A DNA stretch of 64,000 bases, taken from the NCBI GenBank assembly GCA_963731735.1, contig CAVSWO010000002.1, positions 334,106 to 398,105 on the forward strand, in the 5' to 3' direction. A program made the translations under genes and the position numbers. Shown one piece after another: positions 1 to 64,000 of the stretch. The stretch is from Candidatus Kerfeldbacteria bacterium (lineage in GTDB: Bacteria > Patescibacteriota > Patescibacteriia > SBBC01 > CAIJZX01). Each line of letters starts with the position of its first letter. Within the stretch, counting starts at the first letter, position 1. Below the pieces are notes generated by a model. That model did not search any database, was not told the DNA's origin, and saw nothing but the letters and a program-made list of their open reading frames with translations.

Positions 1-234
1 ACAATTGACACCTGGCCTTGGATTCCAACTTTTGTCGAAATAGAAGGTTCATCAGAAAAATTGGTACACACGGTGGCGGGTAAATTAGATTTAAACTGGG
101 AAAGAGCTGTTCATGGAAGCGTCGAGACTGTCTACCAAAAACATTATGACTTTACTGAGGAAGAGATTGATGGGTGGTCTGAAATAACCTTTATCTCTCC
201 ACCAACCTGGTTACTTAATAAAAAAATATTATAA
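1..234 (+). CDS. 3' end of a gene truncated at the window edge; hypothetical protein (C-terminal 77 aa ...WSEITFISPPTWLLNKKIL)
   Basis: Frame 1 is open from position 1 to TAA at 232-234 with protein-like composition; no Met, so absent from ORF track. Confidence 0.4.
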   Translation, partial: TIDTWPWIPTFVEIEGSSEKLVHTVAGKLDLNWERAVHGSVETVYQKHYDFTEEEIDGWSEITFISPPTWLLNKKIL

Positions 235-253
235 AAAATTACTACCCTTTTTA

Positions 254-589
254 TTGGCCTTGTTACTTGTGGCGCCAATTACGGTTTACGCCCAAACCGC
301 CTCGACCTTTAGCATCGAGTCGGTCGGACAACAAATCGGGCTTGGCAGCGCGGACGCCAAAACCACCGCCATTAATATTATTCGCTGGGTCCTCGGAATA
401 CCGACTTTAGTGGCGGTCGTGATGATTATCTTCAGCGGATTTATTGCGGCCACTTCCGCCGACGCTGATCGAGCGGCCACCGCCAAGCGGGTGATTACCG
501 GCGCCGTGATTGGCTTAATTATTGTCTTGCTGGCCTGGGCGGTTGTGCTCTTTGTAGCCAACACCACCGCCAACGTTACCCAGCCCTAA
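254..589 (+). CDS. TrbC/VirB2-like pilin-family small membrane protein (paralog of the cluster at 57.6-60.2 kb); TTG start
   Basis: Signal peptide ...VYA|QTASTF, two hydrophobic helices separated by a short polar loop, C-terminal ...VANTTANVTQP almost identical to the 57639 and 58059 proteins. Confidence 0.5.
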   Translation: MALLLVAPITVYAQTASTFSIESVGQQIGLGSADAKTTAINIIRWVLGIPTLVAVVMIIFSGFIAATSADADRAATAKRVITGAVIGLIIVLLAWAVVLFVANTTANVTQP

Positions 590-642
590 ACAGCCCGTTT
601 TTCGCCGCCAAACCGTCCACAGTATGTGGACGGCTCAAGGGC

Positions 643-670
643 TTGACAATCAATCAAGATCCTTTATAGT
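643..670 (+). promoter_or_regulatory. sigma70-like promoter TTGACA-N16-TATAGT, candidate rRNA operon promoter (~580 nt leader)
   Basis: TTGACA at 643-648, TATAGT at 665-670. Confidence 0.4.
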
Positions 671-760
671 ACACGGGCTAGGTACTAGGTCCTTAAGTCT
701 ATCTCGTCCTGCGAGGTAAGAAGGGAAACCACTATCGGCTATCTTTAAGCCAAAAAACGC

Positions 761-772
761 GCTCTTTCAGAT
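761..772 (+). promoter_or_regulatory. boxA-like antitermination element in rRNA leader (GCTCTTTCAGAT vs consensus GCTCTTTAACAA)
   Basis: 8/12 match to boxA, between candidate promoter and 16S. Confidence 0.3.
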
Positions 773-1247
773 CATAAAAACAGTGAGGTTTTGCCGGGAA
801 CAAATTCGAGAATTTCCTGCCCAGACCTCTCTGTTTTTGTTTCGCGCTTGTGGCAGACCACACGTTACCGCAAGCCGGAATTCAGAGCCGCACCTTTCAA
901 CCCGATACGCCCCCGAGCGATAGCGAGGAATGGCGGACAAGATCAGTCGGGTCCGAAGTCGCGAGCGTCAAACTTGTTTTGCGCGCAGCGACGAGGATCG
1001 ACTCCCTTGGCGGGAAGAGAGGGGTCGGAAGAGAAACCGAAGCGGTTTCTCTCCGAGCCGATTTGACAACCGGAACGTGGTAAGAAGTATGTTCCATATC
1101 CGAGCGTAAGCAAGGATTGGGATTCCGTGTGGCACATGCATAATGTGTCATACGATACGTCAATAATTTGAGACCGTGGCTACTGCGGATAATCAGTAGT
1201 AATTCAAAGAGCTATCCCTGTGCCGCAAGGTGCGGGGGCGAACTCAT

Positions 1248-2747
<1,500 letters not shown>

Positions 2748-3046
2748 TAGGGAGTACCTACTTGTCATTCCGGACTTGTTCCGGAATCTGACACAAGGTC
2801 GCGTCTGTACTCGGTGTACAAGAAGACGCATAAGACCCTTCCCGAGCTCAGCTCGGTCAGGGCAAGCCTAGATGGTCGCGTTTCCCTTTCGACCACTCAC
2901 ATATGTGTGGTTGACAGAGGAGACTTTACCTCGGAATCGCGTAAGCGATATCCAAGGTTAGGTACCGTGAACCGGTACATACAACGGACCCAGACCGAAT
3001 CTGGGAAAGCCTCAAATTTTTGGCCGCTTCTTACCACATTCAGGTT

Positions 3047-3082
3047 TTCAAAAAAACCGCCTTGCAGTCGCAGGGCGGGTTT
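3047..3082 (-). terminator. rho-independent terminator for the 3104..3448 gene (hairpin CCGCCCTGCGACTGCAAGGCGG + T7 on minus strand); also ends the 16S region on plus
   Basis: Stem 3057-3078 with G-U wobble, A7 on plus = U7 on minus. Confidence 0.5.
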
Positions 3083-3103
3083 GAGCTTGACTGACCAGGC
3101 GCC

Positions 3104-3448
3104 TTACGTCGGCGCCGCTTCCGTTTCGTAGTACACCCGTACATCGATACTCCCGGTGAGATCGAGTCCGGCGTCTGCGAGCCGCTGGCGAGCCTGGTTG
3201 TTCAGGTTTTCCAACAATCGGTCTTCGCCAGCTGACCAGCCGGCTGCTTCAAGCTGCTCGGCCTGAGCACGGTTGAGGTGGTGCCGAACTTCCGCTGATC
3301 CATTGCGTATCACGATGACGTCTTCATGGCCATTGGCCAGGACGTCAAAGGCGGCTTCCATGAATACATGGTTGAGCGCCTGCGTCAGCGAGGCCAGGCT
3401 GTCCGCCTGGATTTCACTCGGGTGAGTAAATTGCTTTTCGTTTTCCAT
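3104..3448 (-). CDS. hypothetical protein (114 aa, MENEKQFTHPSEIQ...)
   Basis: ORF with strong SD GGAGGTGG 8 nt upstream of ATG at 3448; terminator downstream. Confidence 0.5.
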   Translation of the reverse strand: MENEKQFTHPSEIQADSLASLTQALNHVFMEAAFDVLANGHEDVIVIRNGSAEVRHHLNRAQAEQLEAAGWSAGEDRLLENLNNQARQRLADAGLDLTGSIDVRVYYETEAAPT

Positions 3449-3640
3449 AGCTACCACCTCCGGTCTGGAATGAGGAACGATTCGACCTTTCCTCAAGTAT
3501 AGCACCAACGCGGCGGCTGCCTAGCCGGGTTGGCAGTACCGGGGAGCGGGTGTATACTGTCTATAGATGTTGAATGTACGCCTAATTTCAACCAACGCCC
3601 GGGCTGACGGGCGGTTTTGTCATTAAATCGAATACGCTCT

Positions 3641-4279
3641 ATGCGCAAAACCTCATTAATTCTCGGAACAGCCGCGCTGTTGTTACTTGGCGCCGCTTGT
3701 ACCAAAACCGTCAACACGAATCAAACCACGAATGATGACCACGCGATGGAAGATTCGAATGGGAATACGAATCAGGCTATGGAAAACCAAAATAGTAATT
3801 CAGCGGTCAAGTCGGAGGACAATACCAACGTCATGCATGATGAAGAGATGATGAATGATACCACCAAGCGCAATGCCAACGAATCCGACGATGCTGCGGT
3901 GGTTACTTCGAACGGAAGTCTAACGGTTACCAAACCGGAAAAAGACGCGGATGTTGAATCGCCGTTTGCGGTGGAAGGAAAATCATCCGCCACCACGGTC
4001 TATGTTCGACTAAAGAGCGCGTCGGGCAAGGAGTTGTTTACCGTACCAGTGACGGTTCGCGATGGCGCGTACCATGTGAATCTCACCTACCAGGTAACCA
4101 ACACCACCAACGGCGTGGTTGAAGTTTTTGAGAAGGACGCGTCCGGTAACGAAACCTTGCTGACCAGCGTCACGATCACCCTCAAGACGGAAAGCAGCGA
4201 TACCACAAATTCTAACGACAACGAAAATAGCAATTCGAACGACAATACCAATAGTGACGATTCTGGGAGCGACAGCTAA
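3641..4279 (+). CDS. secreted/lipo-protein with N/T/D-rich low-complexity regions and an Ig-like (GerM/Gmad2-like) beta domain
   Basis: Signal peptide MRKTSLILGTAALLLLGAAC; central ~100 aa beta-rich segment flanked by N/T/S/D repeats. Confidence 0.55.
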   Translation: MRKTSLILGTAALLLLGAACTKTVNTNQTTNDDHAMEDSNGNTNQAMENQNSNSAVKSEDNTNVMHDEEMMNDTTKRNANESDDAAVVTSNGSLTVTKPEKDADVESPFAVEGKSSATTVYVRLKSASGKELFTVPVTVRDGAYHVNLTYQVTNTTNGVVEVFEKDASGNETLLTSVTITLKTESSDTTNSNDNENSNSNDNTNSDDSGSDS

Positions 4280-4407
4280 CCCTCGTTAAAGGAACCAGTA
4301 AAGCCTTGCTCATCACCCCCGCCGGATGCCGGCGGCCGGTGTTGGGCTTGCCTAATCATTCGCGGTCTGATATTCTACGCACGCTCTGTAAACAACTTTC
4401 GGTTTGT

Positions 4408-4484
4408 GGGCGATTAGCTCAGGTGGTTAGAGCGCGTCACTGATAATGACGAGGTCCGAGGTTCGAATCCTCGATCGCCCACCA
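4408..4484 (+). tRNA. tRNA-Ile (anticodon GAT)
   Basis: Acceptor GGGCGAT/ATCGCCC, anticodon loop CTGATAA, T-loop GGTTCGAATCC, encoded CCA. Confidence 0.9.
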
Positions 4485-4587
4485 ACGGGAAGTTGTTTGT
4501 TGTTTTTGCTCAGGTGGGTCACGCTCACCGGTTATGTAGTGATAATTGCGCGCCTGTCCCGTAGGCGAGTGCAGTGAGTCGTACGGG

Positions 4588-4640
4588 GTCACTGATAATG
4601 ACGAGGTCCGAGGTTCGAATCCTCGATCGCCCACCAACGG
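4588..4640 (+). repeat. 53-bp direct repeat of the 3' half of tRNA-Ile (copy of 4436..4488), att-scar-like
   Basis: gtcactgataatgacgaggtccgaggttcgaatcctcgatcgcccaccaacgg identical at both positions. Confidence 0.8.
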
Positions 4641-4989
4641 CTTTCTTGTTTTAGCTCAGGCGATTTGGTAGACAACGCAGGTCCACAACATGGTGTTTTT
4701 CTGAAAACACGCGCTTTATTATATTCATACGGGTGGTTATTTTTTTAGCCGCATTTGTTTTAATTTATGTTTGTGAAGAATTTTTTACGGTGAGAAAATA
4801 AAAATTGTTTCAAAATAAATTTTTAGGAGGTTTTCGCCGGTAATAATTTGTAAAAAATCATTGTTGCGTGTGGAAAAACGTGGTAAACTACATGCGCTGT
4901 TGCTGTGGATAACAATTTTCCTTCATAATTTGCTTGTCAATCAAACACGTCGTAAAACTACGACGTAACCAGAAAGGAGGTGTGTGTTC

Positions 4990-5097
4990 ATGGCGAAACG
5001 ACGAAAGGCTGCCAAAAAGGCGACCAAGAAACGAACCACCAAGCGGACGACGAAGAAGAAAACAACCAAGCGCAAAGCTTCGAAGAAGCGCCGCTAG
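4990..5097 (+). CDS. small extremely basic protein, 35 aa (MAKRRKAAKKATKKRTTKRTTKKKTTKRKASKKRR), possible nucleic-acid-binding protein
   Basis: SD AAAGGAGGTG 7 nt upstream, AT-rich promoter-like region upstream, terminator hairpin downstream; below ORF-track size cutoff. Confidence 0.45.
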   Translation: MAKRRKAAKKATKKRTTKRTTKKKTTKRKASKKRR

Positions 5098-5113
5098 GAT
5101 TTCGAGCTTCGAA

Positions 5114-5153
5114 AACAACTAACCTGTCTATGCGACGGGTTAGTTTGTTTTTT
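5114..5153 (+). terminator. rho-independent terminator (10-bp stem CTAACCTGTC/GACGGGTTAG + TTTGTTTTTT)
   Basis: Hairpin 5119-5143 followed by T-rich tract. Confidence 0.5.
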
Positions 5154-5165
5154 ATGTTCGGTGCG

Positions 5166-6407
5166 TTACGAAATTCTTTCCCGTTGTCCCAGCCAGGGCA
5201 GCGTCAACAGAAATAAAAATTCCAGGGATAGGTCATTCTTAAAATATGGTGTGTCAACTAGTCCATGAACCAGCACGACCAGCAGCGCGGCGGTGCTGAG
5301 CAACGCGTACATACGATCCGTCTGAGTGGCCCAGCCCCCTCGCCAACGTCGCCAAGCCAGCCAGCAGCCGGTCAGCCAAACCACTAGTCCTAAAAGACCG
5401 GTTTCGAGCCAAAGTGCCAGGTACAGATTATGCGGTTGCGAGACCAACCACTCAAGCGGCGGGAAATAATGGTGCGGCAGTTCTTCACGATAGGCTGGTT
5501 CAAAGTTGTTGGGTCCGATGCCAGTTAGCGGATGCTGGCGGACCAGGGCCCAGGAGGTTGCCCAGATTTGTTCCCGAACTGATCCAGATGAACGGCTGTT
5601 GAGATTGAAGCGTTGGGACAATTTTCCGGTTACTCCCAAAAGGCCGAGAACCAGCATCGCCGCGCCGATTGCCATCCAGGCACTTCTTTTTTTCCAGACT
5701 TGATTCGGCCAATGCCACCACAACAGTGTGAGTCCGGCCGTCACCGCCAGGTAGCCACCGAGCGATTGGGTTAACAGGAGTCCTAAACCGATCAGGCCAG
5801 AAATAATCCACCAACGGTAACCGGCGAAAAGTTTCTGGGTTAACGCTCCGACGCTGAACACAAAAAGTGGTCCGAGGTAGAGCGCGGCATAATTTGCTAC
5901 CGGCGCGAACCATGAACTCAACCGCCCCTCTTGAAGGGTGCTTCGAAACCATATCAGTTGACCCAAGCCCACGATAGCCACGCCCGCACCGCTGACCAAT
6001 GCGGCTTGGACAATCCAGGCCCGGTCTCGGGCTGTCTGAATTACTATTCGCAGCAGGGCGGCAAAGAGTAGCGGATCAACCAACCAGGCTTTGACCGCGC
6101 CCAGGCTGGCCTGACGATCGGCGGCGAAGCCGGTGGCAATCCCCCAGGCCACAATCCAAAGACTAAGTAACAACCAGGCACTCCGTGAAAGCGGCGGCCA
6201 ATACCAAGTCTGGCGTTTGGCCAAAATCGCCAGCAGAATTCCCGCCGCCGCTCCATACACCGAAAGCTCCAGCGCCGTGGTTGGAATTCCGGCCAGCACC
6301 GTCCGAAGCAAATAACTTGGCCAAGCCAAGATCAACGCTCCCAGGCCCCAGCGAGGCCGCCAAAAGCTCAGTAGCGTGATAATCGCAACTAGCAAAACTA
6401 TGACCAT
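5166..6407 (-). CDS. O-antigen ligase/polymerase (Wzy_C)-like polytopic membrane protein
   Basis: ~10 predicted TM helices, large periplasmic loop; family call from memory; start trimmed to ATG at 6407. Confidence 0.5.
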   Translation of the reverse strand: MVIVLLVAIITLLSFWRPRWGLGALILAWPSYLLRTVLAGIPTTALELSVYGAAAGILLAILAKRQTWYWPPLSRSAWLLLSLWIVAWGIATGFAADRQASLGAVKAWLVDPLLFAALLRIVIQTARDRAWIVQAALVSGAGVAIVGLGQLIWFRSTLQEGRLSSWFAPVANYAALYLGPLFVFSVGALTQKLFAGYRWWIISGLIGLGLLLTQSLGGYLAVTAGLTLLWWHWPNQVWKKRSAWMAIGAAMLVLGLLGVTGKLSQRFNLNSRSSGSVREQIWATSWALVRQHPLTGIGPNNFEPAYREELPHHYFPPLEWLVSQPHNLYLALWLETGLLGLVVWLTGCWLAWRRWRGGWATQTDRMYALLSTAALLVVLVHGLVDTPYFKNDLSLEFLFLLTLPWLGQRERIS

Positions 6408-7777
6408 AGCGGCGTTCGTTGGGCTCGCACCATGATGACGGCGGCCAAAAGTATCCAAAGTACCTGCATGATATGCGGGTAAAGAAGGCTGTTGACGAAT
6501 TGGCTGTGCAGAAAGAGCCCCAGTAGACCAGCCAACATGCCTAGTCCAAACCCTCGCCAGATGGGATCAAGCTGCTGATCCTTCCAGGTCCGCCAACATT
6601 CACGCAGCATGGCGATAAACAGCCAGATATAGGTCAGGATACCAAAGATACCGGTCGTAACCCACACGGTGAGGAAACTTGAATCCGACCCGCTGGCCGA
6701 ATGCTCCTGAACCGTATCGACATAGCCTCGATCGACCTGGACAATTGGATAGAGATTATACCCAACGCCAATCCACCAGTGTTTTTGAATAACCTCCCAG
6801 GCGTTGTGCCAAGAAACAAGTCGAAGTTTGGCAGTTTCATCCACCGTTCGAATGCCAATCACCCGCTGATTCACGCGCGGCACGAAGGCGACAATGCTCA
6901 TGGCTGTAAGCAGGCCGATCAGGAATAGCCAGCGCGATTTGATGAGGGTCACAATCCCGGCGCCAACCGCTAAGGCAACGTAACCGCTGCGTGAGAAGGT
7001 GAAGACGATTGCCACCGACATAATGGTGATCGCTAGCCACCACCAACGGGCGCGAATAAACGATTGCGAGAGGGCGATAGCCAGGCAGATGGTTGTTAAG
7101 AAGGCCAGATAGCCGCCGAGAAAATTTGGATCGAACCAGGTGGAAAGCAGGCGCCCAACGTGCGGGTCCCACCCCGCTGGTACCATAAAGGAAAAATCCG
7201 GAAAAATCCGCAGCTGTATAAACCCAAGCAGCGAAATCACCACGCCGGTCCCAATGATAAACCATAGGTACCGACGCAGGCGCTTAATGGTACGTAAAAA
7301 ATCTACGCTCATCAAGAAAATGGCGGCGTATTCAACCCAGCGAACAAGGTAGAGGCTACCGGTCATCAGCTGATCAGCGGTGTACTGACTGGCATTCCAT
7401 AACAGTGACAGGACGAACAATGCAATCATTGCCCAGAGCGGTGCGGTCAGGCTCGAAGATGGTAGTTGCCACCGGCGTGAAGCCAGTCGGCGCACTCCCC
7501 AAGCAATAATCAGCGGCGGCAATAAAACGTCGTTGACAATAATGCCGTTTTCAGAACCGGGAATCGGCAGCCGAACCAATTGTCCGATAACGATCGTCAA
7601 GATGCTGATAATAAATCCCAGCTCCGGTTTGACTACCAGCCAGCCGCCGGCCAGCAGCGCCGCCACGGCCACTGCTCCCACCAGCGTCCATTGTCCAACC
7701 ACCAGGCCAAGCACCAGGGCCATGAGGATTGCCACCGCTGGCCAAAGACGTCGAAAGACTTCCGGTCTGGGGATCAT
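6398..7777 (-). CDS. O-antigen ligase/Wzy-family polytopic membrane protein
   Basis: TFSRSGYVALAVGAGI motif typical of Wzy_C; many TM helices. Confidence 0.55.
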   Translation of the reverse strand: MIPRPEVFRRLWPAVAILMALVLGLVVGQWTLVGAVAVAALLAGGWLVVKPELGFIISILTIVIGQLVRLPIPGSENGIIVNDVLLPPLIIAWGVRRLASRRWQLPSSSLTAPLWAMIALFVLSLLWNASQYTADQLMTGSLYLVRWVEYAAIFLMSVDFLRTIKRLRRYLWFIIGTGVVISLLGFIQLRIFPDFSFMVPAGWDPHVGRLLSTWFDPNFLGGYLAFLTTICLAIALSQSFIRARWWWLAITIMSVAIVFTFSRSGYVALAVGAGIVTLIKSRWLFLIGLLTAMSIVAFVPRVNQRVIGIRTVDETAKLRLVSWHNAWEVIQKHWWIGVGYNLYPIVQVDRGYVDTVQEHSASGSDSSFLTVWVTTGIFGILTYIWLFIAMLRECWRTWKDQQLDPIWRGFGLGMLAGLLGLFLHSQFVNSLLYPHIMQVLWILLAAVIMVRAQRTPLWS

Positions 7778-8727
7778 ATGGCAGTGGGTTTATGGGTCGG
7801 ATACGAAACCAGTTGTACCAGCAGTTGCAGATATTGTTTTGTATAGTGTCGGATACGGCGGCCGGCGCGACCGAAAATCCAGCTCGGTATCCAAAACGGA
7901 AGCAGTACCAGCAAGCTGAGGATGGCCGCTAACCAGAGAGTCAGGAGCAAGCGGACTGATCCAAAATTTTTCCAATGTTTAGTCGCAAAATACCACAGCC
8001 CCCATAAAAAATTCCGACTGACTTGCGCAAAACGTTTTTCGGTCGAACCGTAATGCGTCAGTGTAAAGGAGCCGAGATACCATCGATCTTTACCCAAGTC
8101 CGCAATTCGTCGCTGCCATTCAGTTTCTTCGAGATACATGGTAAAGGCCGGATCAAAACCCTTGGTTTGTCGATAAATTTCGCTCGGAACGAGCAGGCAG
8201 ACGCCGGTTAAGTGGGCCACTCGACCGACGGTATTATGCATGGCACTCGAGTGCAGATACGGGTGCCACGGGAGACGTAACAGGATTTGTTGGACCGGTA
8301 AGCAATAATCCACGAAGACCGTCCAGGGGGTTGGAAATGATCGGTGCGCGCTGCGTTGCAGCCGGCCGTCCGAGCCCATGATCTTAGGCCCGGCCACCCC
8401 GACGTTTGGCCGGGACTGGGCGGCTTCGACAAAGGCCCGGAGTTGTCCGGGTTGCCAATCGATATCCGGATTTAATAAGAGTAACCAATCTCCCCGGGCC
8501 TGCTCCATGCCGCGATTATTGCCCGGACCATACATCCTGTTTTGGTCCAGTCGGTCGAGACGGACGTTTGGAAATTTTTCGGCTACCATGGCGGCACTGT
8601 CATCCGTCGAATGGTTGTCGACCACAAGAATTTCATGCGGCCAAGCCACGAACTCATCCGGCAGTTTTTCCAGCACCCGTCGCAGGTGATCGCGTTCGTT
8701 ATAATTGACCAGAATAATGGAGAGCAT
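7774..8727 (-). CDS. glycosyltransferase family 2
   Basis: ILVNYN...VVDNHSTD...NPDIDW (DxD) motifs; ends with TGA stop. Confidence 0.85.
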   Translation of the reverse strand: MLSIILVNYNERDHLRRVLEKLPDEFVAWPHEILVVDNHSTDDSAAMVAEKFPNVRLDRLDQNRMYGPGNNRGMEQARGDWLLLLNPDIDWQPGQLRAFVEAAQSRPNVGVAGPKIMGSDGRLQRSAHRSFPTPWTVFVDYCLPVQQILLRLPWHPYLHSSAMHNTVGRVAHLTGVCLLVPSEIYRQTKGFDPAFTMYLEETEWQRRIADLGKDRWYLGSFTLTHYGSTEKRFAQVSRNFLWGLWYFATKHWKNFGSVRLLLTLWLAAILSLLVLLPFWIPSWIFGRAGRRIRHYTKQYLQLLVQLVSYPTHKPTAI

Positions 8728-8730
8728 GGT

Positions 8731-10179
8731 TTAGGCGGTTGGAAGGGTTGGCGGCTGATTTGCGCGCTGACCGATAATTTCTCGAATGGTTTGGAACGAA
8801 ATGGCGCGGGTTACAATCAGTAAGCTCACGTACGTTACGGCGCTGAGCGTCAGGGACAGCCAAATAGTTTGTGCTCGCAGCACCCAGGCCACTAAGCCCA
8901 GGCCAATCGTTGATACTAGTGTGGCGGGCAAACTCCGCCACTGCAATCGAAAATGCATAACCCGTAATATTAATACGTAACCAACAATCGCGGTCAACGC
9001 CTCGGTAATAATGGTTCCGGTGGCGGCGCCGATATATGAAAAACGGGGGATTAAAATGAGATACAACGTAACACCAATCACGGCCACACTCAGATACGTC
9101 CAAACCATCTGTCGTTGTCGGTTAATAATCGTGACGGCATGGCCCGAGAGACTGTTCAGGAAGAGCGCTACCACCGCGATTAATAAGAGACGCAATATCG
9201 GGGCCGCGGGCGCGTAAGCTTGTTGTCCAATCGCCACTAAAATCGGCTCGGCTAATATCCAACCACCCACGACAATCGGGAGCGCCGCCATGACCAGTAA
9301 CTCGAAACCTTTTTGGAAAATACGTTGAAAGTCTTGGTTGTGTTGGTGCGCAAAGGCTGCTCCGAGGGCCGGCAGGAGTAACCCCACGAACATGATCGGA
9401 AAGGTGTTAAGAATTTCCAACACTTTGTAGGCGGCACCGTATAATCCGACATCGTAGCTCGAAGCAAAAATTGAAAGGAAAATCGTATCGATACGGAAGT
9501 AGATTAAATTCAGTACAATTGAAATCGCAACCGGCCAGGTATCGTGCAGAATTGTTTTCCAGTAGAAAAAATTAAAAAGCGGCCGGAAGCGCGTGTAGCC
9601 GCGGGCAGCAAACCACACTATCAACAGGTTTACCAAACTGCCGGCGACCACCGACAACATTACCTGTGCCAGGCTGCCGCCCAGGCTAACCACTGCAATA
9701 ATTCCGCCCAGCAACGCTACTCGGCCGATCAATTCGGCCAAGGCCACCCGACCCATGGCCAGACGAGTTTGAAAAATTCCGACCAGCAACTGCGTGGCCG
9801 CAATCGCTACAAATGACAAACTGCCGATCCAAATTGCCGAACGGACCGCGGCACTATACGGCATCAACAACGCCAGCAGCGCCCCCAGGCCCAGGATGAT
9901 GGCCGCCGACACCCAGCGCAATCCCAATAGATTCCCGACCACGAACCCCGTGTCCGCATTCGGTTTTGTCAGTTCGCGAATCAGCATTAAATACAGCCCC
10001 AGGTCGGCCAAAACCGAAAAAAATCCGAGGTACGCCATCGCCGTGGTATAGGCGCCAAACCCGCTGGGCTCAAGGTAGCGTTGCAGTAATCCAACGGTTA
10101 CCAGGCCAAACGCCGTCCCCGCAACTTTACCAAGAAATTGGATGATCGTATTGCGCCCGACCGCTTGTACAAAACTCAT
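8731..10179 (-). CDS. wzx: Wzx-type oligosaccharide flippase / polysaccharide biosynthesis protein (MOP superfamily)
   Basis: ~14 TM helices, typical N-terminal region. Confidence 0.75.
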   Translation of the reverse strand: MSFVQAVGRNTIIQFLGKVAGTAFGLVTVGLLQRYLEPSGFGAYTTAMAYLGFFSVLADLGLYLMLIRELTKPNADTGFVVGNLLGLRWVSAAIILGLGALLALLMPYSAAVRSAIWIGSLSFVAIAATQLLVGIFQTRLAMGRVALAELIGRVALLGGIIAVVSLGGSLAQVMLSVVAGSLVNLLIVWFAARGYTRFRPLFNFFYWKTILHDTWPVAISIVLNLIYFRIDTIFLSIFASSYDVGLYGAAYKVLEILNTFPIMFVGLLLPALGAAFAHQHNQDFQRIFQKGFELLVMAALPIVVGGWILAEPILVAIGQQAYAPAAPILRLLLIAVVALFLNSLSGHAVTIINRQRQMVWTYLSVAVIGVTLYLILIPRFSYIGAATGTIITEALTAIVGYVLILRVMHFRLQWRSLPATLVSTIGLGLVAWVLRAQTIWLSLTLSAVTYVSLLIVTRAISFQTIREIIGQRANQPPTLPTA

Positions 10180-10216
10180 ACGTGCGTCAGGAAACTATCA
10201 CGCATATATGGGGTCG

Positions 10217-10843
10217 TCAACGTACTGCTTGGCCAGTTGGCGGGTGTTGATGGTGGGGAACCGGTTTTTGATCATCCAGCACGGTTTTTGGATTCAGACT
10301 GGTATCCGGTTCCTGACTGTGTACCGCGTCAACCTCCCGTAAAATCAATTCAGCGATCCGGTCCGGATGCGGCACATCTTCAAACACGAAGCGAGCTTTT
10401 TCACCCGCCGTTTGAATATAGACGTTGCCGTACTTTAAAAATGTTTTTAGGGCGCCACGCACCTCATACGTCACGTCCTGAATTCGATACAAGCGCTGCT
10501 CGGCCACCGTCCGGTTGAAAAGTCCGTACTGTTCAATATCAACCACCCGTTTGTTTGAAACAATAAAAATGTCGAGGGCATAATCAATCCAGTAGCCATA
10601 CAGGAGTAACAGCAGAAATAAACTATATAGACTCAGGCCCATGACCACCAGCACGTAACTCGCGGTCCCGCTTACGAAGGCAAATGCCGTAAACGTAAAC
10701 AGGAGCCAGGTAATGGCGACCGGCAGAATGGTCAGCAGAAAAATTTGCAAAATCCGTTTGAAAAATACAAACCAATGGCGATGGAGCACGACGAGGGCAT
10801 GTTCATCGGGCATCGGACTGGGAAGCACGGCGGGGCGATACAT
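10217..10843 (-). CDS. membrane protein with bacterial PH domain (bPH_2/YdbS-YdbT-like)
   Basis: Two N-terminal TM helices followed by ...YIQTAGEKARFVFEDVPHP. Confidence 0.5.
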   Translation of the reverse strand: MYRPAVLPSPMPDEHALVVLHRHWFVFFKRILQIFLLTILPVAITWLLFTFTAFAFVSGTASYVLVVMGLSLYSLFLLLLLYGYWIDYALDIFIVSNKRVVDIEQYGLFNRTVAEQRLYRIQDVTYEVRGALKTFLKYGNVYIQTAGEKARFVFEDVPHPDRIAELILREVDAVHSQEPDTSLNPKTVLDDQKPVPHHQHPPTGQAVR

Positions 10844-10844
10844 G

Positions 10845-11156
10845 TTATTGCGAAAAAATTGACGTTATTGCCTTGGTTTCGCTGGGAAGTGTTACCGACG
10901 GCAGGGTTGAGGAAGCAGAATTGATCGGCAACGAAAGCGTATAAGTGGCCGACCAATCAACCGGTGCCAGGAACAGCGCGGTAGTCAGGATAATGCCGAC
11001 CACCAGTGCGATCACCACAAAGTTAACGGTCATGGTTAATCCATCATTTCGTCCAAATCGGAAGCCGTGGTAAATATTGGCGCTTAACATGACCAATAAA
11101 ATAATAAATAACGCGCCAAAAATTCCGAGGAGAAGGGTGGCGGGTATACTCAGCAT
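10845..11156 (-). CDS. small membrane protein, hypothetical
   Basis: Two TM helices; start overlaps downstream gene (translational coupling). Confidence 0.4.
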   Translation of the reverse strand: MLSIPATLLLGIFGALFIILLVMLSANIYHGFRFGRNDGLTMTVNFVVIALVVGIILTTALFLAPVDWSATYTLSLPINSASSTLPSVTLPSETKAITSIFSQ

Positions 11157-11170
11157 AGATAGCGAACGAA

Positions 11171-12202
11171 TTACAGCGGCAGCGCGGCCGGGTGTTCAGG
11201 TTCGGGTAACCCGAGGTGGCGGTAGGCGGCGGCGGTGGCCACCCGCCCCCGGGGCGTCCGGGCCAAAAATCCCAGCTGGAGTAAAAAGGGTTCGTAAATA
11301 TCTTCAACGGTCGCCACTTCTTCGGCCACCGCCGCCGCGATCGTTGTCAGCCCAACCGGTCCACCCTGAAATTTTTCAATAATCTGCTGCAGAATTTTTC
11401 GATCAACCTGATCGAGTCCGAGGGGGTCGATCTCGAGTTGGTCAAGTGCCTCGGTCGCGATCGCGGCCGTAATCCGACCGTCGCCATGTACTTCAGCATA
11501 GTCGCGGACGCGTTTCAGCAGGCGGTTGGCGATCCGCGGAGTCCGACGCGAACGGGCAGCTATAATTTCGGCTGCGGCTTGATCAATCGGGATTTTAAGG
11601 ATACCGGCCGCCCGCCGGATAATGGCCACCAGTTCTTTGGGTTCATAAAATTCTAAGCGGAAGGTGTTTCCAAAACGATCACGCAGCGGCGAGGAAATTA
11701 GACTCATCCGGGTGGTCGCGCCCACTAGGGTGAACCGGGGTAAGTCTAAACGAACGGTTCGGGCGGCCGGTCCCTTGCCAATCACGATATCGAGTTGAAA
11801 GTCTTCCATGGCTGGATACAACACCTCTTCAATTGTGCGGTTGAGTCGGTGAATTTCGTCAATAAAAAGAATACTGCCCGGTTCCAGGTTAGAAAGAATA
11901 GCCGCCAAATCACCGGCTCGTTCAATCGCCGGACCGGAGGTGATGCGCAATCCCACGCCCATCTCTTTGGCTAAGATGTGCGCCAAAGTGGTTTTTCCAA
12001 GGCCCGGGGCACCGTGCAATAAAACATGCTCCAAGGCTTGTTGTCGCTGTTTCGCGGCCTGGAGAAAAACATGGAGGTTTTGCTTGATTTGCTGCTGCCC
12101 AACATATTCCTCGAGGGTACCGGGGCGCAGCGTGGTCTCAAAATCAGCATCATCGGATTTCTCCTGTGAGGCTATAATGCGTTCATCGGTATCCTGCAGC
12201 AT
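11171..12202 (-). CDS. ruvB: Holliday junction branch migration ATPase RuvB
   Basis: [13 protein letters not shown] Walker A, FIDEIHRL, conserved RuvB middle and C-terminal regions. Confidence 0.95.
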
Positions 12203-12522
12203 AGGCTAAGAATACCATTTTTTGGCTAATTTTCAAGGGCTTTTTGAGCCGAGACTTGACAATTCTGGCCAGGCATGCTAGCCTGACGAGTCGCAAACAA
12301 AAAGCCATTCCTCGATCTTTTCTAGATTCGCTGGCTTTGTGTCGATAATTCTGTGGGCACGACAAGCACGGAGGTTAAGCCGTGGATGGACTGGGTCTCG
12401 TACCTCGTCCTCCCCATCGCATAACCTTCTTGCCCACAGTATCATCGACGGAATGTCGAGTCGTGATGGAGGGCCAGGGATGGATCCCTGGCGATGTTTG
12501 GTTCTTTCACAAGGAGGGATTG

Positions 12523-12765
12523 ATGCGCAAGCTGATGCTCGAAATCGTTACGGAGCAGCTCAAGGATGAAGAGCTGCACCCGGTTCGGCGCTGGATTGCC
12601 CGGCACGCAGTTGCCTGGATGACCGTCGGCTGTCTGCTCGGTCTGCTGAGCATTCCGCTCGAGGGTGAAGGTCCGATCTTCGTGCCGGGCGCGCTGCTGG
12701 CGGCCATCATCTTCGTGATCGGCTTCGTGCATGCCAAATCACCGAAATACACCAAGGGCTGGTAA
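12523..12765 (+). CDS. small membrane protein, hypothetical (80 aa)
   Basis: SD AAGGAGGG 4 nt upstream of ATG 12523; two TM helices. Confidence 0.45.
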   Translation: MRKLMLEIVTEQLKDEELHPVRRWIARHAVAWMTVGCLLGLLSIPLEGEGPIFVPGALLAAIIFVIGFVHAKSPKYTKGW

Positions 12766-12815
12766 TCCCGGTCCGGCTACAAAGCCCCTCTCAAATTTTG
12801 AGCGGGGCTGTTTTT

Positions 12816-14657
12816 TTAACTTTCGGTCGTGGTGGATTTACCGACCCGACAAATCTTTGGCAGGGCCCGGTAGTGGCTGGTGAAGGTCTGGGCGGCTGAG
12901 GTGCCGTCGGCCTGCGTGACTGTATAGGTAACCGTCGCGTCCGCGCCCGGATGCCCGTTTTGACATTCTTCCTGACCGGGCGCCAGATCGGTTGTTTCAT
13001 GGGTTTCGGTGGGTGGAATCGGCGTACGGTTATAAACCGTTGGGGTCGGGAGGTCGACGCTGCGGCCATCTTTCGTGCCATAAAAACTGAAAATTAATTT
13101 GGTGCCCTCAATCCGAGTTTGAAGCAGCAGGGCGGTACTATAGTCATTGGTAAAGCGCAGGTCCGGTTTCGGTTCGTAAATAGTCGCGTCTAAACCAACC
13201 GGCGGCTCATAATAACTCACCCGCAAGCTGTGGTTACGGCGCTCAACAATTGGCAAACCGGTATTCAGGGCCGCCCGGAACAGTGTGGTAGCCACTTGGC
13301 ACAAGCCCCCACCAAATTCCGGCGTGATTTCACTTCCCTTGATCACGAGTTCCGGTTTCCAACCATGCGCCTGATCAATATGCCCGAGCGCGTTCACGAG
13401 CGAAAATGTTTCACCGGGCTGGAGAATCAGACCGTGGATTTTTTGCGCCCCGAGTTTAATATTGTAGACGCGGTTGGCCGGACTACCGCGAAAATCGGTG
13501 GAGCCTTCGGCCACCAGTTCGCGAATACCGAGATCATTAGTGGATGTGGTGTCCGTCAGCGGGTGTAGGGCTTGAACGACGACAGCCACGGGTTCAGTTG
13601 CGTGGGTGGTCAGGTGCGCCTGAATGGCTTGGGCGGTTGCCAGAGTATTCAATTCCTGTCCGACCACGCTGGTTTGGAATTCTTCAACCCGACCGTCAAC
13701 TACATTAAACTTTGCGTCGCGGGGGGCCACATCGATCGCGTCACTTAAGATCTGGAGCCAGTCGGAAGTTTTTTGCAGATCAATGCCAACACTCGTAGTC
13801 TGGCCGTTCTGCACGAAGCCGACCAGGTCGGCCAGCTGCGGTCGGTCAATTGTCCAAGTTTGGTCATCGAGGGTCAGGGTGATTGGCGCCTGAGCTAAGA
13901 CAGTGGGCACTTGGGTGTTGGCCAAGGTTTGCAGGCTGGGTTGGTCGACGATCTCGGGTTGGACGGGCGTGGTGGTGATGGCGATGGGGGTCGGGTTAAA
14001 GGCTTGAAGTTGCAGGGTGGCTTGCCGAATTGCGGCATCATAATCAACCGCCGTGCCGGGCTGACTCGGTTGCACGGTTGGGACTTCATTGGCATCGAGG
14101 GCGATGGTAGCGTTCACCGGCTCCACCGCCAGATTTTGAAAGTCTTTGGTCAGCGCATCGCGTAAGCCACTTGAGGACAGGGCAAAGGCATGGAGGTGGT
14201 GTGTTTGCCCGATATACCCTAAGACTCGTTGCCACACTTGCTGCCAGAGCGGTCCGGAATGACCGTAATCATAGGCCGCATTGCCCGCGGCTTGAGCGTC
14301 AAATGTGGCCAGGGCAAACACCACCTCTTGATCGTCGCCGCTGGAGCTTGGACTGGCGATCGGGATGGTGGCCTGCTGATCTCCGGCCGTAAAAATGAAG
14401 GCGTTGGTCTTGAATGCCTGCCAATGATTCTCGAGGGTGGTAATTGCGTCCAGGGTTTTCAGGCCACCGACCGAATAGTATCCAACCGAAACATTCCGCA
14501 CGATGGTTTGTTGCTGGCTTGCATATGCTAGGCCGGTTAACGAACCAATTCCAAGTAAAACCGCTGCCACTAGGACGGTCGTGATTATCAGGGCCCGATG
14601 TGCTGTCGGGTTAGTGTTTGAGGTGTTGGTTGAGGAGGTCGATTTTTTCTCGTTCAT
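12816..14657 (-). CDS. VanW-family protein with N-terminal membrane anchor
   Basis: GGGLCQVATTLFRAALNTGLPIVERRNHS motif characteristic of VanW. Confidence 0.75.
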   Translation of the reverse strand: MNEKKSTSSTNTSNTNPTAHRALIITTVLVAAVLLGIGSLTGLAYASQQQTIVRNVSVGYYSVGGLKTLDAITTLENHWQAFKTNAFIFTAGDQQATIPIASPSSSGDDQEVVFALATFDAQAAGNAAYDYGHSGPLWQQVWQRVLGYIGQTHHLHAFALSSSGLRDALTKDFQNLAVEPVNATIALDANEVPTVQPSQPGTAVDYDAAIRQATLQLQAFNPTPIAITTTPVQPEIVDQPSLQTLANTQVPTVLAQAPITLTLDDQTWTIDRPQLADLVGFVQNGQTTSVGIDLQKTSDWLQILSDAIDVAPRDAKFNVVDGRVEEFQTSVVGQELNTLATAQAIQAHLTTHATEPVAVVVQALHPLTDTTSTNDLGIRELVAEGSTDFRGSPANRVYNIKLGAQKIHGLILQPGETFSLVNALGHIDQAHGWKPELVIKGSEITPEFGGGLCQVATTLFRAALNTGLPIVERRNHSLRVSYYEPPVGLDATIYEPKPDLRFTNDYSTALLLQTRIEGTKLIFSFYGTKDGRSVDLPTPTVYNRTPIPPTETHETTDLAPGQEECQNGHPGADATVTYTVTQADGTSAAQTFTSHYRALPKICRVGKSTTTES

Positions 14658-14799
14658 CGAGTTGGTGGGTCAGCGACAATTCCCAGGCTTGTCCGGCGAC
14701 CGGACGTGGAGAGAAGGCGTCCGTCGGAAGTTCGATTTGTTCTTCTCCGGCCTGGACAACTGTGCGGGTCGGGTGCACAGACACAACGGTGATTGTCAT
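14611..14799 (-). CDS. small DUF3006-like protein
   Basis: TVVSVHPTRTVVQAGEEQIELPTDAF...; translationally coupled to hsp20 upstream. Confidence 0.35.
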   Translation of the reverse strand: MTITVVSVHPTRTVVQAGEEQIELPTDAFSPRPVAGQAWELSLTHQLDEREKIDLLNQHLKH

Positions 14800-15257
14800 G
14801 CCTCTTCCTCTTCCGTAATGGTGATAGTTGGTTCGGCCGGTCGTTCAATCTTCGGGAGCATCACGCGCAAAATACCGGCTTTGATGTTGGCGGTGACATT
14901 ATTGGCATCAACGTCAACCGGCAATATAATCGTCCGGGAAAATCCACCCCAGTAGCATTCCTGATAGAGAAAGGTTCCGATTGATCCCTGATCGTCTACC
15001 CGGCGTATACCCTTAATAGTCACCACATCATCATTCACCGTAATATCTAGGTCTTCCGCCCGAACACCGGCGATAGCGGCGCGAATCACAATGTTGTTGG
15101 CGGTGTCTTCATAGACATCAACCGCCAGTTGTCCGGAGTAGTCTGCTTCGGACCAGGTATTTGCCTCGCGTGCTTCATCGGCCGCGGCCGCGAGCTCAGC
15201 CACATAATCTTTGGCCTCGGCGACGTCCGGTGATGGTGTTTTTTCTTTCTTTGGCAT
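14796..15257 (-). CDS. Hsp20/alpha-crystallin family small heat shock protein
   Basis: Alpha-crystallin domain ...NIVIRAAIAGVRAEDLDITVNDDVVTIKG...GGFSRTIILP. Confidence 0.85.
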   Translation of the reverse strand: MPKKEKTPSPDVAEAKDYVAELAAAADEAREANTWSEADYSGQLAVDVYEDTANNIVIRAAIAGVRAEDLDITVNDDVVTIKGIRRVDDQGSIGTFLYQECYWGGFSRTIILPVDVDANNVTANIKAGILRVMLPKIERPAEPTITITEEEEA

Positions 15258-15374
15258 AGCCCGTTAGAAATCTACTTAGGTAGTAAGTATCGCTCCTTAA
15301 TGTCCGGCCCGCATTGAAAGGAAATTTCTAACGGGCTATGCGCGCAGAATAGCATAAATCGGCGCCGTTCTCAA
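15258..15374 (-). promoter_or_regulatory. hsp20 promoter (TTGAGA-N17-TATTCT) plus a 14-bp perfect inverted repeat bracketing the whole 5' leader
   Basis: IR arms agcccgttagaaat 15258-15271 / atttctaacgggct 15324-15337; AAGGAG SD sits in the enclosed loop. Confidence 0.4.
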
Positions 15375-15424
15375 GTGATTGGGCAAAAATGTTTGGTAGG
15401 GGCTAGTGGAGGTTATCAGAACTA

Positions 15425-15946
15425 CTATCCTTGCCTCTGTAAGTAAGACGCTCGATCAAGCAGGGTTTTCGTACTCTGAACCCGATCAATAAAAAGTGTG
15501 CCTTCTAAATGATCATATTCGTGCTGAATGATCCGGGCCAACAAACCTTTGGCTTTGATATGAAACCATTCGCCTTTTTGATCTTGTGCCTTTACTTCAA
15601 TTGCACTGGGGCGCTTTACCTTGCCGAATAGATCCGCATGGGCAACGCTCCCACAGCCCTCATACCCATCCGTTTGAATTCTCGATTTACGGATAATGAC
15701 TGGATTAATGAAAACTATCTCTCCTTCTTGGCCTTTTTGAGTTCGAAATCTCGTAGATCGAGGATATGCGATAAAAATACACAAACCAACGCCAATCTGC
15801 GGTGCGGCAATACCAACTAAAGCTTCCCGACGCATGGCTAGGTTTAGTCGATTGAGAAGTCTTTTTGTTATAGCACTTTTTGGATTACGAACCTTTTTCG
15901 CCTTTGAGCGAATTATCCTCTCTCCGATTTGAGATATCTTTTCCAT
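15425..15946 (-). CDS. def: peptide deformylase
   Basis: GIAAPQIG, EGCGS, QHEYDHLEG motifs. Confidence 0.9.
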   Translation of the reverse strand: MEKISQIGERIIRSKAKKVRNPKSAITKRLLNRLNLAMRREALVGIAAPQIGVGLCIFIAYPRSTRFRTQKGQEGEIVFINPVIIRKSRIQTDGYEGCGSVAHADLFGKVKRPSAIEVKAQDQKGEWFHIKAKGLLARIIQHEYDHLEGTLFIDRVQSTKTLLDRASYLQRQG

Positions 15947-15950
15947 CAAA

Positions 15951-16256
15951 TTACCGATCTTTTTTGACTTGTCTTTTAGCAATGGCCCCAGCAAACAATC
16001 TTATTGCCGATCGTTTCTCTTTGCTGTAAATAATTGGCACACCAATCAATTGTTTACATCCTGAACAAACGAGTTTAGCGCCCTCACGAATTTCTCCTTT
16101 AGAGTCAGTGATTCGGTCGGTATACAGTCGTTTCAAAAGACCTGGTCCGTCTTTTTGATAGAAGCAAAGAAATTGATTGCACGATTCGCAATACAATTTT
16201 AGCAAACGGGACTTTCCTCCCCTACTGCGCCTAAATTTGTCAGATTTGAGCTTCAC
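15951..16256 (-). CDS. small zinc-ribbon protein (2x CxxC), hypothetical
   Basis: CESC...CSGC; basic. Confidence 0.45.
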   Translation of the reverse strand: MKLKSDKFRRSRGGKSRLLKLYCESCNQFLCFYQKDGPGLLKRLYTDRITDSKGEIREGAKLVCSGCKQLIGVPIIYSKEKRSAIRLFAGAIAKRQVKKDR

Positions 16257-16687
16257 TTTAATGTATCTACAAATGCTTTGATAGTTGGGGAGAAGTGTTG
16301 GAAAATCATATACAAACTTTCGGCTTCTTTTTGCTCTCCTATGACTGACAAATCTTTTCCGAGACCATATGCGACGCCAGCCTCGATGTGGGCTGATTTT
16401 CCGGCTGGCAGTAACAAAATGACGTGTTTGGAATTCTTCAAGGCCTCCATATCTACGTCAAAAACCCTTTTTACCTCTGGGTCAGTTTGCCAGTTCGGGA
16501 TGTTTTCGAATTGCTCCATAAAGACTTCGGGGTCGTGGTTTGGATCGATCGTTTTCAATTGGTACCCTTTCCCATCACCCTCTAAAAAACTATATACAGT
16601 TTTCCCTTTCTGACGAATCTGCTGGACGAGTTCCTTTACTTGATCCTTATTTCTCCAACGTGAAGCTACAAAATAGTCGTATTCCAT
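16253..16687 (-). CDS. nucleoside 2-deoxyribosyltransferase-like protein
   Basis: HIEAGVAYGLGK motif and overall pattern; from memory. Confidence 0.45.
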   Translation of the reverse strand: MEYDYFVASRWRNKDQVKELVQQIRQKGKTVYSFLEGDGKGYQLKTIDPNHDPEVFMEQFENIPNWQTDPEVKRVFDVDMEALKNSKHVILLLPAGKSAHIEAGVAYGLGKDLSVIGEQKEAESLYMIFQHFSPTIKAFVDTLK

Positions 16688-16761
16688 AAAAAAAGTATAC
16701 CACGGTTCTAACCTAAGGTTGCCCTATCACGATAGGGTCTGTAAACATTGATGAAATCCTT

Positions 16762-16781
16762 TGGCAGCCCCACGGGGAATC
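16762..16781 (+). repeat. 20-bp direct repeat of the tRNA-Glu 3' end (19/20 identical to 24974..24993), attR-like island boundary
   Basis: tggCagccccacggggaatc vs tggTagccccacggggaatc, same orientation. Confidence 0.6.
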
Positions 16782-16782
16782 C

Positions 16783-16944
16783 TCCTCCTTCGCGGCTCGC
16801 GACCGTGCGCGGTTCCCGCTCGCCACTCACCCGGAGCCGGGGTTCCTCATCGAGCGCCACCGGCGCTCGCTTCGGATACCCTTCGATTCGCTGTGTAACT
16901 AATCCGGCGACTCGCCGCCACTGGCGTGACGACAACTCGCCGGA
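16783..16944. other. GC-rich (~65% GC) highly structured ~160-bp element flanked by a 10-bp direct repeat TTGGCAGCCC (16761-16770 and 16945-16954); candidate ncRNA or miniature insertion
   Basis: Multiple perfect hairpins (GAGCGCC-ACC-GGCGCTC; AATCCGGCGA...TCGCCGGATT); composition differs sharply from flanks. Confidence 0.3.
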
Positions 16945-16996
16945 TTGGCAGCCCTAACTATAAATTGTTGGAACCGGGTAGTTGAGGAGCTGTCAG

Positions 16997-17626
16997 CTAT
17001 ACCAGCACCATCCACAAAGTTCCGGCCAGCACGGGTACAGTGACATTATCAAACCCAAGCGGGGTATACCGTTCTGTAAGGGTAAGGATTGGCGGTGCAA
17101 CGATTGCCGCAATCCATGACCCATGCGCAGACGGTACAAGTACGAACCCAATCCCGATGAGTAATGAAACGCTTAAAAAAACTATCGAACCACGTATCCC
17201 TTCCCACCAGGGCCGCTGTGGGAGTATTCGCTTGTTTTTCCCAAATAATGCGGCTAAAGAATCAGAAAAGGTTAACACCAGTATTCCGTACACGAAGGCA
17301 GACATGTGGTTTGGGAGAGTTAAGGCAGCTGTGGCGGCAACACCAATCGGAAAAGCCATTGCACCGTGCGTTTGGCGGACGACTTGATGAATGCCCCCAA
17401 ACCACTGTTTTCGCTTTGTAATCACAAGAACTGCCGTGAAACCACTCGCAATGATGTAAATACCGATGCGATCTACGAGTAACGGCAGAAAAAGAGTGAA
17501 CACTCCGCTGAGAACGTGCGCGAGGCGCCTAGTGCCTTCGGCTTGAAAAATTCGTTTCGAATACAGTAACTGGGAGATACCTAAAATAATTAGATATACA
17601 CCCGCGGACATAGCTAGATTGATCAT
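16997..17626 (-). CDS. CdsA/CarS/polyprenol-kinase-like CTP-transferase family membrane protein
   Basis: TFSDSLAALFGKNKRILPQRPWWEGIRGS resembles the CTP_transf_1 signature (SD..A...GK.....P.KTWEG); ~7 TM helices. Confidence 0.5.
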   Translation of the reverse strand: MINLAMSAGVYLIILGISQLLYSKRIFQAEGTRRLAHVLSGVFTLFLPLLVDRIGIYIIASGFTAVLVITKRKQWFGGIHQVVRQTHGAMAFPIGVAATAALTLPNHMSAFVYGILVLTFSDSLAALFGKNKRILPQRPWWEGIRGSIVFLSVSLLIGIGFVLVPSAHGSWIAAIVAPPILTLTERYTPLGFDNVTVPVLAGTLWMVLV

Positions 17627-18540
17627 AAGAGTTTTGAAAATACCGCAAATGACCGTATCGATTCTACGCCTGGATATGGCATTGCATTAACATTATTTCC
17701 TGTCCGGACAAGCAGGTACTCCACGCTGGTAATGCCATTCTGGAGCGCATCCTGATGAGCTTTACACGCAAGGGCGATGGCAAGATGTTTGCGTTGATAG
17801 TCTGGTAACACAGCCACTGTTTTCATTAATAGAACTTCGTCTCGCTGTGGATCCCGTAATGTATACAGGTATCCGACTATGTGTGTCTCGTGTCGCGCAA
17901 CATATACGCTTGCGCGTGATTGTTTGATCATTGGAAGATACAAATATGCGAACTCATCCCATGATAAATCAACCAGTCCCTTTTCGCCCACAAAAGCCTC
18001 TCGGGAAATTGTATACAGCGCCTGCAATTCATTTGTTAAAACATCTATTGATGCACATTCGATGTCGAACCCATCGTGTTGGATTTGAGGAAGTACCGGT
18101 TCGATGAGTGATAAGAGTGTCGGAATGTCTGTACGACGAAAACTCTCGTACGTACGTAGGTGGTGGTAACCATGCAAGATAAGCGTGTTTGGATACCAGA
18201 ATGGGTTGCTTGGTTCAAGTGACGTCGGGGTCTCGCCGCTTATTTGAAATCGGTGACTGTGCCACATGGTGAAATCAACGGGCCCAACAACTTCCTGGCA
18301 ACCGAAGGATTTGAGCCAGGCTTCTGCGTCACGAAGGGACGATACATCTGCCTCCGGTGATGATGCCGAAAAATGACCAACGAAACCAATTTTGTTTTTG
18401 GACGCAGCAAGCCGCCGATCAATAAATGCAGTGAGATGGAATGACCCATCGCCTGAAGAAAATTCCTTCCACTGCCCAAACTGGTGCCAGGGGTTTTCTT
18501 TGGCAAGCCAGGATTGATACTGCTTTTCATGTGTAGTCAT
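17623..18540 (-). CDS. GNAT-family acetyltransferase-like protein
   Basis: VAVLPDYQRKHLAIALA (motif A-like); start trimmed to ATG 18540. Confidence 0.5.
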   Translation of the reverse strand: MTTHEKQYQSWLAKENPWHQFGQWKEFSSGDGSFHLTAFIDRRLAASKNKIGFVGHFSASSPEADVSSLRDAEAWLKSFGCQEVVGPVDFTMWHSHRFQISGETPTSLEPSNPFWYPNTLILHGYHHLRTYESFRRTDIPTLLSLIEPVLPQIQHDGFDIECASIDVLTNELQALYTISREAFVGEKGLVDLSWDEFAYLYLPMIKQSRASVYVARHETHIVGYLYTLRDPQRDEVLLMKTVAVLPDYQRKHLAIALACKAHQDALQNGITSVEYLLVRTGNNVNAMPYPGVESIRSFAVFSKLL

Positions 18541-18551
18541 AATCGCAAGAG

Positions 18552-20171
18552 TTAACGGAGAATTTTCACAACCCCGGTCGAAGCGTTGACCTCGAGCATT
18601 TGACCGGTTTGCACCTGCTGTGTGATGCCTGGTAACTGTACCACGCACGGGATACCGCATTCGCGTGAAACAATCGAGGCGTGCGAGAGAATACCTCCGT
18701 ATTCGACCGCGACACCGGAGACAAGACCGAACAGGGGTGTCCAACCAGGATCGGTGTGCCGAGCAACCAGAATGTCTCCCTTTTGAACCAATGATGCGTC
18801 AGGAAAATCGAGCACCACCGCACGTCCACGAATGGTACCGGGCGATGCGCCGATTCCTTTCCACGTGCTCGTACCTTGGCCCTTTTTGTGTCGGCTTAGG
18901 TCTTCCACAATTTTACCATCAACCTCAAAAAAACGATCGGGTGCGGGTGTGTATGCATATGCTGCGAATTGATTTTGTCGTTCCTGAATCTTCGTATGGA
19001 GTAGCTCTTTCGACATGGTTCCATCAATAATACGCGGTATTTCTTCAAGGGTACACCAAAAGATATCTTTTGAAGCCTTGAGTTGGTGGTGCCGTTTAAG
19101 ATCTTTGCCGATCGCTAAGAATAGAGTTCGAACTGCTGAAAAAACACGTGCACGAAGGAGGCGAGTTTGTTCACGATATGCAATGTGTCGTTCGATTCGA
19201 CTTTGAGAGTTGTGTTTGGAGGCTTGCTTGTCAGGACCAAAGTCAATTTTCTGAGAACTTATCGGCGAGCTATTTTTACCTGTATAGGCACGGATGAGGT
19301 TAAAGAGTACGCTTGGTTGATCCTGTAGCGGTGGGGTCTCGAGTTTGAGCTCATTGGGGAGTCGCGCCCCGTACGTTTTGAGGTATTGGCCAAATACTTT
19401 TCCTAAGTCTGAAGGTGGATTCGAGCAGAGATAATTCCATAATTCAACATCTCGTTTTTGTACCAGCAATGTATGGGCAGTCTGGTCATCGTGAATCGCC
19501 CCTTGGAGTTGTTGCAGTCCAGAATATTGACGCGGCAACGTTGTTTGCCATGTGAATCCGAGGAGAGAGCCGTCCTGTTTTTCCCCAACATACGTCATAA
19601 GGAGAAAATCATTGTCTGTGGTGATGTGCCACATAGGCAAAAGCGTATCCGCAAACCGATTGAATTCTACCCAGAGCTGTTCCGCTTCGCGTAAAGTGCT
19701 AGCTTTTTCATTCAAATCGCGCAATATTGTTTCAACCCGACGTTGGAATCGCTCAATATCCCTCCGAAAAAAAACGACCCGATAAAGAAGGACGAAAGGG
19801 TAGAAGAAACGGAACCACCAAGGGGCGTGAGTTTCACGGAGCAATGTTTGAACCTGTGGCACGGTCAGCATCCGCTCGAGATTACGGACATTTTTCCGAT
19901 AGCCAGGAAACAAAGACGCAAACCGGTACCAATTCAACATATGATAGTAGAGCCGGCCTGATCGCGCCCCGACGAGATTGGAAAAAACAGTATCGTATTG
20001 CTGGATAGTTCTCCAGGGCAATCCAGATGCATGCGCCATACCGCGGTATACCTCGCGATAGACTCGCATCGCGAATGATGTCGTCAGGGGAGTTGTTACT
20101 CCCGCATAGCTCTCGGAAATATTTGCGTTGTCCCAAAGAATTCGTTCATCCATAAAACCAGAGCACCCCAT
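18552..20171 (-). CDS. PEP-utilizing enzyme family protein (PpsA/rifampin-phosphotransferase-like); C-terminal mobile His domain
   Basis: GGILSHASIVSRECGIPCVV near C-terminus; N-terminal NISESYAGVTTPLTTSF. Confidence 0.65.
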   Translation of the reverse strand: MGCSGFMDERILWDNANISESYAGVTTPLTTSFAMRVYREVYRGMAHASGLPWRTIQQYDTVFSNLVGARSGRLYYHMLNWYRFASLFPGYRKNVRNLERMLTVPQVQTLLRETHAPWWFRFFYPFVLLYRVVFFRRDIERFQRRVETILRDLNEKASTLREAEQLWVEFNRFADTLLPMWHITTDNDFLLMTYVGEKQDGSLLGFTWQTTLPRQYSGLQQLQGAIHDDQTAHTLLVQKRDVELWNYLCSNPPSDLGKVFGQYLKTYGARLPNELKLETPPLQDQPSVLFNLIRAYTGKNSSPISSQKIDFGPDKQASKHNSQSRIERHIAYREQTRLLRARVFSAVRTLFLAIGKDLKRHHQLKASKDIFWCTLEEIPRIIDGTMSKELLHTKIQERQNQFAAYAYTPAPDRFFEVDGKIVEDLSRHKKGQGTSTWKGIGASPGTIRGRAVVLDFPDASLVQKGDILVARHTDPGWTPLFGLVSGVAVEYGGILSHASIVSRECGIPCVVQLPGITQQVQTGQMLEVNASTGVVKILR

Positions 20172-21024
20172 ACATTGAGAAGAAAATAGCGATACAGACG
20201 CCCTGATATACCCGCACAGATTTCTGGGTTAGATTTCGTATGTAGCGACTCGCAGAATAACTATAGGCTGCAAAAAGTATACACCAAAGCAGTGCTGGCA
20301 CCCACTGCTGGAGGATTACGAGACCTAATGTAATCATTGTTACCAGAATAACGCCACCACCGATAACTGCCCACACCGGCCCGAGTTGGGCCGAATAGGT
20401 ATCACGACTTATGTTTTCGTTTGCTGGAATACGTATCTTTCGTATCCATTCTAAAAATACCATGCTGGCATATGCAAACACCAAAAATATGATACTGGGT
20501 GAATGCAATCCCATTGTGCCGAGCGCAATAATCATAATTACCCACAAGCCCAAAAACGATTGGATTGTCATGACTGCATTATAAAGAAAGAAGCGTGATC
20601 GTAGCTGATCCCCCAACAAAAAATCTTGACCGGCAATGGCAGTAAGGAGTAGTACAGCTGCCATGTGTGGGAGAAAACTCAAATTAATAAACGCAACAAT
20701 ACATAGTTCAAGCATCATGAGGACGAACGCAATTATTCGTAGCTCACGTGCCTGAACTAAGCCCCGCGGTAATGGTCGCTGTTTATAGTAGAGACGGTCA
20801 TGGTTTTCATCGCGGATCTCGTCAAACAGACGAATATGGCCGAGATAGAACACCCCGAGAACAACTAATCCAACGCGGGGCAGAATATCGAACCCCAGCA
20901 TCCATTGATCTGCGTTGATGTGATGCAAAGTCTCGGTATACGCTGCGGTGGTCAACAATAAGAAACCTATCGGGAACCGCTCCGATTGAAACCGCCAGAT
21001 CTTCCGGATAAATGAACTATCCAT
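20146..21024 (-). CDS. UbiA-family prenyltransferase
   Basis: DEIRDENHD...RPLPRG (NDxxDxxxD ... RPLxxG) and 8-9 TM helices. Confidence 0.6.
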   Translation of the reverse strand: MDSSFIRKIWRFQSERFPIGFLLLTTAAYTETLHHINADQWMLGFDILPRVGLVVLGVFYLGHIRLFDEIRDENHDRLYYKQRPLPRGLVQARELRIIAFVLMMLELCIVAFINLSFLPHMAAVLLLTAIAGQDFLLGDQLRSRFFLYNAVMTIQSFLGLWVIMIIALGTMGLHSPSIIFLVFAYASMVFLEWIRKIRIPANENISRDTYSAQLGPVWAVIGGGVILVTMITLGLVILQQWVPALLWCILFAAYSYSASRYIRNLTQKSVRVYQGVCIAIFFSMYGVLWFYG

Positions 21025-21027
21025 GAT

Positions 21028-22098
21028 TTATCCTATACGCTCAAGAATAAAGAAGTTGCCATACATAAACCCATTGTCTTGATTCCAGAGCTTTGATGAT
21101 TCGTCCTGTAAAATGCGGAATCCGAACTTCGGAAGATCCACAATTGGTGGGTTAGCCAGATTTATCCAAAAACAGACGCGTCCACCAAGAGATACATGTT
21201 TACCAAGAACTGCAAAAAAATCCCGAAACTGACGATCGGAAAATCCTTCAAAAATGTCAGATAGATGAACTTTAGTGAAGGTCCCAAGAGGTGGAAGTGC
21301 TTGTACAACATCTTGTGTAATGAGTTGCCCATCATGACGAAGCCGCTGCCAAAAGTGCCATGCATCATGACGAAAGTATGGTGGGATGGTCTGTTGATAA
21401 CGACCCGTCAATATATACTCGATTAACCAGTTTGAGTGCACGGGAATTTCAGTTAGCCCACGAAATGCTCGTTGCGCATAAATTGACCCCGACGAATCAT
21501 GCGCGTATTTACGGAAAGCGTAATCACGCCCGAATTGATGTAATAATTGTTTTCCATAAAAAAATTTTAATCCTAATCGCCAACGCCACGTATTCCACAC
21601 TCGGCGATAGAGCGCAGACTGTTCTTCCAGTGATTGAGCTTGGAGAATTTGGTGTATGTTTTTTCGCGAGACCAAAAGCGGTAGAATGTATCTAGAAAAA
21701 AATTGAAAATATCTTTCAAGGCGCCCGGTATGGATAATTCCTTGAGCAATATCTTTCAACCGTGTATTCCAAAATTGTCTATCGTTTGGATCTACGATAG
21801 GTAATACGTGGTGCTGATATACGTTAGCGCGACTGCGTGAGTCATGAATGCCAATAAAAGCAAGAAACTCTTTATATGACAGCGCTTCTGCTGCGGCGGC
21901 GATAAGTTTTACTAGCCGAGTCTGATCGGGATTTCGATCAATGGAAACGAGTTGGTGTGGATGATCAGACAACACAGCGACGGGCGCCCCGCCAGCGGCA
22001 GTCACTGTCAAAACACGATCATCGGGCTGTACTACAAGCGCGCGTCGAAGGATGTCGGTATCCTCCCAGGTTTGTGTATATGGTATGCGATTTTTCAC
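21028..22098 (-). CDS. DUF3419 / BtaA-like (SAM:diacylglycerol 3-amino-3-carboxypropyl transferase-like) protein
   Basis: N-terminal YTQTWEDTDIL motif; from memory. Confidence 0.45.
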   Translation of the reverse strand: MKNRIPYTQTWEDTDILRRALVVQPDDRVLTVTAAGGAPVAVLSDHPHQLVSIDRNPDQTRLVKLIAAAAEALSYKEFLAFIGIHDSRSRANVYQHHVLPIVDPNDRQFWNTRLKDIAQGIIHTGRLERYFQFFSRYILPLLVSRKNIHQILQAQSLEEQSALYRRVWNTWRWRLGLKFFYGKQLLHQFGRDYAFRKYAHDSSGSIYAQRAFRGLTEIPVHSNWLIEYILTGRYQQTIPPYFRHDAWHFWQRLRHDGQLITQDVVQALPPLGTFTKVHLSDIFEGFSDRQFRDFFAVLGKHVSLGGRVCFWINLANPPIVDLPKFGFRILQDESSKLWNQDNGFMYGNFFILERIG

Positions 22099-22111
22099 AA
22101 TATCCGGTGTG

Positions 22112-23254
22112 CTACCCGGCCGGCTGTCGTAAGAGCACCCGGAACAAATTCATGGAGCCATATTCAAATCCTACCCTTGCGCCATGCATCCAAAGATACC
22201 ATAAACGATAGAAGGGCCGACCAAACGCGCGTTCAATCTCTTCCTGATGACTTTCGAGATTATGAATCCACGCATTCATGGTATAGACATAATCCAATGT
22301 ATCATCTCGGAACTCTTCAATCCGGAACCCGGCCTCTGTGGCGGCCGCCATGATTTCATCGCGGCTGGGAAGATAGCCCCCGGGAAATACGTATTTCTGT
22401 GTCCAACGGTCAAGTGGTCGCGGTTGGTATCGGCCGGTCGATTGCACGACTAGGGGTGCCCCGGGTTTTAGGCGTTTACCAACCTTTTGAAAATATTTCT
22501 GGAGATGTTTTCTCCCCACATGCTCAAGTGATTCCAACATCATAATCCCGTCATACTTTTCGTTGGGCATATTGGAGATCATGTCTCGATTCTGTACCGA
22601 GACGTGCTTAGCTAAATCGTGTTTACGAATCTGTTCACGACTATAGGCGACCTGTTCAGAGCTCCGGGTAATACTCAAAATGTTCCAACCATAGTTCTCT
22701 GCTGCAAACAGCGCAAAATTTCCCCAGCCACTTCCGAGGTCTAATATTAACGCATCCTTGGGAAGTGCTAGCCAAGTACTCAGGAACCGGAGTTTATTCT
22801 CCTGAGCCTCAATAAGGGAATCTGTCTGGGTGGCATATTTCCCTCCGGAATATGACATGGAATCCTTACCTAGCAACAACTCAAAGAATGTATTTCCAAT
22901 ATCGTAATGAAATGAAATTTGACGCTGGCGAGACTGTGGTTGGCTGAGAGACGCAAGAAAGGCTTGCATTTTATTCCTCCGTGATGGATGGTTGCCTTTA
23001 AATGTGTGGCGAAGTCGTAAATATGCATCGATATCTCCATCGATGTTTACCGCCCCCTCCATGTATGACTCGCCAAAGCCGAGCGATCCCTGAGTTATTA
23101 TTCGCTGTACTGTTTCTGAATTCTTGATGGATATTGAAAATGCCGTGGGCCCTGCTTGACCAAACCGCATTTCTTTTCCGTCCCAATATTTTATAAGAAA
23201 CCCAGGACCTTCGTAAGTTTGGAAGTAGTCTTCAAGTACCTGACGATTATCCAT
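22112..23254 (-). CDS. cyclopropane-fatty-acyl-phospholipid synthase family SAM-dependent methyltransferase
   Basis: LILDLGSGWGNFALFAAENYG (SAM motif I) and CMAS-type flanking regions. Confidence 0.8.
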   Translation of the reverse strand: MDNRQVLEDYFQTYEGPGFLIKYWDGKEMRFGQAGPTAFSISIKNSETVQRIITQGSLGFGESYMEGAVNIDGDIDAYLRLRHTFKGNHPSRRNKMQAFLASLSQPQSRQRQISFHYDIGNTFFELLLGKDSMSYSGGKYATQTDSLIEAQENKLRFLSTWLALPKDALILDLGSGWGNFALFAAENYGWNILSITRSSEQVAYSREQIRKHDLAKHVSVQNRDMISNMPNEKYDGIMMLESLEHVGRKHLQKYFQKVGKRLKPGAPLVVQSTGRYQPRPLDRWTQKYVFPGGYLPSRDEIMAAATEAGFRIEEFRDDTLDYVYTMNAWIHNLESHQEEIERAFGRPFYRLWYLWMHGARVGFEYGSMNLFRVLLRQPAG

Positions 23255-23973
23255 ATACTAAATCTAGCGGTTTCGATTCCAAAAACATTCTCTCGTCGGA
23301 CACTATGCCGCGAGCGTTTTTTTCTGGATCGAAATACTCCTATGACGGTGAGTAAGAGAATAAACTGAGCGATTGCCATTCCCCAGCCAACCAGATACAT
23401 TAGCGTATCTTGTACATCCATGACACCAACAAGCAATAACACGCCTCCAATAAAAAGCGATACGAGAGCGATTGAGAATGTTTGTGCACTAGTTTTATCG
23501 CTTTCCCGGATATCTTCACTGGTAAGCTGTACTGCGTGGAGCACAACGGCAGCCATCAACACGATATACATGAAGCTTACGATATCGCTGGGTTGAAAGT
23601 AAAAGAGACCATCTGTCGAAAACCCTGGATTTGATGGCAAAGCTAGGCGAACAAACCAAAGTACCACCGCATACACCGCCACGGATGCGGTGAGGAGCTG
23701 TTGGGTATTTCGTTGGAGTTTGCTGACTGCCGCGCGCGTAAAAAAGAGTAGCGCGCCAATGTAAACTGCTGCTCCCGCGCTAATCCAAAAATTCAATGAG
23801 TCTCCTGCGGGTTTTGCGATAACGGCTGCTGACCAAACCCCGAAAGCTATGCCGGTCAAAAACAGCCCCCAGCCCATTGCCTTGGTTGTTACAGTTCGAT
23901 GCAGGCGGGGCAACAACAATCCAGCCAGGATTGTAGAAACCGTACTGAAGATGAAAAAGATGATTATTAACAT
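23191..23973 (-). CDS. polytopic membrane protein, hypothetical
   Basis: ~7 TM helices; 3' end overlaps the annotated start of the CFA-synthase ORF (true start of that gene probably internal). Confidence 0.4.
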   Translation of the reverse strand: MLIIIFFIFSTVSTILAGLLLPRLHRTVTTKAMGWGLFLTGIAFGVWSAAVIAKPAGDSLNFWISAGAAVYIGALLFFTRAAVSKLQRNTQQLLTASVAVYAVVLWFVRLALPSNPGFSTDGLFYFQPSDIVSFMYIVLMAAVVLHAVQLTSEDIRESDKTSAQTFSIALVSLFIGGVLLLVGVMDVQDTLMYLVGWGMAIAQFILLLTVIGVFRSRKKRSRHSVRRENVFGIETARFSIWIIVRYLKTTSKLTKVLGFL

Positions 23974-24117
23974 ACAGTTAAGTATTGAAATAAGTGCTTG
24001 AATTATAGCTCAATTCCCATGTAAAGTAAACGAACTTCTTAAGTGATAGTGCCCAGATTGAGTTCCAAAAGGAAGAGCGTGATTGGAGGCTTCTAATAGG
24101 CTCTCTTCTAATCAGTT

Positions 24118-24882
24118 CTACCTTTTAGGTATCGCGGTAACTGGCCTCGCCTGGAGTATTACAATTTGATTTTCCCTTGTGCATGCCCATTCAATATCCA
24201 GGGATTTCCCATAAATATTCTCAATAGTTATGGCCCTTCGTCCAACCTTATTAAGAATTGGCAACACCGTTTCCAAAATAATGGATGAGAATTCTCCGTG
24301 CGACAAGACCTCACAAACACCAGAGTTTTTATTTATTGAAACGGTTAGGGGTGATACCTGTCCACTAACGATTTTATCGCCTAATCCGGGGCTAACCTCG
24401 ATCACAAGTTTTGACACGTCGTTCGTTCGTGGGTCGACCGTAAAACAAATTCCCGAGTATTTTGCATCGATCATTTCTTGCACGATAACCGCCATCCTCA
24501 TGTTTCCTTGTAGGCCAAGGTGTTTACGATATTCTTTAATTCGATGGCTGAAACGAGATTGTGCACACCTTCGAATAAAAGAAAGGGCGTCTTTCATTTT
24601 TACATTAAGGAAGGAGTCAAACATGCCAGCATAGCTCACGCTTTGGCCATCCTCCGAGACGCCTGAACTTCGAACTGCAAACAAGCTATAGGGCTGTAAT
24701 TTCTTCTTTTCTTTCTCCGTCAATATCGTAGAATCACTGATTATATCAATTGTCTCAACGTCTACAACAAAAGTTTTTGGGATCTTTTGACCACCTTGGG
24801 CTAAACGCTGAAGATTAAAAGCTTTGCCACCAATCTGGGAGACAGTGAACTTTGTTTGAGCGGTGATTTCTTTAAGAATCAA
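24118..24882 (-). CDS. PEP synthase/PPDK N-terminal ATP-grasp (PPDK_N) domain protein, stand-alone
   Basis: GGKAFNLQRL...VRSSGVSEDGQSVSYAGMFDSFLNV. Confidence 0.65.
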   Translation of the reverse strand: MILKEITAQTKFTVSQIGGKAFNLQRLAQGGQKIPKTFVVDVETIDIISDSTILTEKEKKKLQPYSLFAVRSSGVSEDGQSVSYAGMFDSFLNVKMKDALSFIRRCAQSRFSHRIKEYRKHLGLQGNMRMAVIVQEMIDAKYSGICFTVDPRTNDVSKLVIEVSPGLGDKIVSGQVSPLTVSINKNSGVCEVLSHGEFSSIILETVLPILNKVGRRAITIENIYGKSLDIEWACTRENQIVILQARPVTAIPKR

Positions 24883-24973
24883 GGTCTCGAAAGGTTGTAA
24901 GCAAAAATAATTTTATCGTTTCAAGCGGCATCTTTATATAGTTTCATACTACCACAAAACGCCAGCATATTTC

Positions 24974-25048
24974 TGGTAGCCCCACGGGGAATCGAACCCC
25001 GATTACCGGCTTGAAAAGCCGATGTCCTAACCGTTAGACGATGGGGCC
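24974..25048 (-). tRNA. tRNA-Glu (anticodon TTC)
   Basis: GGCCCCATCGTCTAACGGTTAGGACATCGGCTTTTCAAGCCGGTAATCGGGGTTCGATTCCCCGTGGGGCTACCA; G1-U72 wobble. Confidence 0.9.
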
Positions 25049-25284
25049 ACGAATTGCTTCAACTCTTTCCGTAGCCGGCCTGATTTCTTGATTTGTAACT
25101 CTCGTCTTCGAGCTTCCCTTTTTGTAGAGAATTCCTCAACCCTTACTACTCTATATGGGCGATATGCCCTTGTCGAGCGCACGTCTCCACGATTATGCTC
25201 GTGGATGCGCTTGCGGGCATCTTTAGAAGATCCTATATAGAGACGGCCGGTCCGAAGGCTTTGTATAATGTAGACTTGGTGCAT
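25027..25284 (-). CDS. small GIY-YIG nuclease-domain protein
   Basis: VYIIQSLRTGRLYIGSSKDARKRIHEHNRG; last ~7 codons overlap the 5' end of tRNA-Glu. Confidence 0.65.
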   Translation of the reverse strand: MHQVYIIQSLRTGRLYIGSSKDARKRIHEHNRGDVRSTRAYRPYRVVRVEEFSTKREARRRELQIKKSGRLRKELKQFVAPSSNG

Positions 25285-25414
25285 AGCAATACATGCCAAG
25301 CCTGCATCCTGAACCGTTTCCGGCGGAGCCGGATCCGGCCTTTAGGCCGGAAGACGATGGGGTCAGGAGCGGGGAGAATATACGCGAAATATGCTGTGAT
25401 GTCAATCCGATTTG

Positions 25415-25451
25415 CATAAAGAGAAAGCCCCGCCAGTGTACGCGCGGGGCT
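25415..25451 (-). terminator. rho-independent terminator immediately after the TAA (25459) of the extended reading frame
   Basis: 8-bp GC stem AGCCCCGC/GCGGGGCT followed by UUCUCUUU on minus strand. Confidence 0.5.
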
Positions 25452-25458
25452 GTTGTGA

Positions 25459-25977
25459 TTACCGGTAGAGCGTCTTGATCCGGCCCCAGGATTGCTGGGT
25501 AGTCGGCGTGGCGCCAAGGACGTTCAGCGTCGCGAATCCCCAGGTTGCAGGGATGGAATGGTTCTCCGAGTCGCGGAGTAATCCATACGACCAACGAAAT
25601 TCGCAGGTGCCTGGACCGACGCCCACGAAGTGGAAGACGGCCAGCTGGCCGGGACCGGTGCCACGGCAGCCGAGTCATGCGGCATCGACTTTCAGGCTGT
25701 CGCCGGTCGGCGGAAACATCCAGAAGAAATGGTCGCAGAGCGCTTCGCTCAGTAGGGTGCCGGGTTCGGCGTTGCCCGGCTGAACGATCGTCGGATCGTA
25801 GTTGAAAACCAGGCTGTAGGCGAGCAGGTCATTGACCGGCCCGATTTCGAGCGACAGCGTGATCGGATCCCCTATGCCGACCGTCACGACCTCGGGATTG
25901 AAGGACAGTTCAGCTGCCGAAGCCACCGTGGCAGTCAGCAAGCCAGACAGACATAGCATCAAAAACAGTCGTTTCAT
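25459..25977 (-). CDS. secreted Gly-rich protein interrupted by an in-frame TGA at 25675-25677 (ORF-track part = 25675..25977); readthrough, recoding or pseudogene
   Basis: SD AGGAGG + ATG 25977; signal peptide MKRLFLMLCLSGLLTATVASA; 72 further protein-like codons after the TGA ending ...TPTTQQSWGRIKTLYR* at TAA 25459, then terminator. Confidence 0.45.
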
Positions 25978-26090
25978 TATCCCCTCCTGGTTACATGTCA
26001 TGTACGGTTCCGCGTGATGCGGCAAAGAGCTGCCCGAATATAGGTGAAAAGCCTGTTTTTGTCAATACCTATGGTACACTACGTAATCAT

Positions 26091-27119
26091 ATGAGAATTT
26101 TAGGAATTGAAACTTCCTGCGACGATACAGCGGTTGGCATCGTACACTACCAACGCCGCCGATTTACCATTGAGGCCCAAGTTACCGCCTCCCAAGCGCT
26201 GGTGCATAAAAAATACGGCGGGGTCGTCCCGGAAGTTGCGGCTCGAGAACATGCTGTTACAATTATTCCGACCCTCAAAGCAGCGCTCAAAAAAGCTGCG
26301 GCGTCTTGGGTCGATATTGATGCAATTGCGGTGACTGGTGGGCCGGGACTGAATACGGCGCTGTTGGTTGGGGTCGAGACTGCCCGCACCTTAAGTTATA
26401 GTCTCAAGAAACCACTGATTCGTGTCAATCACATCGAGGGACATATCGCCGCCAACTGGGTAACCAAAGAATCAATCACCTTTCCCGCCATCGCCCTCGT
26501 AGTTTCGGGGGGTCACACCGAGTTACTGCATATCAAACACATCGGCCGGTATTCATTGATTGGCCGTACGCTTGACGATGCGGTGGGTGAGGCCTTTGAT
26601 AAGGTCGCCAAAATGCTCCGTCTTCCGTATCCGGGCGGACCGTCAATTGCAAAAGTCGCGCTCACTGGAAACAAACGGGCCTTTAGATTTCCGGTTTCGC
26701 TCATGCAAAAGGGGAATTTGGATTTTAGTTACGCCGGGTTAAAAACGGCGGTGCTCTACGAATTGCGGGCGCATAAAAAATTGGACACGAAACTCCGGTG
26801 TGATGTCGCGGCCAGCTTTCAGCAGGCAGCCATCGCACAGTTGGTAAAGAAAACCGAGCGCGCGCTCGAAAAGACAGGCGCCAGGTCGTTATTATTAGCC
26901 GGTGGCGTTGCGGCAAATACGGTCCTACGGAATGAGCTCAAAATTGTAATGCAAAAAAAGTTCCCAACCACCAAATACTTCCAGCCACCAATCGCGTTGT
27001 GTATGGATAATGGGGTGATGATTGCCATGGCTGCTGCGCTCCGTCTGGATAAACAAAAGAAGTTGGCGTTCACCCCTTGGAAATTGCTTCGTGCCGATCC
27101 GAACTGGGAGCTGGTTTAA
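26091..27119 (+). CDS. tsaD: tRNA N6-adenosine threonylcarbamoyltransferase
   Basis: MRILGIETSCDDTAVGIV...; Kae1/Gcp family conserved throughout. Confidence 0.95.
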   Translation: MRILGIETSCDDTAVGIVHYQRRRFTIEAQVTASQALVHKKYGGVVPEVAAREHAVTIIPTLKAALKKAAASWVDIDAIAVTGGPGLNTALLVGVETARTLSYSLKKPLIRVNHIEGHIAANWVTKESITFPAIALVVSGGHTELLHIKHIGRYSLIGRTLDDAVGEAFDKVAKMLRLPYPGGPSIAKVALTGNKRAFRFPVSLMQKGNLDFSYAGLKTAVLYELRAHKKLDTKLRCDVAASFQQAAIAQLVKKTERALEKTGARSLLLAGGVAANTVLRNELKIVMQKKFPTTKYFQPPIALCMDNGVMIAMAAALRLDKQKKLAFTPWKLLRADPNWELV

Positions 27120-27335
27120 CCCCGTTCGAGGTGGTCCGGTTGACTTATTAACCAATTTTGCTAGGCTATCCGTGTGAGCAGTGAGTCCGGAGTCATGTCG
27201 CCGGATGAGCTCGGGCAGAACCCCGCTAGGCAGGCGGATAGTAGAGCCCTCGAACAAGTGTCCGCCGATGCCTCGGTGACGGCGGAAAATCAGGTGGTAC
27301 CACCCGGCAGGGTCCTGAAGCATCAGTGATCCTAT

Positions 27336-29861
27336 TTGTTTATGCCCGAACTCCCAAAAGCCTACCAACCGTCCGAACACGAAGCCGCGATGTATAAGCG
27401 TTGGGAATCGTCTGGCTATTTTAATCCGGACAATTTACCAAACGCTAAAAAGCGCAAACCGTTTTCAATCGCTATGCCGCCGCCAAATATTACCGGTGAG
27501 CTGCACATGGGTCACGCGCTTGGCATGACGTTGGAGGACATCATGATCCGGTACCAGCGCATGCAGGGGCGGTCGGCCTTATGGTTGCCGGGCACGGATC
27601 ACGCGGCCATCGCCACCCAGGTATTAGTCGAACGGGAGTTACGATCTGAAGGGATTGATCGAAAGAGGCTCGGTCGCGAGAAGTTTCTGGAGCGGGTATG
27701 GCTTTGGAAGGCTAAGTACGGTGGACGGATTGTCGAACAAATTAAGCGGCTTGGCGCCTCGGCCGACTGGTCGCGCGAACGCTTTACGATGGATGATGGT
27801 TTGACCCTGGCGGTCCAAACCGCTTTCAAAAAGCTGTATGACGATGGGTTAATTTACCGTGGCGAGCGGATGATTAATTGGTGCTGGGAGTGCGGCACCG
27901 CGATTTCTGATCTTGAAGTTGAGCACCAAGACACGCCCGGTAAACTTTGGTACCTTCGCTACCCAGTTGTCGACAGTCAGCAAAGCCTGGTGGTGGCTAC
28001 GACGCGACCGGAAACCCTGCTCGGCGATACAGCCGTGGCGGTCAATCCGGATGATGAGCGCTATGCCCAACTGATCGGGAAACGCGTTCGCTTACCGATC
28101 GCCAATCGGGAAATTCCAATTATTGCCGATGCGAGAATTGATCAAGCCTTCGGCACCGGGGCGGTCAAAGTTACGCCCGCCCACGATCCGCTTGATTTTG
28201 AGCTGGGGCAGACCCATCAGCTCCCGCGCCTGCAAGTCATCGGTTTTGACGGAAAAATGACTCCTGAAGCCGGACCGGGTTGGGCCGGACTTTCCATTGG
28301 CAAGGCGCGGGAACAGGTGTTAACCAAGCTGCGGGAGCTGGGGGCGCTCGAGCGTGAACAAGATTATATTCATGCCGTCGGCACCTGTTCGCGCTCGAGA
28401 ACTCCGGTTGAGCCGCTGGTCTCACGGCAATGGTTCTTGCGAATGGCTGGGTTAGCCAAGCCGGCCATGCGGGCGGTTCGCAGCGGTAAAGTAAAAATCG
28501 TTCCGGAGCGTTATACCAAGACATTCTTCCATTGGATGGAACATATTCGGGACTGGAACATTTCCCGCCAAATTTGGTGGGGTCATCGTCTGCCGGTTTG
28601 GTATCAACGGGCTGATGTTCGGCATGAAAACCCAACCGTCGCTTTGCAGCGACCCGGCCCAAGCTGGGTGCAGGAGGAAGACACGCTCGACACCTGGTTT
28701 TCTTCTGGGCTTTGGACTTTCTCCACCCTGGGTTGGCCAAAAAAGACTAAGGATCTGGAGCGATTCCACCCAACCGCGGTGATGGAAACTGGTTGGGATA
28801 TTTTGTTCTTCTGGGTCGCGCGAATGATGATGTTGTCGCTCTACTTCATGAAAGAGGTTCCCTTTAAAACAATTTACCTTCACGGCCTGGTCTTGGATGA
28901 CCAGGGACGGAAGATGTCAAAGTCGAAGGGCACCGGTATTGATCCGCTGCCGTTGGCGGATCGGTATGGTATGGACGCGCTCCGGATGAGCCTGATTGTC
29001 GGCAATGCGCCCGGCCAAGATTTCCGGTTGTTCGAGAAAAAAATTGAGGGCTATCGGAATTTTGCCAACAAGCTCTGGAATATCGGTCGCTTCATTATTC
29101 AACAGCCCGGCGCGGCCAAGCCTCGAACCCCGTCTCTGGCTGATAATTGGATTGTCTGGAAACTTGGGCAGTTGGTGACCGAGGTAACCGCCGCCATTGA
29201 TCGGTATGATTTCTCTCTGGCTGGGCAACGACTATATGATTTTGTTTGGCACGATTTCGCTGATTGGTATTTAGAGGCCAGCAAGGTTCATCCGAACCCA
29301 GCCATGCTTCGGACCGTGTTTGAAATCGTGTTGCCGCTCTTGCATCCGTTCATGCCCTTTATTACCGAGCGATTATGGCAAGCGCTCGGCAAGCCGGCCT
29401 TGGTCATGGTTTCTCCCTGGCCGAAACCACCGGCTGCTTGGAAGCGCCAGCGTGCCGCCGGACAGGCCTTTGAACAACTCCGCGCAACGGTGGTAGCGCT
29501 TCGCCATTTCAAGCTCCACAGCCAACTCCCGGCCAATACGGCGGCTGCTTGTGCCGGACAGATTGACGAGGAATTGATTCGAGCGCTGACGGGAATTCAT
29601 GTTCGCTGCCAACCGCGGCTTGAAATCGTCGGCGGGTACCGCGAAATTGTCCTGGGGACTTCGCGCTTCCAGTTTCCAATTGAATATATTGATCGATTCG
29701 AACGTTGGCGGCAAAAAGAACGGACCTCGCTCGAGCACTATCGTGACCGTCTCAAAACTAAGCTGTCCAATCAAGCTTTTGTAAAACACGCGCCGTCTGA
29801 ATTGGTCAAGGCCGAACAACAAAAATTGGCCGAGACGGAACAGCGTCTCCTAGAGCTTTAG
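27336..29861 (+). CDS. valS: valyl-tRNA synthetase
   Basis: PPPNITGELHMGHA (HIGH), KMSKSKGT; 841 aa. Confidence 0.97.
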   Translation: MFMPELPKAYQPSEHEAAMYKRWESSGYFNPDNLPNAKKRKPFSIAMPPPNITGELHMGHALGMTLEDIMIRYQRMQGRSALWLPGTDHAAIATQVLVERELRSEGIDRKRLGREKFLERVWLWKAKYGGRIVEQIKRLGASADWSRERFTMDDGLTLAVQTAFKKLYDDGLIYRGERMINWCWECGTAISDLEVEHQDTPGKLWYLRYPVVDSQQSLVVATTRPETLLGDTAVAVNPDDERYAQLIGKRVRLPIANREIPIIADARIDQAFGTGAVKVTPAHDPLDFELGQTHQLPRLQVIGFDGKMTPEAGPGWAGLSIGKAREQVLTKLRELGALEREQDYIHAVGTCSRSRTPVEPLVSRQWFLRMAGLAKPAMRAVRSGKVKIVPERYTKTFFHWMEHIRDWNISRQIWWGHRLPVWYQRADVRHENPTVALQRPGPSWVQEEDTLDTWFSSGLWTFSTLGWPKKTKDLERFHPTAVMETGWDILFFWVARMMMLSLYFMKEVPFKTIYLHGLVLDDQGRKMSKSKGTGIDPLPLADRYGMDALRMSLIVGNAPGQDFRLFEKKIEGYRNFANKLWNIGRFIIQQPGAAKPRTPSLADNWIVWKLGQLVTEVTAAIDRYDFSLAGQRLYDFVWHDFADWYLEASKVHPNPAMLRTVFEIVLPLLHPFMPFITERLWQALGKPALVMVSPWPKPPAAWKRQRAAGQAFEQLRATVVALRHFKLHSQLPANTAAACAGQIDEELIRALTGIHVRCQPRLEIVGGYREIVLGTSRFQFPIEYIDRFERWRQKERTSLEHYRDRLKTKLSNQAFVKHAPSELVKAEQQKLAETEQRLLEL

Positions 29862-30463
29862 GACAGGTTCAGTGCTTGTAACGCCTGGGCGTAGGTCTGG
29901 TCTCGATCGTTGACCTGAATGACTGGGAATTGGTACTTTGTGGCTTCTCGCAGAAAGAAATCCGCGTGCATGGGTAACCATTGCACCTCGCGTTCTTTCA
30001 CCCAATCCGAGTAGGTGTTGGCGGCCGCCCAAACACCGCGCTCATAAACCGTTTGGCGAATCCGTTCGGGATCCTTATCGACCAGAAATATTGCTCGGGC
30101 CGATGTTTGATATTCCTGAAAAATGAGTTCTGGCAGAAGGGAAACCCCTTCAATAATCCCGCCGAATCCGTCCTGGATCTTTTTTTGAATGAAGGGCCAA
30201 ATTTCTCTTCCCTCGTCGATTTCGTGTTGCATTACTTCTTGTGGTGAACGCTTCTTCCAGAATTCTTCGGCGGTGATGTCCAGCAATTCCGCTTGCTTTG
30301 GGTACTTATTGGGGTTGTTTTTGGCCAACTCACGCACGTCATCACGAAATTCGTCAACCTGCAATATCGGTAACCCGAGGTGTTGCCCAAGTTGTTTTGC
30401 GACAAATGATTTCCCGGCGGCCGGGGAGCCACCGATGAAAATTGGTTGGCCGTCTGTTGGCAT
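29858..30463 (-). CDS. P-loop NTPase/kinase-like protein
   Basis: GGSPAAGKS Walker A; AAA_33-like. Confidence 0.5.
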   Translation of the reverse strand: MPTDGQPIFIGGSPAAGKSFVAKQLGQHLGLPILQVDEFRDDVRELAKNNPNKYPKQAELLDITAEEFWKKRSPQEVMQHEIDEGREIWPFIQKKIQDGFGGIIEGVSLLPELIFQEYQTSARAIFLVDKDPERIRQTVYERGVWAAANTYSDWVKEREVQWLPMHADFFLREATKYQFPVIQVNDRDQTYAQALQALNLS

Positions 30464-30464
30464 A

Positions 30465-32144
30465 CTACTGCGCCACCCGGAAGACCTCTTCGACGCTGGT
30501 TAGGCCATCGAGGGCTTTCAGTAGTCCGTCTTGGGCCATCGTCACCATGCCTTGTTTTTGGGCAGCATCCCGCATCGCATATTCACTGACATTTCCGGCC
30601 AGGATAATTTTTTCCATGACATCGTCGATCAGCAAAACTTCAAAAATACCGATCCGGCCCTGATAGCCGAGGCCATGACACTGATCGCACCCCAAACCGC
30701 GTTTGAAATTGAGCGCCGCGTCCGCAGCCGGAGCAACGCCGGCCGAGGCCGGTATGTCGTTCAGCATTTTTTTGATACGGGCTTGCGTCGCTTCATCAAG
30801 CTCGGCTGGCGCCTGGCAATGGGTACAAAGCCGGCGAACGAGTCGTTGGGCCACGACCGCGTTGAGGGCCGGCGCCACTAAGAAGGGCTTAGCCCCCATC
30901 GCCAGAAATCGGGGGATAGCTCCAGCCGCATCGTTGGTGTGGACGGTTGAAAGTACCAGGTGTCCGGTGAGGGCGGCCTGGATCGCGGTTTCGGCGGTTT
31001 CCAAATCACGGATTTCTCCGACCATGATGATGTCCGGATCTTGGCGAAGAATTGAGCGCAGGCCTTTAGCAAAGGTATACCCCTTGCCCCAATCCACCTG
31101 GCTTTGATTAATGCCCTCGAGTTTATACTCGATCGGATCTTCGAGGGTGATAATTTTTGTATCGGGTTGATTGAGCTCATTCAAGACCGCATAGAGGGTG
31201 GTGGTTTTTCCGGAACCAGTCGGCCCAGTCACGACCACCATGCCGTTCGGTCGCTGAATTTCTTGCTTGAGAATTTCATAGGCTCGTCCGCGAAGTCCAA
31301 GATCAGAATAACGAATGCCGGCCGCCGAAGCTTTGAGGATACGCATCACGACGCTTTCGCCGAAGGCGGTCGGGAGGGTTGATACGCGCACGTCAATTTT
31401 GTCGTCTTCGAGATAAATTGTGATCCGGCCATCCTGCGGTACGCTGGTCAGATTAAGCTTCAATCCAGACAACAGTTTAATCCGGGAAATAATGCGCGGC
31501 CAAAGTTCATGTGCCAAGGTCGCCACGGTTGTTAAGACCCCGTCAATTCGGAAGCGAACTCTGACCGCGTCTTCTTCGGCTTCGATATGAATATCCGAAG
31601 AATTTGATTCGATCGCGCCGGCCAAAATAATCGTAAAGACATCCGTAATCGAGGCGCTTCGGATGTGTTTATCGAGGTGGCGAAAATCCTTAATTTGTGT
31701 TCGGTAGCGCTCTATTTCTTCTTGGGCCAGGGCAATGCCGCTGACGTGCTGCACAATCTTGGGCAGGCGTTGATAGTTTTTTAAGGCGGTTTCAAGGCTG
31801 TGCTGCGAAATCAGGTAGAGCTCCACGTTGGCATGATGCTTGTCGCCAAGCGTCTCCCTCAGCCCCGGCAAATCGGGTTGCGATGGATCAATCACGCCTA
31901 AGCGGATTTCATTTTGCGTGCGCAAAAAACAGACGGCTTGCAGGCGTCGCGCCTCGGCCTCGGGAATGGTCGCGATAGTTTCTGGGCCGATCGGAAACCC
32001 GACCAGGTTAATATACCCGAGTCCTGCCTGGGACGCTTGTGCTTGGGTTTCTTGTTCTTTTTCTTTGAGCGCGATTTGCGCCATTTTGTCCTGGAGTGCC
32101 GACTCAACGTTCGGCGGCGCCACGTGCGGTGTAGACGGTGTCAT
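30465..32144 (-). CDS. pilB: type II secretion / type IV pilus assembly ATPase (GspE/PilB family)
   Basis: VVTGPTGSGKTTTLYA Walker A, Asp and His boxes, tetracysteine CTHC...CDQC motif. Confidence 0.9.
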   Translation of the reverse strand: MTPSTPHVAPPNVESALQDKMAQIALKEKEQETQAQASQAGLGYINLVGFPIGPETIATIPEAEARRLQAVCFLRTQNEIRLGVIDPSQPDLPGLRETLGDKHHANVELYLISQHSLETALKNYQRLPKIVQHVSGIALAQEEIERYRTQIKDFRHLDKHIRSASITDVFTIILAGAIESNSSDIHIEAEEDAVRVRFRIDGVLTTVATLAHELWPRIISRIKLLSGLKLNLTSVPQDGRITIYLEDDKIDVRVSTLPTAFGESVVMRILKASAAGIRYSDLGLRGRAYEILKQEIQRPNGMVVVTGPTGSGKTTTLYAVLNELNQPDTKIITLEDPIEYKLEGINQSQVDWGKGYTFAKGLRSILRQDPDIIMVGEIRDLETAETAIQAALTGHLVLSTVHTNDAAGAIPRFLAMGAKPFLVAPALNAVVAQRLVRRLCTHCQAPAELDEATQARIKKMLNDIPASAGVAPAADAALNFKRGLGCDQCHGLGYQGRIGIFEVLLIDDVMEKIILAGNVSEYAMRDAAQKQGMVTMAQDGLLKALDGLTSVEEVFRVAQ

Positions 32145-32173
32145 ACCGCCGGGTAGTATACCAAACCTGCCGC

Positions 32174-33310
32174 TTAGCGCCCAGGTTGCTTGGTCGGTTG
32201 ACTGAGCGCCGCCACCAGCGTTTCAACCACCGTCGAAACTTGGCCTGGGATGCGGCCGCGAAGTTGTTCGGCCGAATACTCCGTTAGTTCAGCCGGAAGT
32301 TTCGGAAGCGAGTGGTGGGCCGGGTGCAACAGCGCTACATCGACATGTTGCGGGCTTGCAATCAGGAGTAGGTAATAGGTTGCCTCGGGCGTATTGGTAA
32401 TCAGTTCATCCAAGACACCATACGCTTGGTCGGCTTGGACGCCGAGTTCTTGAAGGTCTTGGGTGGTTAGGCTGGTCCAGACAGTGGTATGGTCATCCGA
32501 GGCCTGAAGCTTCGTCAAGGCGCGTCCCCAGAGCTTAAGTGTGTTGAGTGATTTCGTTTGATACAAGTTACGCACAATTTCATCGCGGTGCGCCCCGGCC
32601 GCCACCAGATGGCTGGCCACCGCCAGAGAGCGCGGAGTGACCGTCTGGCTTTGGAAACCCTTGGTCTTCGACATAATACCGGCCAGCAGAGTAGTGGCCA
32701 GCTGCTCGCTGAACAGTTCGGGATCGAGGGTCTGAATCATCGCAAACACTATTTCCGACACTGAGTTGGCAACGACGTCGACCAGGGGAACTTGGCCAAA
32801 ACGCGTATTGGCTGGGTGGTGGTCGATATTTATAGTTGGCGTGTGCGCGAAAAATTCAACATTCTGCTCATAAAGCGATCCGAGTTGGTCCAGGTTTGTC
32901 AGATCAAGTGTGAGAATCACATCGTGCGCAAAGGGGCCGCTTGAGAGCGTGATGTCTTGTTGTTCAAATTGGCCTTGTTTTGGATTTAAATAAATGTGTA
33001 ATTGATTGCCCTGGAGGTCGTAGCTTAACGAACCGAGTTTGGCCCGGCTTGTATCGACGCTAATGACAAAGTTGCGAAGATTTTTGAGTTCTTGCTGGAC
33101 GTTTTGACTGTTTGGCAGAAAGGCGTGTTCCGGGGCCAAGCTAAATTCGGGACTGACAATTTTGGCCGCTTTGCCGAGTTTTTCACAAACTAAAAAAAGT
33201 CCCAATGCCGCCGCCAACGCATCGGTTGATGGCTTTTTTGGTATACTGATAAGTGGCGATTTGCTGGTTTGTATCAGCGCGATGGCGGGCTGAAAGTCCA
33301 AAGTATTCAT
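32174..33310 (-). CDS. nrnA: DHH-DHHA1 family phosphoesterase (NrnA-like)
   Basis: INIDHH motif, GxxxT region. Confidence 0.7.
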   Translation of the reverse strand: MNTLDFQPAIALIQTSKSPLISIPKKPSTDALAAALGLFLVCEKLGKAAKIVSPEFSLAPEHAFLPNSQNVQQELKNLRNFVISVDTSRAKLGSLSYDLQGNQLHIYLNPKQGQFEQQDITLSSGPFAHDVILTLDLTNLDQLGSLYEQNVEFFAHTPTINIDHHPANTRFGQVPLVDVVANSVSEIVFAMIQTLDPELFSEQLATTLLAGIMSKTKGFQSQTVTPRSLAVASHLVAAGAHRDEIVRNLYQTKSLNTLKLWGRALTKLQASDDHTTVWTSLTTQDLQELGVQADQAYGVLDELITNTPEATYYLLLIASPQHVDVALLHPAHHSLPKLPAELTEYSAEQLRGRIPGQVSTVVETLVAALSQPTKQPGR

Positions 33311-33848
33311 GAAACAATTACGTGGTCGATCCGGTCAACGGGTTCCGGGCAAGCGACAAAAAAAGAATATCGGAGCTTACCAGGCTGGCCGCCGGCTGTC
33401 AATCCGGTTGGCCTCAGCCGCCGCTACCCGTCAGCTCGGTGCTCGGCTGGCCCTGCAACCAGGCCCTGCGTTGTGGCTGCTGTCAGGGCCGCTTGGCAGC
33501 GGAAAAACCACCTTGATTCGGGGGGCGCTTCGGGCCCTGGGGGTTGCCGCGCCGGTCAAAAGTCCAACCTTTGGGCTAGTCCACCGCTACCCGGTTACCC
33601 GGCACTGGCGTTGGGTGGTGCATATAGATGCCTATCGGGTAACGTCACCGTCCGAATACGCGGCCCTGGATATTGAGGCGGCGATCCATGATCCCGATAC
33701 GCTGGTTTTGATTGAGTGGCCTGAACGCCTTAAAGTCACCTGGCGAACTCCCCGGCGGATAATTCAGTTACAACACCGCCCGAGCGGACGGTTGGTGACC
33801 GTTCGGACTAGCCCGATGCGGCGGCCGCTAATCCGGTCCCGCGACTAA
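33309..33848 (+). CDS. tsaE: tRNA threonylcarbamoyladenosine biosynthesis protein TsaE
   Basis: LLSGPLGSGKTTLIRGALRALG...SPTFGLVHRY. Confidence 0.8.
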   Translation: MKQLRGRSGQRVPGKRQKKNIGAYQAGRRLSIRLASAAATRQLGARLALQPGPALWLLSGPLGSGKTTLIRGALRALGVAAPVKSPTFGLVHRYPVTRHWRWVVHIDAYRVTSPSEYAALDIEAAIHDPDTLVLIEWPERLKVTWRTPRRIIQLQHRPSGRLVTVRTSPMRRPLIRSRD

Positions 33849-34065
33849 GCGCGTCGTCAACGACCATTTCCCTGGCATGGAAGGCGATCACCTGTTCCGG
33901 GCTAATTAAGAGTGGGCTGCTGACCATATCAGGCACCAATCGGTTAGGTTTGACGTGATACTGCACCACCGCCTGGGTATCCGGATCAATTTCAATATCT
34001 ACCACGTGGCCGAGCAGTTGCCCGGATTCGGTGCGAACAGCGAGGCGAAGTGGTTTGACGCGCAT
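33808..34065 (-). CDS. PRC-barrel-like small protein (YlmC/YmxH-like), tentative
   Basis: GQLLGHVVDIEIDPDTQAVVQYHV; 3' end overlaps tsaE 3' end convergently. Confidence 0.35.
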   Translation of the reverse strand: MRVKPLRLAVRTESGQLLGHVVDIEIDPDTQAVVQYHVKPNRLVPDMVSSPLLISPEQVIAFHAREMVVDDALSRGTGLAAAASG

Positions 34066-34844
34066 TATTGATTCGAAACTACTGGTGACGCCTCGGGTTT
34101 TGGTAGCGGGTGCCGGCGCAAGAACAAATACTGTTGACCCACGGTGAAGAGGGTGGATACGAACCAGTAGAGAGCCAGCCCGGCCGGCAAGGTATACGAG
34201 ATATATCCGGTAATAAGCGGAAACAGGTAGGTCATCTGTCGGTTCATGCTGCTGGTCATGGCTTCATCCCGCGCTTCCGGCGTTTTTGGCTCTTTCGGAG
34301 CAGCTAACATACGAGATTGCCAGAATTGTGAGGCGGCGGCTAAGAGTGCCATCACGACATTGTGGTTTTTAGCCAAATCGACCCACCCAAACAACGATGT
34401 ATTCAAGACGGTTGTTTCGTAAAAATGGCGCATGGCTGGATACACGTTTTGGAGTTGGTCGTGGCTGAGCATGCCCGCGTCATCAACCTTAAGTCCGTTC
34501 AGGAACACACGGAACAGGGCCCAGAGAATTGGCAATTGAATCAATATCGGCAAACATGAGGACAACGGATTGACCTTATTTTCTTTGTACAACTTCATTT
34601 GCTCGCGTGCCAGCTCTTCTTTGTTGTCCTTATATTTTTGTTGCAGCGCTTTGAGTTTTGGTTGGATGGACGTCAGTTGCCGGGAAGCGCGGATGGCAGC
34701 CAGCGACGGAGTGTAGAGAATAAACTTAATCAGCAGTGTAACCGCAATAATCGCTACGCCCATGTCCTGGCCGGGCAGGGATTTTTGCAAAAACAAAACG
34801 GCGTTAAAAATTGGTTGGTAGATGAGCAGGACGAACGGATTCAT
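34065..34844 (-). CDS. yidC: membrane protein insertase YidC (short form)
   Basis: Conserved YidC/Oxa1 core ...CLPILIQLPILWALF... Confidence 0.85.
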   Translation of the reverse strand: MNPFVLLIYQPIFNAVLFLQKSLPGQDMGVAIIAVTLLIKFILYTPSLAAIRASRQLTSIQPKLKALQQKYKDNKEELAREQMKLYKENKVNPLSSCLPILIQLPILWALFRVFLNGLKVDDAGMLSHDQLQNVYPAMRHFYETTVLNTSLFGWVDLAKNHNVVMALLAAASQFWQSRMLAAPKEPKTPEARDEAMTSSMNRQMTYLFPLITGYISYTLPAGLALYWFVSTLFTVGQQYLFLRRHPLPKPEASPVVSNQ

Positions 34845-35083
34845 GATTTATGCGGAATTACATCAACGCCGCCCGGGCTCCACGGATGACAGCGCAGGAG
34901 CCGGCGAATACCAAGCCACAACCCGCGTCCGGTGCCGTGCTCAAGCACGGCCTGTCGCGTATATTCAGAACAGGTTGGATAAAACCGACAGTATCCGTAG
35001 GGGTGGCGATCGCGAAACCAGCCATGATCAGGCGAAAGACTGATTTGATACCAATGAATAAGCTTAGCGATGGCGTTTTTCAT
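34841..35083 (-). CDS. yidD: membrane protein insertion efficiency factor YidD
   Basis: CRFYPTCSEY hallmark; start at MKNAIAKLIHWYQ. Confidence 0.85.
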   Translation of the reverse strand: MKNAIAKLIHWYQISLSPDHGWFRDRHPYGYCRFYPTCSEYTRQAVLEHGTGRGLWLGIRRLLRCHPWSPGGVDVIPHKS

Positions 35084-35411
35084 GCGGTGTATAGTGTAGC
35101 AGTTTTTCGATTTCTGCGGTAAGCGCTCGGCTTGTCTGTTCCGCGGCGCCGGGGTGGGCAATGATCAGGAAATCGTGGCACGGGGCGCGGGTGGGGACTG
35201 CGGTGACGATGGCGCGCAGGCGACGTTTGAGGGTGTTGCGCTTATTGGCGAGCTTAGAAACCTTTTTCCCGACAATAAACCCAAATCGGTTCTGTTTTTT
35301 GTTGGTGGGTTTTGTGCGGATGGTAAGCCACCGGCCGCGCAATGCCCGGCTCCCACGCCCAAAGGCCCGGAACTCGCGGTCCGCGGTTATGCGTTGTGCT
35401 CGCGGGAGCAT
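35064..35411 (-). CDS. rnpA: ribonuclease P protein component
   Basis: RLxxxxEF...FGFIVGKKVSKLANKRNTLKRRLR. Confidence 0.85.
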   Translation of the reverse strand: MLPRAQRITADREFRAFGRGSRALRGRWLTIRTKPTNKKQNRFGFIVGKKVSKLANKRNTLKRRLRAIVTAVPTRAPCHDFLIIAHPGAAEQTSRALTAEIEKLLHYTPHEKRHR

Positions 35412-35415
35412 GTGG

Positions 35416-35553
35416 TTAAACGGATACGCGCTTGCGCCCCTTGGCTCGGCGACGCTTGGTGGTGTTGCGGCCGCCCGGGGAACGTTGACGCTTTAAAAAG
35501 CCGTGGACGCGGGCTCGGCGACGTTTTTTTGGTTGATAGGTGCGTTTGGGCAT
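35416..35553 (-). CDS. rpmH: 50S ribosomal protein L34
   Basis: [45 protein letters not shown] (45 aa), missed by ORF track (<60 aa). Confidence 0.85.
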
Positions 35554-35640
35554 AGAAAATCCCGGTCAGTGTACCAGTCAGTTTGGCTTCGGTCAACCGC
35601 TATTCGTTGACCAGGGGATATGCTACATTGGCTTCACAAG

Positions 35641-35649
35641 TTATCCACA
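35641..35649 (+). promoter_or_regulatory. perfect DnaA box TTATCCACA in the rpmH-dnaA divergent region (a second, imperfect box TGTGGATTG at 35691)
   Basis: exact consensus 9-mer. Confidence 0.5.
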
Positions 35650-35744
35650 GTATATCAACTTTTTGGCTAATTTTAGCGTTTTTTCTGGCCTGTGGATTGT
35701 GCTATTATGGTCCTTGCGACTCCTTTGGCCTATTGAGTTTCTCA

Positions 35745-37112
35745 ATGAACGACACAAACCAACTCTGGCAGGCGGCGCTGGGGGAACTAGAACTCCACCT
35801 CAGTAAAGCAAACTTCACAACCTGGTTTAAAAACACCTTTATCGCCGAGCATGATGGTCGGCGCGTTGTGGTTGGTGTGCCAAATGGGTTTACCAAGGCC
35901 TGGTTAGAGCAAAAATACCACGAGGCGATTGTCAAAGCGCTCCATCACGCCAGCAATAAATCGGTTGAAGAGGTAAGTTATCGGGTTGAGTCTCCGCAGC
36001 GATCCGCCCAGGCGTCAGCGGACGCGCCAGCTAGTTCTGGTCAACCCGCGGCTCGCCCGGCTGTGTCGGCAACCAGCTCTCAAACACACACGGGTGTAAA
36101 CCCGAAACACACTTTCGAGCATTTTGTGATTGGGAAAGGTAATGAGTTGGCGCGAGCGGCCGCCAAGGCGGTCTCAGACAAGCCTGGCCAGGTCTATAAT
36201 CCGCTCTTTATTTACGGTGGGGTGGGATTAGGAAAAACACACCTTATTCAGGCGGTTGGAAATGAAATTTTGGCACGTGATCCAAATAAGCGAGTGTTGT
36301 ATGTAACCTCGGAGCGCTTTACGAATGAGTTTATTCAGGCAGTTTCGCGCGGGAGCGCGGAAAAGTTCAAGAATTTTTATCGCGGCGTTGATGCGTTGTT
36401 GATCGATGATATTCAGTTCTTATCTGGCAAGGAGGGAACTCAGGAAGAATTCTTTCATACCTTTAATGCGCTCCATCAAGCAAATAAGCAGCTGGTAATT
36501 ACTTCCGACCGGCCGCCGAAGTCGATCGCGGCGCTTGAGGCGCGCCTGCTTTCGCGCTTTGAGTGGGGCATGATAGCGGATATCGCCCAGCCCGACCTTG
36601 AAACTCGGATTGCCATCTTAGAAGCGAAGTGTCGCGAAAAGAATTATCAACTTGAACCGGAGGTGGTTGCCTATGTCGCCTCAACGGTTCAGAGTAACAT
36701 TCGTGAGCTCGAAGGGGCGCTCAACCGCCTAATTGCCTACCACCAGCTCAACAATGCCCAACCGACGCTCGAGGCCGCCAAAAACATCCTGGGGTCGCTT
36801 GCCCAGGCCCCGCGCCGCGGGGGAATTACCCCGAAACAACTGATTCAAACCGTGGCCACCTTTTTTGACCTTTCGATTGAAGACTTGGTTGGCGCCAGCC
36901 GAAAAAAAGAGCTGGTTGAGCCCCGCCAAATTGCCATGTATCTGTTACGCGAAGAATTACGCTCTTCATTTCCGGCTATCGGCAATGAGCTTGGCGGGCG
37001 TGATCACACCACGGCTATGCACGCCTGTACAAAAATCACCAAACAGATTGAGAAAGATGAAAAAACAAAACAGGATGTTTCATTAATTAAGCAGCGCCTG
37101 TACGCGGCTTGA
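35745..37112 (+). CDS. dnaA: chromosomal replication initiator protein DnaA
   Basis: GGVGLGKTHLIQAVGN Walker A, box VII, C-terminal DnaA-box-binding domain; start set at MNDTNQLWQ. Confidence 0.95.
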   Translation: MNDTNQLWQAALGELELHLSKANFTTWFKNTFIAEHDGRRVVVGVPNGFTKAWLEQKYHEAIVKALHHASNKSVEEVSYRVESPQRSAQASADAPASSGQPAARPAVSATSSQTHTGVNPKHTFEHFVIGKGNELARAAAKAVSDKPGQVYNPLFIYGGVGLGKTHLIQAVGNEILARDPNKRVLYVTSERFTNEFIQAVSRGSAEKFKNFYRGVDALLIDDIQFLSGKEGTQEEFFHTFNALHQANKQLVITSDRPPKSIAALEARLLSRFEWGMIADIAQPDLETRIAILEAKCREKNYQLEPEVVAYVASTVQSNIRELEGALNRLIAYHQLNNAQPTLEAAKNILGSLAQAPRRGGITPKQLIQTVATFFDLSIEDLVGASRKKELVEPRQIAMYLLREELRSSFPAIGNELGGRDHTTAMHACTKITKQIEKDEKTKQDVSLIKQRLYAA

Positions 37113-37359
37113 GTGGGGATGGGCTGTGGTTATGGCCTGTGAAAAAATTGTTTCTCGCGCGCACAGTCTGTGGATGTCGCGGGGAACGGCGGGCAAGGTT
37201 TTCCACGCGCGTCTTGCCTGAAAAAACTTTTCCCGATATAGCACTGTAAGTTCTCCGATTCTCCGTCCACTCCGGCCACACGTTTCCAGCTTCGCCTGAC
37301 GAGTCCGACTGAGTTTTCCCCCTCATCCACATGCCTTACTACTACCACTACAATACAAT
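37113..37359 (+). promoter_or_regulatory. candidate oriC: dnaA-dnaN intergenic region with several DnaA-box-like 9-mers (TGTGGTTAT, TGTGGATGT, TTTTCCACG, TCATCCACA) and an AT-rich 3' end
   Basis: position between dnaA and dnaN plus box-like motifs. Confidence 0.45.
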
Positions 37360-38463
37360 ATGAAATTTACTTGTACGCAGGAAAATTTATCCAAGGGACT
37401 CACCTTGGTGAGCCGTGCGGCTAGCCGCAACGTAACGTTGCCGATCCTCAACAACGTCTTGCTGGTGGCCGAACAAAACTCGATCCAGCTACAGACCACC
37501 AATCTAGAGTTGGCTGTGTCAGTAACCATTCGCGGAAAAATCGAATCCCCAGGGCGCTACACCGTGCAATCTCGTCTGCTGGCCGAGTTTATGAGTTTTT
37601 TGGAACACGAAAATATCACGCTCGAGCTCACGGACGCCGGTCTCGTGGTAACCTCGGGACACAGCCACACCACCATCAAAGGTCTGCCAGCCGATGAGTT
37701 CCCGGTTTTACCGAAGGTCAGCGACGGACAACAATTTAGCTTACCGGCCAACGAGCTGCAGCGAATGCTTGAGGGGGTGGTATTCGCAGCCGCCAATGAT
37801 GAATCACGGCCAGAAATTTCCGGCATTTATCTCCAGGCCCAAGAAAGCCGGATTACCGTGGCCGCGACCGACAGTTACCGGCTCGCTGAGCGCCACGGAA
37901 AGGCTCTGAGCGCCCCGACACAACCCGTTGCGGTTATCCTGCCATCTCGGACCGCCCAAGAGCTCCTCCGCAACCTTCCGGGAGACGCCACCGAGGTAAA
38001 AATTTCAGCCGGCGAGACCCAAATTTCGTTCCAGCTGGAAACAACGGAAATTGTATCTCGGCTAATAGAAGGCAGATACCCCGACTACCAAAACATTGTT
38101 CCCAAGCAGTTTTCGACAAAAATTACCGCTTCGCGCGACGCGCTGACCAGCAACATTCGGGCGGCCAGTTTATTTTGTAAGCCCGGGATTCATGATCTAA
38201 CGGTGCGGGTTGATGAGGGAAAAAAATCGTTGTTTCTGCAGGCCGCCAACACGCAAGTAGGCGAACACGAATCAAGCATGCCGGCCGAATATGAAGGGCA
38301 ACCACAAGAGGTGGTCTTCAATTACCGCTATTTACTCGACGGCCTCCAAAGCTTGCACGGGGAAGAAATCACTATCGAGCTGACCGACGCGCAATCCCCC
38401 GGCGTTCTTCGAGCCAGTGGCCAAGCGGACGACCTGTATTTATTGATGCCGATTCGACAATAA
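37360..38463 (+). CDS. dnaN: DNA polymerase III beta sliding clamp
   Basis: 367 aa, three-domain clamp pattern. Confidence 0.95.
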   Translation: MKFTCTQENLSKGLTLVSRAASRNVTLPILNNVLLVAEQNSIQLQTTNLELAVSVTIRGKIESPGRYTVQSRLLAEFMSFLEHENITLELTDAGLVVTSGHSHTTIKGLPADEFPVLPKVSDGQQFSLPANELQRMLEGVVFAAANDESRPEISGIYLQAQESRITVAATDSYRLAERHGKALSAPTQPVAVILPSRTAQELLRNLPGDATEVKISAGETQISFQLETTEIVSRLIEGRYPDYQNIVPKQFSTKITASRDALTSNIRAASLFCKPGIHDLTVRVDEGKKSLFLQAANTQVGEHESSMPAEYEGQPQEVVFNYRYLLDGLQSLHGEEITIELTDAQSPGVLRASGQADDLYLLMPIRQ

Positions 38464-38465
38464 CG

Positions 38466-38765
38466 ATGCAGTCGCTTCGCGAAGCGCTCGGCAGCGCCTC
38501 TCACGGCGCCACCAACTGGGACGCAGCCATCGTGGCCGCCACCCAAGACGCCATCCAACAAACGCTTCCCGACCAGGCGCGATATGCGCGCGCCACCAGC
38601 GTCCGGCACGGCCAGGTAACCGTGACGGTTTTTCATGGAGCCTTAGCGGGGCTGTTGTCGATGGAACACGAAAAAATCTGCCAAACCGCAAACCAGCTTC
38701 TAGCACAGCGCTTCCCGGAACGGCGACTGACGGTTGAGCGGTTAATTAGCCGCGTTACTTCGTAA
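38466..38765 (+). CDS. DUF721/DciA-like small protein
   Basis: W..AIVAAT...GQVTVTVFHGALAGLL...; position right after dnaN. Confidence 0.4.
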   Translation: MQSLREALGSASHGATNWDAAIVAATQDAIQQTLPDQARYARATSVRHGQVTVTVFHGALAGLLSMEHEKICQTANQLLAQRFPERRLTVERLISRVTS

Positions 38766-41658
38766 CGGTTACACCCAGATCGTCGCTCTGGGTGGTTTTT
38801 CCCGAACCGTTCTTCATGACCACATAGAGCTGGTAGGTGCCTGGATCAACGGCGGGCCAGGAGAACGTGACCGTGTTGGTTGTTGGTGATGACACACTGT
38901 CCACCACCACCGACTTCCCGTCAGCGTTTTTTTGGTAGAGCGTAACGGTGCTCACCTCGGCCGGGTCATAAGCGAAGGCGGTGACGGTCACCGGAAAAGC
39001 GGCCGGATCAATTGTGGACCCCGGAGCGGGAGAAATAATGTAGGTCGTGGCCGAGGCGCTGCCCGGTAAATAATTTATGGTGACGGAACTGGTAGTCGTT
39101 TCGTCGTTGGTGTTTGTGAGCGTGGCCAAAATAGTATGGAAGCCACTTTCGGTTTTTGACAGATCTATCGAAGCGGTATACGGAGCGCCCGTCAGAGTAG
39201 TCACCGTGTTGCCATCCAGCGCCACCGTCAGCGTTTTTGTTCCAGCCGAGGCCAGTACGTCCATGGTTATCGGCAACGTGGCAGCGGTAATTGTGGCAAA
39301 CTGTTTAGGTGAAGAAATTGATACAGACAGTTTATCCGAACCCACTCGCAGACTACACAGCTCATCAGCCGGAGCCTTGGACAAATACCCATTATCCTTC
39401 GCCCAGGCCTGAACTGGCGCCTCCCAACGATCAAACATCGGGTCTTTACTTGGATCACTTGGCGGATCACCTTGCGGATCATCCTTTTGGACATAGTAGA
39501 GAATCGAATGTACGGCGCTCAAGGTAACCGTTTTTTTGTAGGCAGCCGGCCATTTATCGACACAACTGTCGGGGATGCGCTTGCCGGTTACTGAATCTAC
39601 CGTCAAGGTGGTCTTATTCGCATACTGACTATTCAAAACGGGCTTGGTGGTGGTGCTGGGTTTCGGACCCGGAAAATTGACAGCCGGATCACCCTCCAAG
39701 GCGCGCTTCATAAAAGCGTTCCAAATCGGCGCGGCCACAATCGACCCGTCGGCACCCGATCGCATCGGACTGTTGTCATTATTGCCGACCCAAACACCGG
39801 CTGCCAACTGCGGTGTAAAGCCCATCGTCCACCCGTCAACAAAGTCGTTGGTGGTGCCGGTTTTGGCCGCCACTTTGCGGCCCGGCAATGTCAATAAGTT
39901 GTGAGCACCAAAGACAAACGCCCGGGCACCATTGTCCGACAAGACATCATCAAGCTCTCGTACCGGCTCTTCCGGCAACACGCGCTCAGACTTATCTTGA
40001 TACAGCTCAAGGATTTTTCCTTTAGCATCTTCAACACGCAGCAGGGCGGTGGTTGGATTTCGAACCCCGTCATTGGCCAGCGTCGCAAAGGCGCTAACGT
40101 GCTCAATTAAACGCACCGCTCCACCACCAATGGCCAAGGCTAGGCCGAGTTTTGAGCGATCTAAGGTGGTATACCCAAGCTTTTCAGCCGTATCAACCGT
40201 TGACGGTATTCCGGCCAAATAGAGCGTTTTAACCGCCGGAATGTTCAGCGACCCGTCCAGGGTTTGGCGCATCTGCAGCGGACCGTGTTCCTTAAAGTCA
40301 TAATTATCCGGTGAAAAATCTTTACCCGATCCGTCGGGACCGAAATCGGTTTTCAAATCAAACAAGACCGTGGCCGGGGTATACCCCTTCATGAAGGCCG
40401 TTAGGTAGACAATTGGTTTAAACGAGGAACCGGGATTACGTAAAGCCGTGGCGACGTTAAAGTTTCCATCATGGGCGGAGTCAAAATAGTCGCGCGACCC
40501 CACCATCGCTAACAGCTGCCCCGACTTCGGCTCAATCGCCACCAGTGAAGCATTGCTGGCCTTATAGCGCGCCTCGTTGCGTTCAGCCCCGGCCGCCACT
40601 TCTTCTTCAGCAATTTTTTGAAGGTCGGGGTCAAGCGTCGTCACCACCTTTAATCCGCCCCGCTCCAACTGCGAGGTGCCGTATTTCTTTTCAAGATAAT
40701 CGCGCACATAAAACACGAAATGCGGGGCGATTATTTTGTCCTTACTCGGAGAAATGCGAGACAAAATATCAACCGCGACGGCCGCCTTTTCCTGATCCTT
40801 CGTAATCTTTTTTTGTTGGCGCATTAAATCAAGCACCAACTTCCAGCGATCTAAAACTTCGTCGGTGTGGTTACCGCGAGGAGAATAATACGACGGAGCC
40901 GGCAAGATAGCAGCCAGTAAGGCGCTTTCCGGCAAATCTAAATCTTTGGCGTGTTTATTGAAATACGTTTGGGCGGCCGCCTCGACTCCGTAAGCATTCG
41001 AACCGTAAGGAATTTCATTGAAGTAGAGCTTCAGGATCTGATCCTTGGTAAAACGCCGCTCAATTTGATACGCCAAAACCCACTCCTTAACCTTTCGAAC
41101 AACCGACTTTTCATTGGTTAAAATTGCGTTTTTTACAAGCTGCTGGGTAATCGTCGAACCGCCCTGGGAACGCGAGCCCGTTAACAAATCAACAAAAATA
41201 GCCCGCAGCGTTCCGCGCAGAGAAATGCCGCCGTGGTTATAAAAATCTTTATCTTCAATCGCCAGCGTGGCATCTTTGGTATACTTGCCGACTTGATCGA
41301 GATCAACCAAAGTACGCCGCTGATCGCCGTGGATTTCAAACAGTAACGTGGCTCCGTCACGCGCATAAATCTTCGTACTCTGAGCGACTGAGCGATCACT
41401 CAGCTTGTTCGGATCCGGTAAATCTTGCGAGACCCAGGCGACAAACCCAACCAACAAGACTATCCCGACCAGGACAGCAGTAATTCCGATTTGAATTATT
41501 TTCTTCTTGGTATGGCGCGGAAGATTCGACCAGCGGCCGGGAAAAGACTTGAACGGCAAACGCGAACCGCCCCCTACCCGACTCCGGCGGGATTCCGAGG
41601 CTTTGCCTGACAGCGGTTTCGGCGGACGCAACACGGGCATAGAAACGCTGTTGAGCAT
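38755..41658 (-). CDS. class A penicillin-binding protein (transglycosylase + transpeptidase) with long C-terminal Ig-like/T-rich extension
   Basis: GT51 motifs (GGSTITQQLVKN), SSFKP (SxxK), KTGTT; N-terminal TM anchor. Confidence 0.9.
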   Translation of the reverse strand: MLNSVSMPVLRPPKPLSGKASESRRSRVGGGSRLPFKSFPGRWSNLPRHTKKKIIQIGITAVLVGIVLLVGFVAWVSQDLPDPNKLSDRSVAQSTKIYARDGATLLFEIHGDQRRTLVDLDQVGKYTKDATLAIEDKDFYNHGGISLRGTLRAIFVDLLTGSRSQGGSTITQQLVKNAILTNEKSVVRKVKEWVLAYQIERRFTKDQILKLYFNEIPYGSNAYGVEAAAQTYFNKHAKDLDLPESALLAAILPAPSYYSPRGNHTDEVLDRWKLVLDLMRQQKKITKDQEKAAVAVDILSRISPSKDKIIAPHFVFYVRDYLEKKYGTSQLERGGLKVVTTLDPDLQKIAEEEVAAGAERNEARYKASNASLVAIEPKSGQLLAMVGSRDYFDSAHDGNFNVATALRNPGSSFKPIVYLTAFMKGYTPATVLFDLKTDFGPDGSGKDFSPDNYDFKEHGPLQMRQTLDGSLNIPAVKTLYLAGIPSTVDTAEKLGYTTLDRSKLGLALAIGGGAVRLIEHVSAFATLANDGVRNPTTALLRVEDAKGKILELYQDKSERVLPEEPVRELDDVLSDNGARAFVFGAHNLLTLPGRKVAAKTGTTNDFVDGWTMGFTPQLAAGVWVGNNDNSPMRSGADGSIVAAPIWNAFMKRALEGDPAVNFPGPKPSTTTKPVLNSQYANKTTLTVDSVTGKRIPDSCVDKWPAAYKKTVTLSAVHSILYYVQKDDPQGDPPSDPSKDPMFDRWEAPVQAWAKDNGYLSKAPADELCSLRVGSDKLSVSISSPKQFATITAATLPITMDVLASAGTKTLTVALDGNTVTTLTGAPYTASIDLSKTESGFHTILATLTNTNDETTTSSVTINYLPGSASATTYIISPAPGSTIDPAAFPVTVTAFAYDPAEVSTVTLYQKNADGKSVVVDSVSSPTTNTVTFSWPAVDPGTYQLYVVMKNGSGKTTQSDDLGVTVTK

Positions 41659-41687
41659 ACTATATATTTGCTATACTTTCAAGCACT

Positions 41688-42890
41688 ATGGCCAGCACCA
41701 CCCCGACCAGTCACGAACAACTCTTTACCCGCGGAGTCGCCGAAATTATTGATGAAAAACACCTTAAGCTCCGGATCGGCCGCAATCGGAAACTTCGTAT
41801 TAAATATGGGATCGATCCAACCAGTCCTCACATTCACCTGGGGCACGCTGTGCCGCTTCGCAAACTTCGCGAGTGGCAAGATGCTGGGCATCAGGCAGTG
41901 GTAGTCATTGGCGACTACACGGCCCAGGTCGGAGACCCGACCGGACGCGATAAGCAACGCGTGGCGCTGTCCCGAGACGCCATCAAACGGAACGTTGCAT
42001 CGTACAAAGAGCAGGTGGTAAAAATACTTGATCCTAAAAAAACCGAATTTCTTTACAACAGCAGCTGGCACAACAAACTTTCACCCAAAGAATTTTTTGG
42101 CCTGCTTCGCGATACCAGCCTGCAGCAACTGCTGGCGCACGAAACTTTTAAGCAGCGCCTCGCCCACGAACAGCCGCTGAGCATGCTTGAGCTCATCTAC
42201 CCGATTTTGCAAGCCTACGATTCGGTCGAAATTCAAGCCGACGTCGAGCTGGGCGGCATTGATCAAAAATTTAATTTACTTTTTGGACGGGAACTCCAAT
42301 CGCGATTTGACCAAGAGCCGCAAGATATTATGCTAATGCCATACCTGGTTGGCACCGACGGCAAGCAAAAAATGAGTAAGTCGCTCGGTAACACCATTAA
42401 TCTCGAAGACCCGCCTACCGAAATGTTTGGCAAGGTGATGTCGATTCCAGATGCGGCCCTCCCCGCTTACGCGGAGCTGGCGGCCAATTACTCGACCCAG
42501 GCCACCAAAGAACTAAAAACGCGGCTCCGAAAAAAGAGCGTTAACCCCCGCGATGAAAAACACGCCGTGGCGCTAGCCATCGTGTCGCTCTACTATGGAC
42601 CAGCTGCGGCCGAACAGGCCGGACAAGAATTTATTAGAGTCTTTCGTCACAAACAGGCGCCAAGCCGGACCCAAAAAATCATCGTCACGGCCGGACAACA
42701 CCAACTCATTAACTTATTGGTAAGCCACCAACTGGCCGCCAGCCGGACCACCGCCCGACGATTGATTGAACAAGGCGCGATTAAAGTTGACAAAAAAACA
42801 GTCACCGATTGGGAAACCTCAATTATCGCTCGACCAGGTACCTTAATCCAAGTCGGTAAAAAAACCTTCGTTACGCTTGAGCTTGAGTAA
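41688..42890 (+). CDS. tyrS: tyrosyl-tRNA synthetase
   Basis: HLGH, GGIDQKFN, KMSKS, C-terminal S4-like domain. Confidence 0.92.
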   Translation: MASTTPTSHEQLFTRGVAEIIDEKHLKLRIGRNRKLRIKYGIDPTSPHIHLGHAVPLRKLREWQDAGHQAVVVIGDYTAQVGDPTGRDKQRVALSRDAIKRNVASYKEQVVKILDPKKTEFLYNSSWHNKLSPKEFFGLLRDTSLQQLLAHETFKQRLAHEQPLSMLELIYPILQAYDSVEIQADVELGGIDQKFNLLFGRELQSRFDQEPQDIMLMPYLVGTDGKQKMSKSLGNTINLEDPPTEMFGKVMSIPDAALPAYAELAANYSTQATKELKTRLRKKSVNPRDEKHAVALAIVSLYYGPAAAEQAGQEFIRVFRHKQAPSRTQKIIVTAGQHQLINLLVSHQLAASRTTARRLIEQGAIKVDKKTVTDWETSIIARPGTLIQVGKKTFVTLELE

Positions 42891-43848
42891 ACGAGTCGCG
42901 ATAAAATTCAGCCGCTTCTTCCGGACTAATGGAGTTGATGACTAGTCGCGATCCCAATTCCAACCCAGCCCAAACATCGCGGCGTGGCGCAATTCGCAGA
43001 TAGAGGTGTTCGGTTTGGTCACCAACCACTTGGTGCATATAGTAATTGTATGGTAGTCCGGCCTGATATAAGCGCGTTAACAGCAATTTAATATATTTTG
43101 CCATCTCACGAATTTCAGACTCATTTAGCTGGCTAACATTATCAACCCGGCGCCAAGGCATAATCCAGGCCTCATAGTTATAGAGCGACGCGTAGGGTGT
43201 CAGCGCGCAAACATATTTCCCAGACGAAATCCAACGCGGCCCGTTCCGTTCACGAATCAGCAAGTCGCTATAGTAGTCGGTGTTATGAATAATTCGGTAT
43301 TCATTCGCCCGCTTGCGGCGGGTGATCACGTGCGGCGGCACGTAGGTTGAGGCAAAAATTTGGGAGTGGGCATGGTTTAACGAGGCGCCGGCCCGACCAC
43401 CATTATTTTTAAATATCAACACATAGCGGATTTTCTTGTCTTTTTGTAGGGCCCGAACGCGGCGAGAATAGGCGCGTAAAATGTCTTCGAGATGCGCCTC
43501 CGGCAAAGTCGAAACATCCACCCCGTAATCAGGCGTATCAACCACCACCTCCTGATACCCATAGGCCTTAGGGTTATCGGTTGTGACAACTGGATAAATA
43601 TTTTTAATCACTTTGACGCGCCAATTTCGAGCCCCACCCATGGTAAGTAAGCTGTGCACCTTCCCAAGCCGTTTTGGACTAAACGCGTCCTGCTCCGGAT
43701 CGATTGATGGTGAACTGTCCGGCGATCGAAACTTTGTTTCATCCGGACGATTGTTGCGATTCGGGGCGATAATGACCTGTCGATCGTGGACGTAATCCAC
43801 GCGAATTTCCGATTGTCGAACTTCTTTTTTTGAATTATTTTTTGCCAT
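42871..43848 (-). CDS. galT: galactose-1-phosphate uridylyltransferase (HIT superfamily)
   Basis: LNHAHSQIFAS (HxHxQ) and overall length; start trimmed to MAKNNSKK. Confidence 0.65.
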   Translation of the reverse strand: MAKNNSKKEVRQSEIRVDYVHDRQVIIAPNRNNRPDETKFRSPDSSPSIDPEQDAFSPKRLGKVHSLLTMGGARNWRVKVIKNIYPVVTTDNPKAYGYQEVVVDTPDYGVDVSTLPEAHLEDILRAYSRRVRALQKDKKIRYVLIFKNNGGRAGASLNHAHSQIFASTYVPPHVITRRKRANEYRIIHNTDYYSDLLIRERNGPRWISSGKYVCALTPYASLYNYEAWIMPWRRVDNVSQLNESEIREMAKYIKLLLTRLYQAGLPYNYYMHQVVGDQTEHLYLRIAPRRDVWAGLELGSRLVINSISPEEAAEFYRDSFTQAQA

Positions 43849-45277
43849 AGAAACGAAGATAAGCGCGCGCTGATCGATCCCAGGAAAAATCTTGGGCCAT
43901 TGCGCGCTGGACGGCCTCCGACCAAATAGCTGACTGCGCAAAGAGACGGAGTGCCCGCTTGATCACCTGCGCGATCGCGGTTGATGTAAACGGTTGGAAG
44001 ACGAATCCGGTACCATGCTCGGGCCAGTCCGCCAGATCAACCACGGTGTCATGTAAGCCGCCGGTGTCCCGGACAATTGGTAGTGTACCATATCGCATGG
44101 CAATCATCTGCCCCAAACCACACGGTTCAAATTGGGAAGGCATAAGAAACGCGTCACCGCCGGCGTACATGCGATTCGCAAGAGCCGCATTAAATTTTTC
44201 GACAAAAGCCATGCGGGTGGAAAACTGCCGCTGCAAACGCTGTAATGCGCGGGCGATGTCCGGGTTACCAGACCCCAAAATTGCTAGCTGCAGGGGCTGG
44301 GAGAATATTTTTTTTCCGGCCGCCGCTAATAACTGATAACCCTTTTGAGGCGTTAATCTGCCGACCGAAACAACCAGCGGAATTTTTGGATTAACCGGCA
44401 GTCCAAGCTCAGTCTGGAGCTTAGCTTTTAATTGGGGCTTGGCTACCGCGACAGTGGCCGCGGTGTAGTGCCTCGATAAGTCCGGATCACTGGCCGGATT
44501 AAAACGTTCAATATCAATGCCATTCAAGACGCCTTGAACGCCCTGCGGGCGGCGGGCCAAATCACGCTCTAAGCCAAAACCGAATTCCGAAGTTAAGATT
44601 TCTTTCGCATAGGTTGGGCTGACCGTGTTAACACTGTCGGCTAAGACTATGCCCTGCTGAAACAAATTTACATCTCGATCATAATCGCGCAATTGAAAAG
44701 TTTTCAGCCACTGAGCGCTTGGACCAAACCATGACCACAGCTGCTTGGCCTGCCATTTTCCCTGGGTGTTTAAGTTATGAATCGTTAAAACCGTTCGGGG
44801 CAGTAACCGTTGACGGGACATTCCCAGCCAGAGAATCGTACTCGCCGAATGCCAATCATGCGCGTGCACGACGTCAGCGCGCCAAGCCGAGCGAACCGCG
44901 ACACCGGCCGCGACCGAGGAAAAGGTGATAAACCGCCGCAACTCTTTGGCTAGCTCAGCCTGAGTTCGCTGGGTCGCATAGACTTCAGAAAACAATTCTG
45001 GTTGATCGGGAACATCAACCAACCACAACGGCACCGTTGAGTCCGGCAATTGGGCTTGACCAACCCGCGCCGCGACCCGTTTTCCAGCCCACTGACCGCT
45101 GACGGCAAACCAATTTTTCGGTCGCAGTTGCTTACGGAGCGAAGTGTAATAGGGAATTATCACTCGGGCATCGTGTCCAAGCTCGCGGAGTGCTTTCGGC
45201 AAGGCACCCACGACATCACCCAAGCCACCCACCTTGATCACCGGCGTGACTTCTGCGGCCACAAACAGAATGTTCAT
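43835..45277 (-). CDS. glgA: glycogen/starch synthase (GT5)
   Basis: MNILFVAAEVTPVIKVGGLGDVVGALPKAL. Confidence 0.85.
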   Translation of the reverse strand: MNILFVAAEVTPVIKVGGLGDVVGALPKALRELGHDARVIIPYYTSLRKQLRPKNWFAVSGQWAGKRVAARVGQAQLPDSTVPLWLVDVPDQPELFSEVYATQRTQAELAKELRRFITFSSVAAGVAVRSAWRADVVHAHDWHSASTILWLGMSRQRLLPRTVLTIHNLNTQGKWQAKQLWSWFGPSAQWLKTFQLRDYDRDVNLFQQGIVLADSVNTVSPTYAKEILTSEFGFGLERDLARRPQGVQGVLNGIDIERFNPASDPDLSRHYTAATVAVAKPQLKAKLQTELGLPVNPKIPLVVSVGRLTPQKGYQLLAAAGKKIFSQPLQLAILGSGNPDIARALQRLQRQFSTRMAFVEKFNAALANRMYAGGDAFLMPSQFEPCGLGQMIAMRYGTLPIVRDTGGLHDTVVDLADWPEHGTGFVFQPFTSTAIAQVIKRALRLFAQSAIWSEAVQRAMAQDFSWDRSARAYLRFYGKK

Positions 45278-45348
45278 ATCTTCGTCTTGATTTTGACTCA
45301 ATCAAAAAACAACGTCCATCCTAAGCATAGCATGTCTACGCGCGAGCG

Positions 45349-46827
45349 TCAGGCACGACGGGTCACGGCTGAACGGCGCAATTGCACGGCACGCCGATAC
45401 AGTTCGACATACTTTCGAGACGGAAGTTCCCAAGAAAAAGACTGACGCATGGCTTGCCAGGTCAAATGCTCCCAGACCTTTGGGTATTTATAGGTTTCAA
45501 TCGCTCGCGTTAGGGCCATCAAGAAGTCCTCAGGCTCATACGTATCGAAGACAAAACCGGTTCCGACACCGGTGCGCGGATTGAAGTCGGAGATGGTGTC
45601 GGCCAGCCCGCCGGTGCGGTGAACAATCGGAACCGAACCGTAGCGCAGGCTGAGCAGCTGAGAAATGCCACAGGGCTCAAAACGCGAAGGCATTAAAAAC
45701 ATATCCGACCCGGCGTATACCCGCGAACCCCACGACTCGGAAAATTCCAAATGCGCGGCTACCTGATCAGGATACTTGCGCGCCATCATCCGGAAATATT
45801 TCATGTAGGTTTTTCCGCCCGCCCCAATCGAAACAAACTGCACCGGTTGCCGCAAGATAATCGGCAATATCTTCATGACTAAATCGTAGCCTTTTTGTTC
45901 GGTTAACCGATGGACCATGCCGATGAGCGGGACATCGCGGCGGACCGGCAAACCGATCGCCTGTTGCAACTGGTCTTTGTTCAGCCATTTCTTATCAAGC
46001 GAATTCCAGTCGTAATGAATAGTCAGGTACTTATCGACGTTTGGATTAAAGACGGAGTAGTCAACGCCGTTAATAATTCCGAAGACGCGATTTTTTCGGC
46101 GGCGTAAGTACGGGTCGAGCCCCTCGCCAAATTTCGGCGTTAAAATTTCCTTGGCGTAGCGCTCACTGACCGTACTGATTAAGTCCGCGTGCTTGATGCC
46201 ACGCAGCGCTAAATTCATGTATTTCACTTTTTCGCCCTTGACCGGCGGCAAGCCGAACCCCTTGTCACGTTTTCGGGGCGGCACCTTCTTCCGTGAACCA
46301 GCCATTTGGTAATAGAGGTTATGAATGGTGTACAAGGTGGCTGTTTCCTTCCAAAAGGGGTCTTTGGAAAAATGCATAGCCAACCAGTTGGGGATTAAGC
46401 CGGTATGCCAGTCATTGCAGTGCAGCACGTCAGGCGCCTGACCCAGCTTGGGGAACAGGAAGAAAATAGACCAACAGAAAAAAGCCCAACGATAGTTATC
46501 ATCGGCATATCCGTAGACTTTGTCGCGATCGCTAAATAATTCGGCTTGATAGATAAAATAAATCGGGACCGGTTCCGGGGTCGGCATCTCGGCCTTTAAA
46601 AATCGCGTTGTATAGGAGTGTCCGGCAAATTCGATGGTGGTTTCAGCCACCAATGTTTTTTTAATATTCTGGACATCCATAAATTTGTAATATGGCATGA
46701 CCACACACACCTCATTGCCGAGTAATTTCAATTGCTTCGGTAACGCATAGGCGACATCAGCCAAGCCCCCAATTTTCGAATAGGGGGAGACTTCAGCCGC
46801 AATAACTGCGATCCGTGGAGAGGCCAT
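45349..46827 (-). CDS. second glycogen-synthase-like GT5 glycosyltransferase
   Basis: IAVIAAEVSPYSKIGGLADVAYALPKQL. Confidence 0.8.
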   Translation of the reverse strand: MASPRIAVIAAEVSPYSKIGGLADVAYALPKQLKLLGNEVCVVMPYYKFMDVQNIKKTLVAETTIEFAGHSYTTRFLKAEMPTPEPVPIYFIYQAELFSDRDKVYGYADDNYRWAFFCWSIFFLFPKLGQAPDVLHCNDWHTGLIPNWLAMHFSKDPFWKETATLYTIHNLYYQMAGSRKKVPPRKRDKGFGLPPVKGEKVKYMNLALRGIKHADLISTVSERYAKEILTPKFGEGLDPYLRRRKNRVFGIINGVDYSVFNPNVDKYLTIHYDWNSLDKKWLNKDQLQQAIGLPVRRDVPLIGMVHRLTEQKGYDLVMKILPIILRQPVQFVSIGAGGKTYMKYFRMMARKYPDQVAAHLEFSESWGSRVYAGSDMFLMPSRFEPCGISQLLSLRYGSVPIVHRTGGLADTISDFNPRTGVGTGFVFDTYEPEDFLMALTRAIETYKYPKVWEHLTWQAMRQSFSWELPSRKYVELYRRAVQLRRSAVTRRA

Positions 46828-46831
46828 ACGC

Positions 46832-47338
46832 CTATGGTAACACGAGGGCCTGCATTCCGCACAGTGCGACCGCTAAGGCGTCAATCGTGTCATCGTAGCG
46901 TGGTCGCTGATCAAGTTTCAGCAAGGTCATCACCATGGTTGTCATCTGGGCTTTGTCAGCTCGTCCGTATCCAGCCACCGAAGATTTTATGGTGGTCGGA
47001 CTGTACTCAATAATTGGCAAACCAGCTTGTGCAATGGCCAAGAAGGCTACTCCACGCGCCTGCCCAACCTGCATAGCCGTGGTTACGTTATTGGTGAAAA
47101 ACAATTCTTCAGCCGCCACTCGGTCGGGTGTAAACTCCTGGAGAATAGCAGCCAGGTCAATGTATATCTTTTTTAATCGGTCCGGGGTCGGACTGTTAGC
47201 CGGGGTTGTCATACAGCCGGCTGCCACCAGGCGCGGTTGACCGGCGCCGGTCAGGATCGCCCAACCAAACCGTCCCAGGCCGGGATCAAGACCGAGTACA
47301 ATCGGCGATTTAGGCGGTGAAGACTTGGTCGACATCAT
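46832..47338 (-). CDS. ruvC: crossover junction endodeoxyribonuclease RuvC
   Basis: IVLGLDPGLGRFGWAIL...; start position uncertain (overlaps yebC 3' end). Confidence 0.8.
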   Translation of the reverse strand: MMSTKSSPPKSPIVLGLDPGLGRFGWAILTGAGQPRLVAAGCMTTPANSPTPDRLKKIYIDLAAILQEFTPDRVAAEELFFTNNVTTAMQVGQARGVAFLAIAQAGLPIIEYSPTTIKSSVAGYGRADKAQMTTMVMTLLKLDQRPRYDDTIDALAVALCGMQALVLP

Positions 47339-48014
47339 CGTGTTCATCGAGCGCCTCAAGCAGGCGCTGTCCTTCGGCGGAGAGATCAGGGCCAGAGGTT
47401 TTCGGAAGCCACACTACCTCGGCTCGACTCACCAGAAGTCCCGCCTGCCGCGCCCAGGCGCTCAGGGCCGAAAGTTTTTCCGGAGCACTCATCAACAACC
47501 AGGCGTTTTCTTCCGAACGAAAATCGTTGGCGCCGGCATCAATCGCGGCCAGAGTAAAATCATCGATCTGGGCAGCGCCGGGAGACGGCTCAACCGTGAC
47601 CACGCCTACCCGATCAAACATCCAGCTGACGCTATTTGTGCCACCCAGTGATCCGCCGTGCTTGGTAAAGATAGATCGCAAATCGCCGGCCGTGCGGTTT
47701 GGGTTATCGGTCGTGGCCTGGACAATAATTGGCAATTGTCCGGGGCCAAATCCCTCATACAACATCTCCTTAAGCGCCTGGTCTCGATTTTGCCCTGAAC
47801 CGGCCGCCACCGCGCGTTCAACATTGTCATTCGGCATATTGACCGCGCGCGCCCGATCAATCGCCAGACGTAATTTGAAATTTGTATCAGGATCGGCGCC
47901 GTCGCGGGCGGCTACGGCAATCTGTCGCGCAAGTTTTCCAAAAACAGCGGAACGCTTGGCGTCCGCTACCCCCTTCTGACGCTTAATTGTTGACCATTTT
48001 GAGTGCCCAGACAT
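47310..48014 (-). CDS. yebC: YebC/PmpR-family transcriptional regulator
   Basis: MSGHSKWSTIKRQKG... Confidence 0.9.
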   Translation of the reverse strand: MSGHSKWSTIKRQKGVADAKRSAVFGKLARQIAVAARDGADPDTNFKLRLAIDRARAVNMPNDNVERAVAAGSGQNRDQALKEMLYEGFGPGQLPIIVQATTDNPNRTAGDLRSIFTKHGGSLGGTNSVSWMFDRVGVVTVEPSPGAAQIDDFTLAAIDAGANDFRSEENAWLLMSAPEKLSALSAWARQAGLLVSRAEVVWLPKTSGPDLSAEGQRLLEALDEHDDVDQVFTA

Positions 48015-48271
48015 ACAAATCCGTCCTTCCCGAGCCGATTGGCTTGGCCTCAAGTATACGGAAAGCGACCGCACCGGTCAATCCGGATGAGTTGTGCACA
48101 CGTCCGACTCTTGCGCTCAAAAAAATCGTCTGCTAGAGTCCAAGCACGCGGTTGAACAAAATTCGTTCAAAGCGCGAAAGACAAAAACAACGATGAAAGC
48201 ACCTTCTGGCATCCATGCTTGGTCAGAAGCGCTTTCATCGTTCACCACAGACCGTCCAGCTGCCAGAATGA

Positions 48272-49927
48272 GTGAAATTTAGTATACTGAAGACCATGCA
48301 CACGCGCTGGGAAGGGGTTCAAGCATGGGTTCGGCAGGAATGGTGGTGGCTCTCGTACCTGCTGCTGTTCGCCGTGGTGTTTGTTGGGTTGCTGGGTCTC
48401 CAAGCGAGTCCAAAATTTGCCGATCCCGACTCGTTCTACCACGCCAAAATGGCCATCCTGATTCGTGATCAAGGGTTGATTAAGAATTTTCCATGGCTCG
48501 ACCTGACCGTGCTGGGCCAAGCCTACACCGATCAACACTTACTCTACCACGTGGCCCTAATACCGTTCGTGACCTGGCTGCCGCCGGTGATGGGGGTCAA
48601 ACTCGCGACGGTTTTTTTCGGAGCCAGCTTGGCGGTGGTAGTCTATTGGCTGATGCGTTCGTTTCAGGTTCGCTGGGCCTTCGGATTTGCTGTATTGCTA
48701 TTTCTAATCCGACCCTTTGATTTCCGGATTTCACTGGCCAAAGCCCCAAGCGTTTCATTAATGATCTTGTTGATTGGGCTGGGTTGGGCATTTCACTATC
48801 ATGTCAAACGCTTAGCGGTCCTGGCTTTCGTGTATGTCTGGACCTATGGAGGATTCTTGTTACTTTCCATCGGAACGATTGCGTACGCTATAGTTTCCGC
48901 CGTCAGCAACCGGCTCACCAAGCTTCAACCCCACCGCTGGGTCGGTAAAATTTTCGCCTTAGCGAGCCCACACGCACGGCTCGCGAAACCGCGGCACCTC
49001 AACACTTGGATAGTAGTGGCCGCGCTCGGCGGAACCCTGTTGGGCGTGGTGATCAATCCATATTTTCCGGCCAATCTTTCATTTTATCTCCAGCAGTTGA
49101 TAAACATTGGCGTCATAAATTTTCGAAATGTGATCGGCGTTGGCGGCGAATGGTATCCGTATGGTTTTGTGGAACTGATCGCCGACTCAGCCTTTGCCTC
49201 ACTGCTCTTACTGCTGGCCGGGGCGGCCGCGATTATACGCTGGCGACGCCCAAGTAAACAAACCATAACGCTTGGGCTGATGGCGCTCGGGTTCTTTATT
49301 TTAACGCTGAAATCCCGGCGCTATGTGGAATATTACGTGCCATTTGCGGTGCTCTTTAGCGCCTTTAGTCTGAATGATACTTTGGGCGGTTCGGCCGGTC
49401 GGGCTTGGACGCAAGAAGTTCGGCGTCTATTTTTACGCCCTCGTTGGTCGCGCTGGGTGTTTGGGATAACGATTGGAATTATTCTGTTCGGGGCGGGGTA
49501 TTTGGCGGCGCGTGACTACGCCGGCAATTGGCGCGACTTGCGCGGTGGCTTTACGGCTAATCAGGAACAGGCGGTTAGTCAGTGGTTAATCGATAATACC
49601 AACCCCGGTGACCGGGTTGTGCACTCCGACTGGGATGAATTTCCCCTGTTGTTTTATCACAACACGCATAACACCTATATTGTTGGCCTTGATCCGACCT
49701 TTCTCTACAAAGCCGACCAAGATCGCTATTGGGCCTGGGTCGACATCACGCTTGGAAAATATACTGGCGATGTGTATCAAGCCGTGACGCAGACGCTCGA
49801 TAGCAAATGGGTTTTAGTAACCGCCGATCATAGTGCCATGAACCGGTTGTTCAAGGACGATCGGCGCTTTCGCCTTCGATATCGGGACGACGAAGCCAGC
49901 GTCTATCAAGCCGTTGGACCCTCATGA
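48272..49927 (+). CDS. large polytopic membrane protein, possible GT-C-fold glycosyltransferase
   Basis: ~13 TM helices, DPDSFYH near N-terminus. Confidence 0.35.
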   Translation: MKFSILKTMHTRWEGVQAWVRQEWWWLSYLLLFAVVFVGLLGLQASPKFADPDSFYHAKMAILIRDQGLIKNFPWLDLTVLGQAYTDQHLLYHVALIPFVTWLPPVMGVKLATVFFGASLAVVVYWLMRSFQVRWAFGFAVLLFLIRPFDFRISLAKAPSVSLMILLIGLGWAFHYHVKRLAVLAFVYVWTYGGFLLLSIGTIAYAIVSAVSNRLTKLQPHRWVGKIFALASPHARLAKPRHLNTWIVVAALGGTLLGVVINPYFPANLSFYLQQLINIGVINFRNVIGVGGEWYPYGFVELIADSAFASLLLLLAGAAAIIRWRRPSKQTITLGLMALGFFILTLKSRRYVEYYVPFAVLFSAFSLNDTLGGSAGRAWTQEVRRLFLRPRWSRWVFGITIGIILFGAGYLAARDYAGNWRDLRGGFTANQEQAVSQWLIDNTNPGDRVVHSDWDEFPLLFYHNTHNTYIVGLDPTFLYKADQDRYWAWVDITLGKYTGDVYQAVTQTLDSKWVLVTADHSAMNRLFKDDRRFRLRYRDDEASVYQAVGPS

Positions 49928-51180
49928 TGCTAAACGCGGCGTTGTGGCTGATGGTCAGCCTGCTTGGCCCCCAGCTCATATCCAGCAGTTGGCTGTCACC
50001 GTATTTTACCAGTGGCAGCGGGACCTTGCTTATCTCGGTGTCTGCCCTGATCGGCGTTCTCGTCTTTTGGATACTGGCGGGCAGCCAACGTACAGATCGT
50101 GCTCGCCTCAACTTTATGGTGGTGGTTGTTTTTTCAGGGCTGATTATTGGCCTGGCCTTTATCCGGCAACTTGATCTGCGCGGACCCACCGGCCAACCGG
50201 TTGGGATTCACGATGGTGCGGTGCAAACCGAAGTCGCCGCCAGTTTTTTACTCGACGGCAAGAATCCGTACGCGGCTGATTATTCGAATACCAAGTACGC
50301 GATAATTAATCCGCCGATTCCCGGCGGTCCGGCCGTTAATGTCGTCTGGTCGCATTATATTTACCCGCCGTTGCCGTTTGTGCTCCAGGTTCCTTGGTCA
50401 GCCCTCGGTCGCTGGTTGCATTTTGTGGCTGATGCGCGGTGGTTAACCTTGGCGGCATTTGTGGTGACTGCCGGTATCCTGATCCAACCGGCCAAAGATT
50501 GGACCAAACGGACTACTGTCGCCATTCTGACTCTTGGCAACCCGTTGCTGTGGACCTTCGCGCTGGCCGGACAGAATGATTTTTATCCTGCTCTGGGCCT
50601 AGTCGGAGCGACGTTGGCCATACGCGCCAAGCGTTGGTGGTTGGCCGGCATCACTTTCGGTCTCGCACTGACTGCCAAACAAAGCGTCTGGATGCTTGTA
50701 CCGCTGGTAATTGTTTGGCTGTGGGCCCGCTACCGACGCCAAGCACTTGCCTGGAAACCAGTGCTTTGGGGGGCGGTAGCGAGCAGCCTGGCTATCATCG
50801 GCCCCTTCCTGCTTTGGGGCCCGACCCAGCTCTATGATGACATCATCCGATATGCCTCCGGGTCAATTCCTTTTTCCTATCCAATATCCGGTTCAACGCT
50901 GCTACAATATTTGCACGTGTCTGGGTTGCTAGCGTCGCCCTGGGCAATTGTTCCGACCGCCTGGTTTCAGCTGGCGGTCGGCGTCCCTCTTTTCTGGGTG
51001 CTGGGTAGGCGACTCTGGACCCAACCAACGGCCAGCCAATGGCTCCTAGCAGCTTCGATCTTAATGCTTGGGGTACTGCTGGTCAGCCGCTATGTAAATT
51101 TAAACTATTTTGTTACGCTGGAATTCCTGGTGCTGGCCGCCTGGATTCTTCAACCTCCCAACCCGCATGTTTCGACGTGA
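49924..51180 (+). CDS. polytopic membrane protein (paralog pair A, member 1), possible GT-C/DUF2029-like
   Basis: IHDGAVQTEVAASFLLDGKNPYAADYSNT shared with next gene. Confidence 0.35.
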   Translation: MMLNAALWLMVSLLGPQLISSSWLSPYFTSGSGTLLISVSALIGVLVFWILAGSQRTDRARLNFMVVVVFSGLIIGLAFIRQLDLRGPTGQPVGIHDGAVQTEVAASFLLDGKNPYAADYSNTKYAIINPPIPGGPAVNVVWSHYIYPPLPFVLQVPWSALGRWLHFVADARWLTLAAFVVTAGILIQPAKDWTKRTTVAILTLGNPLLWTFALAGQNDFYPALGLVGATLAIRAKRWWLAGITFGLALTAKQSVWMLVPLVIVWLWARYRRQALAWKPVLWGAVASSLAIIGPFLLWGPTQLYDDIIRYASGSIPFSYPISGSTLLQYLHVSGLLASPWAIVPTAWFQLAVGVPLFWVLGRRLWTQPTASQWLLAASILMLGVLLVSRYVNLNYFVTLEFLVLAAWILQPPNPHVST

Positions 51181-52447
51181 CGCAATTCTGCTCCTAATAT
51201 TCGGCTTGATCGGCAGCCGCCTGGCCTATGCGCCGGGGCTCGATTACTACCTGACCGGTGGGAGCCAAACATATTATTGGGGGCTGACGGCGCAGTGGTG
51301 GCTGACCGACATGGTCTCGATCGCTAGTTTTTTGTGGCTGACCTGGCTGGATCATCGAAGTCGGTCGTTGTATGAACGACATGCCACCAAAATCATCTGG
51401 GTCGCGAGTTTGCTTTTGATCGCGATCCCCTGGTTTCGTCACACGCTAATTCACCAACAGTCAGTTGAGGGATCATTGATGCATGACGGAACTCTCCAAA
51501 CTGAAGTCGCGGTGCGGGCACTGTGGCAAGGAAAAAATCCTTACCAACTCGATTATCAGGGCACCCTGTATGACTATGCCTTTAGTACCACCGCGCCAAT
51601 AGAGAATTCCGCGTTTACTCATTATGTCTATCCGCCAGCCTTAACCTACCTGGCTATGCCCGAGGTCTGGTTGAGCGACCTGAGTCATACTTGGCCGGAA
51701 CTGAATAGCCTGTATTTGGCGGCCCTGATTGTGACCGTCTTCCTCGTGACCCAAAGAATTTTGCCCGAACAAAAACGTTGGGTTATTCTCCTGGCCCTGG
51801 CCAATCCCCTGGTTACCTTGTATCCGCTTGCCGGCTACAATGATGTACTCGTGGTTAGCGCGCTGGCCCTGACCGCTCTCTTAGCGACGCGAAAACACTG
51901 GGGTTGGGCGGGGTGGTGGTATGCGCTGGCGCTGGGCCTGAAACAGGTCGCCTGGGTAACCGTACCGCTGTGGGCGATTGTCCAGTGGCGACGCTATCAG
52001 CAACACCCGGATGAGCGCCGGCAACTCCGCCGGGGTTGGTGGATCACACTCGGCGTCAGCGCCGCTCTCTATCTTCCATTTTTGATGTGGGACGCACGAT
52101 CATTGATTGATGACCTAATAATTTTCCCTTCCGGTAACCTGATTGGTTCCTATCCAATCGCGGGCAGCACCCTCTGGCAACTGAAAACTTTTTGGCAGGG
52201 AAGGACGCATGTTTGGGACGCCATCCCCTCCAGTTTAACAGCCGGTATCGCGCTGATCGCTTCGCTCGGATTTTTCGGCCGGCGCCTGTGGCGATCAAGC
52301 AGCGTGGTGCGCTGGTTCGGATTTTCAACCCTGACAATATTGTTTACCGGATTAACCCATCGATTTTTTCACGATAATTATTTATCGGTTTTGGTACTGA
52401 TGGGTATTTTGGCGTATGCGCTGGCTCTTCAACCTGAACAATCGTAG
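51167..52447 (+). CDS. polytopic membrane protein (paralog pair A, member 2)
   Basis: MHDGTLQTEVAVRALWQGKNPYQLDYQGT. Confidence 0.35.
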   Translation: MFRRDAILLLIFGLIGSRLAYAPGLDYYLTGGSQTYYWGLTAQWWLTDMVSIASFLWLTWLDHRSRSLYERHATKIIWVASLLLIAIPWFRHTLIHQQSVEGSLMHDGTLQTEVAVRALWQGKNPYQLDYQGTLYDYAFSTTAPIENSAFTHYVYPPALTYLAMPEVWLSDLSHTWPELNSLYLAALIVTVFLVTQRILPEQKRWVILLALANPLVTLYPLAGYNDVLVVSALALTALLATRKHWGWAGWWYALALGLKQVAWVTVPLWAIVQWRRYQQHPDERRQLRRGWWITLGVSAALYLPFLMWDARSLIDDLIIFPSGNLIGSYPIAGSTLWQLKTFWQGRTHVWDAIPSSLTAGIALIASLGFFGRRLWRSSSVVRWFGFSTLTILFTGLTHRFFHDNYLSVLVLMGILAYALALQPEQS

Positions 52448-54026
52448 ATTTTTCTGGCTGATCACCGGTCTGGCGATCCTCTTGTCGATCGGTCCGTGGT
52501 TGATCGGTTGGTCAATGCGCCCCGCCGGGTATGAATTTTTTGGCAACTCGGCTGTCAATCCCTGGGACCCGGCGGTCTACTATGGCTATATTGAACAAGG
52601 CCGGACGGGCGGAGTGTTCATGCACGATATCCTGACCAGTGAACCGTACGCGGCGACCCTATTTCAGCCCCTGTGGTGGTTACTAGGACGGCTGGCGGCC
52701 TGGGTACATTTGGCTACCCCCACCATCTTCGCCCTGGCCCGAACCGCGCTCGTCCCGCTGCTCGCGGGGGCGCTCTGGTGGGGCGCGCGGTGGGTATTTT
52801 CTGAACCGCGGCAGCAACGTTGGGCCTTCGGCCTGAGCCTGTTTTTGGGTGGCCTCGGGCCACTGGTGGCCCTGCTGGCCGGACGCGTTGAATTTACGCT
52901 CTCGCCTGACCTTTGGGTAACTGAAGCATTGCCGGTCTTGACGCTCATTAGCTCACCGCACTTTTTGATCGTTACAAGCGGCATTATTTTTACCCTGATT
53001 GGGATCGAACGGGCATATGCAAGCAATCAGTGGCGCTGGGTGGGCTGGGCCGGACTGGCCGCTTTGGTGACCCTAGCCATTCATCCCTTCCACGTGATTA
53101 CCTGGGTGCTGATCTGGGCGCTATTGACCACCTGGCGCGCATTCCAACGTGACCAGCATCCCTGGCGATACTTATTGATGTGGGTTAGCGTGTTAGCCAT
53201 TGCCAGCCCAGCCCTGGCCCTCTACGGTCTCCAGGCGATGTTTGACCCGCTCGTTATTGACCGGGCCATCCAAAACGTCAATTTGACCTGGCCACCCCTG
53301 CAAACATTCACGCTGCTAGGATTAGCGCTGCCTTTGATAGTGTTTGGGTGGACCCAGCGTCCGCGGAATGCGCGCTGGCAAAGCGTGCTGATTATGGCGG
53401 CTGCCTATGTAATTGCCATAGCGCTTCCAATATATTTTCAGCGCCGCCTAAGCCACGGGATGATGATCTTTTTTGCCTGGCTGGCGGTGCCGGGGGCAAT
53501 TCGGTTGGCTGATATTCTGAAACGCCAAGCCACCCCACTTCGTTGGGTTGGCGCCACCATCGCAATCTTTCTCGGACTATGGTCCTGGCTCTGGGTATCC
53601 GGGGTAAACATCAGTGCCTACGCCTACGATAAAACCATTGCGCCGGTACGGCAGTCTTACCTCTCACCTGAGTATCAGGCGCTATTGAGTACCATCAAAC
53701 AGTTCGACCATCGTTCGCAACCGCTGCTGGCGTCACTGACCGACAGCAAAGTTATTTCCGGCCTGACCGCACAAACCGTCTATGTTGCTCAAGCGGTTGA
53801 GACGGTTGACTATAGCCGGAAAGCACAACAGCTGGCGGACTTTTTTACGACTGCCAGTAAATCCACGCAACTCGCATTTGTTCAAAGGCACCATATTTGT
53901 CTGATACTCTATGGTCCACGTGAACAAACCTATGGTTCAACCTTTCAGCCCGCCACTTGGACAACCCTAACCCCGATTTGGCAGACGGATCAACGTACGC
54001 TTTATCGAACCGATCAATGTCAGTAA
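52416..54026 (+). CDS. polytopic membrane protein (paralog pair B, member 1)
   Basis: AVYYGYIEQGRTGG...FQPLWWLLG. Confidence 0.35.
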   Translation: MRWLFNLNNRRFFWLITGLAILLSIGPWLIGWSMRPAGYEFFGNSAVNPWDPAVYYGYIEQGRTGGVFMHDILTSEPYAATLFQPLWWLLGRLAAWVHLATPTIFALARTALVPLLAGALWWGARWVFSEPRQQRWAFGLSLFLGGLGPLVALLAGRVEFTLSPDLWVTEALPVLTLISSPHFLIVTSGIIFTLIGIERAYASNQWRWVGWAGLAALVTLAIHPFHVITWVLIWALLTTWRAFQRDQHPWRYLLMWVSVLAIASPALALYGLQAMFDPLVIDRAIQNVNLTWPPLQTFTLLGLALPLIVFGWTQRPRNARWQSVLIMAAAYVIAIALPIYFQRRLSHGMMIFFAWLAVPGAIRLADILKRQATPLRWVGATIAIFLGLWSWLWVSGVNISAYAYDKTIAPVRQSYLSPEYQALLSTIKQFDHRSQPLLASLTDSKVISGLTAQTVYVAQAVETVDYSRKAQQLADFFTTASKSTQLAFVQRHHICLILYGPREQTYGSTFQPATWTTLTPIWQTDQRTLYRTDQCQ

Positions 54027-55624
54027 CCAAAAAAATTTGGAGCATCATCGGTTTAGCGACCGGACTTTGGATACTTTCCGGCCTGCCGATATTGGTTGGC
54101 GCAATCACGACCGGGCCGAGTGAAGTTTTTGTCGGTCGCGTACCGGCGACCGCCGCCGATACTACCGCCTACTACTCAATGATTGAACAGGCCAAGCAGG
54201 GTCGGATTCTTTTTTCCAATCAGTTTACTAGCCTGACGCAGCACCCAACCATGTTTCACCCGCTGTGGTTGGTGACAGGATGGATCGCCTTTCTGCTGAA
54301 CCTCTCACCCGTTTGGGCTTACCAACTCGTACGTTGGCTGGCGGTAATCGGGTTTTTGGCTCTGCTATGGCGAATTCTTGAAGAAATTTTTTCCGAACGA
54401 CGGTGGCAATGGATTAGCCTACTGATGATTACCCTCAGCGGCGGGTTTGGCTGGCTGACCCAGGCGGATTTTCGGCGGTACGTTGATTTGAGCACCACGC
54501 CGGCAGACCTGTGGGTTGCCGAAAGCACCACCTTTCAATCCATCGGTCACTCGGCCCTCTTCATTGGATCACAAACACTGGTACTTTTTTTGATCTGGCA
54601 ATTGGCGAGCTGGTTACAAGGGCAAACCCGAGCCGGTTGGCGGTGGACGGGGCCGACCATCCTGCTGTTGGGCCTTATTCATCCGTATGATCTTGTCACC
54701 GTCGCGGCGGTAGCATTCGGATGGACCGGCTGGACGTATTTGCGGAGTGGTAAACCAAGCCGGCCGATTGGACAAGTCCTGCGCGCCGGACTCGGCTGGA
54801 TCGGGTGGGTGATCCCAGTTATCGTGTATTATCGATGGTGGGTCTTATCGGAACCGGCCATGGCTGGTTGGTTGGCACAGAACCTTGATTATACCAGCGC
54901 TCCCTACCTGACACTTCTTGGTTTCGGCCTGCTTGTTCCGCTAGCTACTTACGGCGCCATCCGATCATTGCGAGAGCGTCAAACGTTTCTGCATGCCTGT
55001 CTGGCTTGGGCGGTGATTGGCCTGCTGCTCATTTATGCGCCGCTATCGGTCCAGCGTCGCTTGCTCAACGGCCTGCAAATACCGTTCGCGCTGCTGGCAG
55101 CCTATGGGTTTTCCATGGCCTGGAAGCGTTGGAAAGAATGGCCACTGGTACGCAACGTGGCCGCCATTTGCTTAGCGACCGGACTGGTACTATCTCCGTT
55201 GGTGCTCCTGGGAGTTGATATTCGCTACGTTCTGCCCGGTGCGCGTCCCCCGTATCCGGTTCGCATTACTCGTGACACCTACGGCGCCTTTCAGTACATT
55301 CGCCAGCACAGTACTTTAACACAGGCTACCTGGGCTGAGTCCTGGGTAAGTAATAGTTTGACTGGTCTCGAGGGCCGAACTGTTGTTCAAGGCCACGCCC
55401 ATCAGACCATCGATTTTCAACAGCGTTTGCGGGACTGGCTAGTCTTTCGAACGCAGCTACTTAACCCGGATGAGCGCACCGCCATCCTGGATCGTCTAAA
55501 CGTCAAATTTTTACTCTGGCGCCCCCAAGATGCACTCCCAAACGGCTATCGTCCAAGCCAAGATCCGCGCTGGGTGACCCGCTATCAACGCGGTTCAGTT
55601 ACGCTGTTCGAGCGAATCAAGTGA
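54017..55624 (+). CDS. polytopic membrane protein (paralog pair B, member 2)
   Basis: TAYYSMIEQAKQGR...FHPLWLVTG. Confidence 0.35.
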   Translation: MSVTKKIWSIIGLATGLWILSGLPILVGAITTGPSEVFVGRVPATAADTTAYYSMIEQAKQGRILFSNQFTSLTQHPTMFHPLWLVTGWIAFLLNLSPVWAYQLVRWLAVIGFLALLWRILEEIFSERRWQWISLLMITLSGGFGWLTQADFRRYVDLSTTPADLWVAESTTFQSIGHSALFIGSQTLVLFLIWQLASWLQGQTRAGWRWTGPTILLLGLIHPYDLVTVAAVAFGWTGWTYLRSGKPSRPIGQVLRAGLGWIGWVIPVIVYYRWWVLSEPAMAGWLAQNLDYTSAPYLTLLGFGLLVPLATYGAIRSLRERQTFLHACLAWAVIGLLLIYAPLSVQRRLLNGLQIPFALLAAYGFSMAWKRWKEWPLVRNVAAICLATGLVLSPLVLLGVDIRYVLPGARPPYPVRITRDTYGAFQYIRQHSTLTQATWAESWVSNSLTGLEGRTVVQGHAHQTIDFQQRLRDWLVFRTQLLNPDERTAILDRLNVKFLLWRPQDALPNGYRPSQDPRWVTRYQRGSVTLFERIK

Positions 55625-57541
55625 AATGGCCGGCAATGTCTGCAGCACTTCGCGCTTGGTAAACTCGGGCGCGAACGTACGGAGCCGATTCAATTTAAGG
55701 TGGCCCACAAAGCGTACCAATGAAATTTTCAGACTGCCCGGGAGAGCGGTGTTAGGGATCGCTAGACGGTAAGTTGTTTGCCACTGTTCACCCGGTTTCC
55801 AGGTAAAACTTGGATTCCAGCCCTGACCGAGCAGCCGGGTGCTTTGCCATCGCGTCCGTCCGGACCGCTGCACGCTAAAGCGCAAAGCCAGCGGTTGATC
55901 AACTTGTTTCCCGGCTAGCCACTCTAACGGAACTTGATACTCCGTAAACCCATCGGGAACGGCAGTCTCAGCAACTGGCTGGACGGCCGTCGTGGCTGAC
56001 GTAACTGCTTCGGTAATTTTTGGAATCGCCCCTCCCGCCGACCCAAAAGATTGCGTGGGGACAAATGTATTTGATCCATTCCGGGTGTAAATTGCCACGC
56101 TATCTATCCAGGTTTGCAAATGCAACCCCTGGTCGGTCAAAAGCCGTGCGATTCGTTCCGACCCATCATATCCCTGGAAATCTGTTTCGCGATAGAGGAG
56201 TTGGTAGTGATAATATTGTTGCCAATCAATCACCGCCGCGTCAATATCGGTCGGCAAAACATACGGAGTGTCGGAGTATTGTCGCTTCCCAAGGTACACA
56301 TAATTAAGTGAATACAAGGTGGTTCGGTTGGCGAAGGTTGGCAGGTAATTAAAAGTCGTCAACACACGATCACTCGGTTGGATCATGGTTGCAACCTGCC
56401 GCAAAATTTTTGGGGCGGTAAACCCGCTATCTCCAACATTCGTCCACGGCCAGACCAGCGGTCCAAACGTAAAGTACGTATACAGCGGACCGACGATCGC
56501 CAAGGCCACTACCCCAACTCGCACCATCGATTGATCAAACAGCATCCAACCCGAATGTTGCCGGAGTCGCTTGATACCGTAAATCGTGGCCCAAGTTAAA
56601 AAGGGCAGGTACGGGATAACATAGTGCAGGCGTAAGATGGATTGCGCGTCCGCGCCAATGAGCATTAATTGCAGGTAGAGCAAGCTGACGGGTACCAAAT
56701 AGCGCCAGGCCGCCAAGGGCAACAACCCAAATCCGATCAAAAATCCGAAGGTCGTGACCCAGTTATTGGGGTGCAACAGGTGCTGCAAAAATACCAGCGG
56801 CCGCCGAAAAGGTGAGAGCAGGATCTCCGGCAGCGAGTGCCCCATCCAGCCATAAAAAGCCAAATATTTGTAGGCTCCCAAGGGCTGGGCCTGGCTAATG
56901 ACATATTGGGCCAGCCAGAAGTAAGCGACAGCCAGGATTGCCGGGACCGCCCACCAACGCCAGGTACGCTTTTGGATCAGGGCCAAACCGGCCCAACCTG
57001 CCAAGAGCAGCGGCATATCTTCCCGCACCAACAGAATGGCGATCAGGCTGGCAATCCACCATCCCCAGCGATGCATTTCGTAAGCCACAATGCTCCACAG
57101 TAAAAGTGGCAAAGCAAAGGCCAGGCCATGAAACTCGTACAGCGCGACATTATAAAATAATGGGTGAGCCAGAAAAACACTCGCCGCGAGCAAACCCACC
57201 CGGGTTGAGAAATGCCGTCGAAATAGGAGCATCACCGGAATGGCCGCACTGACCAACACCAAGGTTTGCGTCCATAAGATCAACAGGCTGCTCGACCACA
57301 GGCGATACAATCCCGCAAGCGGAAGTAGCCACAATTCTAGATGATCTCCTAAGTACGTTGGATCATGAATGGAATTTGCAAAGCCGTGGCCGTGGCCAAG
57401 TGACCACAAGGTTTGTTGATAGATGCCTAAATCCAGGCCATTATAACCAAAGGCCTGAAACTTCCACCACTGCAGGGCGCCAAGGACGATTGCCGTGAGT
57501 GTCATCAGGCCGCTGAGCCACCACCAATACTTCCGTTGCAT
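55595..57541 (-). CDS. DUF2079-family integral membrane protein
   Basis: FGYNGLDLGIYQQTLWSLGHGHG motif; ATG at 57541 with AGGATGG SD. Confidence 0.5.
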   Translation of the reverse strand: MQRKYWWWLSGLMTLTAIVLGALQWWKFQAFGYNGLDLGIYQQTLWSLGHGHGFANSIHDPTYLGDHLELWLLPLAGLYRLWSSSLLILWTQTLVLVSAAIPVMLLFRRHFSTRVGLLAASVFLAHPLFYNVALYEFHGLAFALPLLLWSIVAYEMHRWGWWIASLIAILLVREDMPLLLAGWAGLALIQKRTWRWWAVPAILAVAYFWLAQYVISQAQPLGAYKYLAFYGWMGHSLPEILLSPFRRPLVFLQHLLHPNNWVTTFGFLIGFGLLPLAAWRYLVPVSLLYLQLMLIGADAQSILRLHYVIPYLPFLTWATIYGIKRLRQHSGWMLFDQSMVRVGVVALAIVGPLYTYFTFGPLVWPWTNVGDSGFTAPKILRQVATMIQPSDRVLTTFNYLPTFANRTTLYSLNYVYLGKRQYSDTPYVLPTDIDAAVIDWQQYYHYQLLYRETDFQGYDGSERIARLLTDQGLHLQTWIDSVAIYTRNGSNTFVPTQSFGSAGGAIPKITEAVTSATTAVQPVAETAVPDGFTEYQVPLEWLAGKQVDQPLALRFSVQRSGRTRWQSTRLLGQGWNPSFTWKPGEQWQTTYRLAIPNTALPGSLKISLVRFVGHLKLNRLRTFAPEFTKREVLQTLPAISLDSLEQRN

Positions 57542-57584
57542 ATGCAACCATCCTAGCGAATTTCTCAATTCTGCGCTAATAACC

Positions 57585-57610
57585 AAACCCGCCGCAGAGG
57601 CGGCGGGTTT
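57585..57610 (-). terminator. rho-independent terminator after pilin gene 57639..58013 (CCCGCCGC-AGAG-GCGGCGGG + U tract)
   Basis: perfect 8-bp GC stem flanked by A/T runs. Confidence 0.55.
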
Positions 57611-57638
57611 GAGAAATCGTAATTCAGGAAATCGTCGA

Positions 57639-58013
57639 CTAGGTCTGCGTGACGTTCGCCGTGGTGTTGGCCACGAAGATAACGACCGCCCAAGCCAGTA
57701 AGACGATAATCAAACCGATAACTGCAGCTGAAATAATCTTCTTGGCCTTATCAACTTTTTCTTCATTCCCACCAGCTGTCAGCCAGGTAAAGCCACCGAT
57801 GATGACCATAATGACCGCAATCAGGGCCAGTAAGCCAAGCACGAGCTGCAGAATGTTAATCACGGTTGTCTTCAGGTCGGCATCACCAAGACCGATTTGC
57901 GATCCAACAGATTCAACACTGAAGGTCGAAGCCGTCTGAGCATGAACCAACGCCGGCATCGCCATCGTGGCGATTGAACCCGCGAGTAACGCGTATTTCG
58001 TAAAGCGCTTCAT
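57639..58013 (-). CDS. TrbC/VirB2-like pilin-family protein
   Basis: Signal peptide ...ALVHA|QTASTF, helix-loop(GGNEEKVDKAKK)-helix, C-terminal VANTTANVTQT. Confidence 0.5.
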   Translation of the reverse strand: MKRFTKYALLAGSIATMAMPALVHAQTASTFSVESVGSQIGLGDADLKTTVINILQLVLGLLALIAVIMVIIGGFTWLTAGGNEEKVDKAKKIISAAVIGLIIVLLAWAVVIFVANTTANVTQT

Positions 58014-58058
58014 TGTATTTTCACCCCCTTTCGTGAACTGAAGATAGAAAAACGTAAT

Positions 58059-58442
58059 TTACGGAGTTGTCTGCGTGACGTTCGCCGTGGTGTTGGCCAC
58101 GAAGATGACGATTGCCCAGGCGAGCAAAATCACGATCAAGCCGATAACGGCCGCCGAGATAATTCGCTTCGCTTGTTCGACTCGGTCTTCATTTCCACCA
58201 GCCGTCAACCAGACAAATCCGGCGTAAATGATGAACACGACCGCAATCAGGGTCATGAAACCCAGAATCCACTGGATAATGTTAATCACGGTTGTCTTCA
58301 GGTCGGCATTGCCAAGACCGATCTGCTCACCAACAGATTCAACGCTAAAGGTTGAAGCTGTTTGTGCATGGACAGCCAGCGGAGCGGCCGCCATCGCAAA
58401 CACGCCCATTCCCATGGCGAGTGCTGTTAAACGTTTCTTCAT
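58059..58442 (-). CDS. TrbC/VirB2-like pilin-family protein (tandem paralog)
   Basis: Same architecture; 37-nt identical stretch with neighbouring gene at C-terminal coding end. Confidence 0.5.
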   Translation of the reverse strand: MKKRLTALAMGMGVFAMAAAPLAVHAQTASTFSVESVGEQIGLGNADLKTTVINIIQWILGFMTLIAVVFIIYAGFVWLTAGGNEDRVEQAKRIISAAVIGLIVILLAWAIVIFVANTTANVTQTTP

Positions 58443-58529
58443 ACGAAAGTTTCCTTTCCGAAGTGTTATTTGTAAAAATATTTTCCTTCTTTTTTCTCCT
58501 CAATCTCCTCGAATGAACAACCTGCTTGG

Positions 58530-58557
58530 ATTATACAAGAATCCCGTCAAAAGTCAA
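58530..58557 (-). promoter_or_regulatory. strong sigma70-like promoter TTGACT-N16-TGnTATAAT driving the tandem pilin genes
   Basis: revcomp AGTCAA at 58552-58557, ATTATA at 58530-58535 with extended -10 TG. Confidence 0.5.
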
Positions 58558-58606
58558 CGCGAGTTATCCTCACGTCGATTAATTTTGCCTAAAAACAGCC
58601 GAAAAC

Positions 58607-58954
58607 CTACCGTTGAAGCAGCCCCTCAAGGACAAATCGGATGATTCCCCAGCTAAGCAGGATGACTACCACGCCAATCGCGGCCCAGGCTAAGGTCTCT
58701 TTTGCCTGTTTGACCCGTTGGCTATTTCCCCCCGAAGTTAACATCATGACCCCGCCCCAGATAAACATCAGCGTCGCCAAAATAGCAATCACGCCCAAAA
58801 TATACCGAACTACCTGGCCAATTAAACAGGTGGCGGTATTACAGGCGATTGGATTAGTGATTTGGACGGCAGCCTGGACCGCGGGCGCGGCGGCCAGGAT
58901 CGTTATCGCGAGTAGCCCACCCGCCCATAAACTTCGAGACTTATGCATGGTCAT
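58607..58954 (-). CDS. TrbC/VirB2-like pilin-family protein (divergent paralog)
   Basis: MTMHKSRSLWAGGLLAITILAAAPAVQA signal, ...MMLTSGGNSQRVKQAKE... loop. Confidence 0.45.
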   Translation of the reverse strand: MTMHKSRSLWAGGLLAITILAAAPAVQAAVQITNPIACNTATCLIGQVVRYILGVIAILATLMFIWGGVMMLTSGGNSQRVKQAKETLAWAAIGVVVILLSWGIIRFVLEGLLQR

Positions 58955-58967
58955 AGTATACCACGAC

Positions 58968-60224
58968 TCAGTTTTTTGGTTGCTGGGAAAAATCGGTGAA
59001 GAGCGATTCATCACATTTGGTCGTGCACAGGTTGATTCCAAAACACGGTGAGGGTACGAATTGTGCCTCGGTTGGTAAAACACTTGAGCACCAGTACGGA
59101 CTGGCTTGTTCAAAACACGTTTTACTATTGTCCGGGTTAATACAAGAACCGCAAACTTGGCTGGCCTCGGGCTGTTGAAAGCAGGAACGGGAACCGCTGT
59201 AGAACTGGCTGTTTGGCAGTGAACCACACGATCGTTCAGACACGGAGTCCGCACAATAGAGCGGCTGGGTATTACCACTAGCATCGGTGCCGCGTACCAC
59301 GCAGCACCCCAGTGTGGTTCGGGACTTCTTGGCCGCTAGGTTGATATCAAACTGCGGCAGCAGCTTCTCAATCTTGTTAATGCGTTGGACGGTTGTGCTG
59401 GGCGAAGAACAGCTTTGACTGGAGTTCGATAAAATTAAATTTTCGGTCCGGGTATCAACCATGCCGGTGGCCGGCAGCAAGTTGGCAAGTTGAAAACGAC
59501 GGACACACGAGGCGGTGTTGTCACCATAACAACCCTTCCCGTCCAGACTGGATAAACACTCGCAGCCCTTAGCATCCAAAGCCTCTTGCAGCCGGGCGAT
59601 TGGTCCGGGCTGCGTGCCCGGATCGGCGCAACGAATTTCGATGGCGCTGTCGGTGTCAGCCGTGCAGCCATTATCCCACGTGGCGTGACAGTCAGTGCGT
59701 GTTTCCGTGCCGCCGGTGCCGCTGAAGGGTCGTTCCGAACTCGTCCCCCCGAAGACGGTCGCGATTGGACCGGAGAACGGATTTATGGCACGCGCGGTTG
59801 TGCCGGTAATCGCGGCCACCGCAAAGTTAATGGTGATGTAGGCGGTCATCGAAATGATGACCCCCACAATCGCGCCAATCACGATCCGTTTCCCATCTTC
59901 AATTTTTGAAGGCCGGCCGGCCGCGGTAATCCACTGCACTCCGCCCCAGATAATAAACAGCACGGCCAGAATGATAACAATGCTCTGACCCCATTGAGCT
60001 AGCACCACAAATTGCTGAAAAAATGAATCAATGGTACAGGGATTGGCGAATTGATCGACCATAACCGTTTTACCATCGCTCCCGATACTTGGCACACTCA
60101 CAATTTCTTGGTCGCACGGAATCAGCAGACCGGTGGCTTCGCTTTGCGCATGCGCCGCCGGTACCCAAACATTCAGCGCCAGGCTGACCGCCAAGACTAT
60201 CGCACCAACCAAGAAGGTCTTCAT
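58968..60224 (-). CDS. pilin-like N-terminal domain fused to a peptidoglycan-binding (PG_binding_1-like) and ~20-Cys C-terminal extension
   Basis: N-term signal + two helices with AAGRPSKIEDGKR loop; IARLQEALDAKGCECLSSLDGKGCYGDNTASCVRRFQLANLLPATGMVDTRTENLI; many Cys thereafter. Confidence 0.45.
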   Translation of the reverse strand: MKTFLVGAIVLAVSLALNVWVPAAHAQSEATGLLIPCDQEIVSVPSIGSDGKTVMVDQFANPCTIDSFFQQFVVLAQWGQSIVIILAVLFIIWGGVQWITAAGRPSKIEDGKRIVIGAIVGVIISMTAYITINFAVAAITGTTARAINPFSGPIATVFGGTSSERPFSGTGGTETRTDCHATWDNGCTADTDSAIEIRCADPGTQPGPIARLQEALDAKGCECLSSLDGKGCYGDNTASCVRRFQLANLLPATGMVDTRTENLILSNSSQSCSSPSTTVQRINKIEKLLPQFDINLAAKKSRTTLGCCVVRGTDASGNTQPLYCADSVSERSCGSLPNSQFYSGSRSCFQQPEASQVCGSCINPDNSKTCFEQASPYWCSSVLPTEAQFVPSPCFGINLCTTKCDESLFTDFSQQPKN

Positions 60225-61594
60225 AGACTGGCGGTTAACTGCTCACCGGCCAAACGCAGCGCATCTTCGAGCGTGGCCTTACCTTCCAGGACACTGGTCG
60301 AAAGATCACGGAGGTATCCCTCGGCCTTCTGGCCGCCGTGGCCATGGTACCAAGTTTTGGCCGTCAGGAGCTGAGCCGCAAAGGTCCCGAGCTCGGGATC
60401 ATCCTTCTGGGTGCTTAAAATACTCCGCAGAGCTGAAAGTTTCCCGGTCATTTGGAGATACACCGGGACAGTTGATTCATAGGTCACAAAATTCAGCAAG
60501 TTCCAAGCCTGGGTGCTGCGGCCCTGTAATTGACTCGACTTTGAAACCATTAGCATGTCGTAACGAGCCGCATCAATCACCCGGGCTTGGTTCGTCAGCC
60601 CGTCCCGATCACCATCAGTGCTCAAATGAAGCATCGGCGAGACCGCCCAGTTGACCGCACTCTTTTTTATGGTGGCCAGGTCAGCCAGTGTTCCAAAATA
60701 GTAGGCCAGCTTCCCGGCCAAAAAATCTTCGCGAGCGTTTGGTTGTTGCGCGTTCCAACTATACGCAACTTTTTTCGGATTCGCGAAACTCAACCAAAAA
60801 TCCATGGCCGTTTGCGCCGCTTCGGTCATATGGACCGAATCTTGATTCGGTTGAATGGCCGGCCATCCATTTTGTAACATTAACAGCGCCATTAAGTCGG
60901 CGGCGTAAGGGACATTGTCGACGCTCCCGAGCGCCACGCCGGCCTGGACAATGGACTGCTGATCATCGGCCACCGTCAATCCGTTGACGGTTAGCTGTTG
61001 CAGCAGTTCACCCCAAGTCTTAGCCGGCTCGAAGACTTTCGCGTTGTTCAATAAATCTTTGTTGCTGTAGAGGACAATCGTGTCCATTGATAAGGGCAAG
61101 CCCCAGACCTGTCCATCAATCACCGCGTCTTGCGCCACAGCGTCTACAAAAGTGTTTTTCAGACTCGTCACCGATGGGGCGGGCAGGCTTTGCTGCACAA
61201 TTTCGGTGCCATTCCGAAAGAGTCCGGTCCCGGTTTTGACAATCGGAACGCCGAGCTGCGCCGGCATCGGCGTCGCAAATTCCGTCATCTGGCCGATCCA
61301 GGTTTGTGGGACAAAGAAAAGGTCTGGGCCATTGCCTTGGGCCCAGGCACTGACTAATCGATCATAATATCCTTCGGCCGGCACGACTTGGTAGGTGACG
61401 GTGGCGTATGGGCGTTGGATTGCATATCGTTTGGCCAGGGCGGCAAAAGCCAATCGTTCATCGGCGGTTCCCCAGACGGTTAGCGTGACCGGACTGACGG
61501 TGGTCGGTTTGCTTTTTAAAACACCGCTGACCAGCAGCACAATCGGAATGGCCGGTACCAGGATAATGGCGACAATGATGAGAATGCGGCGCAT
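60221..61594 (-). CDS. ABC transporter substrate-binding protein (family 1, sugar-type) with N-terminal membrane anchor
   Basis: Length and composition typical of SBP_bac_1; no permease/ATPase nearby. Confidence 0.7.
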   Translation of the reverse strand: MRRILIIVAIILVPAIPIVLLVSGVLKSKPTTVSPVTLTVWGTADERLAFAALAKRYAIQRPYATVTYQVVPAEGYYDRLVSAWAQGNGPDLFFVPQTWIGQMTEFATPMPAQLGVPIVKTGTGLFRNGTEIVQQSLPAPSVTSLKNTFVDAVAQDAVIDGQVWGLPLSMDTIVLYSNKDLLNNAKVFEPAKTWGELLQQLTVNGLTVADDQQSIVQAGVALGSVDNVPYAADLMALLMLQNGWPAIQPNQDSVHMTEAAQTAMDFWLSFANPKKVAYSWNAQQPNAREDFLAGKLAYYFGTLADLATIKKSAVNWAVSPMLHLSTDGDRDGLTNQARVIDAARYDMLMVSKSSQLQGRSTQAWNLLNFVTYESTVPVYLQMTGKLSALRSILSTQKDDPELGTFAAQLLTAKTWYHGHGGQKAEGYLRDLSTSVLEGKATLEDALRLAGEQLTASL

Positions 61595-61597
61595 AGG

Positions 61598-62476
61598 TTA
61601 TCGATCGAGATAGTCTTTAATGTCTTGTTTGAGCTCTGGATGTTTCAGCGCAAAATGAATATTGGCCTTGAGATATTCACGTTTACTGCCGCAATCGAAA
61701 TACCGCCCTTTGATAATTCGGGCATAGACGGCTTTGCGTCGGGCCATATTGTTGACGGCGTCGGATAACTGTAATTCACCGCCGGTTCCGGCCGGCAGCC
61801 GTTCAATCCAATCGAAAATGTCCGGGGTTAAGACGTAGCGTCCGGTGACCGCAAACAGGGAAGGCGTTTTGGCCGGATCAGGCTTTTCAATCACACCGGC
61901 GACCGGGAAAGCCTGCTGCACAGTTTTTCCTTTCGGGCGCATCATGCCGTAATGCCGGACCATTTCACGCGCCACCTCCATCGTTCCGATCACGCTGGCG
62001 CCGGTCCGATTATAAGTTTCGATAAGCTGTCCGATGGCCGGTTGTCGGGATTCAATAATGTCATCACCAAATGAAAAGGCAAACGGCTCATTCCCGACTA
62101 TCTCTTTCGCCATATACAGCGCGTTGGCGTTCCCCAAAATTTTATTTTGGCGGACGTAAACGAATTTTGCGAGTTTTGAAATGCGATGAACCTCTTTGAG
62201 CTGTTTGAGTTTCTTTGATTCGCGTAACGAAAGCTCCAGTTCGGCCGAATAGTCAAAATGATCTTCAATTGCCCGCTTATTCCGTCCGGTGACGAAGATG
62301 ATCTCTTCTATCCCGGCCTTGGCCATCTCTTCGACAATGTATTGAATCACCGGCTTGTCGACGATTGGCAGCATTTCCTTCGGTTGGGCAATCGTGGCCG
62401 GCAAAAAACGGGTACCAAATCCTGCCACCGGGATTACTGCTTTGCGAATTTTTTGACGTTTTGTTTTTTTCGCCAT
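61598..62476 (-). CDS. galU: UTP--glucose-1-phosphate uridylyltransferase
   Basis: VIPVAGFGTRFLPATIAQPKEMLPIVDKPVIQY. Confidence 0.85.
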   Translation of the reverse strand: MAKKTKRQKIRKAVIPVAGFGTRFLPATIAQPKEMLPIVDKPVIQYIVEEMAKAGIEEIIFVTGRNKRAIEDHFDYSAELELSLRESKKLKQLKEVHRISKLAKFVYVRQNKILGNANALYMAKEIVGNEPFAFSFGDDIIESRQPAIGQLIETYNRTGASVIGTMEVAREMVRHYGMMRPKGKTVQQAFPVAGVIEKPDPAKTPSLFAVTGRYVLTPDIFDWIERLPAGTGGELQLSDAVNNMARRKAVYARIIKGRYFDCGSKREYLKANIHFALKHPELKQDIKDYLDR

Positions 62477-62508
62477 GGCGCTACTCTACCACAAATACCC
62501 GGGAAAGT

Positions 62509-63970
62509 CTATGGAGTTGGGGGTGCAAATGCTGCTAAGATTTCTTCCAGCCGATGTTTCCCGTGCAGTTGCTGAATGACCGCTTTTCGGTCGGCATTGG
62601 TCCGTTCCGCAAATCGCTCGGCCGCCGCCACAATTTTTCCGAAATCCGGACCGGGCAGTAATCCAATTTCGAGCAAATCTTGTCCGCGCAGAATCGGATG
62701 TGGGCCATGCTGCAACCCCAATCGTTCTAGACGCCGAAGAAACCAATCTCGAACCGGGTATGGTTGGGTGGCAAATTCGCCCCCGCGTCCCCGAACATAC
62801 GGCTTCCCGGACGGTCAGAAGCTGCGATGGCAAGGCCGGCCAGATTTGATTGACAAGCTGACGCAATAGACCGTCCGGCGCATCCGACCCGACCCGCTCA
62901 ACCGCTTCCAAAGCGAGATGCTGATCAACCAGCTTGGCGACCATGGCGATTTGATCATCCCCAAAACCATTTTGGTGGAGCCAACGCTTGGCTGGCTCAA
63001 CTCCCGCATGCGCATGCATCGCTGGGTCGTCCGCTAAGCCCTGGGCATCCCGACGAACAGTTTTTCCGAAGTCATGACAAAAAGCGGCCAGCAGAACGGT
63101 TAACCGGTCGGGCGCAGCTGGATGATAGCGACGGACGAGGCCGGCCGCTTGATCAACCGTTAATAACGTATGCGCCCAGACGTCACCCTCGGGATGTGTT
63201 TGCAAAACTTGCGGTGTATCCGGTAACTGCGCAATTGCGGGAAACCGATCGAACAAACCGATGTCCATAGCCAACTGCAGACCAACCGACGGGATTTCGG
63301 ACAACAGAAAAAGTTTTTTCCACTCTTCGCGCAACCGATCTCGAGACAATTCGGCAGTGGCCGGGCTTAAAGCCTTGAGTTGTGCGAGCGTCTCGTCGGC
63401 CACGCTGCAATCGAAACGGGCAGCGAATTGGCACGCTCGCAGCACCCGTAACGGATCATCACCAAAGGTTTCCGAATCAACTACCCGTAAAATACGATCG
63501 TGTAAATCTTCACGACCGTGGTAGGGGTCGAGGAGTTCGCCAGTCAGCGGATCTTCCAGCATGGCGTTGATCGTAAAATCGCGGCGCCGCGCCGCTTGCT
63601 CAGGAGACAGGTGTGGATCTATTTCAACCGAGAAGCCGGCATGACCGCGCCCGGTCTTTGTTTCTCGCCGCGGCGCCGCGATATCCACCTCCTGGTGGCC
63701 GAATTTTACCTTGATGATTCCAAAGGCCTTACCGACTTCGGCCACTTCGCCAAATTGTTGCATCACTGCTTCAATTTTTTTCACCGGCAACCCAAACACT
63801 TCAAGGTCGTAATCCTTGACCGGCAAACCAAACAGGCGGTCACGCACTGTGCCGCCGACGAAGAATGTACGACCGCCGGCGCGTTGAAGAGCGGTGGCAA
63901 TGTGTTGAATGTCCTGCACGCCTATACTGTAACGGCGCTCCCATAAAAAGGAAAGTCTTGACAATGGCAC
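62509..63970 (-). CDS. cca: CCA-adding tRNA nucleotidyltransferase with HD domain; reading frame shifts near 62790 (C-terminal 62509..~62790 in a different frame from 62800..63970)
   Basis: FFVGGTVRDRLFGLPVKDYDLEVFG head domain; HD motif; genuine C-terminus ...LLEIGLLPGPDFGKIV... in the other frame; G5 homopolymer at the junction. Confidence 0.7.
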
Positions 63971-64000
63971 GAATATCCTACAAGCTGGCCCCAGCTCATA

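Follow-up and report, generated by a model that had tools for sequence, protein, structure and literature searches.

Results

Organization of the locus

The window analysed here, a stretch of 64,000 nucleotides from a Patescibacteria genome, contains an intact gene for tRNA-Glu(UUC), for which ARAGORN and Rfam agree on ends, minus strand and anticodon (ttc), located between hsp20 and tsaD (Table 1). The hsp20 leader has a 24-nt inverted repeat (15254-15277 / 15318-15341), and tsaD, the true start of which is probably near 26094, keeps its linkage to tRNA-Glu across the clade. A sequence-only reading of this DNA had described eight co-oriented genes between two copies of the tRNA-Glu 3´ end, and all eight are indeed on the minus strand.

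Table 1. Features of the hsp20, tRNA-Glu and tsaD interval (window coordinates)
Feature	Coordinates	Strand	Evidence
Native left flank: hsp20 (14796-15257) and leader	14796-15341	minus	domain search; synteny in relatives
Segment C: low-GC (0.42) DNA past the distal repeat, not at this position in relatives	15342-16761	minus	GC, GC3; Pfam, NCBIfam, PHROGs; relatives' synteny
Peptide deformylase (def), segment C	15425-15994	minus	Pfam, NCBIfam, PHROGs
Zinc-ribbon-like ORF, 101 aa, segment C	15951-16256	minus	Pfam, NCBIfam, PHROGs
Nucleoside-deoxyribosyltransferase-like gene, segment C	16253-16687	minus	Pfam, NCBIfam, PHROGs
Distal repeat copy (iii), the copy of the sequence-only reading; minus-strand GATTCCCCGTGGGGCTGCCA, G at discriminator position	16762-16781	minus	sequence, repeat search
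Body of GC-rich (68%) non-coding module	16782-16945	minus	fold z = -4.9; no Rfam family; homologous modules in L068, L065; no conserved reading frame
Short tRNA-end copy (ii), minus-strand GGGCTGCCA	16946-16954	minus	sequence; alignments; spacing to GAATCGAAGGG
Cargo gene 8: 209 aa, no family match	16997-17626	minus	ORF; Pfam, NCBIfam searches; L070 homologue 38% identity
Cargo gene 7: GNAT acetyltransferase, 305 aa in the L030 gene call	17623-18540	minus	Pfam, L030
Cargo gene 6: Rph_4th and PEP-utilizers swivel domain, 533 aa in the L030 gene call; C-terminal part of split PEP-synthase-like enzyme	18552-20153	minus	Pfam, NCBIfam, L030
Cargo gene 5: UbiA-family prenyltransferase	20146-21024	minus	Pfam PF01040
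Cargo gene 4: DUF3419 protein, BtaA-like SAM:diacylglycerol 3-amino-3-carboxypropyl transferase family	21028-22098	minus	Pfam PF11899, 7e-52
Cargo gene 3: SAM methyltransferase like cyclopropane-fatty-acyl-phospholipid synthase (CMAS)	22112-23254	minus	Pfam PF02353, 4e-60; NCBIfam matches below cut-off
Cargo gene 2: membrane protein, 223 aa in twin contig L030	23303-23973	minus	ORF comparison; L070 homologue 42% identity
Cargo gene 1: PPDK_N-type ATP-binding domain alone, 254 aa; N-terminal part of split PEP-synthase/rifampin-phosphotransferase-like enzyme	24118-24882	minus	Pfam PF01326, 9e-47; NCBIfam partial matches, models of 800-900 aa
tRNA-Glu(UUC), intact; proximal repeat copy (i) = its 3´ 20 nt (24974-24993), discriminator A73	24974-25048	minus	ARAGORN; Rfam tRNA 64.6 bits; sequence
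Native right flank: tsaD	25995-27119	plus	domain search; conserved linkage

The cargo is a rare operon of a DUF3419/BtaA-like protein, a CFA-synthase-like methyltransferase, a UbiA protein, a split PEP-synthase-like enzyme and a GNAT protein. It lies only 91 nt from the tRNA 3´ end on the side of gene 1, and the stop codon of gene 8 is 42 nt from short copy (ii). In gene 2, a 1-nt deletion at 23325 prolongs the ORF to 23191. A search of 5.8 billion proteins returned only eight other homologues of gene 4 at E<=1e-20, of which the closest is 48% identical. The 8.0-kb operon is predicted to function, probably, in the modification of a membrane lipid or prenyl-lipid. Seven of its genes are collinear on another contig (L070; 38-54% amino acid identity) of a MAG whose own tRNA-Glu/tsaD locus (L063) is without the operon.

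Composition and boundaries

As proposed in the sequence-only reading, tetranucleotide composition was compared inside and outside the block, which proved deviant (distance 22-27 vs 11-15). GC content is 0.42-0.50 over 15-25 kb vs 0.51-0.56 elsewhere, and GC3 is 0.36-0.48 in 11/11 block genes vs 0.53-0.61 in flanking genes. By all three measures the DNA is unlike that of the host, which is part of the signature of Islander islands. The low GC may in part be a property of the cargo genes and not of recent transfer, because the operon is low in GC in the relative as well (0.47-0.52 in L070 vs 0.575 for the genome).

The low-GC block extends from about 15,300 to 24,973 and does not start at the distal repeat (16,762), where the earlier reading had expected the break between presence and absence. 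Segment C, beyond this repeat, has a GC content of 0.42 and a GC3 of 0.36-0.46, is not syntenic with relatives, and is absent from the tRNA-Glu/hsp20 interval in L061, L065 and L069. The distal fragment is thus not the outer boundary of the foreign DNA. No tRNA fragment turned up where segment C ends on its outer side: aligned locally to 15258-15424, the tRNA scored no better than shuffles.

Three copies of the tRNA 3´ end

The whole 64 kb was searched for the 20-mer TGGYAGCCCCACGGGGAATC allowing <=3 mismatches. It has two sites: the 3´-terminal 20 nt of tRNA-Glu (24974-24993; plus-strand reading TGGTAGCCCCACGGGGAATC) and, in the same orientation, TGGCAGCCCCACGGGGAATC (16762-16781). These are 19/20 identical, with 0 matches expected; none of 100 dinucleotide-preserving shuffles of the window contained one, which bears out the earlier claim of a direct repeat beyond chance. 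The single difference is at the discriminator position, which is A73 in the tRNA and G in the copy. Identity between copy and tRNA breaks off within the T-loop. Such fragments stop there after 20 nt in the window, 21 in L068, 22 in L065 and 23 in L014, and the coincidence in four genomes fits a common crossover region.

A third, short copy was overlooked in the earlier reading. The sequence TTGGCAGCCC at 16945-16954 is identical to 16761-16770, that is, short copy (ii) and its next base match the end of copy (iii) at 10/10 positions. The older fragments (ii) and (iii) both have G at the discriminator position, where A is found in every tRNA-Glu seen. Copy (ii) is only 9-10 nt long, and its significance depends on its identity to (iii) and on its position, which is where the intact tRNA 3´ end sits in L065 and L068. 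The cargo segment probably has its distal junction at copy (ii), TGGCAGCCC at 16946-16954. The arrangement thus has an intact tRNA with a same-orientation fragment on the side of the displaced end, as in Islander islands, and direct-orientation copies (24974-24993, 16946-16954 and 16762-16781) that delimit successive blocks, as in tandem arrays.

The locus in related genomes

The closest relatives found have TsaD proteins 65-72% identical to that of the window and share the order VanW - 63-aa gene - hsp20 - ... - tsaD - valS. Between hsp20 and the 3´ end of tRNA-Glu lie 347 bp in L061, 55 bp in L069 and, with the module counted, 213 bp in L065, compared with 9.7 kb of low-GC DNA in the window, which implies insertion at the tRNA 3´ end. 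The comparison with related genomes suggested in the sequence-only reading reveals the block, apart from the module in L065, as missing between tRNA-Glu and hsp20 in all three. The only other copy of the arrangement is in L030, which is the same strain (99.99% identity).

In every relative examined the hsp20/tRNA-Glu interval is different between conserved flanks, as is usual for a hot spot of flank-mediated exchange. One possibility is that the whole 9.6-kb block, including fragments and module, came in one step from another Patescibacteria strain by homologous recombination in the conserved flanks (tRNA-Glu/tsaD and hsp20), e.g. after DNA uptake, such that the fragments are scars from the donor lineage. 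This would agree with the lack of an integrase, the uniformly low GC of cargo and segment C, and the discriminator G shared by both fragments and unlike the resident tRNA. We regard it as unlikely: no donor-like genome with the arrangement was found, L030 being the same strain, and the 68% GC module does not fit the low-GC composition. It differs from the layered history favoured below solely in the place where the layering occurred.

The tRNA-Glu of this locus is a demonstrable integration hot spot, because genes for large serine recombinases, or their decayed remnants, overlap its 3´ end in relatives. ORFs of ~510 aa with Resolvase, Recombinase and Zn_ribbon_recom domains are found at the island edge, against the att site. 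In L003, L006, L009 and L031 they run 37 nt into the 3´ end of tRNA-Glu before they stop, and are adjoined by low-GC defence cargo. The last 12 codons of these ORFs are read from the strand opposite the tRNA, over its 3´ end and terminator hairpin; we know of no earlier description of a recombinase C-terminus encoded in this way. For these elements, neither attP nor the far ends were recovered. Recombinase fragments occur in L001, L007, L010 and L014, and in the first two C-terminal remnants adjoin the tRNA. Tandem arrays are seen in L014, where a recombinase C-terminus ending in a 23-nt displaced tRNA fragment is followed by 7.6 kb (HlyD, AcrB) and the intact tRNA, and in L010, where a truncated recombinase ending in TGGTAGCCC is followed by 7.1 kb with a second recombinase and then the tRNA. 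The recombinase-bearing examples are all distant relatives (TsaD about 50% identical), and none is among the nearest.

In the window, the earlier observation that no integrase is visible still stands. Pfam and NCBIfam found no integrase domain in any of the 11 island genes, and tblastn of three relatives' recombinases against the window returned only a trivial 10-17-residue match encoded by the tRNA itself. The window has no integrase of the Resolvase, Recombinase and zinc-ribbon type at an element edge, nor does any of its blocks have its own integrase, unlike in tandem arrays as defined by Islander, in which each block has one.

A GC-rich module between tRNA-end copies

Copies (ii) and (iii) bracket a module that, end copies included, comprises 193 nt (16762-16954) with 68% GC, copy (iii) forming its 3´ end. 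It has a hairpin with 21-bp arms (16901-16946), the motif CCGCGCACGG at 16803-16812, and the motif GAATCGAAGGG at 16879-16889, which is the reverse complement of the T-loop and could base-pair with the T-loop portion of copy (iii). In L065 and L068 the module stands by itself, without cargo, with tRNA-Glu on one side and a partial tRNA copy on the other. Homology is solid for the window and L068 only (three collinear motifs) and weak with L065. Module and flanking tRNA-end copies are absent in L061, L063 and L069, and this patchy distribution fits an inserted piece. No conserved reading frame was found in the module, ARAGORN detected no tmRNA, and Rfam gave nothing at gathering thresholds and chance-level matches at E<=10.

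These observations bear on the proposal that a single 8.2-kb element entered tRNA-Glu once, with the 20-bp repeats as attL and attR, and later lost its integrase. The direct orientation and geometry are correct for such an event: one repeat belongs to an intact tRNA, the opposite one is a 3´ fragment, and the cargo lies between the two. Integrative elements also use the same site in relatives. We nevertheless find it improbable. The distal repeat with 164 nt of GC-rich DNA is a unit that stands alone beside tRNA-Glu in L065 and L068, a third tRNA-end copy separates module and cargo, and 1.4 kb more of low-GC, non-syntenic DNA continues past the distal repeat up to the hsp20 leader.

A very different reading of the module is that it is no passive scar. 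It would then be either a gene for a functional, structured RNA that is linked to tRNA-Glu and has a tRNA-like 3´ tail with a terminal CCA, or else a non-autonomous miniature element. RNA or element would need the 20-mer, and the cargo would have landed between tRNA and module. The fold is more stable than shuffled sequences (z = -4.9 in the window, -4.3 in L065), the distance from the tRNA-end copy or preceding CCA to GAATCGAAGGG is kept at 55-59 nt in 3/3 genomes (window, L065 and L068), and a closing helix between GAATCGAAGGG and the T-loop copy is found in all three, with one A-U to U-A exchange, in lineages that differ by ~30% in TsaD. We think this reading highly improbable, since the exchange is trivial, each strand being a copy of the host's own nearly palindromic T-loop, and shorter core folds in the window are no better than shuffles (z = -0.8). 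In addition, there is little conservation of the inner helices, promoter and terminator signals do not exceed chance, no Rfam family or tmRNA matches, only three examples exist, and the module is missing from the equally close L061, L063 and L069.

Discussion

We propose that the region from about 15,342 to 24,973 (~9.6 kb) is, with reasonable probability, a composite, integrase-less genomic island in a hypervariable hsp20 ... tRNA-Glu ... tsaD locus of a Patescibacteria genome. The tRNA-anchored island of the earlier reading thus survives in its insertion at the tRNA 3´ end and its deviant composition, but it is larger and more layered than an 8.2-kb unit. According to this model, site-specific integrative elements would cross over in the 3´ part of tRNA-Glu, in T-loop or acceptor stem, by means of integrases that in relatives would be the large serine recombinases. 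Every arriving element would carry its own copy of the tRNA 3´ end, such that the tRNA is regenerated and the former 3´ end displaced outward as a fragment. Repeated insertions followed by loss of recombinase genes would leave layers parted by tRNA-end fragments. In the window these would be, in order, tRNA (i), the 8.0-kb cargo operon, the 9-nt fragment (ii), the 164-nt GC-rich remnant or mini-element, the 20-nt fragment (iii), the 1.4 kb with the def, zinc-ribbon and deoxyribosyltransferase-like genes, and the native hsp20 leader. The order of events and the acting enzyme are what we infer from this arrangement, and the island is presumably immobile at present.

Several observations count against this explanation. 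The window has neither recombinase gene nor remnant, and the recombinase examples are from distant relatives. Segment C has no outer tRNA fragment, and fragment (ii) is short. The discriminator G in both old fragments is not predicted by a simple in-situ history. Finally, module homology with L065 is weak, and the cargo operon is low in GC in its relative too.

The locus is a composite, decayed tRNA-anchored island, and as such belongs to a known phenomenon; the pairing of recombinase and target seen in relatives is modestly unusual. It resembles the tDNA-anchored genomic islands defined by Islander and TIGER (Hudson et al., 2015, PMC4383910; Mageeney et al., 2020, PMC7192596) in the intact tRNA and displaced direct 3´ fragment with foreign-composition DNA between them, in the T-loop crossover region, and in the absence of this DNA from the site in related genomes. 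It differs in having three fragments, in the fragment not being at the outer end of the foreign DNA, and in the lack of an integrase gene, which Islander requires in the island, as a rule beside the regenerated tRNA (PMC4383910; PMC7192596). Furthermore, relatives have large serine recombinases at this tRNA, as opposed to tyrosine integrases. tRNA genes are overwhelmingly targets of tyrosine integrases, and the use of t(m)RNA genes by S-Int (14/297) is unproven (PMC7192596). The relatives carry ~510-aa proteins at the island edge like elements with phage-type serine integrases, but the window itself has none.

The layering is also reminiscent of tandem island arrays and of the accretion of integrase-less, att-flanked elements, such as the CIME-like cis-mobilizable elements of Streptococcus thermophilus. 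As in these, direct att-like tRNA fragments part unrelated cargo blocks and the inner blocks lack a recombinase, and L010 and L014 have an equal layout with the recombinase still there. Unlike in these, no resident helper element is visible in the 64 kb, and the fragments are of unequal length (20 and 9 nt), pointing to decay or to crossovers at different points.

What has been reported of genomic islands in Patescibacteria so far comes mainly from predictions based on composition, with neither att sites nor enzymes (PMC12455944). The present locus is a well-resolved instance that changes no paradigm. Together with its relatives it offers a concrete hot spot in the hsp20 / tRNA-Glu / tsaD interval, a plausible enzyme family in the large serine recombinases that end inside the tRNA, and a display of decay stages from intact recombinase through truncated remnants to none. 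A more far-reaching idea, which we rate as quite unlikely, is that the module (16762-16954) is a miniature non-autonomous integrative element or tRNA-Glu-linked structured RNA whose movement or maintenance depends on large serine recombinases of one clade. In Patescibacteria these enzymes would specifically target the T-loop of tRNA-Glu, and their own C-termini would be read from the strand opposite the tRNA 3´ end. If so, the locus would illustrate in detail how serine integrases use a tRNA gene, and would also provide a minimal, att-only passenger. The cargo operon, for its part, may modify membrane lipids in organisms that are thought to scavenge lipids.

The repeated tRNA-Glu end and the extent of the inserted block

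The plus-strand reading of the 3´-terminal 20 nt of tRNA-Glu(UUC), TGGTAGCCCCACGGGGAATC, occurs again at 16762-16781 in identical orientation and with one difference. With up to three mismatches allowed, the 64 kb hold these two copies only and shuffled sequences hold none, which confirms the direct repeat proposed in a sequence-only reading of the region. The sole mismatch is at the discriminator base (A in tRNA-Glu, G in the copy at 16762-16781), and identity between the two stops within the T-loop. The eight co-oriented genes described between the repeats are also there, all on the minus strand, and integrase is indeed absent: no recombinase domain was detected, and tblastn with three recombinases of relatives matched only tRNA-encoded residues in the window. 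The locus has the tDNA-plus-fragment signature used by Islander but lacks the integrase that Islander requires (PMC4383910), and its fragment does not form the outer boundary, as would be expected. For Patescibacteria, existing reports of genomic islands come from composition-based prediction (PMC12455944). The feature is real, and its interpretation as an island bounded by the repeat is partly correct. A second match, to the tRNA-Glu 5´ end (18/22, 11 nt exact), lies 316 nt upstream of tRNA-Glu within a 151-aa ORF and may mark a scar on the 5´ side or have arisen by chance, the rough expectation being about 0.03.

Features of the tRNA-Glu region and of related loci (L numbers are contigs or loci of relatives)
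Feature	Sequence	Position	Strand	Remarks
tRNA-Glu(UUC)	window	24974-25048	minus	ARAGORN and Rfam
PPDK_N ATP-binding domain protein	window	between repeat copies	minus	
Membrane protein	window	between repeat copies	minus	
Methyltransferase resembling CFA synthase	window	between repeat copies	minus	
DUF3419 (BtaA-like) protein	window	between repeat copies	minus	
UbiA prenyltransferase	window	between repeat copies	minus	
Rph_4th/PEP-utilizers protein	window	between repeat copies	minus	
GNAT acetyltransferase	window	between repeat copies	minus	
209-aa protein	window	between repeat copies	minus	no family match
Match to tRNA-Glu 5´ end	window	25347-25368		
Inverted repeat upstream of hsp20	window	15254-15341		
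def	window	15425-15994		
16S rRNA	window	1249-2746		
Gmad2-domain ORF	window	3617-4279		
tRNA-Ile	window	4408-4484		
Large serine recombinase ORF	L003	7787-9313		
Large serine recombinase ORF	L006	6900-8429		
Large serine recombinase ORF	L009	6929-8458		
Large serine recombinase ORF	L031	1-1062		
Recombinase C-terminal remnant	L001	2127-2447		beside tRNA-Glu
Recombinase C-terminal remnant	L007	1884-1988		beside tRNA-Glu
Tandem array at tRNA-Glu	L014	5-8393		
Tandem array at tRNA-Glu	L010	623-8834		
Inverted tRNA-Glu	L063	7963-8037		
Inverted tRNA-Glu	L072	1-75		
Operon	L070	2343-9563		membrane protein, CFA-synthase-like methyltransferase, DUF3419, UbiA, Rph_4th/PEP-utilizers, GNAT, 207-aa protein

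Relatives were sought with TsaD, encoded 1 kb from tRNA-Glu. Among GTDB representatives and JGI metagenome contigs the best identity was 52% and the matches were Patescibacteria (CPR) MAGs, nearly all of which have tRNA-Glu(UUC) adjoining tsaD on the opposite strand; synteny left of tRNA-Glu was not found in these contigs. Closer relatives, with TsaD 65-72% identical, were reached via a larger protein collection and contig look-ups, and the contigs L061, L063, L065, L067, L068, L069, L071 and L072 were fetched. A twin contig, L030, is from the same strain in another data set and is 99.99% identical with the same structure. The closer relatives have the conserved order VanW, 63-aa gene, hsp20, variable interval, tsaD, valS, and the hsp20-tsaD interval is unlike in each relative examined. 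Between hsp20 and the tRNA-Glu 3´ end there are 9.7 kb in the window (hsp20 start 15257, tRNA end 24974), against 347 bp in L061, 213 bp in L065 and 55 bp in L069. In L063 and L072, tRNA-Glu is inverted relative to tsaD and hsp20, which fits site-specific inversion at the locus. Elsewhere in the window, 16S rRNA is followed by a Gmad2-domain ORF and tRNA-Ile; with no 23S rRNA in the 64 kb, the rRNA genes seem to be unlinked.

The 9.7-kb interval coincides with a compositional block. GC is 0.42-0.50 across 15 to 25 kb and 0.51-0.56 in all of the remaining window, and GC3 is 0.36-0.48 in all eleven block genes and 0.53-0.61 in flanking genes. The proposed comparison of tetranucleotide composition inside versus outside also showed a difference, with a distance to the rest of the window of 22-27 for the block versus 11-15. 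Insertion at tRNA-Glu is therefore borne out, but not as an 8.2-kb unit: composition and the synteny breakpoint together place the start of the block just past the hsp20 leader, at ~15,342 instead of 16,762. Outside the distal repeat, a further three genes are still in deviant, non-syntenic DNA: those for peptide deformylase and for a 144-aa protein matching a phage nucleoside-deoxyribosyltransferase family, and a zinc-ribbon-like ORF. At the outer edge, 15258-15424 was considered as a fourth tRNA fragment in degenerate form and rejected, since its local alignment scored no better than those of shuffles.

Peptide deformylase is normally a housekeeping gene. Here def is situated within the low-GC block; in locus L073 it adjoins a Mur ligase gene and has rpoB and rpoC a few genes away. 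The genome's only def may be the one on the island; the top 120 homologues, which are uninformative on extra-copy status, include no second def from the source contig. Directly upstream of hsp20 is a 24-nt inverted repeat (92% complementary, 40-nt loop) that includes the start codon and could be a regulatory hairpin or a heat-shock-gene operator.

A GC-rich module bracketed by tRNA-end copies

Read in tRNA sense, a non-coding stretch of 68% GC, the module (16762-16954), has the 20-mer at 16762-16781 as its 3´ end. In L065 and L068 an intact tRNA-Glu is followed by 144-147 nt of GC-rich sequence and a 21-22-nt copy of the tRNA 3´ end, free of cargo. The window and L068 modules have three collinear motifs in common, GAATCGAAGGG, CCGCGCACGG and the tRNA-end copy, and the L065 module has only the first and last of these. 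In all three, GAATCGAAGGG sits 55-59 nt after ...GGGCTRCCA, which is the end of the intact tRNA-Glu in L065 and L068 and a third, short copy at 16946-16954 in the window; with its adjoining base, this copy matches the end of the 20-mer copy at 10/10 positions. L061, L063 and L069, which are as close as L065 and L068, lack the module, as do 40 further loci. Searches of 45 loci with nhmmer and a covariance model returned the three known modules and ordinary tRNA-Glu T-arms, and the pattern was not found in viral contigs. We read the module as an inserted piece, either an element remnant or a mini-element bracketed by tRNA-end copies, which leaves an 8.0-kb cargo between the intact tRNA-Glu and the module's proximal copy.

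These results make it very unlikely that the region is a single 8.2-kb element with the repeats as its attL and attR. Its boundary would be wrong, as deviant DNA extends past the distal repeat; the distal repeat belongs to the module; and there is a third tRNA-end copy. The least probable of the explanations centers on the module as a functional RNA or mini-element. Its fold is far more stable than those of shuffles (z = -4.9), and the closing helix between GAATCGAAGGG and the T-loop copy is kept in the window, L065 and L068 with one A-U to U-A exchange. This exchange is, however, expected regardless, the T-loop of each host being nearly palindromic and copied by both strands, and the inner helices are conserved poorly. 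Neither tmRNA nor any other known RNA family came out of ARAGORN or of Rfam at gathering thresholds and at E<=10, zero reading frames are conserved across the three modules, and a promoter and terminator scan around the module gave nothing above chance. Downstream of the module the window has the 144-aa gene and L068 a 141-aa gene; these two are unrelated, and the module therefore does not serve as leader to a conserved gene.

Serine recombinases at tRNA-Glu and the origin of the proposed layers

In four relatives (L003, L006, L009 and L031) a ~510-aa protein with Resolvase, Recombinase and Zn_ribbon_recom domains points towards tRNA-Glu, and low-GC defence cargo lies beyond its gene. These ORFs stop 37 nt inside the tRNA-Glu 3´ end; the last 12 codons are tRNA-Glu antisense, which encodes the terminal residues LLVAPRGIEPLSAP, and the preceding codons span the tRNA-Glu terminator hairpin. 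In L001 and L007 only C-terminal remnants are left. In L014 a displaced tRNA fragment of 23 nt terminates the recombinase C-terminus, and 7.6 kb with HlyD and AcrB and then the intact tRNA-Glu follow. In L010 a truncated recombinase, whose displaced tRNA fragment is only TGGTAGCCC, is followed by 7.1 kb with another large serine recombinase of a different kind, and then by the intact tRNA-Glu. Taken together, these states show successive insertions into a regenerated tRNA-Glu and recombinase decay within the clade. The L003 recombinase has no match in viral contigs. tRNA genes are mainly targets of tyrosine integrases; as targets of serine integrases they were described as unknown in 2015 (PMC4383910) and as rare and unproven, at 14/297, in 2020 (PMC7192596). 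The pairing of recombinase and tRNA-Glu in the relatives, outside the window, is therefore the less ordinary element.

We consider it reasonably probable that the region is a composite, decayed tRNA-anchored island with layers separated by tRNA-end fragments. This reading has weak points: the window holds no recombinase, the recombinase-bearing examples are distant relatives, the middle tRNA fragment is short, and no fragment marks the outer edge of the low-GC DNA beyond the distal repeat (15342-16761). Import of the whole block en bloc, via recombination in the conserved flanks, would account for the missing integrase and for the discriminator G common to both old fragments, which an in-situ history does not. 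It differs from the composite island solely in where the layers arose and, although unlikely, is the strongest of the alternatives.

The cargo operon

From their domain set, the cargo genes might tentatively be assigned to membrane-lipid or prenyl-lipid modification. The PPDK_N and Rph_4th/PEP-utilizers genes correspond to one enzyme of the PEP-synthase/rifampin-phosphotransferase type split in two. In a collection of 5.8 billion proteins, homologues of this type of DUF3419 protein are very rare: there are eight at E<=1e-20, the window's own protein aside, the best being 48% identical. One of them is in MAG GCA_040960375.1 (contig L070), where a run of seven genes, starting with the membrane protein and finishing with the counterpart of the 209-aa protein, has the gene order of the window at 38-54% amino acid identity. 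That operon, which may serve lipid head-group or prenyl-lipid modification in a CPR bacterium, has unrelated flanking genes and lies away from tRNA-Glu; L063, which is this MAG's own tRNA-Glu/tsaD locus, is without the seven genes. The operon thus behaves as a movable accessory unit within the lineage. Its GC in L070 is also below that of its genome, so that low GC alone is no proof of recent transfer. Relative to the otherwise identical twin contig, the window has a 1-nt deletion at 23325 (CC versus CCC), which is a true frameshift or else an error of assembly. It gives the cargo membrane protein a different C-terminus (260 aa versus 223 aa) and an overlap with the next gene.

Follow-up and report, generated by a model that had tools for sequence, protein, structure and literature searches.

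An 8.2-kb island at a tRNA-Glu gene holds a reduced, reordered version of a widespread operon with a probable role in membrane-lipid synthesis

What does a block of membrane-associated genes do in a small bacterial genome, and does it work as one unit? The window analysed here, a 64,000-nucleotide stretch from a Candidatus Kerfeldbacteria bacterium, has eight ORFs at 16997-24882, every one on the minus strand. An earlier note on this DNA had read them as a horizontally acquired, lipid-related operon with short or overlapping junctions, naming UbiA-, CdsA/CarS-, BtaA-, CFA-synthase- and GNAT-like products. The mapped junctions agree with that layout, and the idea of one lipid-related functional unit is borne out by dozens of unrelated loci that have the same families in the same order. 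The gene inventory missed two of the eight genes (24118-24882, PPDK_N; 18552-20171, Rph_4th and PEP-utilizers). The eight genes and the features that flank them are listed in the direction of transcription:

24974..25048, minus strand: tRNA-Glu(UUC) (Rfam 64.6 bits; ARAGORN)
24118..24882, minus strand: N-terminal half of a split Rph/PigC-type dikinase, a nucleotide-binding PPDK_N ATP-grasp protein (PF01326 160 bits)
23191..23973, minus strand: 7-TM membrane protein (seven hydrophobic segments)
22112..23254, minus strand: CFA-synthase-like SAM methyltransferase with N-terminal DUF7884 (PF02353 204 bits; PF25371 50.5 bits)
21028..22098, minus strand: DUF3419/BtaA-like protein, 356 aa (PF11899 177 bits, model positions 8-384 of 385)
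20146..21024, minus strand: divergent UbiA-superfamily intramembrane transferase, 292 aa (PF01040 35.0 bits)
18552..20153, minus strand: C-terminal half of the split dikinase, 533 aa (PF00391 77 bits; PF27448 Rph_4th)
17623..18540, minus strand: GNAT N-acyltransferase with an N-terminal extension, 305 aa (PF00583 34.5 bits)
16997..17626, minus strand: 209-aa polytopic membrane protein, a putative remote CTP_transf_1-superfamily member encoded by a conserved core gene
16762..16965, minus strand: GC-rich structured non-coding stretch (MFE -104 kcal/mol, z = -4.2)

The cargo belongs to a genomic island of 8.2 kb whose insertion site is the 3' end of the tRNA-Glu gene. That 3' end (24974-24993) forms the right edge and is one copy of an att-like direct repeat, the second copy of which is the left edge (16762-16781; 20 nt, 19/20 identical). 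A pattern search matched the repeat twice in 64 kb, at these borders only, with 0.00 matches expected by chance. Together with a GC content of 0.464 against 0.533 in the remaining window, this supports the proposed horizontal acquisition. The structured stretch lies directly downstream of the last island gene and ends in the left repeat copy; an Rfam search of it returned no family. The island shares with other tRNA-gene-associated islands the tRNA 3' end repeated at both borders, deviant GC, and patchy cargo, but it differs in that no integrase or other mobility gene was found within or beside it. Another low-GC stretch (15300-16761) falls outside the repeat, a further difference from such islands.

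Junctions within the cargo are mostly tight. The PPDK_N gene is followed after +144 nt by the 7-TM gene, which overlaps the CFA synthase gene by 64 nt in the window and is separated from it by +48 nt in an independent assembly; the two sequences differ by one base at about 23325, where the independent assembly has one extra G, and the 7-TM protein has 260 aa in the window and 223 aa, ending at 23303, in the other assembly. The remaining junctions are +13 nt (to DUF3419), +3 nt (to UbiA), -8 or -26 nt (to the C-terminal dikinase part, starting at 20153 or at the alternative ORF start 20171), +11 nt (to GNAT, starting at 18540), and -4 nt (to the 209-aa gene). Read from 18744, the GNAT ORF would be longer and would overlap the gene before it; the gene call gives 305 aa.

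The two overlooked genes encode a single dikinase split in two, with four other genes between the halves. The PPDK_N half (254 aa, TTG start) matches NF004881 with 145 bits, and its residues 15-251 align with residues 14-288 of a full-length 866-aa homologue. The C-terminal half, which comprises the Rph_4th substrate-binding domain and the PEP-utilizers swivelling phosphohistidine domain, matches NF004881 with 332 bits (model positions 322-890) and solved structures of Listeria rifampin phosphotransferase (5hv1-3, 5fbs; E about 5e-28); its residues 2-533 align with residues 298-865 of the same homologue. The halves thus tile the homologue end to end, the break falls exactly at a domain boundary, and the phosphohistidine motif GGILSHASIVSRECGIP is retained at residue 486 of the C-terminal half. 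The C-terminal part is also a separate gene in loci L002 and L003. Rph and the prodiginine ligases PigC and RedH have the same PPDK_N, Rph_4th, and swivelling phosphohistidine architecture. Unlike them, the cluster dikinase belongs to another subfamily, nearest to NF004881 yet under its cut-off, and the island enzyme is divided and lies in a lipid operon beside an intramembrane transferase; we know of no role in lipid metabolism for this dikinase family. In relatives, no gene accompanies the UbiA-like gene more constantly than the dikinase (39/40 metagenome loci), so the chemistry proposed in the earlier note omits a central step.

The cluster is defined by the UbiA-like gene, part of its conserved core. 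The assignment of the island protein to UbiA holds but is marginal, since its PF01040 score of 35.0 bits barely exceeds the cut-off of 34.2; NF010118/PRK13592 gives 33 bits, compared with 84-150 bits for relatives. Searched against the PDB, the family profile has one significant solved relative, the DGGGP synthase (DGGGPS) of M. jannaschii (6m31, E 2.8e-8), and DGGGPS-type NCBIfam models are the second-best matches of relatives; for the island protein, the DGGGPS equivalog models score 22.6 against a cut-off of 269. No similarity to MenA, UbiA, or CyoE models was found at E <= 0.01; the protein is not a MenA, UbiA, or heme-O enzyme. Hence the grouping with menaquinone or heme-O enzymes, which the earlier note had set against its own reading, is absent by both models and PDB profile, and DGGGPS is nearest instead. 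DGGGPS is an ether-forming enzyme, and the donors in known UbiA-family reactions are allylic or ribosyl diphosphates. In the cluster family, the canonical second Asp-rich motif DxxDxxxD is replaced by ExxRKxR...E, so the donor or mechanism may differ from classic prenyl-diphosphate ionisation. The island protein keeps every family-invariant residue (R65, D68, E69, D72, D76, P84, P86, R87, G88, E192, R195, K196, E203, Y210, and G215).

The small membrane protein proved harder to place. A Pfam and NCBIfam HMM search of the 209-aa protein gave no match, including to PF01148 and PF01864; the family reaches CTP_transf_1 indirectly only and the CdsA signature is absent, so the CdsA/CarS-like call does not hold. 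Membership in CarS was rejected (no PF01864 match; hhalign probability of 0.7% against a CarS-like neighbour). Loci L006 and L046 encode a separate CarS/CdsA besides the 209-aa homologue, which is therefore not simply that enzyme. We regard the protein as a putative remote CTP_transf_1 relative, polyprenol-kinase- or cytidylyltransferase-like. Its gene does not adjoin the UbiA gene, as had been stated, but lies two genes away; in locus L008 the homologue is fused to the UbiA-like protein in one ORF.

The other family calls of the earlier note are confirmed. The DUF3419 protein covers nearly the full model, is 47% identical to its L002 homologue, and is putatively a SAM-dependent 3-amino-3-carboxypropyl transferase. 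BtaA uses SAM to attach a 3-amino-3-carboxypropyl group to a hydroxyl of a lipid and so makes a phosphorus-free homoserine-ether headgroup. The cluster has this full-length protein in common with the BtaA/BtaB betaine-lipid (DGTS) pathway of bacteria and algae but lacks a conserved BtaB-type N-methyltransferase, and the GNAT in its place would imply N-acylation rather than trimethylation. The GNAT is nearest, and weakly so, to EctA (E 1.2e-3; TIGR02406, E 3.6e-3); EctA acetylates a four-carbon diamino acid. The CFA-synthase-like protein matches solved structures 7qos, 5z9o, and 6bqc over its full length (E 1.8e-50 to 3.7e-39) and NF008686 with 227 bits, under the cut-off of 400. No such gene occurs in any related locus, and it is an island-specific accessory outside the conserved set. 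The 7-TM protein has no Pfam match above cut-off and no homologue in the 89 related loci. That it might represent the C-terminal extension of long 209-aa-family forms was rejected, as the two are unrelated on comparison.

These loci come from a tblastn synteny survey, in which 80 metagenome loci were used for gene order. The order is nearly fixed, on one strand: HMG-CoA reductase (HMGR), UbiA-like transferase, dikinase, DUF3419, 209-aa homologue, GNAT, and acyl-CoA ligase. Counted over metagenome loci with enough flank, a class-I-like HMGR lies upstream in 37/47, and besides the dikinase, DUF3419 is present in 26/27, the 209-aa homologue in 22/23, the GNAT in 17/18, and the ligase in 13/14. 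Many uncultured bacteria from soils and the sea carry the operon; going by the names of the sources, they belong to several phyla (MAGs of Gemmatimonadota, Eisenbacteria, Eremiobacterota, Gammaproteobacteria, and Ignavibacteria), with a locus GC of 0.335-0.70. All five window proteins of these families have their best matches in one locus, L002 (37-51% identity), which, like the fusion in L008, points to functional coupling. The island is a trimmed, rearranged copy of this operon: it retains the five central families, with the ATP-grasp half of the dikinase shifted to the operon head, adds the CFA synthase and the 7-TM protein, and lacks the HMGR and ligase genes, neither of which occurs in the 64-kb window. 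Our literature search found no publication describing the cluster.

Relatives keep further lipid genes in its company: CdsA and CDP-OH_P_transf inside or beside the operon in L046 and L042, CDP-OH_P_transf and a real CarS-like gene with the UbiA-like gene and dikinase in L006, PS decarboxylase in L007-L009, fatty acid desaturase in L007 and L048, and a DAGK-type lipid kinase in L009. The canonical HMGR scores 355-368 bits with Pfam and 318 against an equivalog cut-off of 442, and no other mevalonate-pathway gene lies within 8 kb of it, so that a simple role in isoprenoid supply leaves it unexplained. Four loci without HMGR (L003, L004, L009, and L078) have a FAR-type thioester reductase (NAD_binding_4) instead. 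This replacement suggests that the reductase converts a CoA thioester, perhaps a non-isoprenoid one, into an alcohol.

The archaeal pathway of DGGGP synthase, CarS, CDP-alcohol transferase, and decarboxylase has bacterial homologues (PMC6431249, PMC7852524). The cluster is like it in pairing a UbiA-like protein nearest DGGGPS with a small polytopic CTP_transf_1-superfamily protein, and its relatives add CDP-OH_P_transf, CarS-like, and PS decarboxylase genes. A true DGGGP synthase and a CarS-type CDP-archaeol synthase would then yield a CDP-activated diprenylglyceryl phosphate, to which a headgroup is added. This we consider rather improbable, and the DGGGPS/CarS pairing seen by the earlier note comes down to resemblance: the second Asp-rich motif is lost, the DGGGPS equivalog score is far under cut-off, the 209-aa protein is no CarS or CdsA member and stands beside separate ones in L006 and L046, and neither GGGPS (PcrB) nor G1P dehydrogenase was found in any of the 89 loci. 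The pathway would also leave the ever-present dikinase, DUF3419, and GNAT unexplained. An alkyl-ether aminolipid of non-isoprenoid origin is quite improbable as well. Here, a ligase-activated carboxylic acid would be reduced to an alcohol by the HMGR- or FAR-like enzyme; the dikinase and the 209-aa protein would add phosphate, and the atypical UbiA-like enzyme would transfer the alkyl group, with host-derived alcohols used in the island. The PRK09274-like ligase ("fatty acid CoA ligase family", 326-358 bits), the NAD_binding_4 reductases, the HMGR score under the equivalog cut-off, and the basic residues in the second UbiA-like motif, which fit a non-classical donor, all point this way. Yet the Pfam scores of the HMGR are in the range of ordinary HMG-CoA reductases, the ligase could equally supply the GNAT, and we know of no precedent for saturated alkyl transfer by a UbiA-family enzyme.

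Because PigC-type dikinase relatives carry out condensation reactions during pigment biosynthesis, the product could also be a small molecule that is not a lipid. A secondary-metabolite cluster for a diffusible prenylated small molecule, such as a signal or antibiotic, would require the dikinase to activate a carbonyl for condensation, as in PigC and RedH, and aminocarboxypropyl transfer and N-acylation to build a homoserine-derived moiety. The patchy distribution, the transfer on an island, and the resemblance of the ligase to OleC-type beta-lactone synthetases (179-212 bits) are in keeping with this, and PigC and RedH models match both dikinase halves (140 and 116-131 bits), albeit far under their cut-offs of 1300-1350. 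We judge it unlikely, given that the core includes two or three integral membrane enzymes, that bulk phospholipid genes were recruited repeatedly (CdsA, CDP-OH transferase, PS decarboxylase, desaturase, and CFA synthase), and that the cluster is not accompanied by any conserved PKS, NRPS, exporter, or regulator. Polyprenol salvage, with the 209-aa protein and the dikinase restoring the phosphate on scavenged molecules and the UbiA-like enzyme supplying menaquinone, ubiquinone, or cell-wall carrier synthesis, would suit a small host genome (822,872-bp contig). Phytol salvage in plants and cyanobacteria comprises VTE5 phytol kinase, VTE6 phytyl-phosphate kinase, and VTE2 homogentisate phytyltransferase, and follows the same logic: a CTP-dependent prenol kinase of the CTP_transf_1 superfamily, another enzyme that phosphorylates, and a transferase of the UbiA family. 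In the cluster, however, a PEP-synthase-type dikinase takes the place of the DUF92 protein, a DGGGPS-like transferase that of the aromatic prenyltransferase, and the kinase role of the 209-aa protein is putative. Salvage is very improbable: MenA, UbiA, and CyoE similarity is lacking, the equally conserved DUF3419 and GNAT have no role in it, and free-living soil lineages, whose contigs are large, commonly carry the operon. Decay of the island into a non-functional remnant is scarcely credible. Two canonical genes are gone, the dikinase is broken, no integrase is present, and the 7-TM gene has a frameshift-type difference; against this, eight ORFs are intact, the UbiA-like invariant residues and the phosphohistidine motif are kept, junctions are tight, and the dikinase break respects a domain boundary, with an equal split in L002 and L003.

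We favour, by a little over even odds, the explanation that the island cargo is an operon copy that builds a specialised membrane lipid; that it forms a single unit for lipid biosynthesis, homologous to the conserved operon, is very probable. The following four-step chemistry is tentative and in its details rather doubtful. A hydrophobic alcohol (a prenol being the likeliest) would be phospho-activated by the soluble dikinase via the Rph reaction (ATP + ROH -> RO-P + AMP + Pi) and by the CTP-dependent kinase- or cytidylyltransferase-like 209-aa protein, which together would give a diphosphate-type donor. The DGGGPS-like UbiA enzyme would join the chain to the hydroxyl of an acceptor through an ether bond, and the BtaA-like enzyme would place the SAM 3-amino-3-carboxypropyl group on a free hydroxyl to give a phosphorus-free homoserine-ether headgroup. 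Since DUF3419 always occurs with the UbiA-like protein and the dikinase, ordinary diacylglycerol is an unlikely lipid acceptor. Finally, the GNAT would N-acylate or N-acetylate the headgroup amino group. The lost second Asp-rich motif, the lone HMGR, the lack of GGGPS/PcrB in the loci, the two canonical genes absent from the island, and the assembly-dependent frameshift in the 7-TM gene count against this scheme. The likeness of the UbiA-like protein to DGGGPS, of the dikinase to rifampin phosphotransferases, of the 209-aa protein to CTP_transf_1 and, weakly, of the GNAT to EctA speaks for it, as does the full-length DUF3419 match. In the island alone, the CFA synthase would also methylenate double bonds of the chains. 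The reductase and ligase of the canonical operon would form a supply module, which a host-dependent organism with a small genome may dispense with.

The cargo of the island at 16997-24882 is one transferable functional unit of lipid-type enzymes, homologous to a widespread conserved operon. The island encodes eight ORFs, every one of them on the minus strand, and a tRNA gene lies at its upstream border.

Genes of the island and the adjacent tRNA gene (coordinates, strand, product)
24974-25048, minus strand: tRNA-Glu(UUC), whose 3' end abuts the first island gene
24882..24118, minus strand: PPDK_N ATP-grasp protein of 254 aa (PF01326, 160 bits)
23973..23191, minus strand: 7-TM protein without a family (nothing above cut-off)
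23254..22112, minus strand: CFA-synthase-like methyltransferase, CMAS (PF02353, 204 bits, plus DUF7884)
22098..21028, minus strand: DUF3419/BtaA-like protein (PF11899, 177 bits, full-length)
21024..20146, minus strand: UbiA-family protein (PF01040, 35.0 bits vs a cut-off of 34.2)
20153..18552, minus strand: protein with Rph_4th and PEP-utilizers swivelling domain (PF00391, 77 bits)
18540..17623, minus strand: GNAT (PF00583, 34.5 bits)
17626..16997, minus strand: 209-aa membrane protein (no match in Pfam or NCBIfam)

From the CMAS gene onward, the junctions measure +13, +3, -8, +11, and -4 nt, and such short spacing indicates a tight operon over that stretch. An earlier note had described a horizontally acquired set of UbiA, CdsA/CarS-like, BtaA-like, CFA-synthase-like, and GNAT genes, and most of these calls hold up in domain searches. 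The UbiA call passes the PF01040 gathering cut-off marginally, the BtaA-like protein covers positions 8-384 of the 385 in PF11899, and the GNAT call is borne out by PF00583, with EctA as nearest relative (a weak match). The CFA-synthase-like call is backed by the PF02353 catalytic domain, an N-terminal DUF7884 (50.5 bits), and full-length alignment with the solved CFA synthases 7qos, 5z9o, and 6bqc (E 1.8e-50 to 3.7e-39), and the score against the NCBIfam equivalog NF008686 (227 bits) is below its cut-off of 400. CMAS and the 7-TM protein are restricted to the island and absent from the related loci compared. The locus was also assembled independently (Logan ERR11594398_2089356), with 99.95% identity over 12.1 kb apart from a one-base indel at ~23325, which makes the 7-TM protein 260 aa long in the window, where its gene and that for CMAS share 64 nt, and 223 aa in the Logan assembly; an error in either assembly is possible.

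The region has a GC content of 0.464, against 0.533 for the remaining window. The terminal 20 nt of the tRNA-Glu 3' end are repeated, with 19 of 20 positions identical, at 16762-16781, just beyond the last island gene; the pattern has no further copy in the 64 kb, and 0.00 copies are expected by chance. This flanking repeat and the deviant GC content are together characteristic of a genomic island targeted to a tRNA gene, here 8.2 kb long. The ORFs of 15300-25300 include neither an integrase nor any further mobility gene. That the recipient has a reduced genome, as the earlier note presumed, is reasonable given a source contig of 822,872 bp.

Several features lie around these borders. The last island gene is separated from the att-like repeat by a GC-rich non-coding stretch (16762-16965, minus strand), which contains a hairpin of ~24 bp and folds with -104 kcal/mol (z = -4.2 vs shuffles); candidate roles are those of a strong terminator, a repeat element, or a small RNA. 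At a relaxed threshold, Rfam recognises no RNA family in this spacer or in 25040-26010, and promoter and terminator scans gave results no better than shuffled sequence. Directly outside the direct repeat is a second low-GC stretch (15300-16761, GC 0.425), possibly an insertion of greater age or one adjacent to the island, with three ORFs.

ORFs in the low-GC stretch 15300-16761
15425-15994: peptide deformylase gene
15951-16256: zinc-ribbon-like ORF of 101 aa
16253-16687: ORF of 144 aa without any family

On the other side, an ORF for a 90-aa GIY-YIG nuclease (25027-25299) overlaps the tRNA-Glu 5' end by 22 nt; beyond it come ~700 nt rich in GC, in which the sole ORF (151 aa, 25223-25990) lacks support and Rfam has no match. 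Farther away, the region 1249-4484 comprises a 16S rRNA gene (1249-2746), a 220-aa ORF, and tRNA-Ile; the 64 kb contain no 23S rRNA gene, which suggests that the rRNA genes are not linked.

Contexts of the first-pass homologues, although few, already grouped the DUF3419, UbiA-like, dikinase, GNAT, and 209-aa genes. A genome scan recovered the same gene set in three loci, from Gammaproteobacteria, Proteobacteria, and Ignavibacteria MAGs, and a metagenome scan with the UbiA-like sub-alignment gave 80 loci of 253 confirmed relatives. Synteny by tblastn revealed one strand and one order: HMG-CoA reductase (HMGR), UbiA-like protein, full-length dikinase, DUF3419, 209-aa homologue, GNAT, and AMP-binding acyl-CoA ligase. 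Counted only over loci with enough flank, the dikinase accompanies the UbiA-like gene in 39/40 loci, DUF3419 in 26/27, the 209-aa homologue in 22/23, GNAT in 17/18, the acyl-CoA ligase in 13/14, and HMG-CoA reductase in 37/47. The GC content of the operon loci ranges from 33.5% to 70%, and source-attached names of family members include Longimicrobiaceae, Gemmatimonadales, Eisenbacteria, and Eremiobacterota. The five window proteins common to the operon each have their best match in the same related locus, L002 (37-51% identity). Homologues of the operon reductase and ligase are absent from the window's 64 kb. The operon HMGR is class-I-like (318 vs an equivalog cut-off of 442), and the ligase best resembles PRK09274, OleC-like models ranking second.

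Two genes of the island encode the halves of one Rph/PigC-type dikinase, a relationship that the earlier gene list had missed. The PPDK_N protein (24118-24882) aligns to residues 14-288, and the C-terminal part (18552-20153) to residues 298-865, of a full-length homologue of 866 aa; the halves thus tile the homologue, with the break exactly at a domain boundary. All of the PPDK_N, Rph_4th, and PEP-utilizers domains are present across the two genes, with the phosphohistidine motif GGILSHASIVSR. Among solved structures, those of Listeria rifampin phosphotransferases are the closest. NF004881 is the best curated model (332 + 145 bits vs a cut-off of 883), followed by the PigC, RedH, and Rph models. 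Every score is far below its cut-off, and we therefore reject membership in a characterised equivalog (Rph, PigC, RedH, or PEP synthase). To our knowledge, dikinases of the PEP-synthase/Rph type are an enzyme class not known from lipid metabolism.

The UbiA-like protein (292 aa) at first seemed rare, with 12 matches in a k-mer-limited homology search, but this was an artefact of divergence: a profile search returned at least 2084 proteins (E <= 1e-10). PF01040 is also found in its relatives. The first Asp-rich motif (NDxxDxxxD type) and the RPxxxG segment after it are kept (R65-x-x-D68-E69-x-x-D72-x-x-x-D76 ... R83-P84-L-P86-R87-G88) and invariant in 124 family members, aligning to NVINDIFDIEIDR...RPLPSG of 6m31 (M. 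jannaschii DGGGP synthase, DGGGPS). At the second motif (DxxxD), the KDFEDMEGD of 6m31 is replaced by E192-x-x-R195-K196-x-R...E203: two Asp are lost, the basic residues are invariant, and E192, R195, K196, and E203 are invariant across the 124 sequences and all kept in the window protein. With the family profile, 6m31 is the sole significant structure in the PDB (E 2.8e-8, near full length), and chlorophyll synthase comes next (E 0.023). The NCBIfam matches of the window protein at E <= 0.01 are only PRK13592, PRK05951, PRK12884, and BchG; the family's neighbour is the uncharacterised model PRK13592 (relatives at 84-150 bits), with DGGGPS-type models second. A grouping with menaquinone or heme-O enzymes, which the earlier note had named as the outcome that would overturn its reading, did not emerge: no MenA, UbiA, or CyoE model matched in the NCBIfam search, and with the PDB profile result this led us to reject a MenA, UbiA, or heme-O synthase identity.

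For the 209-aa protein, the previous CdsA/CarS-like assignment may hold, at the remote superfamily level only. Direct HMM searches gave no Pfam or NCBIfam match, including PF01148 and PF01864, and the protein lacks the CdsA signature SxxKRxxxxKD...HGGxxDRxD. Its own conserved motifs are AExTRKxxHxxxG, DxxAAxxG, and ExxSxxGxDNxxxP, which may resemble those of the dolichol/phytol-kinase branch. An exhaustive profile search recovered 4618 cluster representatives of its family. Thirteen of the 47 top family members have weak PF01148 matches (best E 1.8e-7), and hhalign of the family against the CdsA domains of fused members gave E 2.4e-4, with the DxxAxxxG...K(T/S)xEG region aligned. A CarS-like identity was rejected, as PF01864 did not match and hhalign against the CarS-like protein of locus L006 gave a probability of 0.7%. 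Neither a profile search of PDB sequences nor a Foldseek comparison of an AF2 model with the PDB (below E = 1) yielded a match; the model was built from a 47-sequence alignment, as the one from 3 sequences reached only pLDDT 44.6 and could not be used. In L008, from a Proteobacteria MAG, the 209-aa and UbiA-like proteins are fused in frame in a 563-aa ORF (9062-10753), a fusion that independently supports joint action of the two.

Other architectures occur in this family. In P0038, P0067, and P0109, the family member is fused C-terminally to a full, genuine CdsA domain; in P0105, P0119, P0139, and L053:12648-13997, an uncharacterised membrane extension of ~230 aa follows at the C-terminus. The island's 7-TM protein was considered as a detached version of the extension in these ~450-aa forms and shows no similarity to it. 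A 198-aa gene occupying the position of the 209-aa gene in L003 is unrelated and ferritin/AurF-like.

From the sequences, we infer that the product of the operon and the island is a specialised membrane lipid. Phosphorylation of a hydrophobic alcohol would fall to the dikinase, whose nearest characterised relative is known for this chemistry, and the 209-aa protein might provide a second, CTP-dependent activation. The DGGGPS-like UbiA enzyme would then form an ether bond, and the BtaA-like enzyme, a putative SAM:lipid 3-amino-3-carboxypropyl transferase, would add a SAM-derived homoserine-ether headgroup. This headgroup would be N-acylated by the GNAT, with acyl-CoA from the ligase in the canonical operon, and the CFA synthase of the island may add an extra tailoring step. 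Taken together, the operon and the cut-down island would represent a new lipid pathway in which the dikinase (pyro)phospho-activates a hydrophobic alcohol, a UbiA enzyme without the second Asp-rich motif makes an ether from that donor, and the product is a phosphorus-free N-acyl homoserine-ether lipid. We regard this full scheme as possible but doubtful; its weak points are the atypical second UbiA motif and the lone HMGR, apparently exchangeable with a thioester reductase.

Other explanations were weighed against this scheme. A true archaeal-type phospholipid pathway would agree with the structural match to 6m31; however, the curated equivalogs PRK12884 and PRK12882 reject a DGGGP synthase identity (22.6 bits for the window protein and 26-30 bits for relatives, vs 269), and neither GGGPS/PcrB nor G1P dehydrogenase is among the conserved neighbours in the 89 related loci. 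A non-isoprenoid alkyl-ether route was considered alongside the reductases: four loci (L003, L004, L009 at 7706-8830, and L078 at 7017-8033) have a FAR-type NAD_binding_4 thioester reductase instead of HMGR, which points to a possible functional exchange of the two reductases within the pathway. Polyprenol salvage is a further alternative.

A secreted secondary metabolite was also considered, and PigC and RedH are among the models nearest to the dikinase. Lipid genes, in turn, are repeatedly inserted in or next to the operon across relatives: PS decarboxylase in L007-L009, fatty-acid desaturase in L007 and L048, a DAGK-type lipid kinase in L009, and CDP-OH_P_transf, a CarS-like gene, and Acyl_transf_3 in L006. 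In L046 (11503-12731), a genuine CdsA (PF01148, 118 bits) and a CDP-alcohol phosphatidyltransferase separate the dikinase gene from that for DUF3419, and the same pair is just upstream of the operon in L042 (5310-6900). L003 has a radical SAM enzyme and a diiron protein. The island might finally be a decaying remnant, with the split dikinase as a pseudogene. We reject pseudogenisation, since the halves tile the full-length homologue and the phosphohistidine motif GGILSHASIVSRECGIP is intact; the C-terminal part is likewise a separate gene in the closest relatives, L002 and L003, and the split is thus a lineage feature and not decay.

In published full texts, we found no description of this gene combination. 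The lipocone paper (PMC12419801), followed as a lead, describes different UbiA and HMGR neighbourhoods. Bacterial DGGGPS homologues and mixed membranes are already known (PMC6431249, PMC7852524), but an operon with an obligatory dikinase, a BtaA-like enzyme, and a GNAT falls outside that picture.

As the operon is compact and self-contained, the question is directly testable by heterologous expression. If the proposed pathway is true, the seven-gene operon would be a frequent, uncharacterised lipid-biosynthetic module of uncultured bacteria, and the phosphorus-free N-acyl homoserine-ether lipid proposed above would constitute a new class of lipids, common among uncultured bacteria of soil and sea; identification of the product could explain orphan environmental lipids. 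The large Rph/PigC-like dikinase branch would gain its first metabolic role beyond antibiotic inactivation and pigment condensation, and a branch of the UbiA family would be defined by altered metal- or phosphate-binding chemistry. Such a lipid pathway would moreover be transferable to host-dependent bacteria with small genomes, and the acquired lipid-tailoring island would bear on how reduced, probably host-dependent bacteria that are unable to build membranes from scratch remodel their membranes.

Follow-up and report, generated by a model that had tools for sequence, protein, structure and literature searches.

The locus described here raises the question of whether two proteins, encoded by separate genes 4 kb apart, together constitute one phosphotransferase and, if so, what that enzyme would phosphorylate. 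The original prediction was that a PEP synthase-like enzyme had been divided into an ATP-grasp protein of 254 aa and a phospho-His protein of 539 aa (the C-half), whose genes bracket a set of lipid genes. The window, meaning the whole 64-kb stretch that was analysed, belongs to a Patescibacteria (CPR) genome. Our reading, to which we assign a probability of about 60%, is that an RPH-type dikinase operates in trans for a lipid-type cluster, its ATP-grasp domain having been lost and a foreign one then captured.

Table 1. Features of the cluster and its upstream edge (window positions)
Feature	Position	Strand	Evidence or remark
mem209, conserved polytopic membrane protein, 209 aa	16997..17626	-	
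GNAT-like N-acyltransferase, 305 aa	17623..18540	-	Pfam Acetyltransf_1, E 1.7e-8
Substrate-binding (RIF-BD-like, Rph_4th) + C-terminal phospho-His swivel subunit (C-half)	18552..20171	-	539-aa ORF
UbiA-family prenyltransferase-like membrane protein, 292 aa	20146..21024	-	Pfam UbiA, E 1.2e-8
DUF3419/BtaA-like protein, 356 aa	21028..22098	-	Pfam DUF3419, E 6.6e-52
CMAS-family (cyclopropane-fatty-acyl-phospholipid-synthase-like) SAM methyltransferase, 380 aa	22112..23254	-	Pfam CMAS, E 3.7e-60
mem260, conserved membrane protein, 260-aa ORF	23191..23973	-	
Promoter-like site TTTACT-17-TATAAT, 10/12	24002..24030	-	consensus match only
Stand-alone ATP-grasp (PPDK_N) subunit	24118..24882	-	254 aa, TTG start
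tRNA-Glu(UUC)	24974..25048	-	ARAGORN + Rfam

Both ORFs are present on the minus strand at the predicted coordinates, and profile searches confirmed the predicted domains. The sole Pfam match of the 254-aa protein was PPDK_N (E 9.4e-47; 160 bits, cut-off 27). The 539-aa protein matched PEP-utilizers at residues 463-533 (E 8.7e-22), placing the phospho-His domain at its C-terminus as predicted, and precomputed annotation assigns its N-terminal part to PF27448 (Rph_4th). Neither protein holds a complete domain set of its own, and no further copy of PPDK_N or of the swivel domain was found in the 64-kb window. The true start of the C-half is most likely Met7 (position 20153, giving 533 aa), a residue that public gene calls use and that does not vary among the aligned homologues. 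Together, the two proteins tile fused homologues: in NF004881 (NCBIfam, 898 positions), the 539-aa protein matched positions 322-890 with 331.8 bits and the 254-aa protein the N-terminal third with 144.9 bits, and they cover residues 229-758 and 46-221, respectively, of the fused homologue P0005 without overlap. With the fused PRK06241.2-2 family, the match spanned the whole C-half (332 bits); only the swivel region of the C-half matched the PRK08296 NCBIfam models, which we take to be a PpsA-like family (95 bits, cut-off 578).

The catalytic residues were evaluated against those functionally tested in RPH-Lm (PMC4844700). The motif GGILSHASIVSRE of the 539-aa protein can be matched position by position to GGLMTHGAVIARE of RPH-Lm, which makes His497, located 42 residues before the C-terminus, the equivalent of the catalytic His825. 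His497 was identical in all 40 homologues aligned. Arg333-Glu334 of the same protein correspond to Arg666-Glu667. In the alignment to RPH-Lm (5FBS/5HV6), the 254-aa protein keeps Lys20, Arg71, Ser90 and the Glu of DIEW as the counterparts of Lys22, Arg117, Thr136 and Glu297. Judged by these alignments, all of the tested catalytic residues are present across the two halves, and the 254-aa protein retains the positions that are invariant in fused homologues.

The state of the two genes bears on whether they are functionless remnants, a truncated dikinase and/or a stray ATP-grasp fragment, which we consider very improbable. Decay would be in keeping with the small CPR genome from which the DNA derives, with a 1-nt indel in mem260 between the window and an independent assembly (L010), and with the failure to retrieve the exact 254-aa sequence in a protein database. 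However, both ORFs are full length for their families (HMM coverage of 5-252/253 and 13-557/571), their invariant and catalytic residues are all present, the same 254-aa and 533-aa genes are called in an independent assembly, and seven cluster genes are intact, contiguous and tightly spaced.

Structure models gave the same class of enzyme. The AF2 model of the C-half (pLDDT 88.5, pTM 0.90) had RPH-Lm as its sole whole-length PDB match in Foldseek (~580 columns, E 3.7e-20, TM 0.73). A colinear chimera of both proteins, modelled on the fused-homologue alignment (pLDDT 85.5, pTM 0.70), matched full-length RPH-Lm (E 1.4e-36), the RPH ATP domain 5HV6 and HpeI (9GOJ). The architecture is RPH-type, with a RIF-binding-domain-like module in place of the PEP/pyruvate TIM barrel. 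RPH-Lm (5FBS/5FBT/5HV1; PMC4844700) has three domains in the same order as the concatenated window proteins, but as one chain rather than two polypeptides, with an identity of 18-21%. The window proteins scored 123 and 114 bits with the RPH equivalog model (cut-off 999), and their cluster, unlike RPH-Lm, has no resistance context.

A split PEP synthase or PPDK that uses pyruvate in central metabolism is refuted by domain content. Homologues do carry the names 'phosphoenolpyruvate synthase' and 'pyruvate, water dikinase' in databases, and the ATP-grasp and phospho-His swivel domains of PpsA/PPDK are homologous to those of the window pair. However, the PEP/pyruvate-binding domain was absent by Pfam from both proteins and from all cluster proteins, and the His is C-terminal rather than central as in PpsA/PPDK. 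Scores were 122 and 69 bits with TIGR01418 (cut-off 739.75) and 19 and 24 bits with TIGR01828 (cut-off 843), and structural matches to PPDK and PEPS were confined to the swivel domain. Based on the RPH/PRK06241-type tiling, the intact catalytic residues and the absence of a pyruvate/PEP domain, we class the pair as a small-molecule dikinase, not PpsA/PPDK. This architecture, with scores far below the PEP synthase and PPDK cut-offs, fits the predicted phosphorylation from ATP through His to a substrate outside pyruvate metabolism.

The predicted bracketing of the cluster did not hold, as the GNAT-like and mem209 genes lie downstream of the C-half. The cluster is widespread and unstudied, and comprises a BtaA-like DUF3419 protein, UbiA, dikinase, a GNAT-like protein and small membrane proteins. 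Among 80 metagenome loci, a GNAT-like homologue occurred in 72, directly 3' of the dikinase in 58, and it also adjoins fused P0005; it is the steadiest companion of the dikinase gene. Its 305 aa are counted from Met69 of a 373-aa ORF, as in the public call. The UbiA-like gene, directly upstream of the C-half (35 bits against a Pfam cut-off of 34.2), and the DUF3419 gene each had homologues in 68 loci. BtaA represents the SAM:diacylglycerol 3-amino-3-carboxypropyl transferase family, and a BTA1 homologue is annotated as DUF3419 (PMC10685587). The CMAS-family protein scored 227 bits with NF008686, under the cut-off of 400. Homologues of mem260, whose real length is probably ~223 aa, were present in L002, L013 and 33 of the 80 loci. 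The mem209 start and the GNAT-like stop share 4 nt; homologues of mem209 were found at 59 loci, with invariant residues R33, H37, R84, G88, D122, G129, E185, D193, N194 and P198, and searches of Pfam, NCBIfam and PDB sequences gave no match. GC content was 0.41-0.50 over about 15000-25100 and 0.53-0.59 on either flank, the tRNA marking the upstream edge of this island. The dikinase is best explained as an enzyme of a lipid-type biosynthetic cluster that is both conserved and horizontally mobile.

In the same 80 loci, the dikinase carried a fused ATP-grasp in 78, so the pathway normally includes this domain. Among the sampled loci, a separate ATP-grasp gene within the cluster was present only in the window organism. 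The ATP-grasp was missing in six sampled relatives (L002, L003, L012, L013, L066 and L091). In L003, which shares 80-83% DNA identity with the fused locus L011, the 764 bp for the ATP-grasp are cleanly missing, and the C-half is intact with a dN/dS of 0.12, similar to neighbouring genes. L002, the nearest relative by synteny (51% identity), likewise lacks a cluster-encoded ATP-grasp. Based on these six clusters, the ATP-grasp may be dispensable in cis.

The data suggest that the ATP-grasp half was recruited from an unrelated system rather than split off. Stand-alone ATP-grasps of ~250 aa are common in metagenomes. Stand-alone proteins of ≤330 aa made up 76 of the best 150 library matches to the 254-aa protein, and its nearest relatives are all stand-alone proteins of ~250 aa, each paired with a separately encoded swivel protein. 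The 254-aa protein scored 150-213 bits against stand-alone ATP-grasps, ≤109 bits against any cluster-fused one (~80 compared), and ≤100 bits against the type-A fused domains, which have the same gene order as the window. In a neighbour-joining tree (226 columns), it was sister to the stand-alone protein of a TetR operon, and 99 of 100 bootstraps kept its clade clear of cluster-fused domains. That three-part operon, seen in metagenomes only (L005-L009), reads TetR - 315 aa - swivel (120 aa) - isochorismatase - (NDK-like) - ATP-grasp (250 aa). Its ATP-grasp represents the source lineage of the window protein (39-44% identity), showing that this type pairs with a separately encoded swivel domain. 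Its partner proteins are unlike those of the window, it is located in mobile or defence islands, and no RIF-BD likeness was detectable in its 315-aa protein.

These data bear on simple fission, in which the cluster's ancestral fused gene would have broken at the inter-domain linker, with its ATP-grasp part relocated 4 kb upstream. The exact tiling at the linker and the short ATP-grasp, at ~250 aa like the cluster's fused N-domains, would agree with such an event. Nevertheless, the bit scores and the tree make it very improbable, and no adjacent-split intermediate was found among the 80 sampled loci. The idea of one enzyme split in two was thus not borne out, the ATP-grasp being phylogenetically foreign to the fused domains. 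In the capture that we favour, the ancestral dikinase would have been one fused chain, whose ATP-grasp domain would have been lost, as happened in several relatives. The present lineage would then have acquired, at the cluster head, a stand-alone ATP-grasp that came from an unrelated operon for a multi-component dikinase.

It is possible, if doubtful, that the C-half is an orphan phosphotransferase working from substrate to substrate or with another donor, and that the 254-aa gene is a passenger or serves a distant partner. The six related clusters without an ATP-grasp ORF within about 10 kb, the purifying selection on the L003 orphan and the different evolutionary origin of the ATP-grasp agree with this, as does phosphotransfer between substrates by HpeH alone (PMC12167813, PMC7500099). 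In addition, the 144 bp that separate the ATP-grasp gene from its nearest cluster neighbour hold a promoter-like site, so this gene may not be transcribed together with the cluster; the count of such sites in the region was not above shuffled expectation. Against it, the fused ATP-grasp of most clusters indicates that ATP charging is normally needed, the 254-aa protein has all catalytic residues, and a stand-alone ATP-grasp without a swivel partner has no known function. Its gene also lies next to the cluster, on the same strand and within the same low-GC island, and the window encodes no other swivel protein. Another partner for either protein could exist elsewhere in the genome, outside the window.

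The division of a dikinase into two proteins is already known: PpsAB, CreHI, HpeHI and PasAB are characterised two-component RPH-type dikinases, and the evidence on this group includes a dead His-to-Gln mutant and only transient complex formation (PMC12167813, PMC7500099). The remark in the prediction that PpsA, PPDK and rifampin phosphotransferase carry these domains in one chain is therefore incomplete. Overall, the original prediction was partly supported: its domains and catalytic His were correct and its type of phosphorylation fits the data, but bracketing and a single split enzyme were not supported. The window pair divides labour as do HpeHI (Rhodococcus), phenylphosphate synthase PpsAB (Thauera), CreHI and phenylphosphoamidate synthase PasAB, with the ATP-grasp alone and a RIF-BD-like domain carrying the C-terminal swivel His; HpeI (9GOJ) matched in sequence (E 2.1e-21) and structure. 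It differs in its independent origin, in genes that are not adjacent but lie 4 kb apart, separated by four others, in an ATP-grasp of ~250 rather than 340-390 aa, in a biosynthetic lipid-type setting rather than aromatic catabolism, and in discordant ATP-grasp and C-half phylogenies. The novelty lies in the cluster context and the origin of the ATP-grasp half.

Beyond the domains, catalytic residues, fold, cluster conservation and foreign ATP-grasp phylogeny, which the data show, we infer that the two proteins are physical partners and that they follow the ping-pong scheme of the two-component enzymes, whose halves act in trans and form no stable complex. In a mechanism drawn from the homologous RPH, PpsAB and HpeHI, the 254-aa protein would bind MgATP, and its 533/539-aa partner would dock on it transiently through the swivel domain. 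His497 would attack the beta-phosphate, with the gamma-phosphate leaving as Pi, to yield AMP, Pi and phospho-His. The swivel domain would then swing back to the RIF-BD-like domain of its own chain, where Arg333/Glu334 would place the phosphoryl group for transfer. The acceptor is probably a hydroxyl of a lipid or head-group intermediate, most likely membrane-associated and derived from the BtaA-like, UbiA, GNAT-like and methyltransferase neighbours. Use of an RPH-like ATP-grasp and swivel in a biosynthetic cluster is shared with the prodiginine-condensing PigC/RedH (PRK06241 superfamily), which spend ATP to activate an intermediate, not for detoxification or catabolism. PigC/RedH are fused single chains from clusters of unrelated chemistry, and the window proteins scored 116-140 bits with their NCBIfam models (cut-offs 1300-1350).

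Profile searches supported the predicted pair, a stand-alone PPDK_N (ATP-grasp) protein of 254 aa and a separate protein, the C-half, with a C-terminal phospho-His domain: Pfam and the NCBIfam model NF004881 identified both far beyond chance. Specifically, residues 11-538 of the C-half aligned to positions 322-890 of NF004881, a model of the fused protein with 898 positions, at 331.8 bits, and the 254-aa protein matched the N-terminal third at 144.9 bits. Similarly, the two proteins covered residues 46-221 and 229-758 of P0005, a fused homologous dikinase, with zero overlap and no part missing. Each protein had one Pfam domain and neither a complete domain set of its own, and no second copy of PPDK_N or PEP-utilizers was found in the 64-kb window. 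Precomputed annotation also placed PF27448 (Rph_4th) on the C-half, which probably starts at Met7 (position 20153; 533 aa). The start of the GNAT-like ORF was corrected to 18540.

Coordinates and composition of the features described. Positions refer to the window unless a metagenome locus (L number) is named.
Feature	Position	Strand	Description
Eight closely packed ORFs	16997-24882	minus	ATP-grasp gene first, C-half sixth
Stand-alone ATP-grasp	24118..24882	minus	254 aa, TTG start; sole Pfam match PPDK_N, E 9.4e-47
C-half	18552..20171	minus	539 aa; sole Pfam match PEP-utilizers (PF00391), residues 463-533, E 8.7e-22
Swivel domain of C-half	18552-18866	minus	
mem209	16997-17626	minus	209-aa membrane protein
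Membrane protein	23191-23973	minus	
Type A (window)			membrane protein, DUF3419, UbiA, dikinase, GNAT-like, mem209; often also CMAS-type methyltransferase and PlsC-type acyltransferase
Type B			additional radical-SAM enzyme, PlsC, DAGK_cat lipid kinase
Type C			UbiA, dikinase, DUF3419, mem209
TetR-type operon	L005 2423-5157; L006 6556-10759; L007; L008; L009		TetR, 315-aa protein, 120-aa swivel (PF00391), isochorismatase, NDK-like, 250-aa ATP-grasp
Two-component dikinases	L094 5558-9152; L095 9596-13014		
Helical protein	L012 9408-10010; L066 about 9400-10007		about 200 aa
Low-GC stretch	about 15000-25100		
tRNA-Glu	24974-25048		
Peptide deformylase	15425-15994		
144-aa ORF	16253-16687		faint nucleoside 2-deoxyribosyltransferase similarity
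16S rRNA	1249-2746		complete, bacterial
ORF	3617-4279		Gmad2 Ig-like domain
tRNA-Ile	4408-4484		
dnaA	35583-37112		

Among proteins of solved structure, the rifampin phosphotransferase RPH-Lm was the top sequence match for the 254-aa protein and for the C-half alike. Alignment to PF01326 and PF00391 confirmed both domains. The catalytic His was also confirmed: GGILSHASIVSRE of the C-half aligned to the RPH-Lm catalytic loop, so that His497 corresponds to RPH-Lm His825. This residue was invariant among 40 homologues. Its location, 497 of 539 in the C-terminal swivel domain, agrees with RPH-type enzymes, in which the swivel His lies within about 50 residues of the C-terminus (PMC12167813). Alignment further equated Arg333-Glu334 of the C-half, invariant in homologues, with RPH-Lm Arg666/Glu667. 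In the 254-aa protein, Lys20, Arg71, Ser90, and the Glu of DIEW corresponded to RPH-Lm Lys22, Arg117, Thr136 (a Thr to Ser change), and Glu297, respectively; these ATP-grasp ligand columns were invariant or nearly so among the fused homologues. In RPH-Lm, mutagenesis established that Lys22, Arg117, and Thr136 matter for ATP, that Arg666 and Glu667 matter for the second transfer, and that His825 also matters; Glu297 is a Mg2+ ligand, and its Ala mutant stayed active (PMC4844700). The RPH architecture comprises a single polypeptide; here, a distance of 3.97 kb, occupied by four intact genes, separates the two coding sequences.

A role like that of PpsA or PPDK would require these proteins to belong to pyruvate metabolism, as their database labels imply. 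Pfam detected no PEP/pyruvate-binding domain (TIM barrel) in either protein or in any other protein of the cluster, and the catalytic His is C-terminal where PpsA and PPDK have a central one. Scores were 122 and 69 bits against the PEP-synthase model TIGR01418 (cut-off 739.75) and 19 and 24 bits against the PPDK model TIGR01828 (cut-off 843). An AlphaFold2 model of the C-half (pLDDT 88.5, pTM 0.90) matched RPH-Lm (5FBT) over ~580 columns (Foldseek E 3.7e-20, TM 0.73), and matched PPDK, PEP synthase, Enzyme I, and pyruvate kinase at the swivel domain only, over ~120 residues. The missing domain, the equivalog scores, and the swivel-only matches rule out the PpsA/PPDK role, as the original prediction had anticipated. 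Based on domain content and residues, the pair is best classified as an RPH/PRK06241-type small-molecule dikinase. The rifamycin-inactivating phosphotransferase equivalogs NF041857 and NF000283 gave 114 and 123 bits (cut-off 999) and 77 and 83 bits (cut-off 1700); because scores for the RPH, PigC, and RedH equivalogs were far under their cut-offs, the enzyme is none of these. Annotators should be cautioned that "phosphoenolpyruvate synthase" is a wrong name for these proteins.

To model the domains together, the two window proteins were joined colinearly in a chimera using an alignment of fused homologues. Each domain folded confidently (pLDDT 85.5, pTM 0.70), and the chimera matched full-length RPH-Lm (E 1.4e-36; TM 0.5 to RPH), the isolated RPH ATP domain, and HpeI. 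The predicted structure shows that none of the three domains is missing; it tells little about the interface and is no proof of docking.

The split itself was presented originally as a departure from fused enzymes, which overstated its novelty. Two-component dikinases have been known biochemically since phenylphosphate synthase, so the split adds little; those characterized are phenylphosphate synthase PpsAB, phenylphosphoamidate synthase PasAB, CreHI, and HpeHI (PMC7500099, PMC12167813). In HpeHI, one subunit is the ATP-grasp (crystal structure 9GOJ), and its partner combines a domain like the rifampin-binding domain of RPH (RIF-BD) with the C-terminal swivel His; a His-to-Gln mutant was dead, a stable complex was not formed, and the large subunit by itself shuttled phosphate between substrates (PMC12167813). 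Like the window pair, PpsAB, CreHI, and HpeHI carry the ATP-grasp and the substrate-plus-swivel modules on separate proteins. Common descent of the C-half with the PpsA/HpeH type is not supported: PRK08296 sub-models matched residues 422-538 only, at ≤95 bits versus 578-730. We take the PRK08296 models to represent the PpsA/HpeH-type large-subunit family.

When the 254-aa protein was searched exhaustively with phmmer, 10,484 proteins reached E ≤1e-10. The best 24 of these were all stand-alone (193-300 aa); among the first 150, 76 were ≤330 aa long. For five such stand-alone ATP-grasps (seven loci), swivel proteins were encoded separately nearby, sometimes with 1-2 genes intervening. Thus, neither the split architecture nor the non-adjacency of the halves is new. 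Loci L094 and L095 encode two-component dikinases whose halves, a stand-alone ATP-grasp (245-268 aa) and a protein containing the swivel (484-500 aa), are separated by one or two unrelated genes; both loci adjoin HIT-family genes.

A metagenome scan with the C-half alignment yielded 80 loci (30-35% identity), which were annotated using HMMs made from the window and its first relatives; many contigs were truncated. At least one of DUF3419, UbiA, GNAT-like, and mem209 accompanied the dikinase in 79 of the 80 loci, and at least three of these four in 65; in 58, the gene immediately downstream of the dikinase was the GNAT-like one. Of the three gene orders that recurred (types A-C), the window shows type A, with all four partners syntenic. 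Contrary to the proposal, the two genes do not enclose the whole cluster, since two further cluster genes follow the C-half. Overall, no fewer than 85 loci from diverse metagenomes, of bacteria and DPANN archaea, carried the cluster, some of them beside integrases and one of them from Woesearchaeota. A genome-contig scan with the C-half gave a lone, irrelevant gammaproteobacterial match. An integrase and a primase-polymerase flank one type-B locus.

The partner genes point to lipid chemistry. In the BtaA reaction, diacylglycerol receives the 3-amino-3-carboxypropyl group from SAM (PMC10685587); on this basis, the cluster resembles a route to a modified membrane lipid or head group in which the dikinase is a core enzyme. 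An RPH-like dikinase in this position beside BtaA-like and UbiA proteins implies phosphoryl activation in an undescribed lipid or head-group pathway. Compared with the betaine-lipid (DGTS) system, which pairs BtaA with the N-methyltransferase BtaB, DUF3419 was present (E 6.6e-52) without an NCBIfam match, and the sole methyltransferase was CMAS-type. Nothing more specific than generic GNAT was found for the GNAT-like protein. The mem209 family is polytopic (~205 aa), with R33, H37, R84, G88, D122, G129, E185, D193, N194, and P198 invariant, and had no match in Pfam (16 members), NCBIfam, or a PDB profile search. Its motifs D-x3-A-x3-G, K-[ST]-x-E-G-S, and D-N-x3-P may resemble those of CTP-dependent polyprenol/phytol kinases. 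A search of the literature on DUF3419/BtaA together with UbiA found no relevant paper on the cluster, which is widespread and apparently unstudied. At about position 23325, within the membrane-protein gene, the window has CC ahead of an A7 run where L010, assembled independently from the same organism (99.95% identity), has CCC. This 1-nt indel is a probable sequencing error or strain variant; the ORF encodes 260 aa in the window, running into the CMAS gene, 223 aa in L010, and 221 and 213 aa in homologues.

The co-occurrence of the two halves held elsewhere in fused form: ATP-grasp and C-half were one ORF in 78 of the 80 loci, and an adjacent split occurred in none of the 80. A separate ATP-grasp gene within the cluster was confined, among the clusters sampled, to the window and L010. 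In six clusters (L002, L003, L012, L013, L066, and L091), the ATP-grasp was absent within ~10 kb, and no degenerate remnants upstream of orphan C-halves were detected at E below 0.8 with filters off. Such loss can be recent and clean. L003 and L011 share 80-83% identical DNA, full synteny, and 84% identical C-halves, and 764 bp of ATP-grasp coding sequence in L011 correspond to 55 bp in L003, whose orphan C-half has a dN/dS of 0.12, the same as adjoining genes. The main alternative to a functional pair is that the window's C-half is likewise an orphan, as in the six relatives, and the ATP-grasp a passenger; we consider this unlikely, the 254-aa protein having retained the ligand residues. Directly upstream of the C-half in the type-B loci L012 and L066 lies a homologous helical protein with two E-x-x-H-type motifs (EEA[RQ]H ... 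REED[AS]H) and a faint Rubrerythrin match, a putative ferritin-like di-iron protein in the slot of the ATP-grasp.

The 254-aa protein shares its gene order with type A, yet scored ≤100 bits against type-A fused ATP-grasps and ≤109 bits against cluster-fused domains overall, versus 150-213 bits against stand-alone ATP-grasps. Neighbour joining of 283 ATP-grasp sequences placed it as sister to the stand-alone ATP-grasp of the TetR-type operon, a dikinase operon split three ways. In 99 of 100 bootstraps, its clade held TetR-type operon proteins and zero cluster-fused domains. The C-half, on the other hand, is typical of type A; its nearest relative, P0002 (51% identity), is encoded in a syntenic cluster. 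These sequence relationships indicate that the 254-aa gene did not derive from the cluster's own dikinase and point to the TetR-type operon as its lineage of origin. Simple gene fission is disfavoured by the similarity ranking and the tree. Decay is likewise disfavoured, and an origin of the split through a pseudogene or frameshift was rejected, since the halves are full length and separated by four intact genes. The simplest history would be that the native ATP-grasp domain was lost and a foreign, trans-adapted one was then captured.

TetR-type operons were located in mobile or defence islands. The NDK-like gene was present in most and missing in L005, and no relation of the 315-aa protein to RIF-BD was detected (hhalign probability 0.1%). 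Of 87 cluster C-halves, the window's had the swivel domain most similar to the TetR-type swivel proteins (74 bits; others ≤70, median 60.5), which hints weakly that it has co-adapted with the captured ATP-grasp; the margin is too small for this to be used as evidence.

By homology with RPH, PpsAB, and HpeHI, the pair most likely performs dikinase chemistry. The ATP-grasp subunit would bind MgATP, and the swivel domain would dock onto it so that His497 attacks the beta-phosphate. The gamma-phosphate would leave as Pi and AMP would be released. The phospho-His domain would then return to the RIF-BD-like domain, where Arg333/Glu334 may aid transfer to the acceptor. From the neighbouring genes, we propose that the acceptor is a hydroxyl of a membrane-associated lipid or head-group intermediate, so the predicted phosphorylation of a pathway intermediate is reasonable. 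Alternatively, phosphoryl activation could precede a later substitution, as in PigC-type enzymes.

The interest of the locus lies in the putatively xenologous ATP-grasp and the uncharacterized conserved cluster. Two tentative readings, to which we assign a probability of roughly 0.3, are that RPH-type dikinases may be evolutionarily modular, with exchangeable ATP-grasps, and that the cluster may make an undescribed lipid. If true, the locus is a xenologous replacement in trans caught in the act, and the abundant ~250-aa ATP-grasps of metagenomes are exchangeable ATP-charging modules; orphan C-halves could regain ATP charging from any stand-alone ATP-grasp that is compatible. The locus amounts to a natural experiment, in which a domain was lost and then replaced in trans by a non-orthologous one, and could reveal the specificity of ATP-grasp/swivel docking. 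The cluster product may be an undescribed phosphorylated or aminocarboxypropyl-type membrane lipid, and the cluster would be spreading horizontally, here into a CPR bacterium. CPR bacteria largely lack their own lipid synthesis, and finding the cluster within a low-GC island in a Patescibacteria genome is relevant to membrane tailoring by these reduced organisms.

The GC content of the stretch holding the cluster was 0.41-0.50, versus 0.53-0.59 in both flanks. This stretch ends at tRNA-Glu, just upstream of the ATP-grasp gene, which suggests that the island was horizontally acquired. The 144-bp gap after the ATP-grasp gene contains a promoter-like hexamer pair, a type of match not commoner than in shuffled sequence. 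The island also holds the peptide deformylase gene and the 144-aa ORF. The window's ValRS has its closest matches, at 61-65% identity, among proteins named Patescibacteria and Candidatus Kerfeldbacteria, which indicates a CPR host near Candidatus Kerfeldbacteria. Elsewhere in the window, the 16S rRNA gene is followed by the Gmad2-domain ORF and tRNA-Ile and then by protein genes, with no 23S, so the rRNA genes are unlinked; dnaA lies further along.

Follow-up and report, generated by a model that had tools for sequence, protein, structure and literature searches.

An in-frame TGA in a gene for a small secreted cohesin-fold protein of Candidatus Kerfeldbacteria, likely a recent nonsense allele

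Organization of the locus

The window analysed here comprises 64,000 nucleotides of a Candidatus Kerfeldbacteria genome and is densely filled with clean coding sequence: 58 ORFs are intact, and the housekeeping genes are unbroken. Since yidC, dnaA (which ends in TGA) and dnaN are located in it (34068-38460), the window is chromosomal and spans the presumed replication-origin region.

A gene encoding a cohesin-like protein is located on the minus strand next to tsaD, which is divergently transcribed (true start 26091). The ATG of the cohesin-like gene (25977-25975) is preceded at a distance of 5 nt by a Shine-Dalgarno sequence (AGGAGG, 25983..25988, minus strand, read from the sequence). Codon 101 is an in-frame TGA (25675..25677, minus strand) in the context GCA-TGA-CTC, a UGA followed by C, and beyond it the frame stays open for 71 sense codons up to a TAA at 25461-25459. 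The reconstructed full-length coding sequence (25459..25977, minus strand) consists of 100 codons, the TGA, 71 codons and the TAA, i.e. 173 codons counting both stops. An ORF 25675..25977 with a good Shine-Dalgarno sequence, a signal peptide and a TGA stop had been described in a sequence-only reading of this DNA, with coordinates that proved exact on the minus strand; the signal peptide is a prediction. The continuation to the TAA at 25459 is open as described there, but its length of 72 codons includes the stop.

The predicted Sec-type signal peptide covers residues 1-21 (25915..25977, minus strand) with cleavage after VASA. The assignment was made by reading the sequence and not with a predictor: the N-terminus (MKRLFLMLCLSGLLTATVASA/AE) contains K/R, a hydrophobic core and then A-S-A, as is typical of signal peptides. 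Equivalent N-termini are present in the homologues (alignment A1), and in the AF2 model residues 3-12 form an N-terminal helix of lower confidence.

A sigma-70-type promoter-like site (TTGACA-17-TATATT, 26037..26065, minus strand; 11/12 matches in a consensus scan) is located within the divergent intergenic region common to the cohesin-like gene and tsaD. A 17-nt inverted repeat with 88% complementarity connects the first codons of the cohesin-like gene (25960-25976) with the spacer of the promoter-like site (26045-26061). At the opposite end of the gene, an intrinsic-terminator-like element (25418..25451, minus strand) begins 7 nt past the TAA. It is composed of a hairpin (25426-25451) with an 8-bp, G+C-rich stem (AGCCCCGC/GCGGGGCT) and a 10-nt loop, followed by a U-tract (25418-25425; UUUCUCUUU). 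The folding energy of the hairpin is -17.2 kcal/mol (z -1.69), in agreement with the GC hairpin and U-tract reported earlier for this position. The consensus terminator scan accepts loops of 3-8 nt and therefore missed this hairpin with its 10-nt loop. Directly 3' of the TGA, no terminator-like structure was found by the terminator scan or by folding.

Just past the terminator, a second promoter-like site with the same hexamers as the first (TTGACA-17-TATATT, 25405-25377, minus strand) precedes a structured leader of 91 nt (fold z -2.8; within 25286-25405, minus strand). Within the leader, 22 nt (25347-25368) are an 82% copy of the beginning of the tRNA-Glu gene (25031-25052). ARAGORN and Rfam made no call on the leader with this copy, which could be a tRNA-derived remnant or the leader of the adjacent GIY-YIG nuclease gene. 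The GIY-YIG ORF itself (25027-25299, minus strand) enters the 5' end of the tRNA-Glu(UUC) gene (24974-25048) by 22 nt, and its last six codons and stop are tRNA-Glu sequence. The same overlap is conserved in a Kerfeldbacteria relative (L005, 5532-5836, minus strand). If both genes are co-transcribed, cleavage by RNase P would strip the stop codon from the nuclease mRNA. In another part of the window (48272-55624, plus strand), five tandem overlapping ORFs of 418-555 aa adjoin a gene for a DUF2079 membrane protein. Two of the five show weak matches to GT87/ALG3-type membrane glycosyltransferases and three are without a Pfam match; the region looks like a paralogous array of genes for large membrane glycosyltransferase-like proteins.

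Homology on both sides of the TGA

For the searches, the two halves were fused with an X at the position of the TGA, resulting in a 172-aa product. In an exhaustive search of 1.84 billion representatives, 440 homologues were found at E <= 0.001, many of them 165-200 aa in length, with alignments that cover the whole protein, signal peptide and last residue included. A protein of 170 aa (P0003, 44% identity) is aligned over query residues 13-172 and another one of 173 aa (P0004, 40% identity) over residues 2-172. The alignment with a 181-aa protein (P0002) crosses the TGA position as well, and so do the 39 single-domain relatives in alignment A1.

The closest homologue of the fused protein shares 44% identity, and no close orthologue was found. 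A word-indexed protein search returned only the annotated 100-aa product of the gene itself (P0001, on a contig of 822,872 bp), which is a singleton among 15 billion proteins, and one relative, the 181-aa protein, with 34% identity. According to the protein searches, the cohesin-like sequence is present in one assembly only. Exact-sequence look-ups of the 100-aa product, a 55-aa internal ORF and TsaD gave no match. No relatives of the fused protein were detected in the genome contigs or viral contigs searched, and metagenome contigs contained distant or partial matches only. An NCBIfam model for the family was not found.

All downstream residues that are invariant or near-invariant in the family are kept in the post-TGA segment when compared with the 39 relatives in A1, including L102, G103, C104, G108, G110, F117, G123, R135, N139, W164, K168 and the terminal YR. 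A family HMM made without the query assigned 82.6 bits (E 1.3e-27) to the half after the TGA and 79.9 bits to the half before it. The C-terminal share of the HMM score is 0.51 here, compared to 0.47±0.05 in intact relatives (leave-one-out). No relaxation or decay of the constraint is detectable downstream of the TGA. The length of the open frame is not significant by itself: the window has 83 frames that reach a TGA after 90 codons or more, and 12 of these stay open for at least 60 codons beyond it; the 71-codon extension is beyond chance because of the family homology of the post-TGA segment, not because of its length.

Since homology, predicted structure and the arrangement of promoter and terminator agree, the TGA is internal to the gene, as had been proposed from the sequence, and the pieces before and after it are one gene. 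Orthologs stopping at the equivalent position, named beforehand as the observation that would contradict this, were not seen: none of the other family members among the 150 matches listed ends there. The continuation, described earlier as protein-like and Gly-rich, is indeed coding, but its character is that of the C-terminal half of a cohesin-like beta-sandwich with a conserved C-terminal tag.

Predicted fold and position of the stop

When modelled by AF2 with A1, the fused protein is a single domain (pLDDT 93.7, pTM 0.81) with beta-strands spanning residues 22 to 154 and a short C-terminal helix (164-171). In a Foldseek search against the PDB, the best 50 matches were cohesins only. The best one was 2xdh, a non-cellulosomal cohesin of Archaeoglobus fulgidus (TM 0.83, rmsd 2.3 A over 135 columns, Foldseek probability 1.00). 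By the AF2 model and the Foldseek matches, the protein has the fold of solved cohesins, a nine-stranded jelly-roll beta-sandwich. Against Pfam Cohesin (PF00963), the fused protein scored 17.2 bits and the N-terminal half 18.6 bits, both below the gathering score of 24.1. P0002 reached 38.8 bits (profile positions 10-138). Across the family, matches to the Pfam model are weak but consistent, with E<0.01 in 21 of 40 members. The query can be regarded as a divergent member of the cohesin family by transitivity of sequence similarity, not by a direct Pfam score. A dockerin was not found among the 36 ORFs of the window scanned for domains.

In the model, codon 101 falls into a loop (residues 100-105) between strand 94-99 and strand 110-119. 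The post-TGA continuation (25459..25674, minus strand; delimited by the family HMM and A1) encodes the last four beta-strands, the C-terminal tag and the TAA. The stopped product would lack the predicted strands 110-119, 123-135, 144-146 and 149-154 as well as the tag. In cohesin jelly-rolls, the last strands add to both sheets, and a stable mature fragment of 79 residues would therefore be implausible.

The C-terminal tag

The conserved tag of the cohesin-like protein (GATPTTQQSWGRIKTLYR; 25462..25515, minus strand; alignment A1) includes the predicted helix 164-171 and corresponds to the family consensus PVPxxxxxWGxxKxxYR-COOH, located at the extreme C-terminus. It was found once only in the window. 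An unrelated secreted protein of 208 aa, encoded on metagenome contigs with 70% GC, has a near-identical tail at its end (DPTPTEQQSWGRIKTMYR; tag-bearing sites L001 157-783 and L004 83-193, both plus strand). In about 110 kb of Kerfeldbacteria-like loci, no reading frame was seen to end with the tag, and neither Pfam nor NCBIfam contains a model for it. Judged from its sequence distribution, the tag is portable and may represent an undescribed sorting or anchoring signal. It seems to have been transferred into a CPR genome in which the window, like the related loci examined, makes no other use of it. The hundreds of small secreted cohesin-fold proteins with this portable, uncharacterised WGxxKxxYR tag are the more interesting by-product of the analysis.

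Composition and genomic context

The GC3 of the cohesin-like gene is 0.73 in the N-terminal and 0.76 in the C-terminal half, compared to 0.56±0.06 (maximum 0.63) in 36 long ORFs of the window; tsaD was left out of this comparison. In contigs representing one genome per species, the best matches of TsaD were found in Candidatus Kerfeldbacteria MAGs (67-68% identity), with other Patescibacteria ranking next. Between tsaD and the conserved GIY-YIG/tRNA-Glu pair, the closest relative (L005) has two unrelated secreted-protein genes, and in two further loci (L006 and L010) the neighbourhood next to tsaD differs again. The slot next to tsaD is not syntenic in the Kerfeldbacteria relatives. A tblastn search of 66 loci with the fused protein revealed no copy in the 62 loci fetched via TsaD; only the distant metagenome loci L001-L004 were matched. 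On the basis of the atypical GC3, the non-syntenic slot, the lack of a close orthologue and the absence of the tag elsewhere in the examined loci, the gene was probably acquired horizontally from a higher-GC lineage and is probably dispensable.

Since a 22-nt copy of the 5' end of tRNA-Glu lies at 25347-25368, integration at the tRNA-Glu gene was considered as the way in which the gene was acquired. It is the GIY-YIG gene, adjacent to tRNA-Glu in L005 as well, that lies between these two repeats, and not the cohesin-like gene, and this route was dropped.

The two secreted-protein genes occupying the slot in L005 are located at 6269-8025 (minus strand). One of them encodes a 302-aa protein with a match to Por_Secre_tail, the T9SS C-terminal sorting domain (23.1 bits, below the cut-off of 27). 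Such a match is unexpected for CPR and suggests that foreign surface-protein genes have entered the slot here again. The window also contains a block with a GC3 of 0.41-0.48, below the window mean of 0.56 (22112-25300). The block includes genes for a CMAS-like methyltransferase, a membrane protein, a 254-aa protein with a partial PPDK_N match and the GIY-YIG nuclease. It abuts the high-GC3 cohesin-like gene, resulting in a compositional mosaic around tRNA-Glu.

Cause of the TGA

Among the four causes of the TGA named in the sequence-only reading, a recent nonsense mutation fits best. We consider it likely that the TGA is a real, very recent nonsense allele and the gene a young pseudogene. The gene would have comprised 172 codons for a small secreted cohesin-fold protein, with its own strong promoter, Shine-Dalgarno sequence and terminator, and a single, very recent base substitution would have converted codon 101 to TGA. 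One-step sense neighbours of TGA are GGA, TGG, CGA, AGA, TTA, TCA and TGY; of the corresponding residues, the homologues have each of G, L, S, R and W in the aligned column. This column is among the most variable of the family and is located between a conserved D-x-A and L-G-C. The residues seen there among the 39 closest relatives are G (10), L (6), T (6), V (5), A (3), N (2), S (2), Q (2), M (1), W (1) and R (1). The sense codons that had been suggested for this position, Cys, Gly or Trp, are represented by Gly (10/39) and Trp (1/39), but not by Cys (0/215 domain instances from 151 homologues).

With TGA acting as an ordinary stop terminated by RF2, translation would halt after residue 100, and the fragment devoid of the last four beta-strands and the C-terminal tag would presumably not fold. 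The locus would then be a young pseudogene or carry a nonsense allele dominant in the sampled population. By leakage at UGA-C, near-cognate Trp-tRNA might still insert Trp at position 101 and yield full-length protein at a level of at most a few percent, passively and not in a programmed manner.

Intact homologues read across the position, and the stop cuts an indivisible domain, as expected for a nonsense pseudogene. Further lesions or relaxed conservation downstream of the stop, which would also be expected, were not detected; if the TGA arose by nonsense mutation, the lack of decay is therefore compatible only with a very recent event. The same lack of decay fits functional readthrough or a base-calling error equally well and, together with the intact promoter, Shine-Dalgarno sequence, signal peptide and terminator, speaks against a nonsense allele. 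Separate production of a C-terminal piece was discarded, the only in-frame start past the TGA being a GTG at 25626 without a signal peptide, which would give a cytoplasmic fragment. Frameshifting is ruled out, both halves being in the same frame.

An error of sequencing, assembly or consensus calling, with a sense codon (e.g. GGA, TGG, CGA, TTA or TCA) in an intact gene, is a considerably less probable alternative. It would account for a downstream half without decay and for expression signals that are all intact; G, L, S, R and W, one step away from TGA, are found in the aligned column, and the sequence is known from one assembly only. On the other hand, the lesion is a substitution and not a homopolymer indel. 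The roughly 58 other ORFs in 64 kb are without broken genes, so the error rate seems low, and the clean coding outside this gene speaks against an assembly that is error-ridden throughout. By our own estimate, a random substitution error that creates a stop is also much rarer than a real nonsense allele. We infer that a mutation, and not an error of the consensus, gave rise to the TGA.

Functional readthrough is unlikely. It would require that the UGA-C is usefully decoded by a near-cognate tRNA-Trp or a suppressor, so that products of 100 and 172 aa are formed and the full-length protein is under selection. The context is suited to this, UGA-C being the weakest termination context in E. coli and weak for RF2. 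The downstream frame is perfectly preserved, and the aligned column accepts nearly any residue, W included. In wild-type E. coli, basal readthrough of UGA amounts to about 2-4%, with Trp-tRNA competing with RF2 (PMC10570021). Against readthrough, the stop is conserved in no relative (none of the 150 matches listed ends there), and no suppressor tRNA is encoded within the window. A stimulatory structure 3' of the stop was not found either (fold z -0.19). According to the model, the stop falls within one fold and does not mark off an optional extension from a core, leaving a short product without plausible function. The conserved stop and context with two functional products that define programmed readthrough are not seen here, in a comparison that includes no close orthologues.

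Less likely still, the UGA could be decoded to an appreciable extent by a variant of tRNA-Trp or in consequence of a weakened RF2, the full-length protein would be made, and the locus would be at an early, ambiguous-decoding stage of UGA reassignment. If so, it would show the beginning of a reassignment that is already complete in Gracilibacteria/Absconditabacteria. Reading of UGA is promoted by tRNA-Trp variants with an anticodon stem of 4 bp (PMC13092985).

A changed genetic code, whether that of a donor (UGA read as Gly in code 25, as Trp in code 4) or a partial reassignment in the host, is very improbable. Some other CPR lineages (Gracilibacteria/Absconditabacteria, code 25) read UGA as Gly, and Gly is the most common residue in the aligned column of the closest relatives (10/39). 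However, if the TGA encoded Gly, it would do so at only 1 of 19 Gly positions, the other 18 Gly codons being GGN. Code-25 and code-4 lineages generally have low-GC genomes, whereas the halves of the gene have 58-64% GC and a GC3 of 0.73-0.76. The earlier statement that TGA is otherwise a genuine stop here holds true: TGA ends 20 of the 61 long stop-to-stop ORFs of the window, including dnaA and the GT2 gene. Same-frame extensions are no longer after TGA (median 21 codons) than after TAA (18) or TAG (15.5). ValS (841 aa), a PBP (967 aa), DnaA, DnaN, RuvB and TyrS are intact under table 11. Neither widespread in-frame TGA codons nor a loss of TGA as terminator, the marks of an alternative code, is seen in the window. 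With TGA as an ordinary terminator and intact table-11 ORFs, a changed code was rejected.

Selenocysteine, directed to the UGA by a downstream SECIS hairpin (GGCCAGCUGGCC), deserves almost no credence. It had been proposed on account of the in-frame UGA and a short palindrome about 25 nt downstream. The palindrome exists (GGCCAGCTGGCC, 24 nt past the TGA), but it could form a 4-bp stem only, and the MFE structure does not use GGCCAGCUGGCC as a hairpin. Shuffled sequences fold as well as the 101 nt that follow the UGA (z -0.19). A permissive Rfam scan of 24800-26300 identified tRNA-Glu only; to our knowledge, Rfam holds no general bacterial SECIS model. The aligned column is hypervariable and without a single Cys, and in the model the position lies in a surface loop of a structural beta-sandwich and not at a redox site. 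The search for selenocysteine machinery proposed earlier was negative within the 64-kb window: SelA, SelB and SelD were not among the 36 ORFs scanned, and the only tRNAs are tRNA-Ile and tRNA-Glu, with no tRNA-Sec. Nothing relevant was found in the literature on selenocysteine in CPR or on Kerfeldbacteria. Selenocysteine is effectively refuted by the column without Cys and the lack of a SECIS-like fold.

A reading in which a 100-aa protein really ends at the TGA, followed by 213 nt of non-coding 3' UTR, as the 100-aa ORF annotated by gene callers (P0001) would have it, is refuted by alignment A1, the AF2 model and the family HMM, given that the downstream frame matches the family profile (E 1.3e-27), completes the predicted cohesin fold and ends with the family C-terminal tag exactly at the stop before the terminator.

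Comparison with known systems

The main consequence concerns annotation: what was deposited as a 100-aa protein represents the front half of a secreted protein of 172 aa with a predicted cohesin fold, and an entry as a disrupted gene would be appropriate for the locus. More generally, recoding does not follow from an in-frame TGA in a CPR genome, even if the frame behind it is perfectly conserved; selenocysteine and a change of the code can be dismissed on the strength of the aligned column, the fold and the usage of TGA.

By its predicted fold, the protein belongs with non-cellulosomal cohesin modules (PF00963, 2xdh), with which it shares the beta-sandwich. It differs from these in being a stand-alone secreted protein of about 170 aa with a distinct, conserved C-terminal WGxxKxxYR tag, in scoring below the Pfam gathering score and in carrying a premature stop. 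Neither a dockerin partner nor a scaffoldin context was identified here.

As in bacterial selenoprotein genes such as fdhF, a UGA is located within the coding frame. In contrast to these, homologues with Cys or Sec at this position, a SECIS-like structure, a redox function and, in the window, Sec machinery are all lacking. The Gracilibacteria/Absconditabacteria with code 25 are CPR too, and Gly is common at the aligned position here, but dnaA and many other genes of the host end in TGA, long table-11 ORFs are intact, and the gene itself uses GGN for its 18 Gly codons throughout. An in-frame UGA followed by an open frame of coding quality is also known from leaky termination, as in the A1 protein of phage Qbeta or the basal readthrough of E. 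coli. In known programmed readthrough, however, a conserved stop parts a functional core from an extension, whereas the stop described here is unique to one sequence and bisects a fold.

Ordinary bacterial nonsense pseudogenes differ from the present gene in one respect: no further lesions are found here, so that the allele must be extremely young, not yet fixed, or an artefact. In other respects the likeness is close. Such pseudogenes likewise have a single in-frame stop inside one domain whose position is spanned by intact homologues, and foreign composition and a non-syntenic location, as observed here, are typical of dispensable acquired genes. With what defines selenoproteins, programmed readthrough and recoding tested for and not found, the event belongs with the ordinary nonsense pseudogenes.
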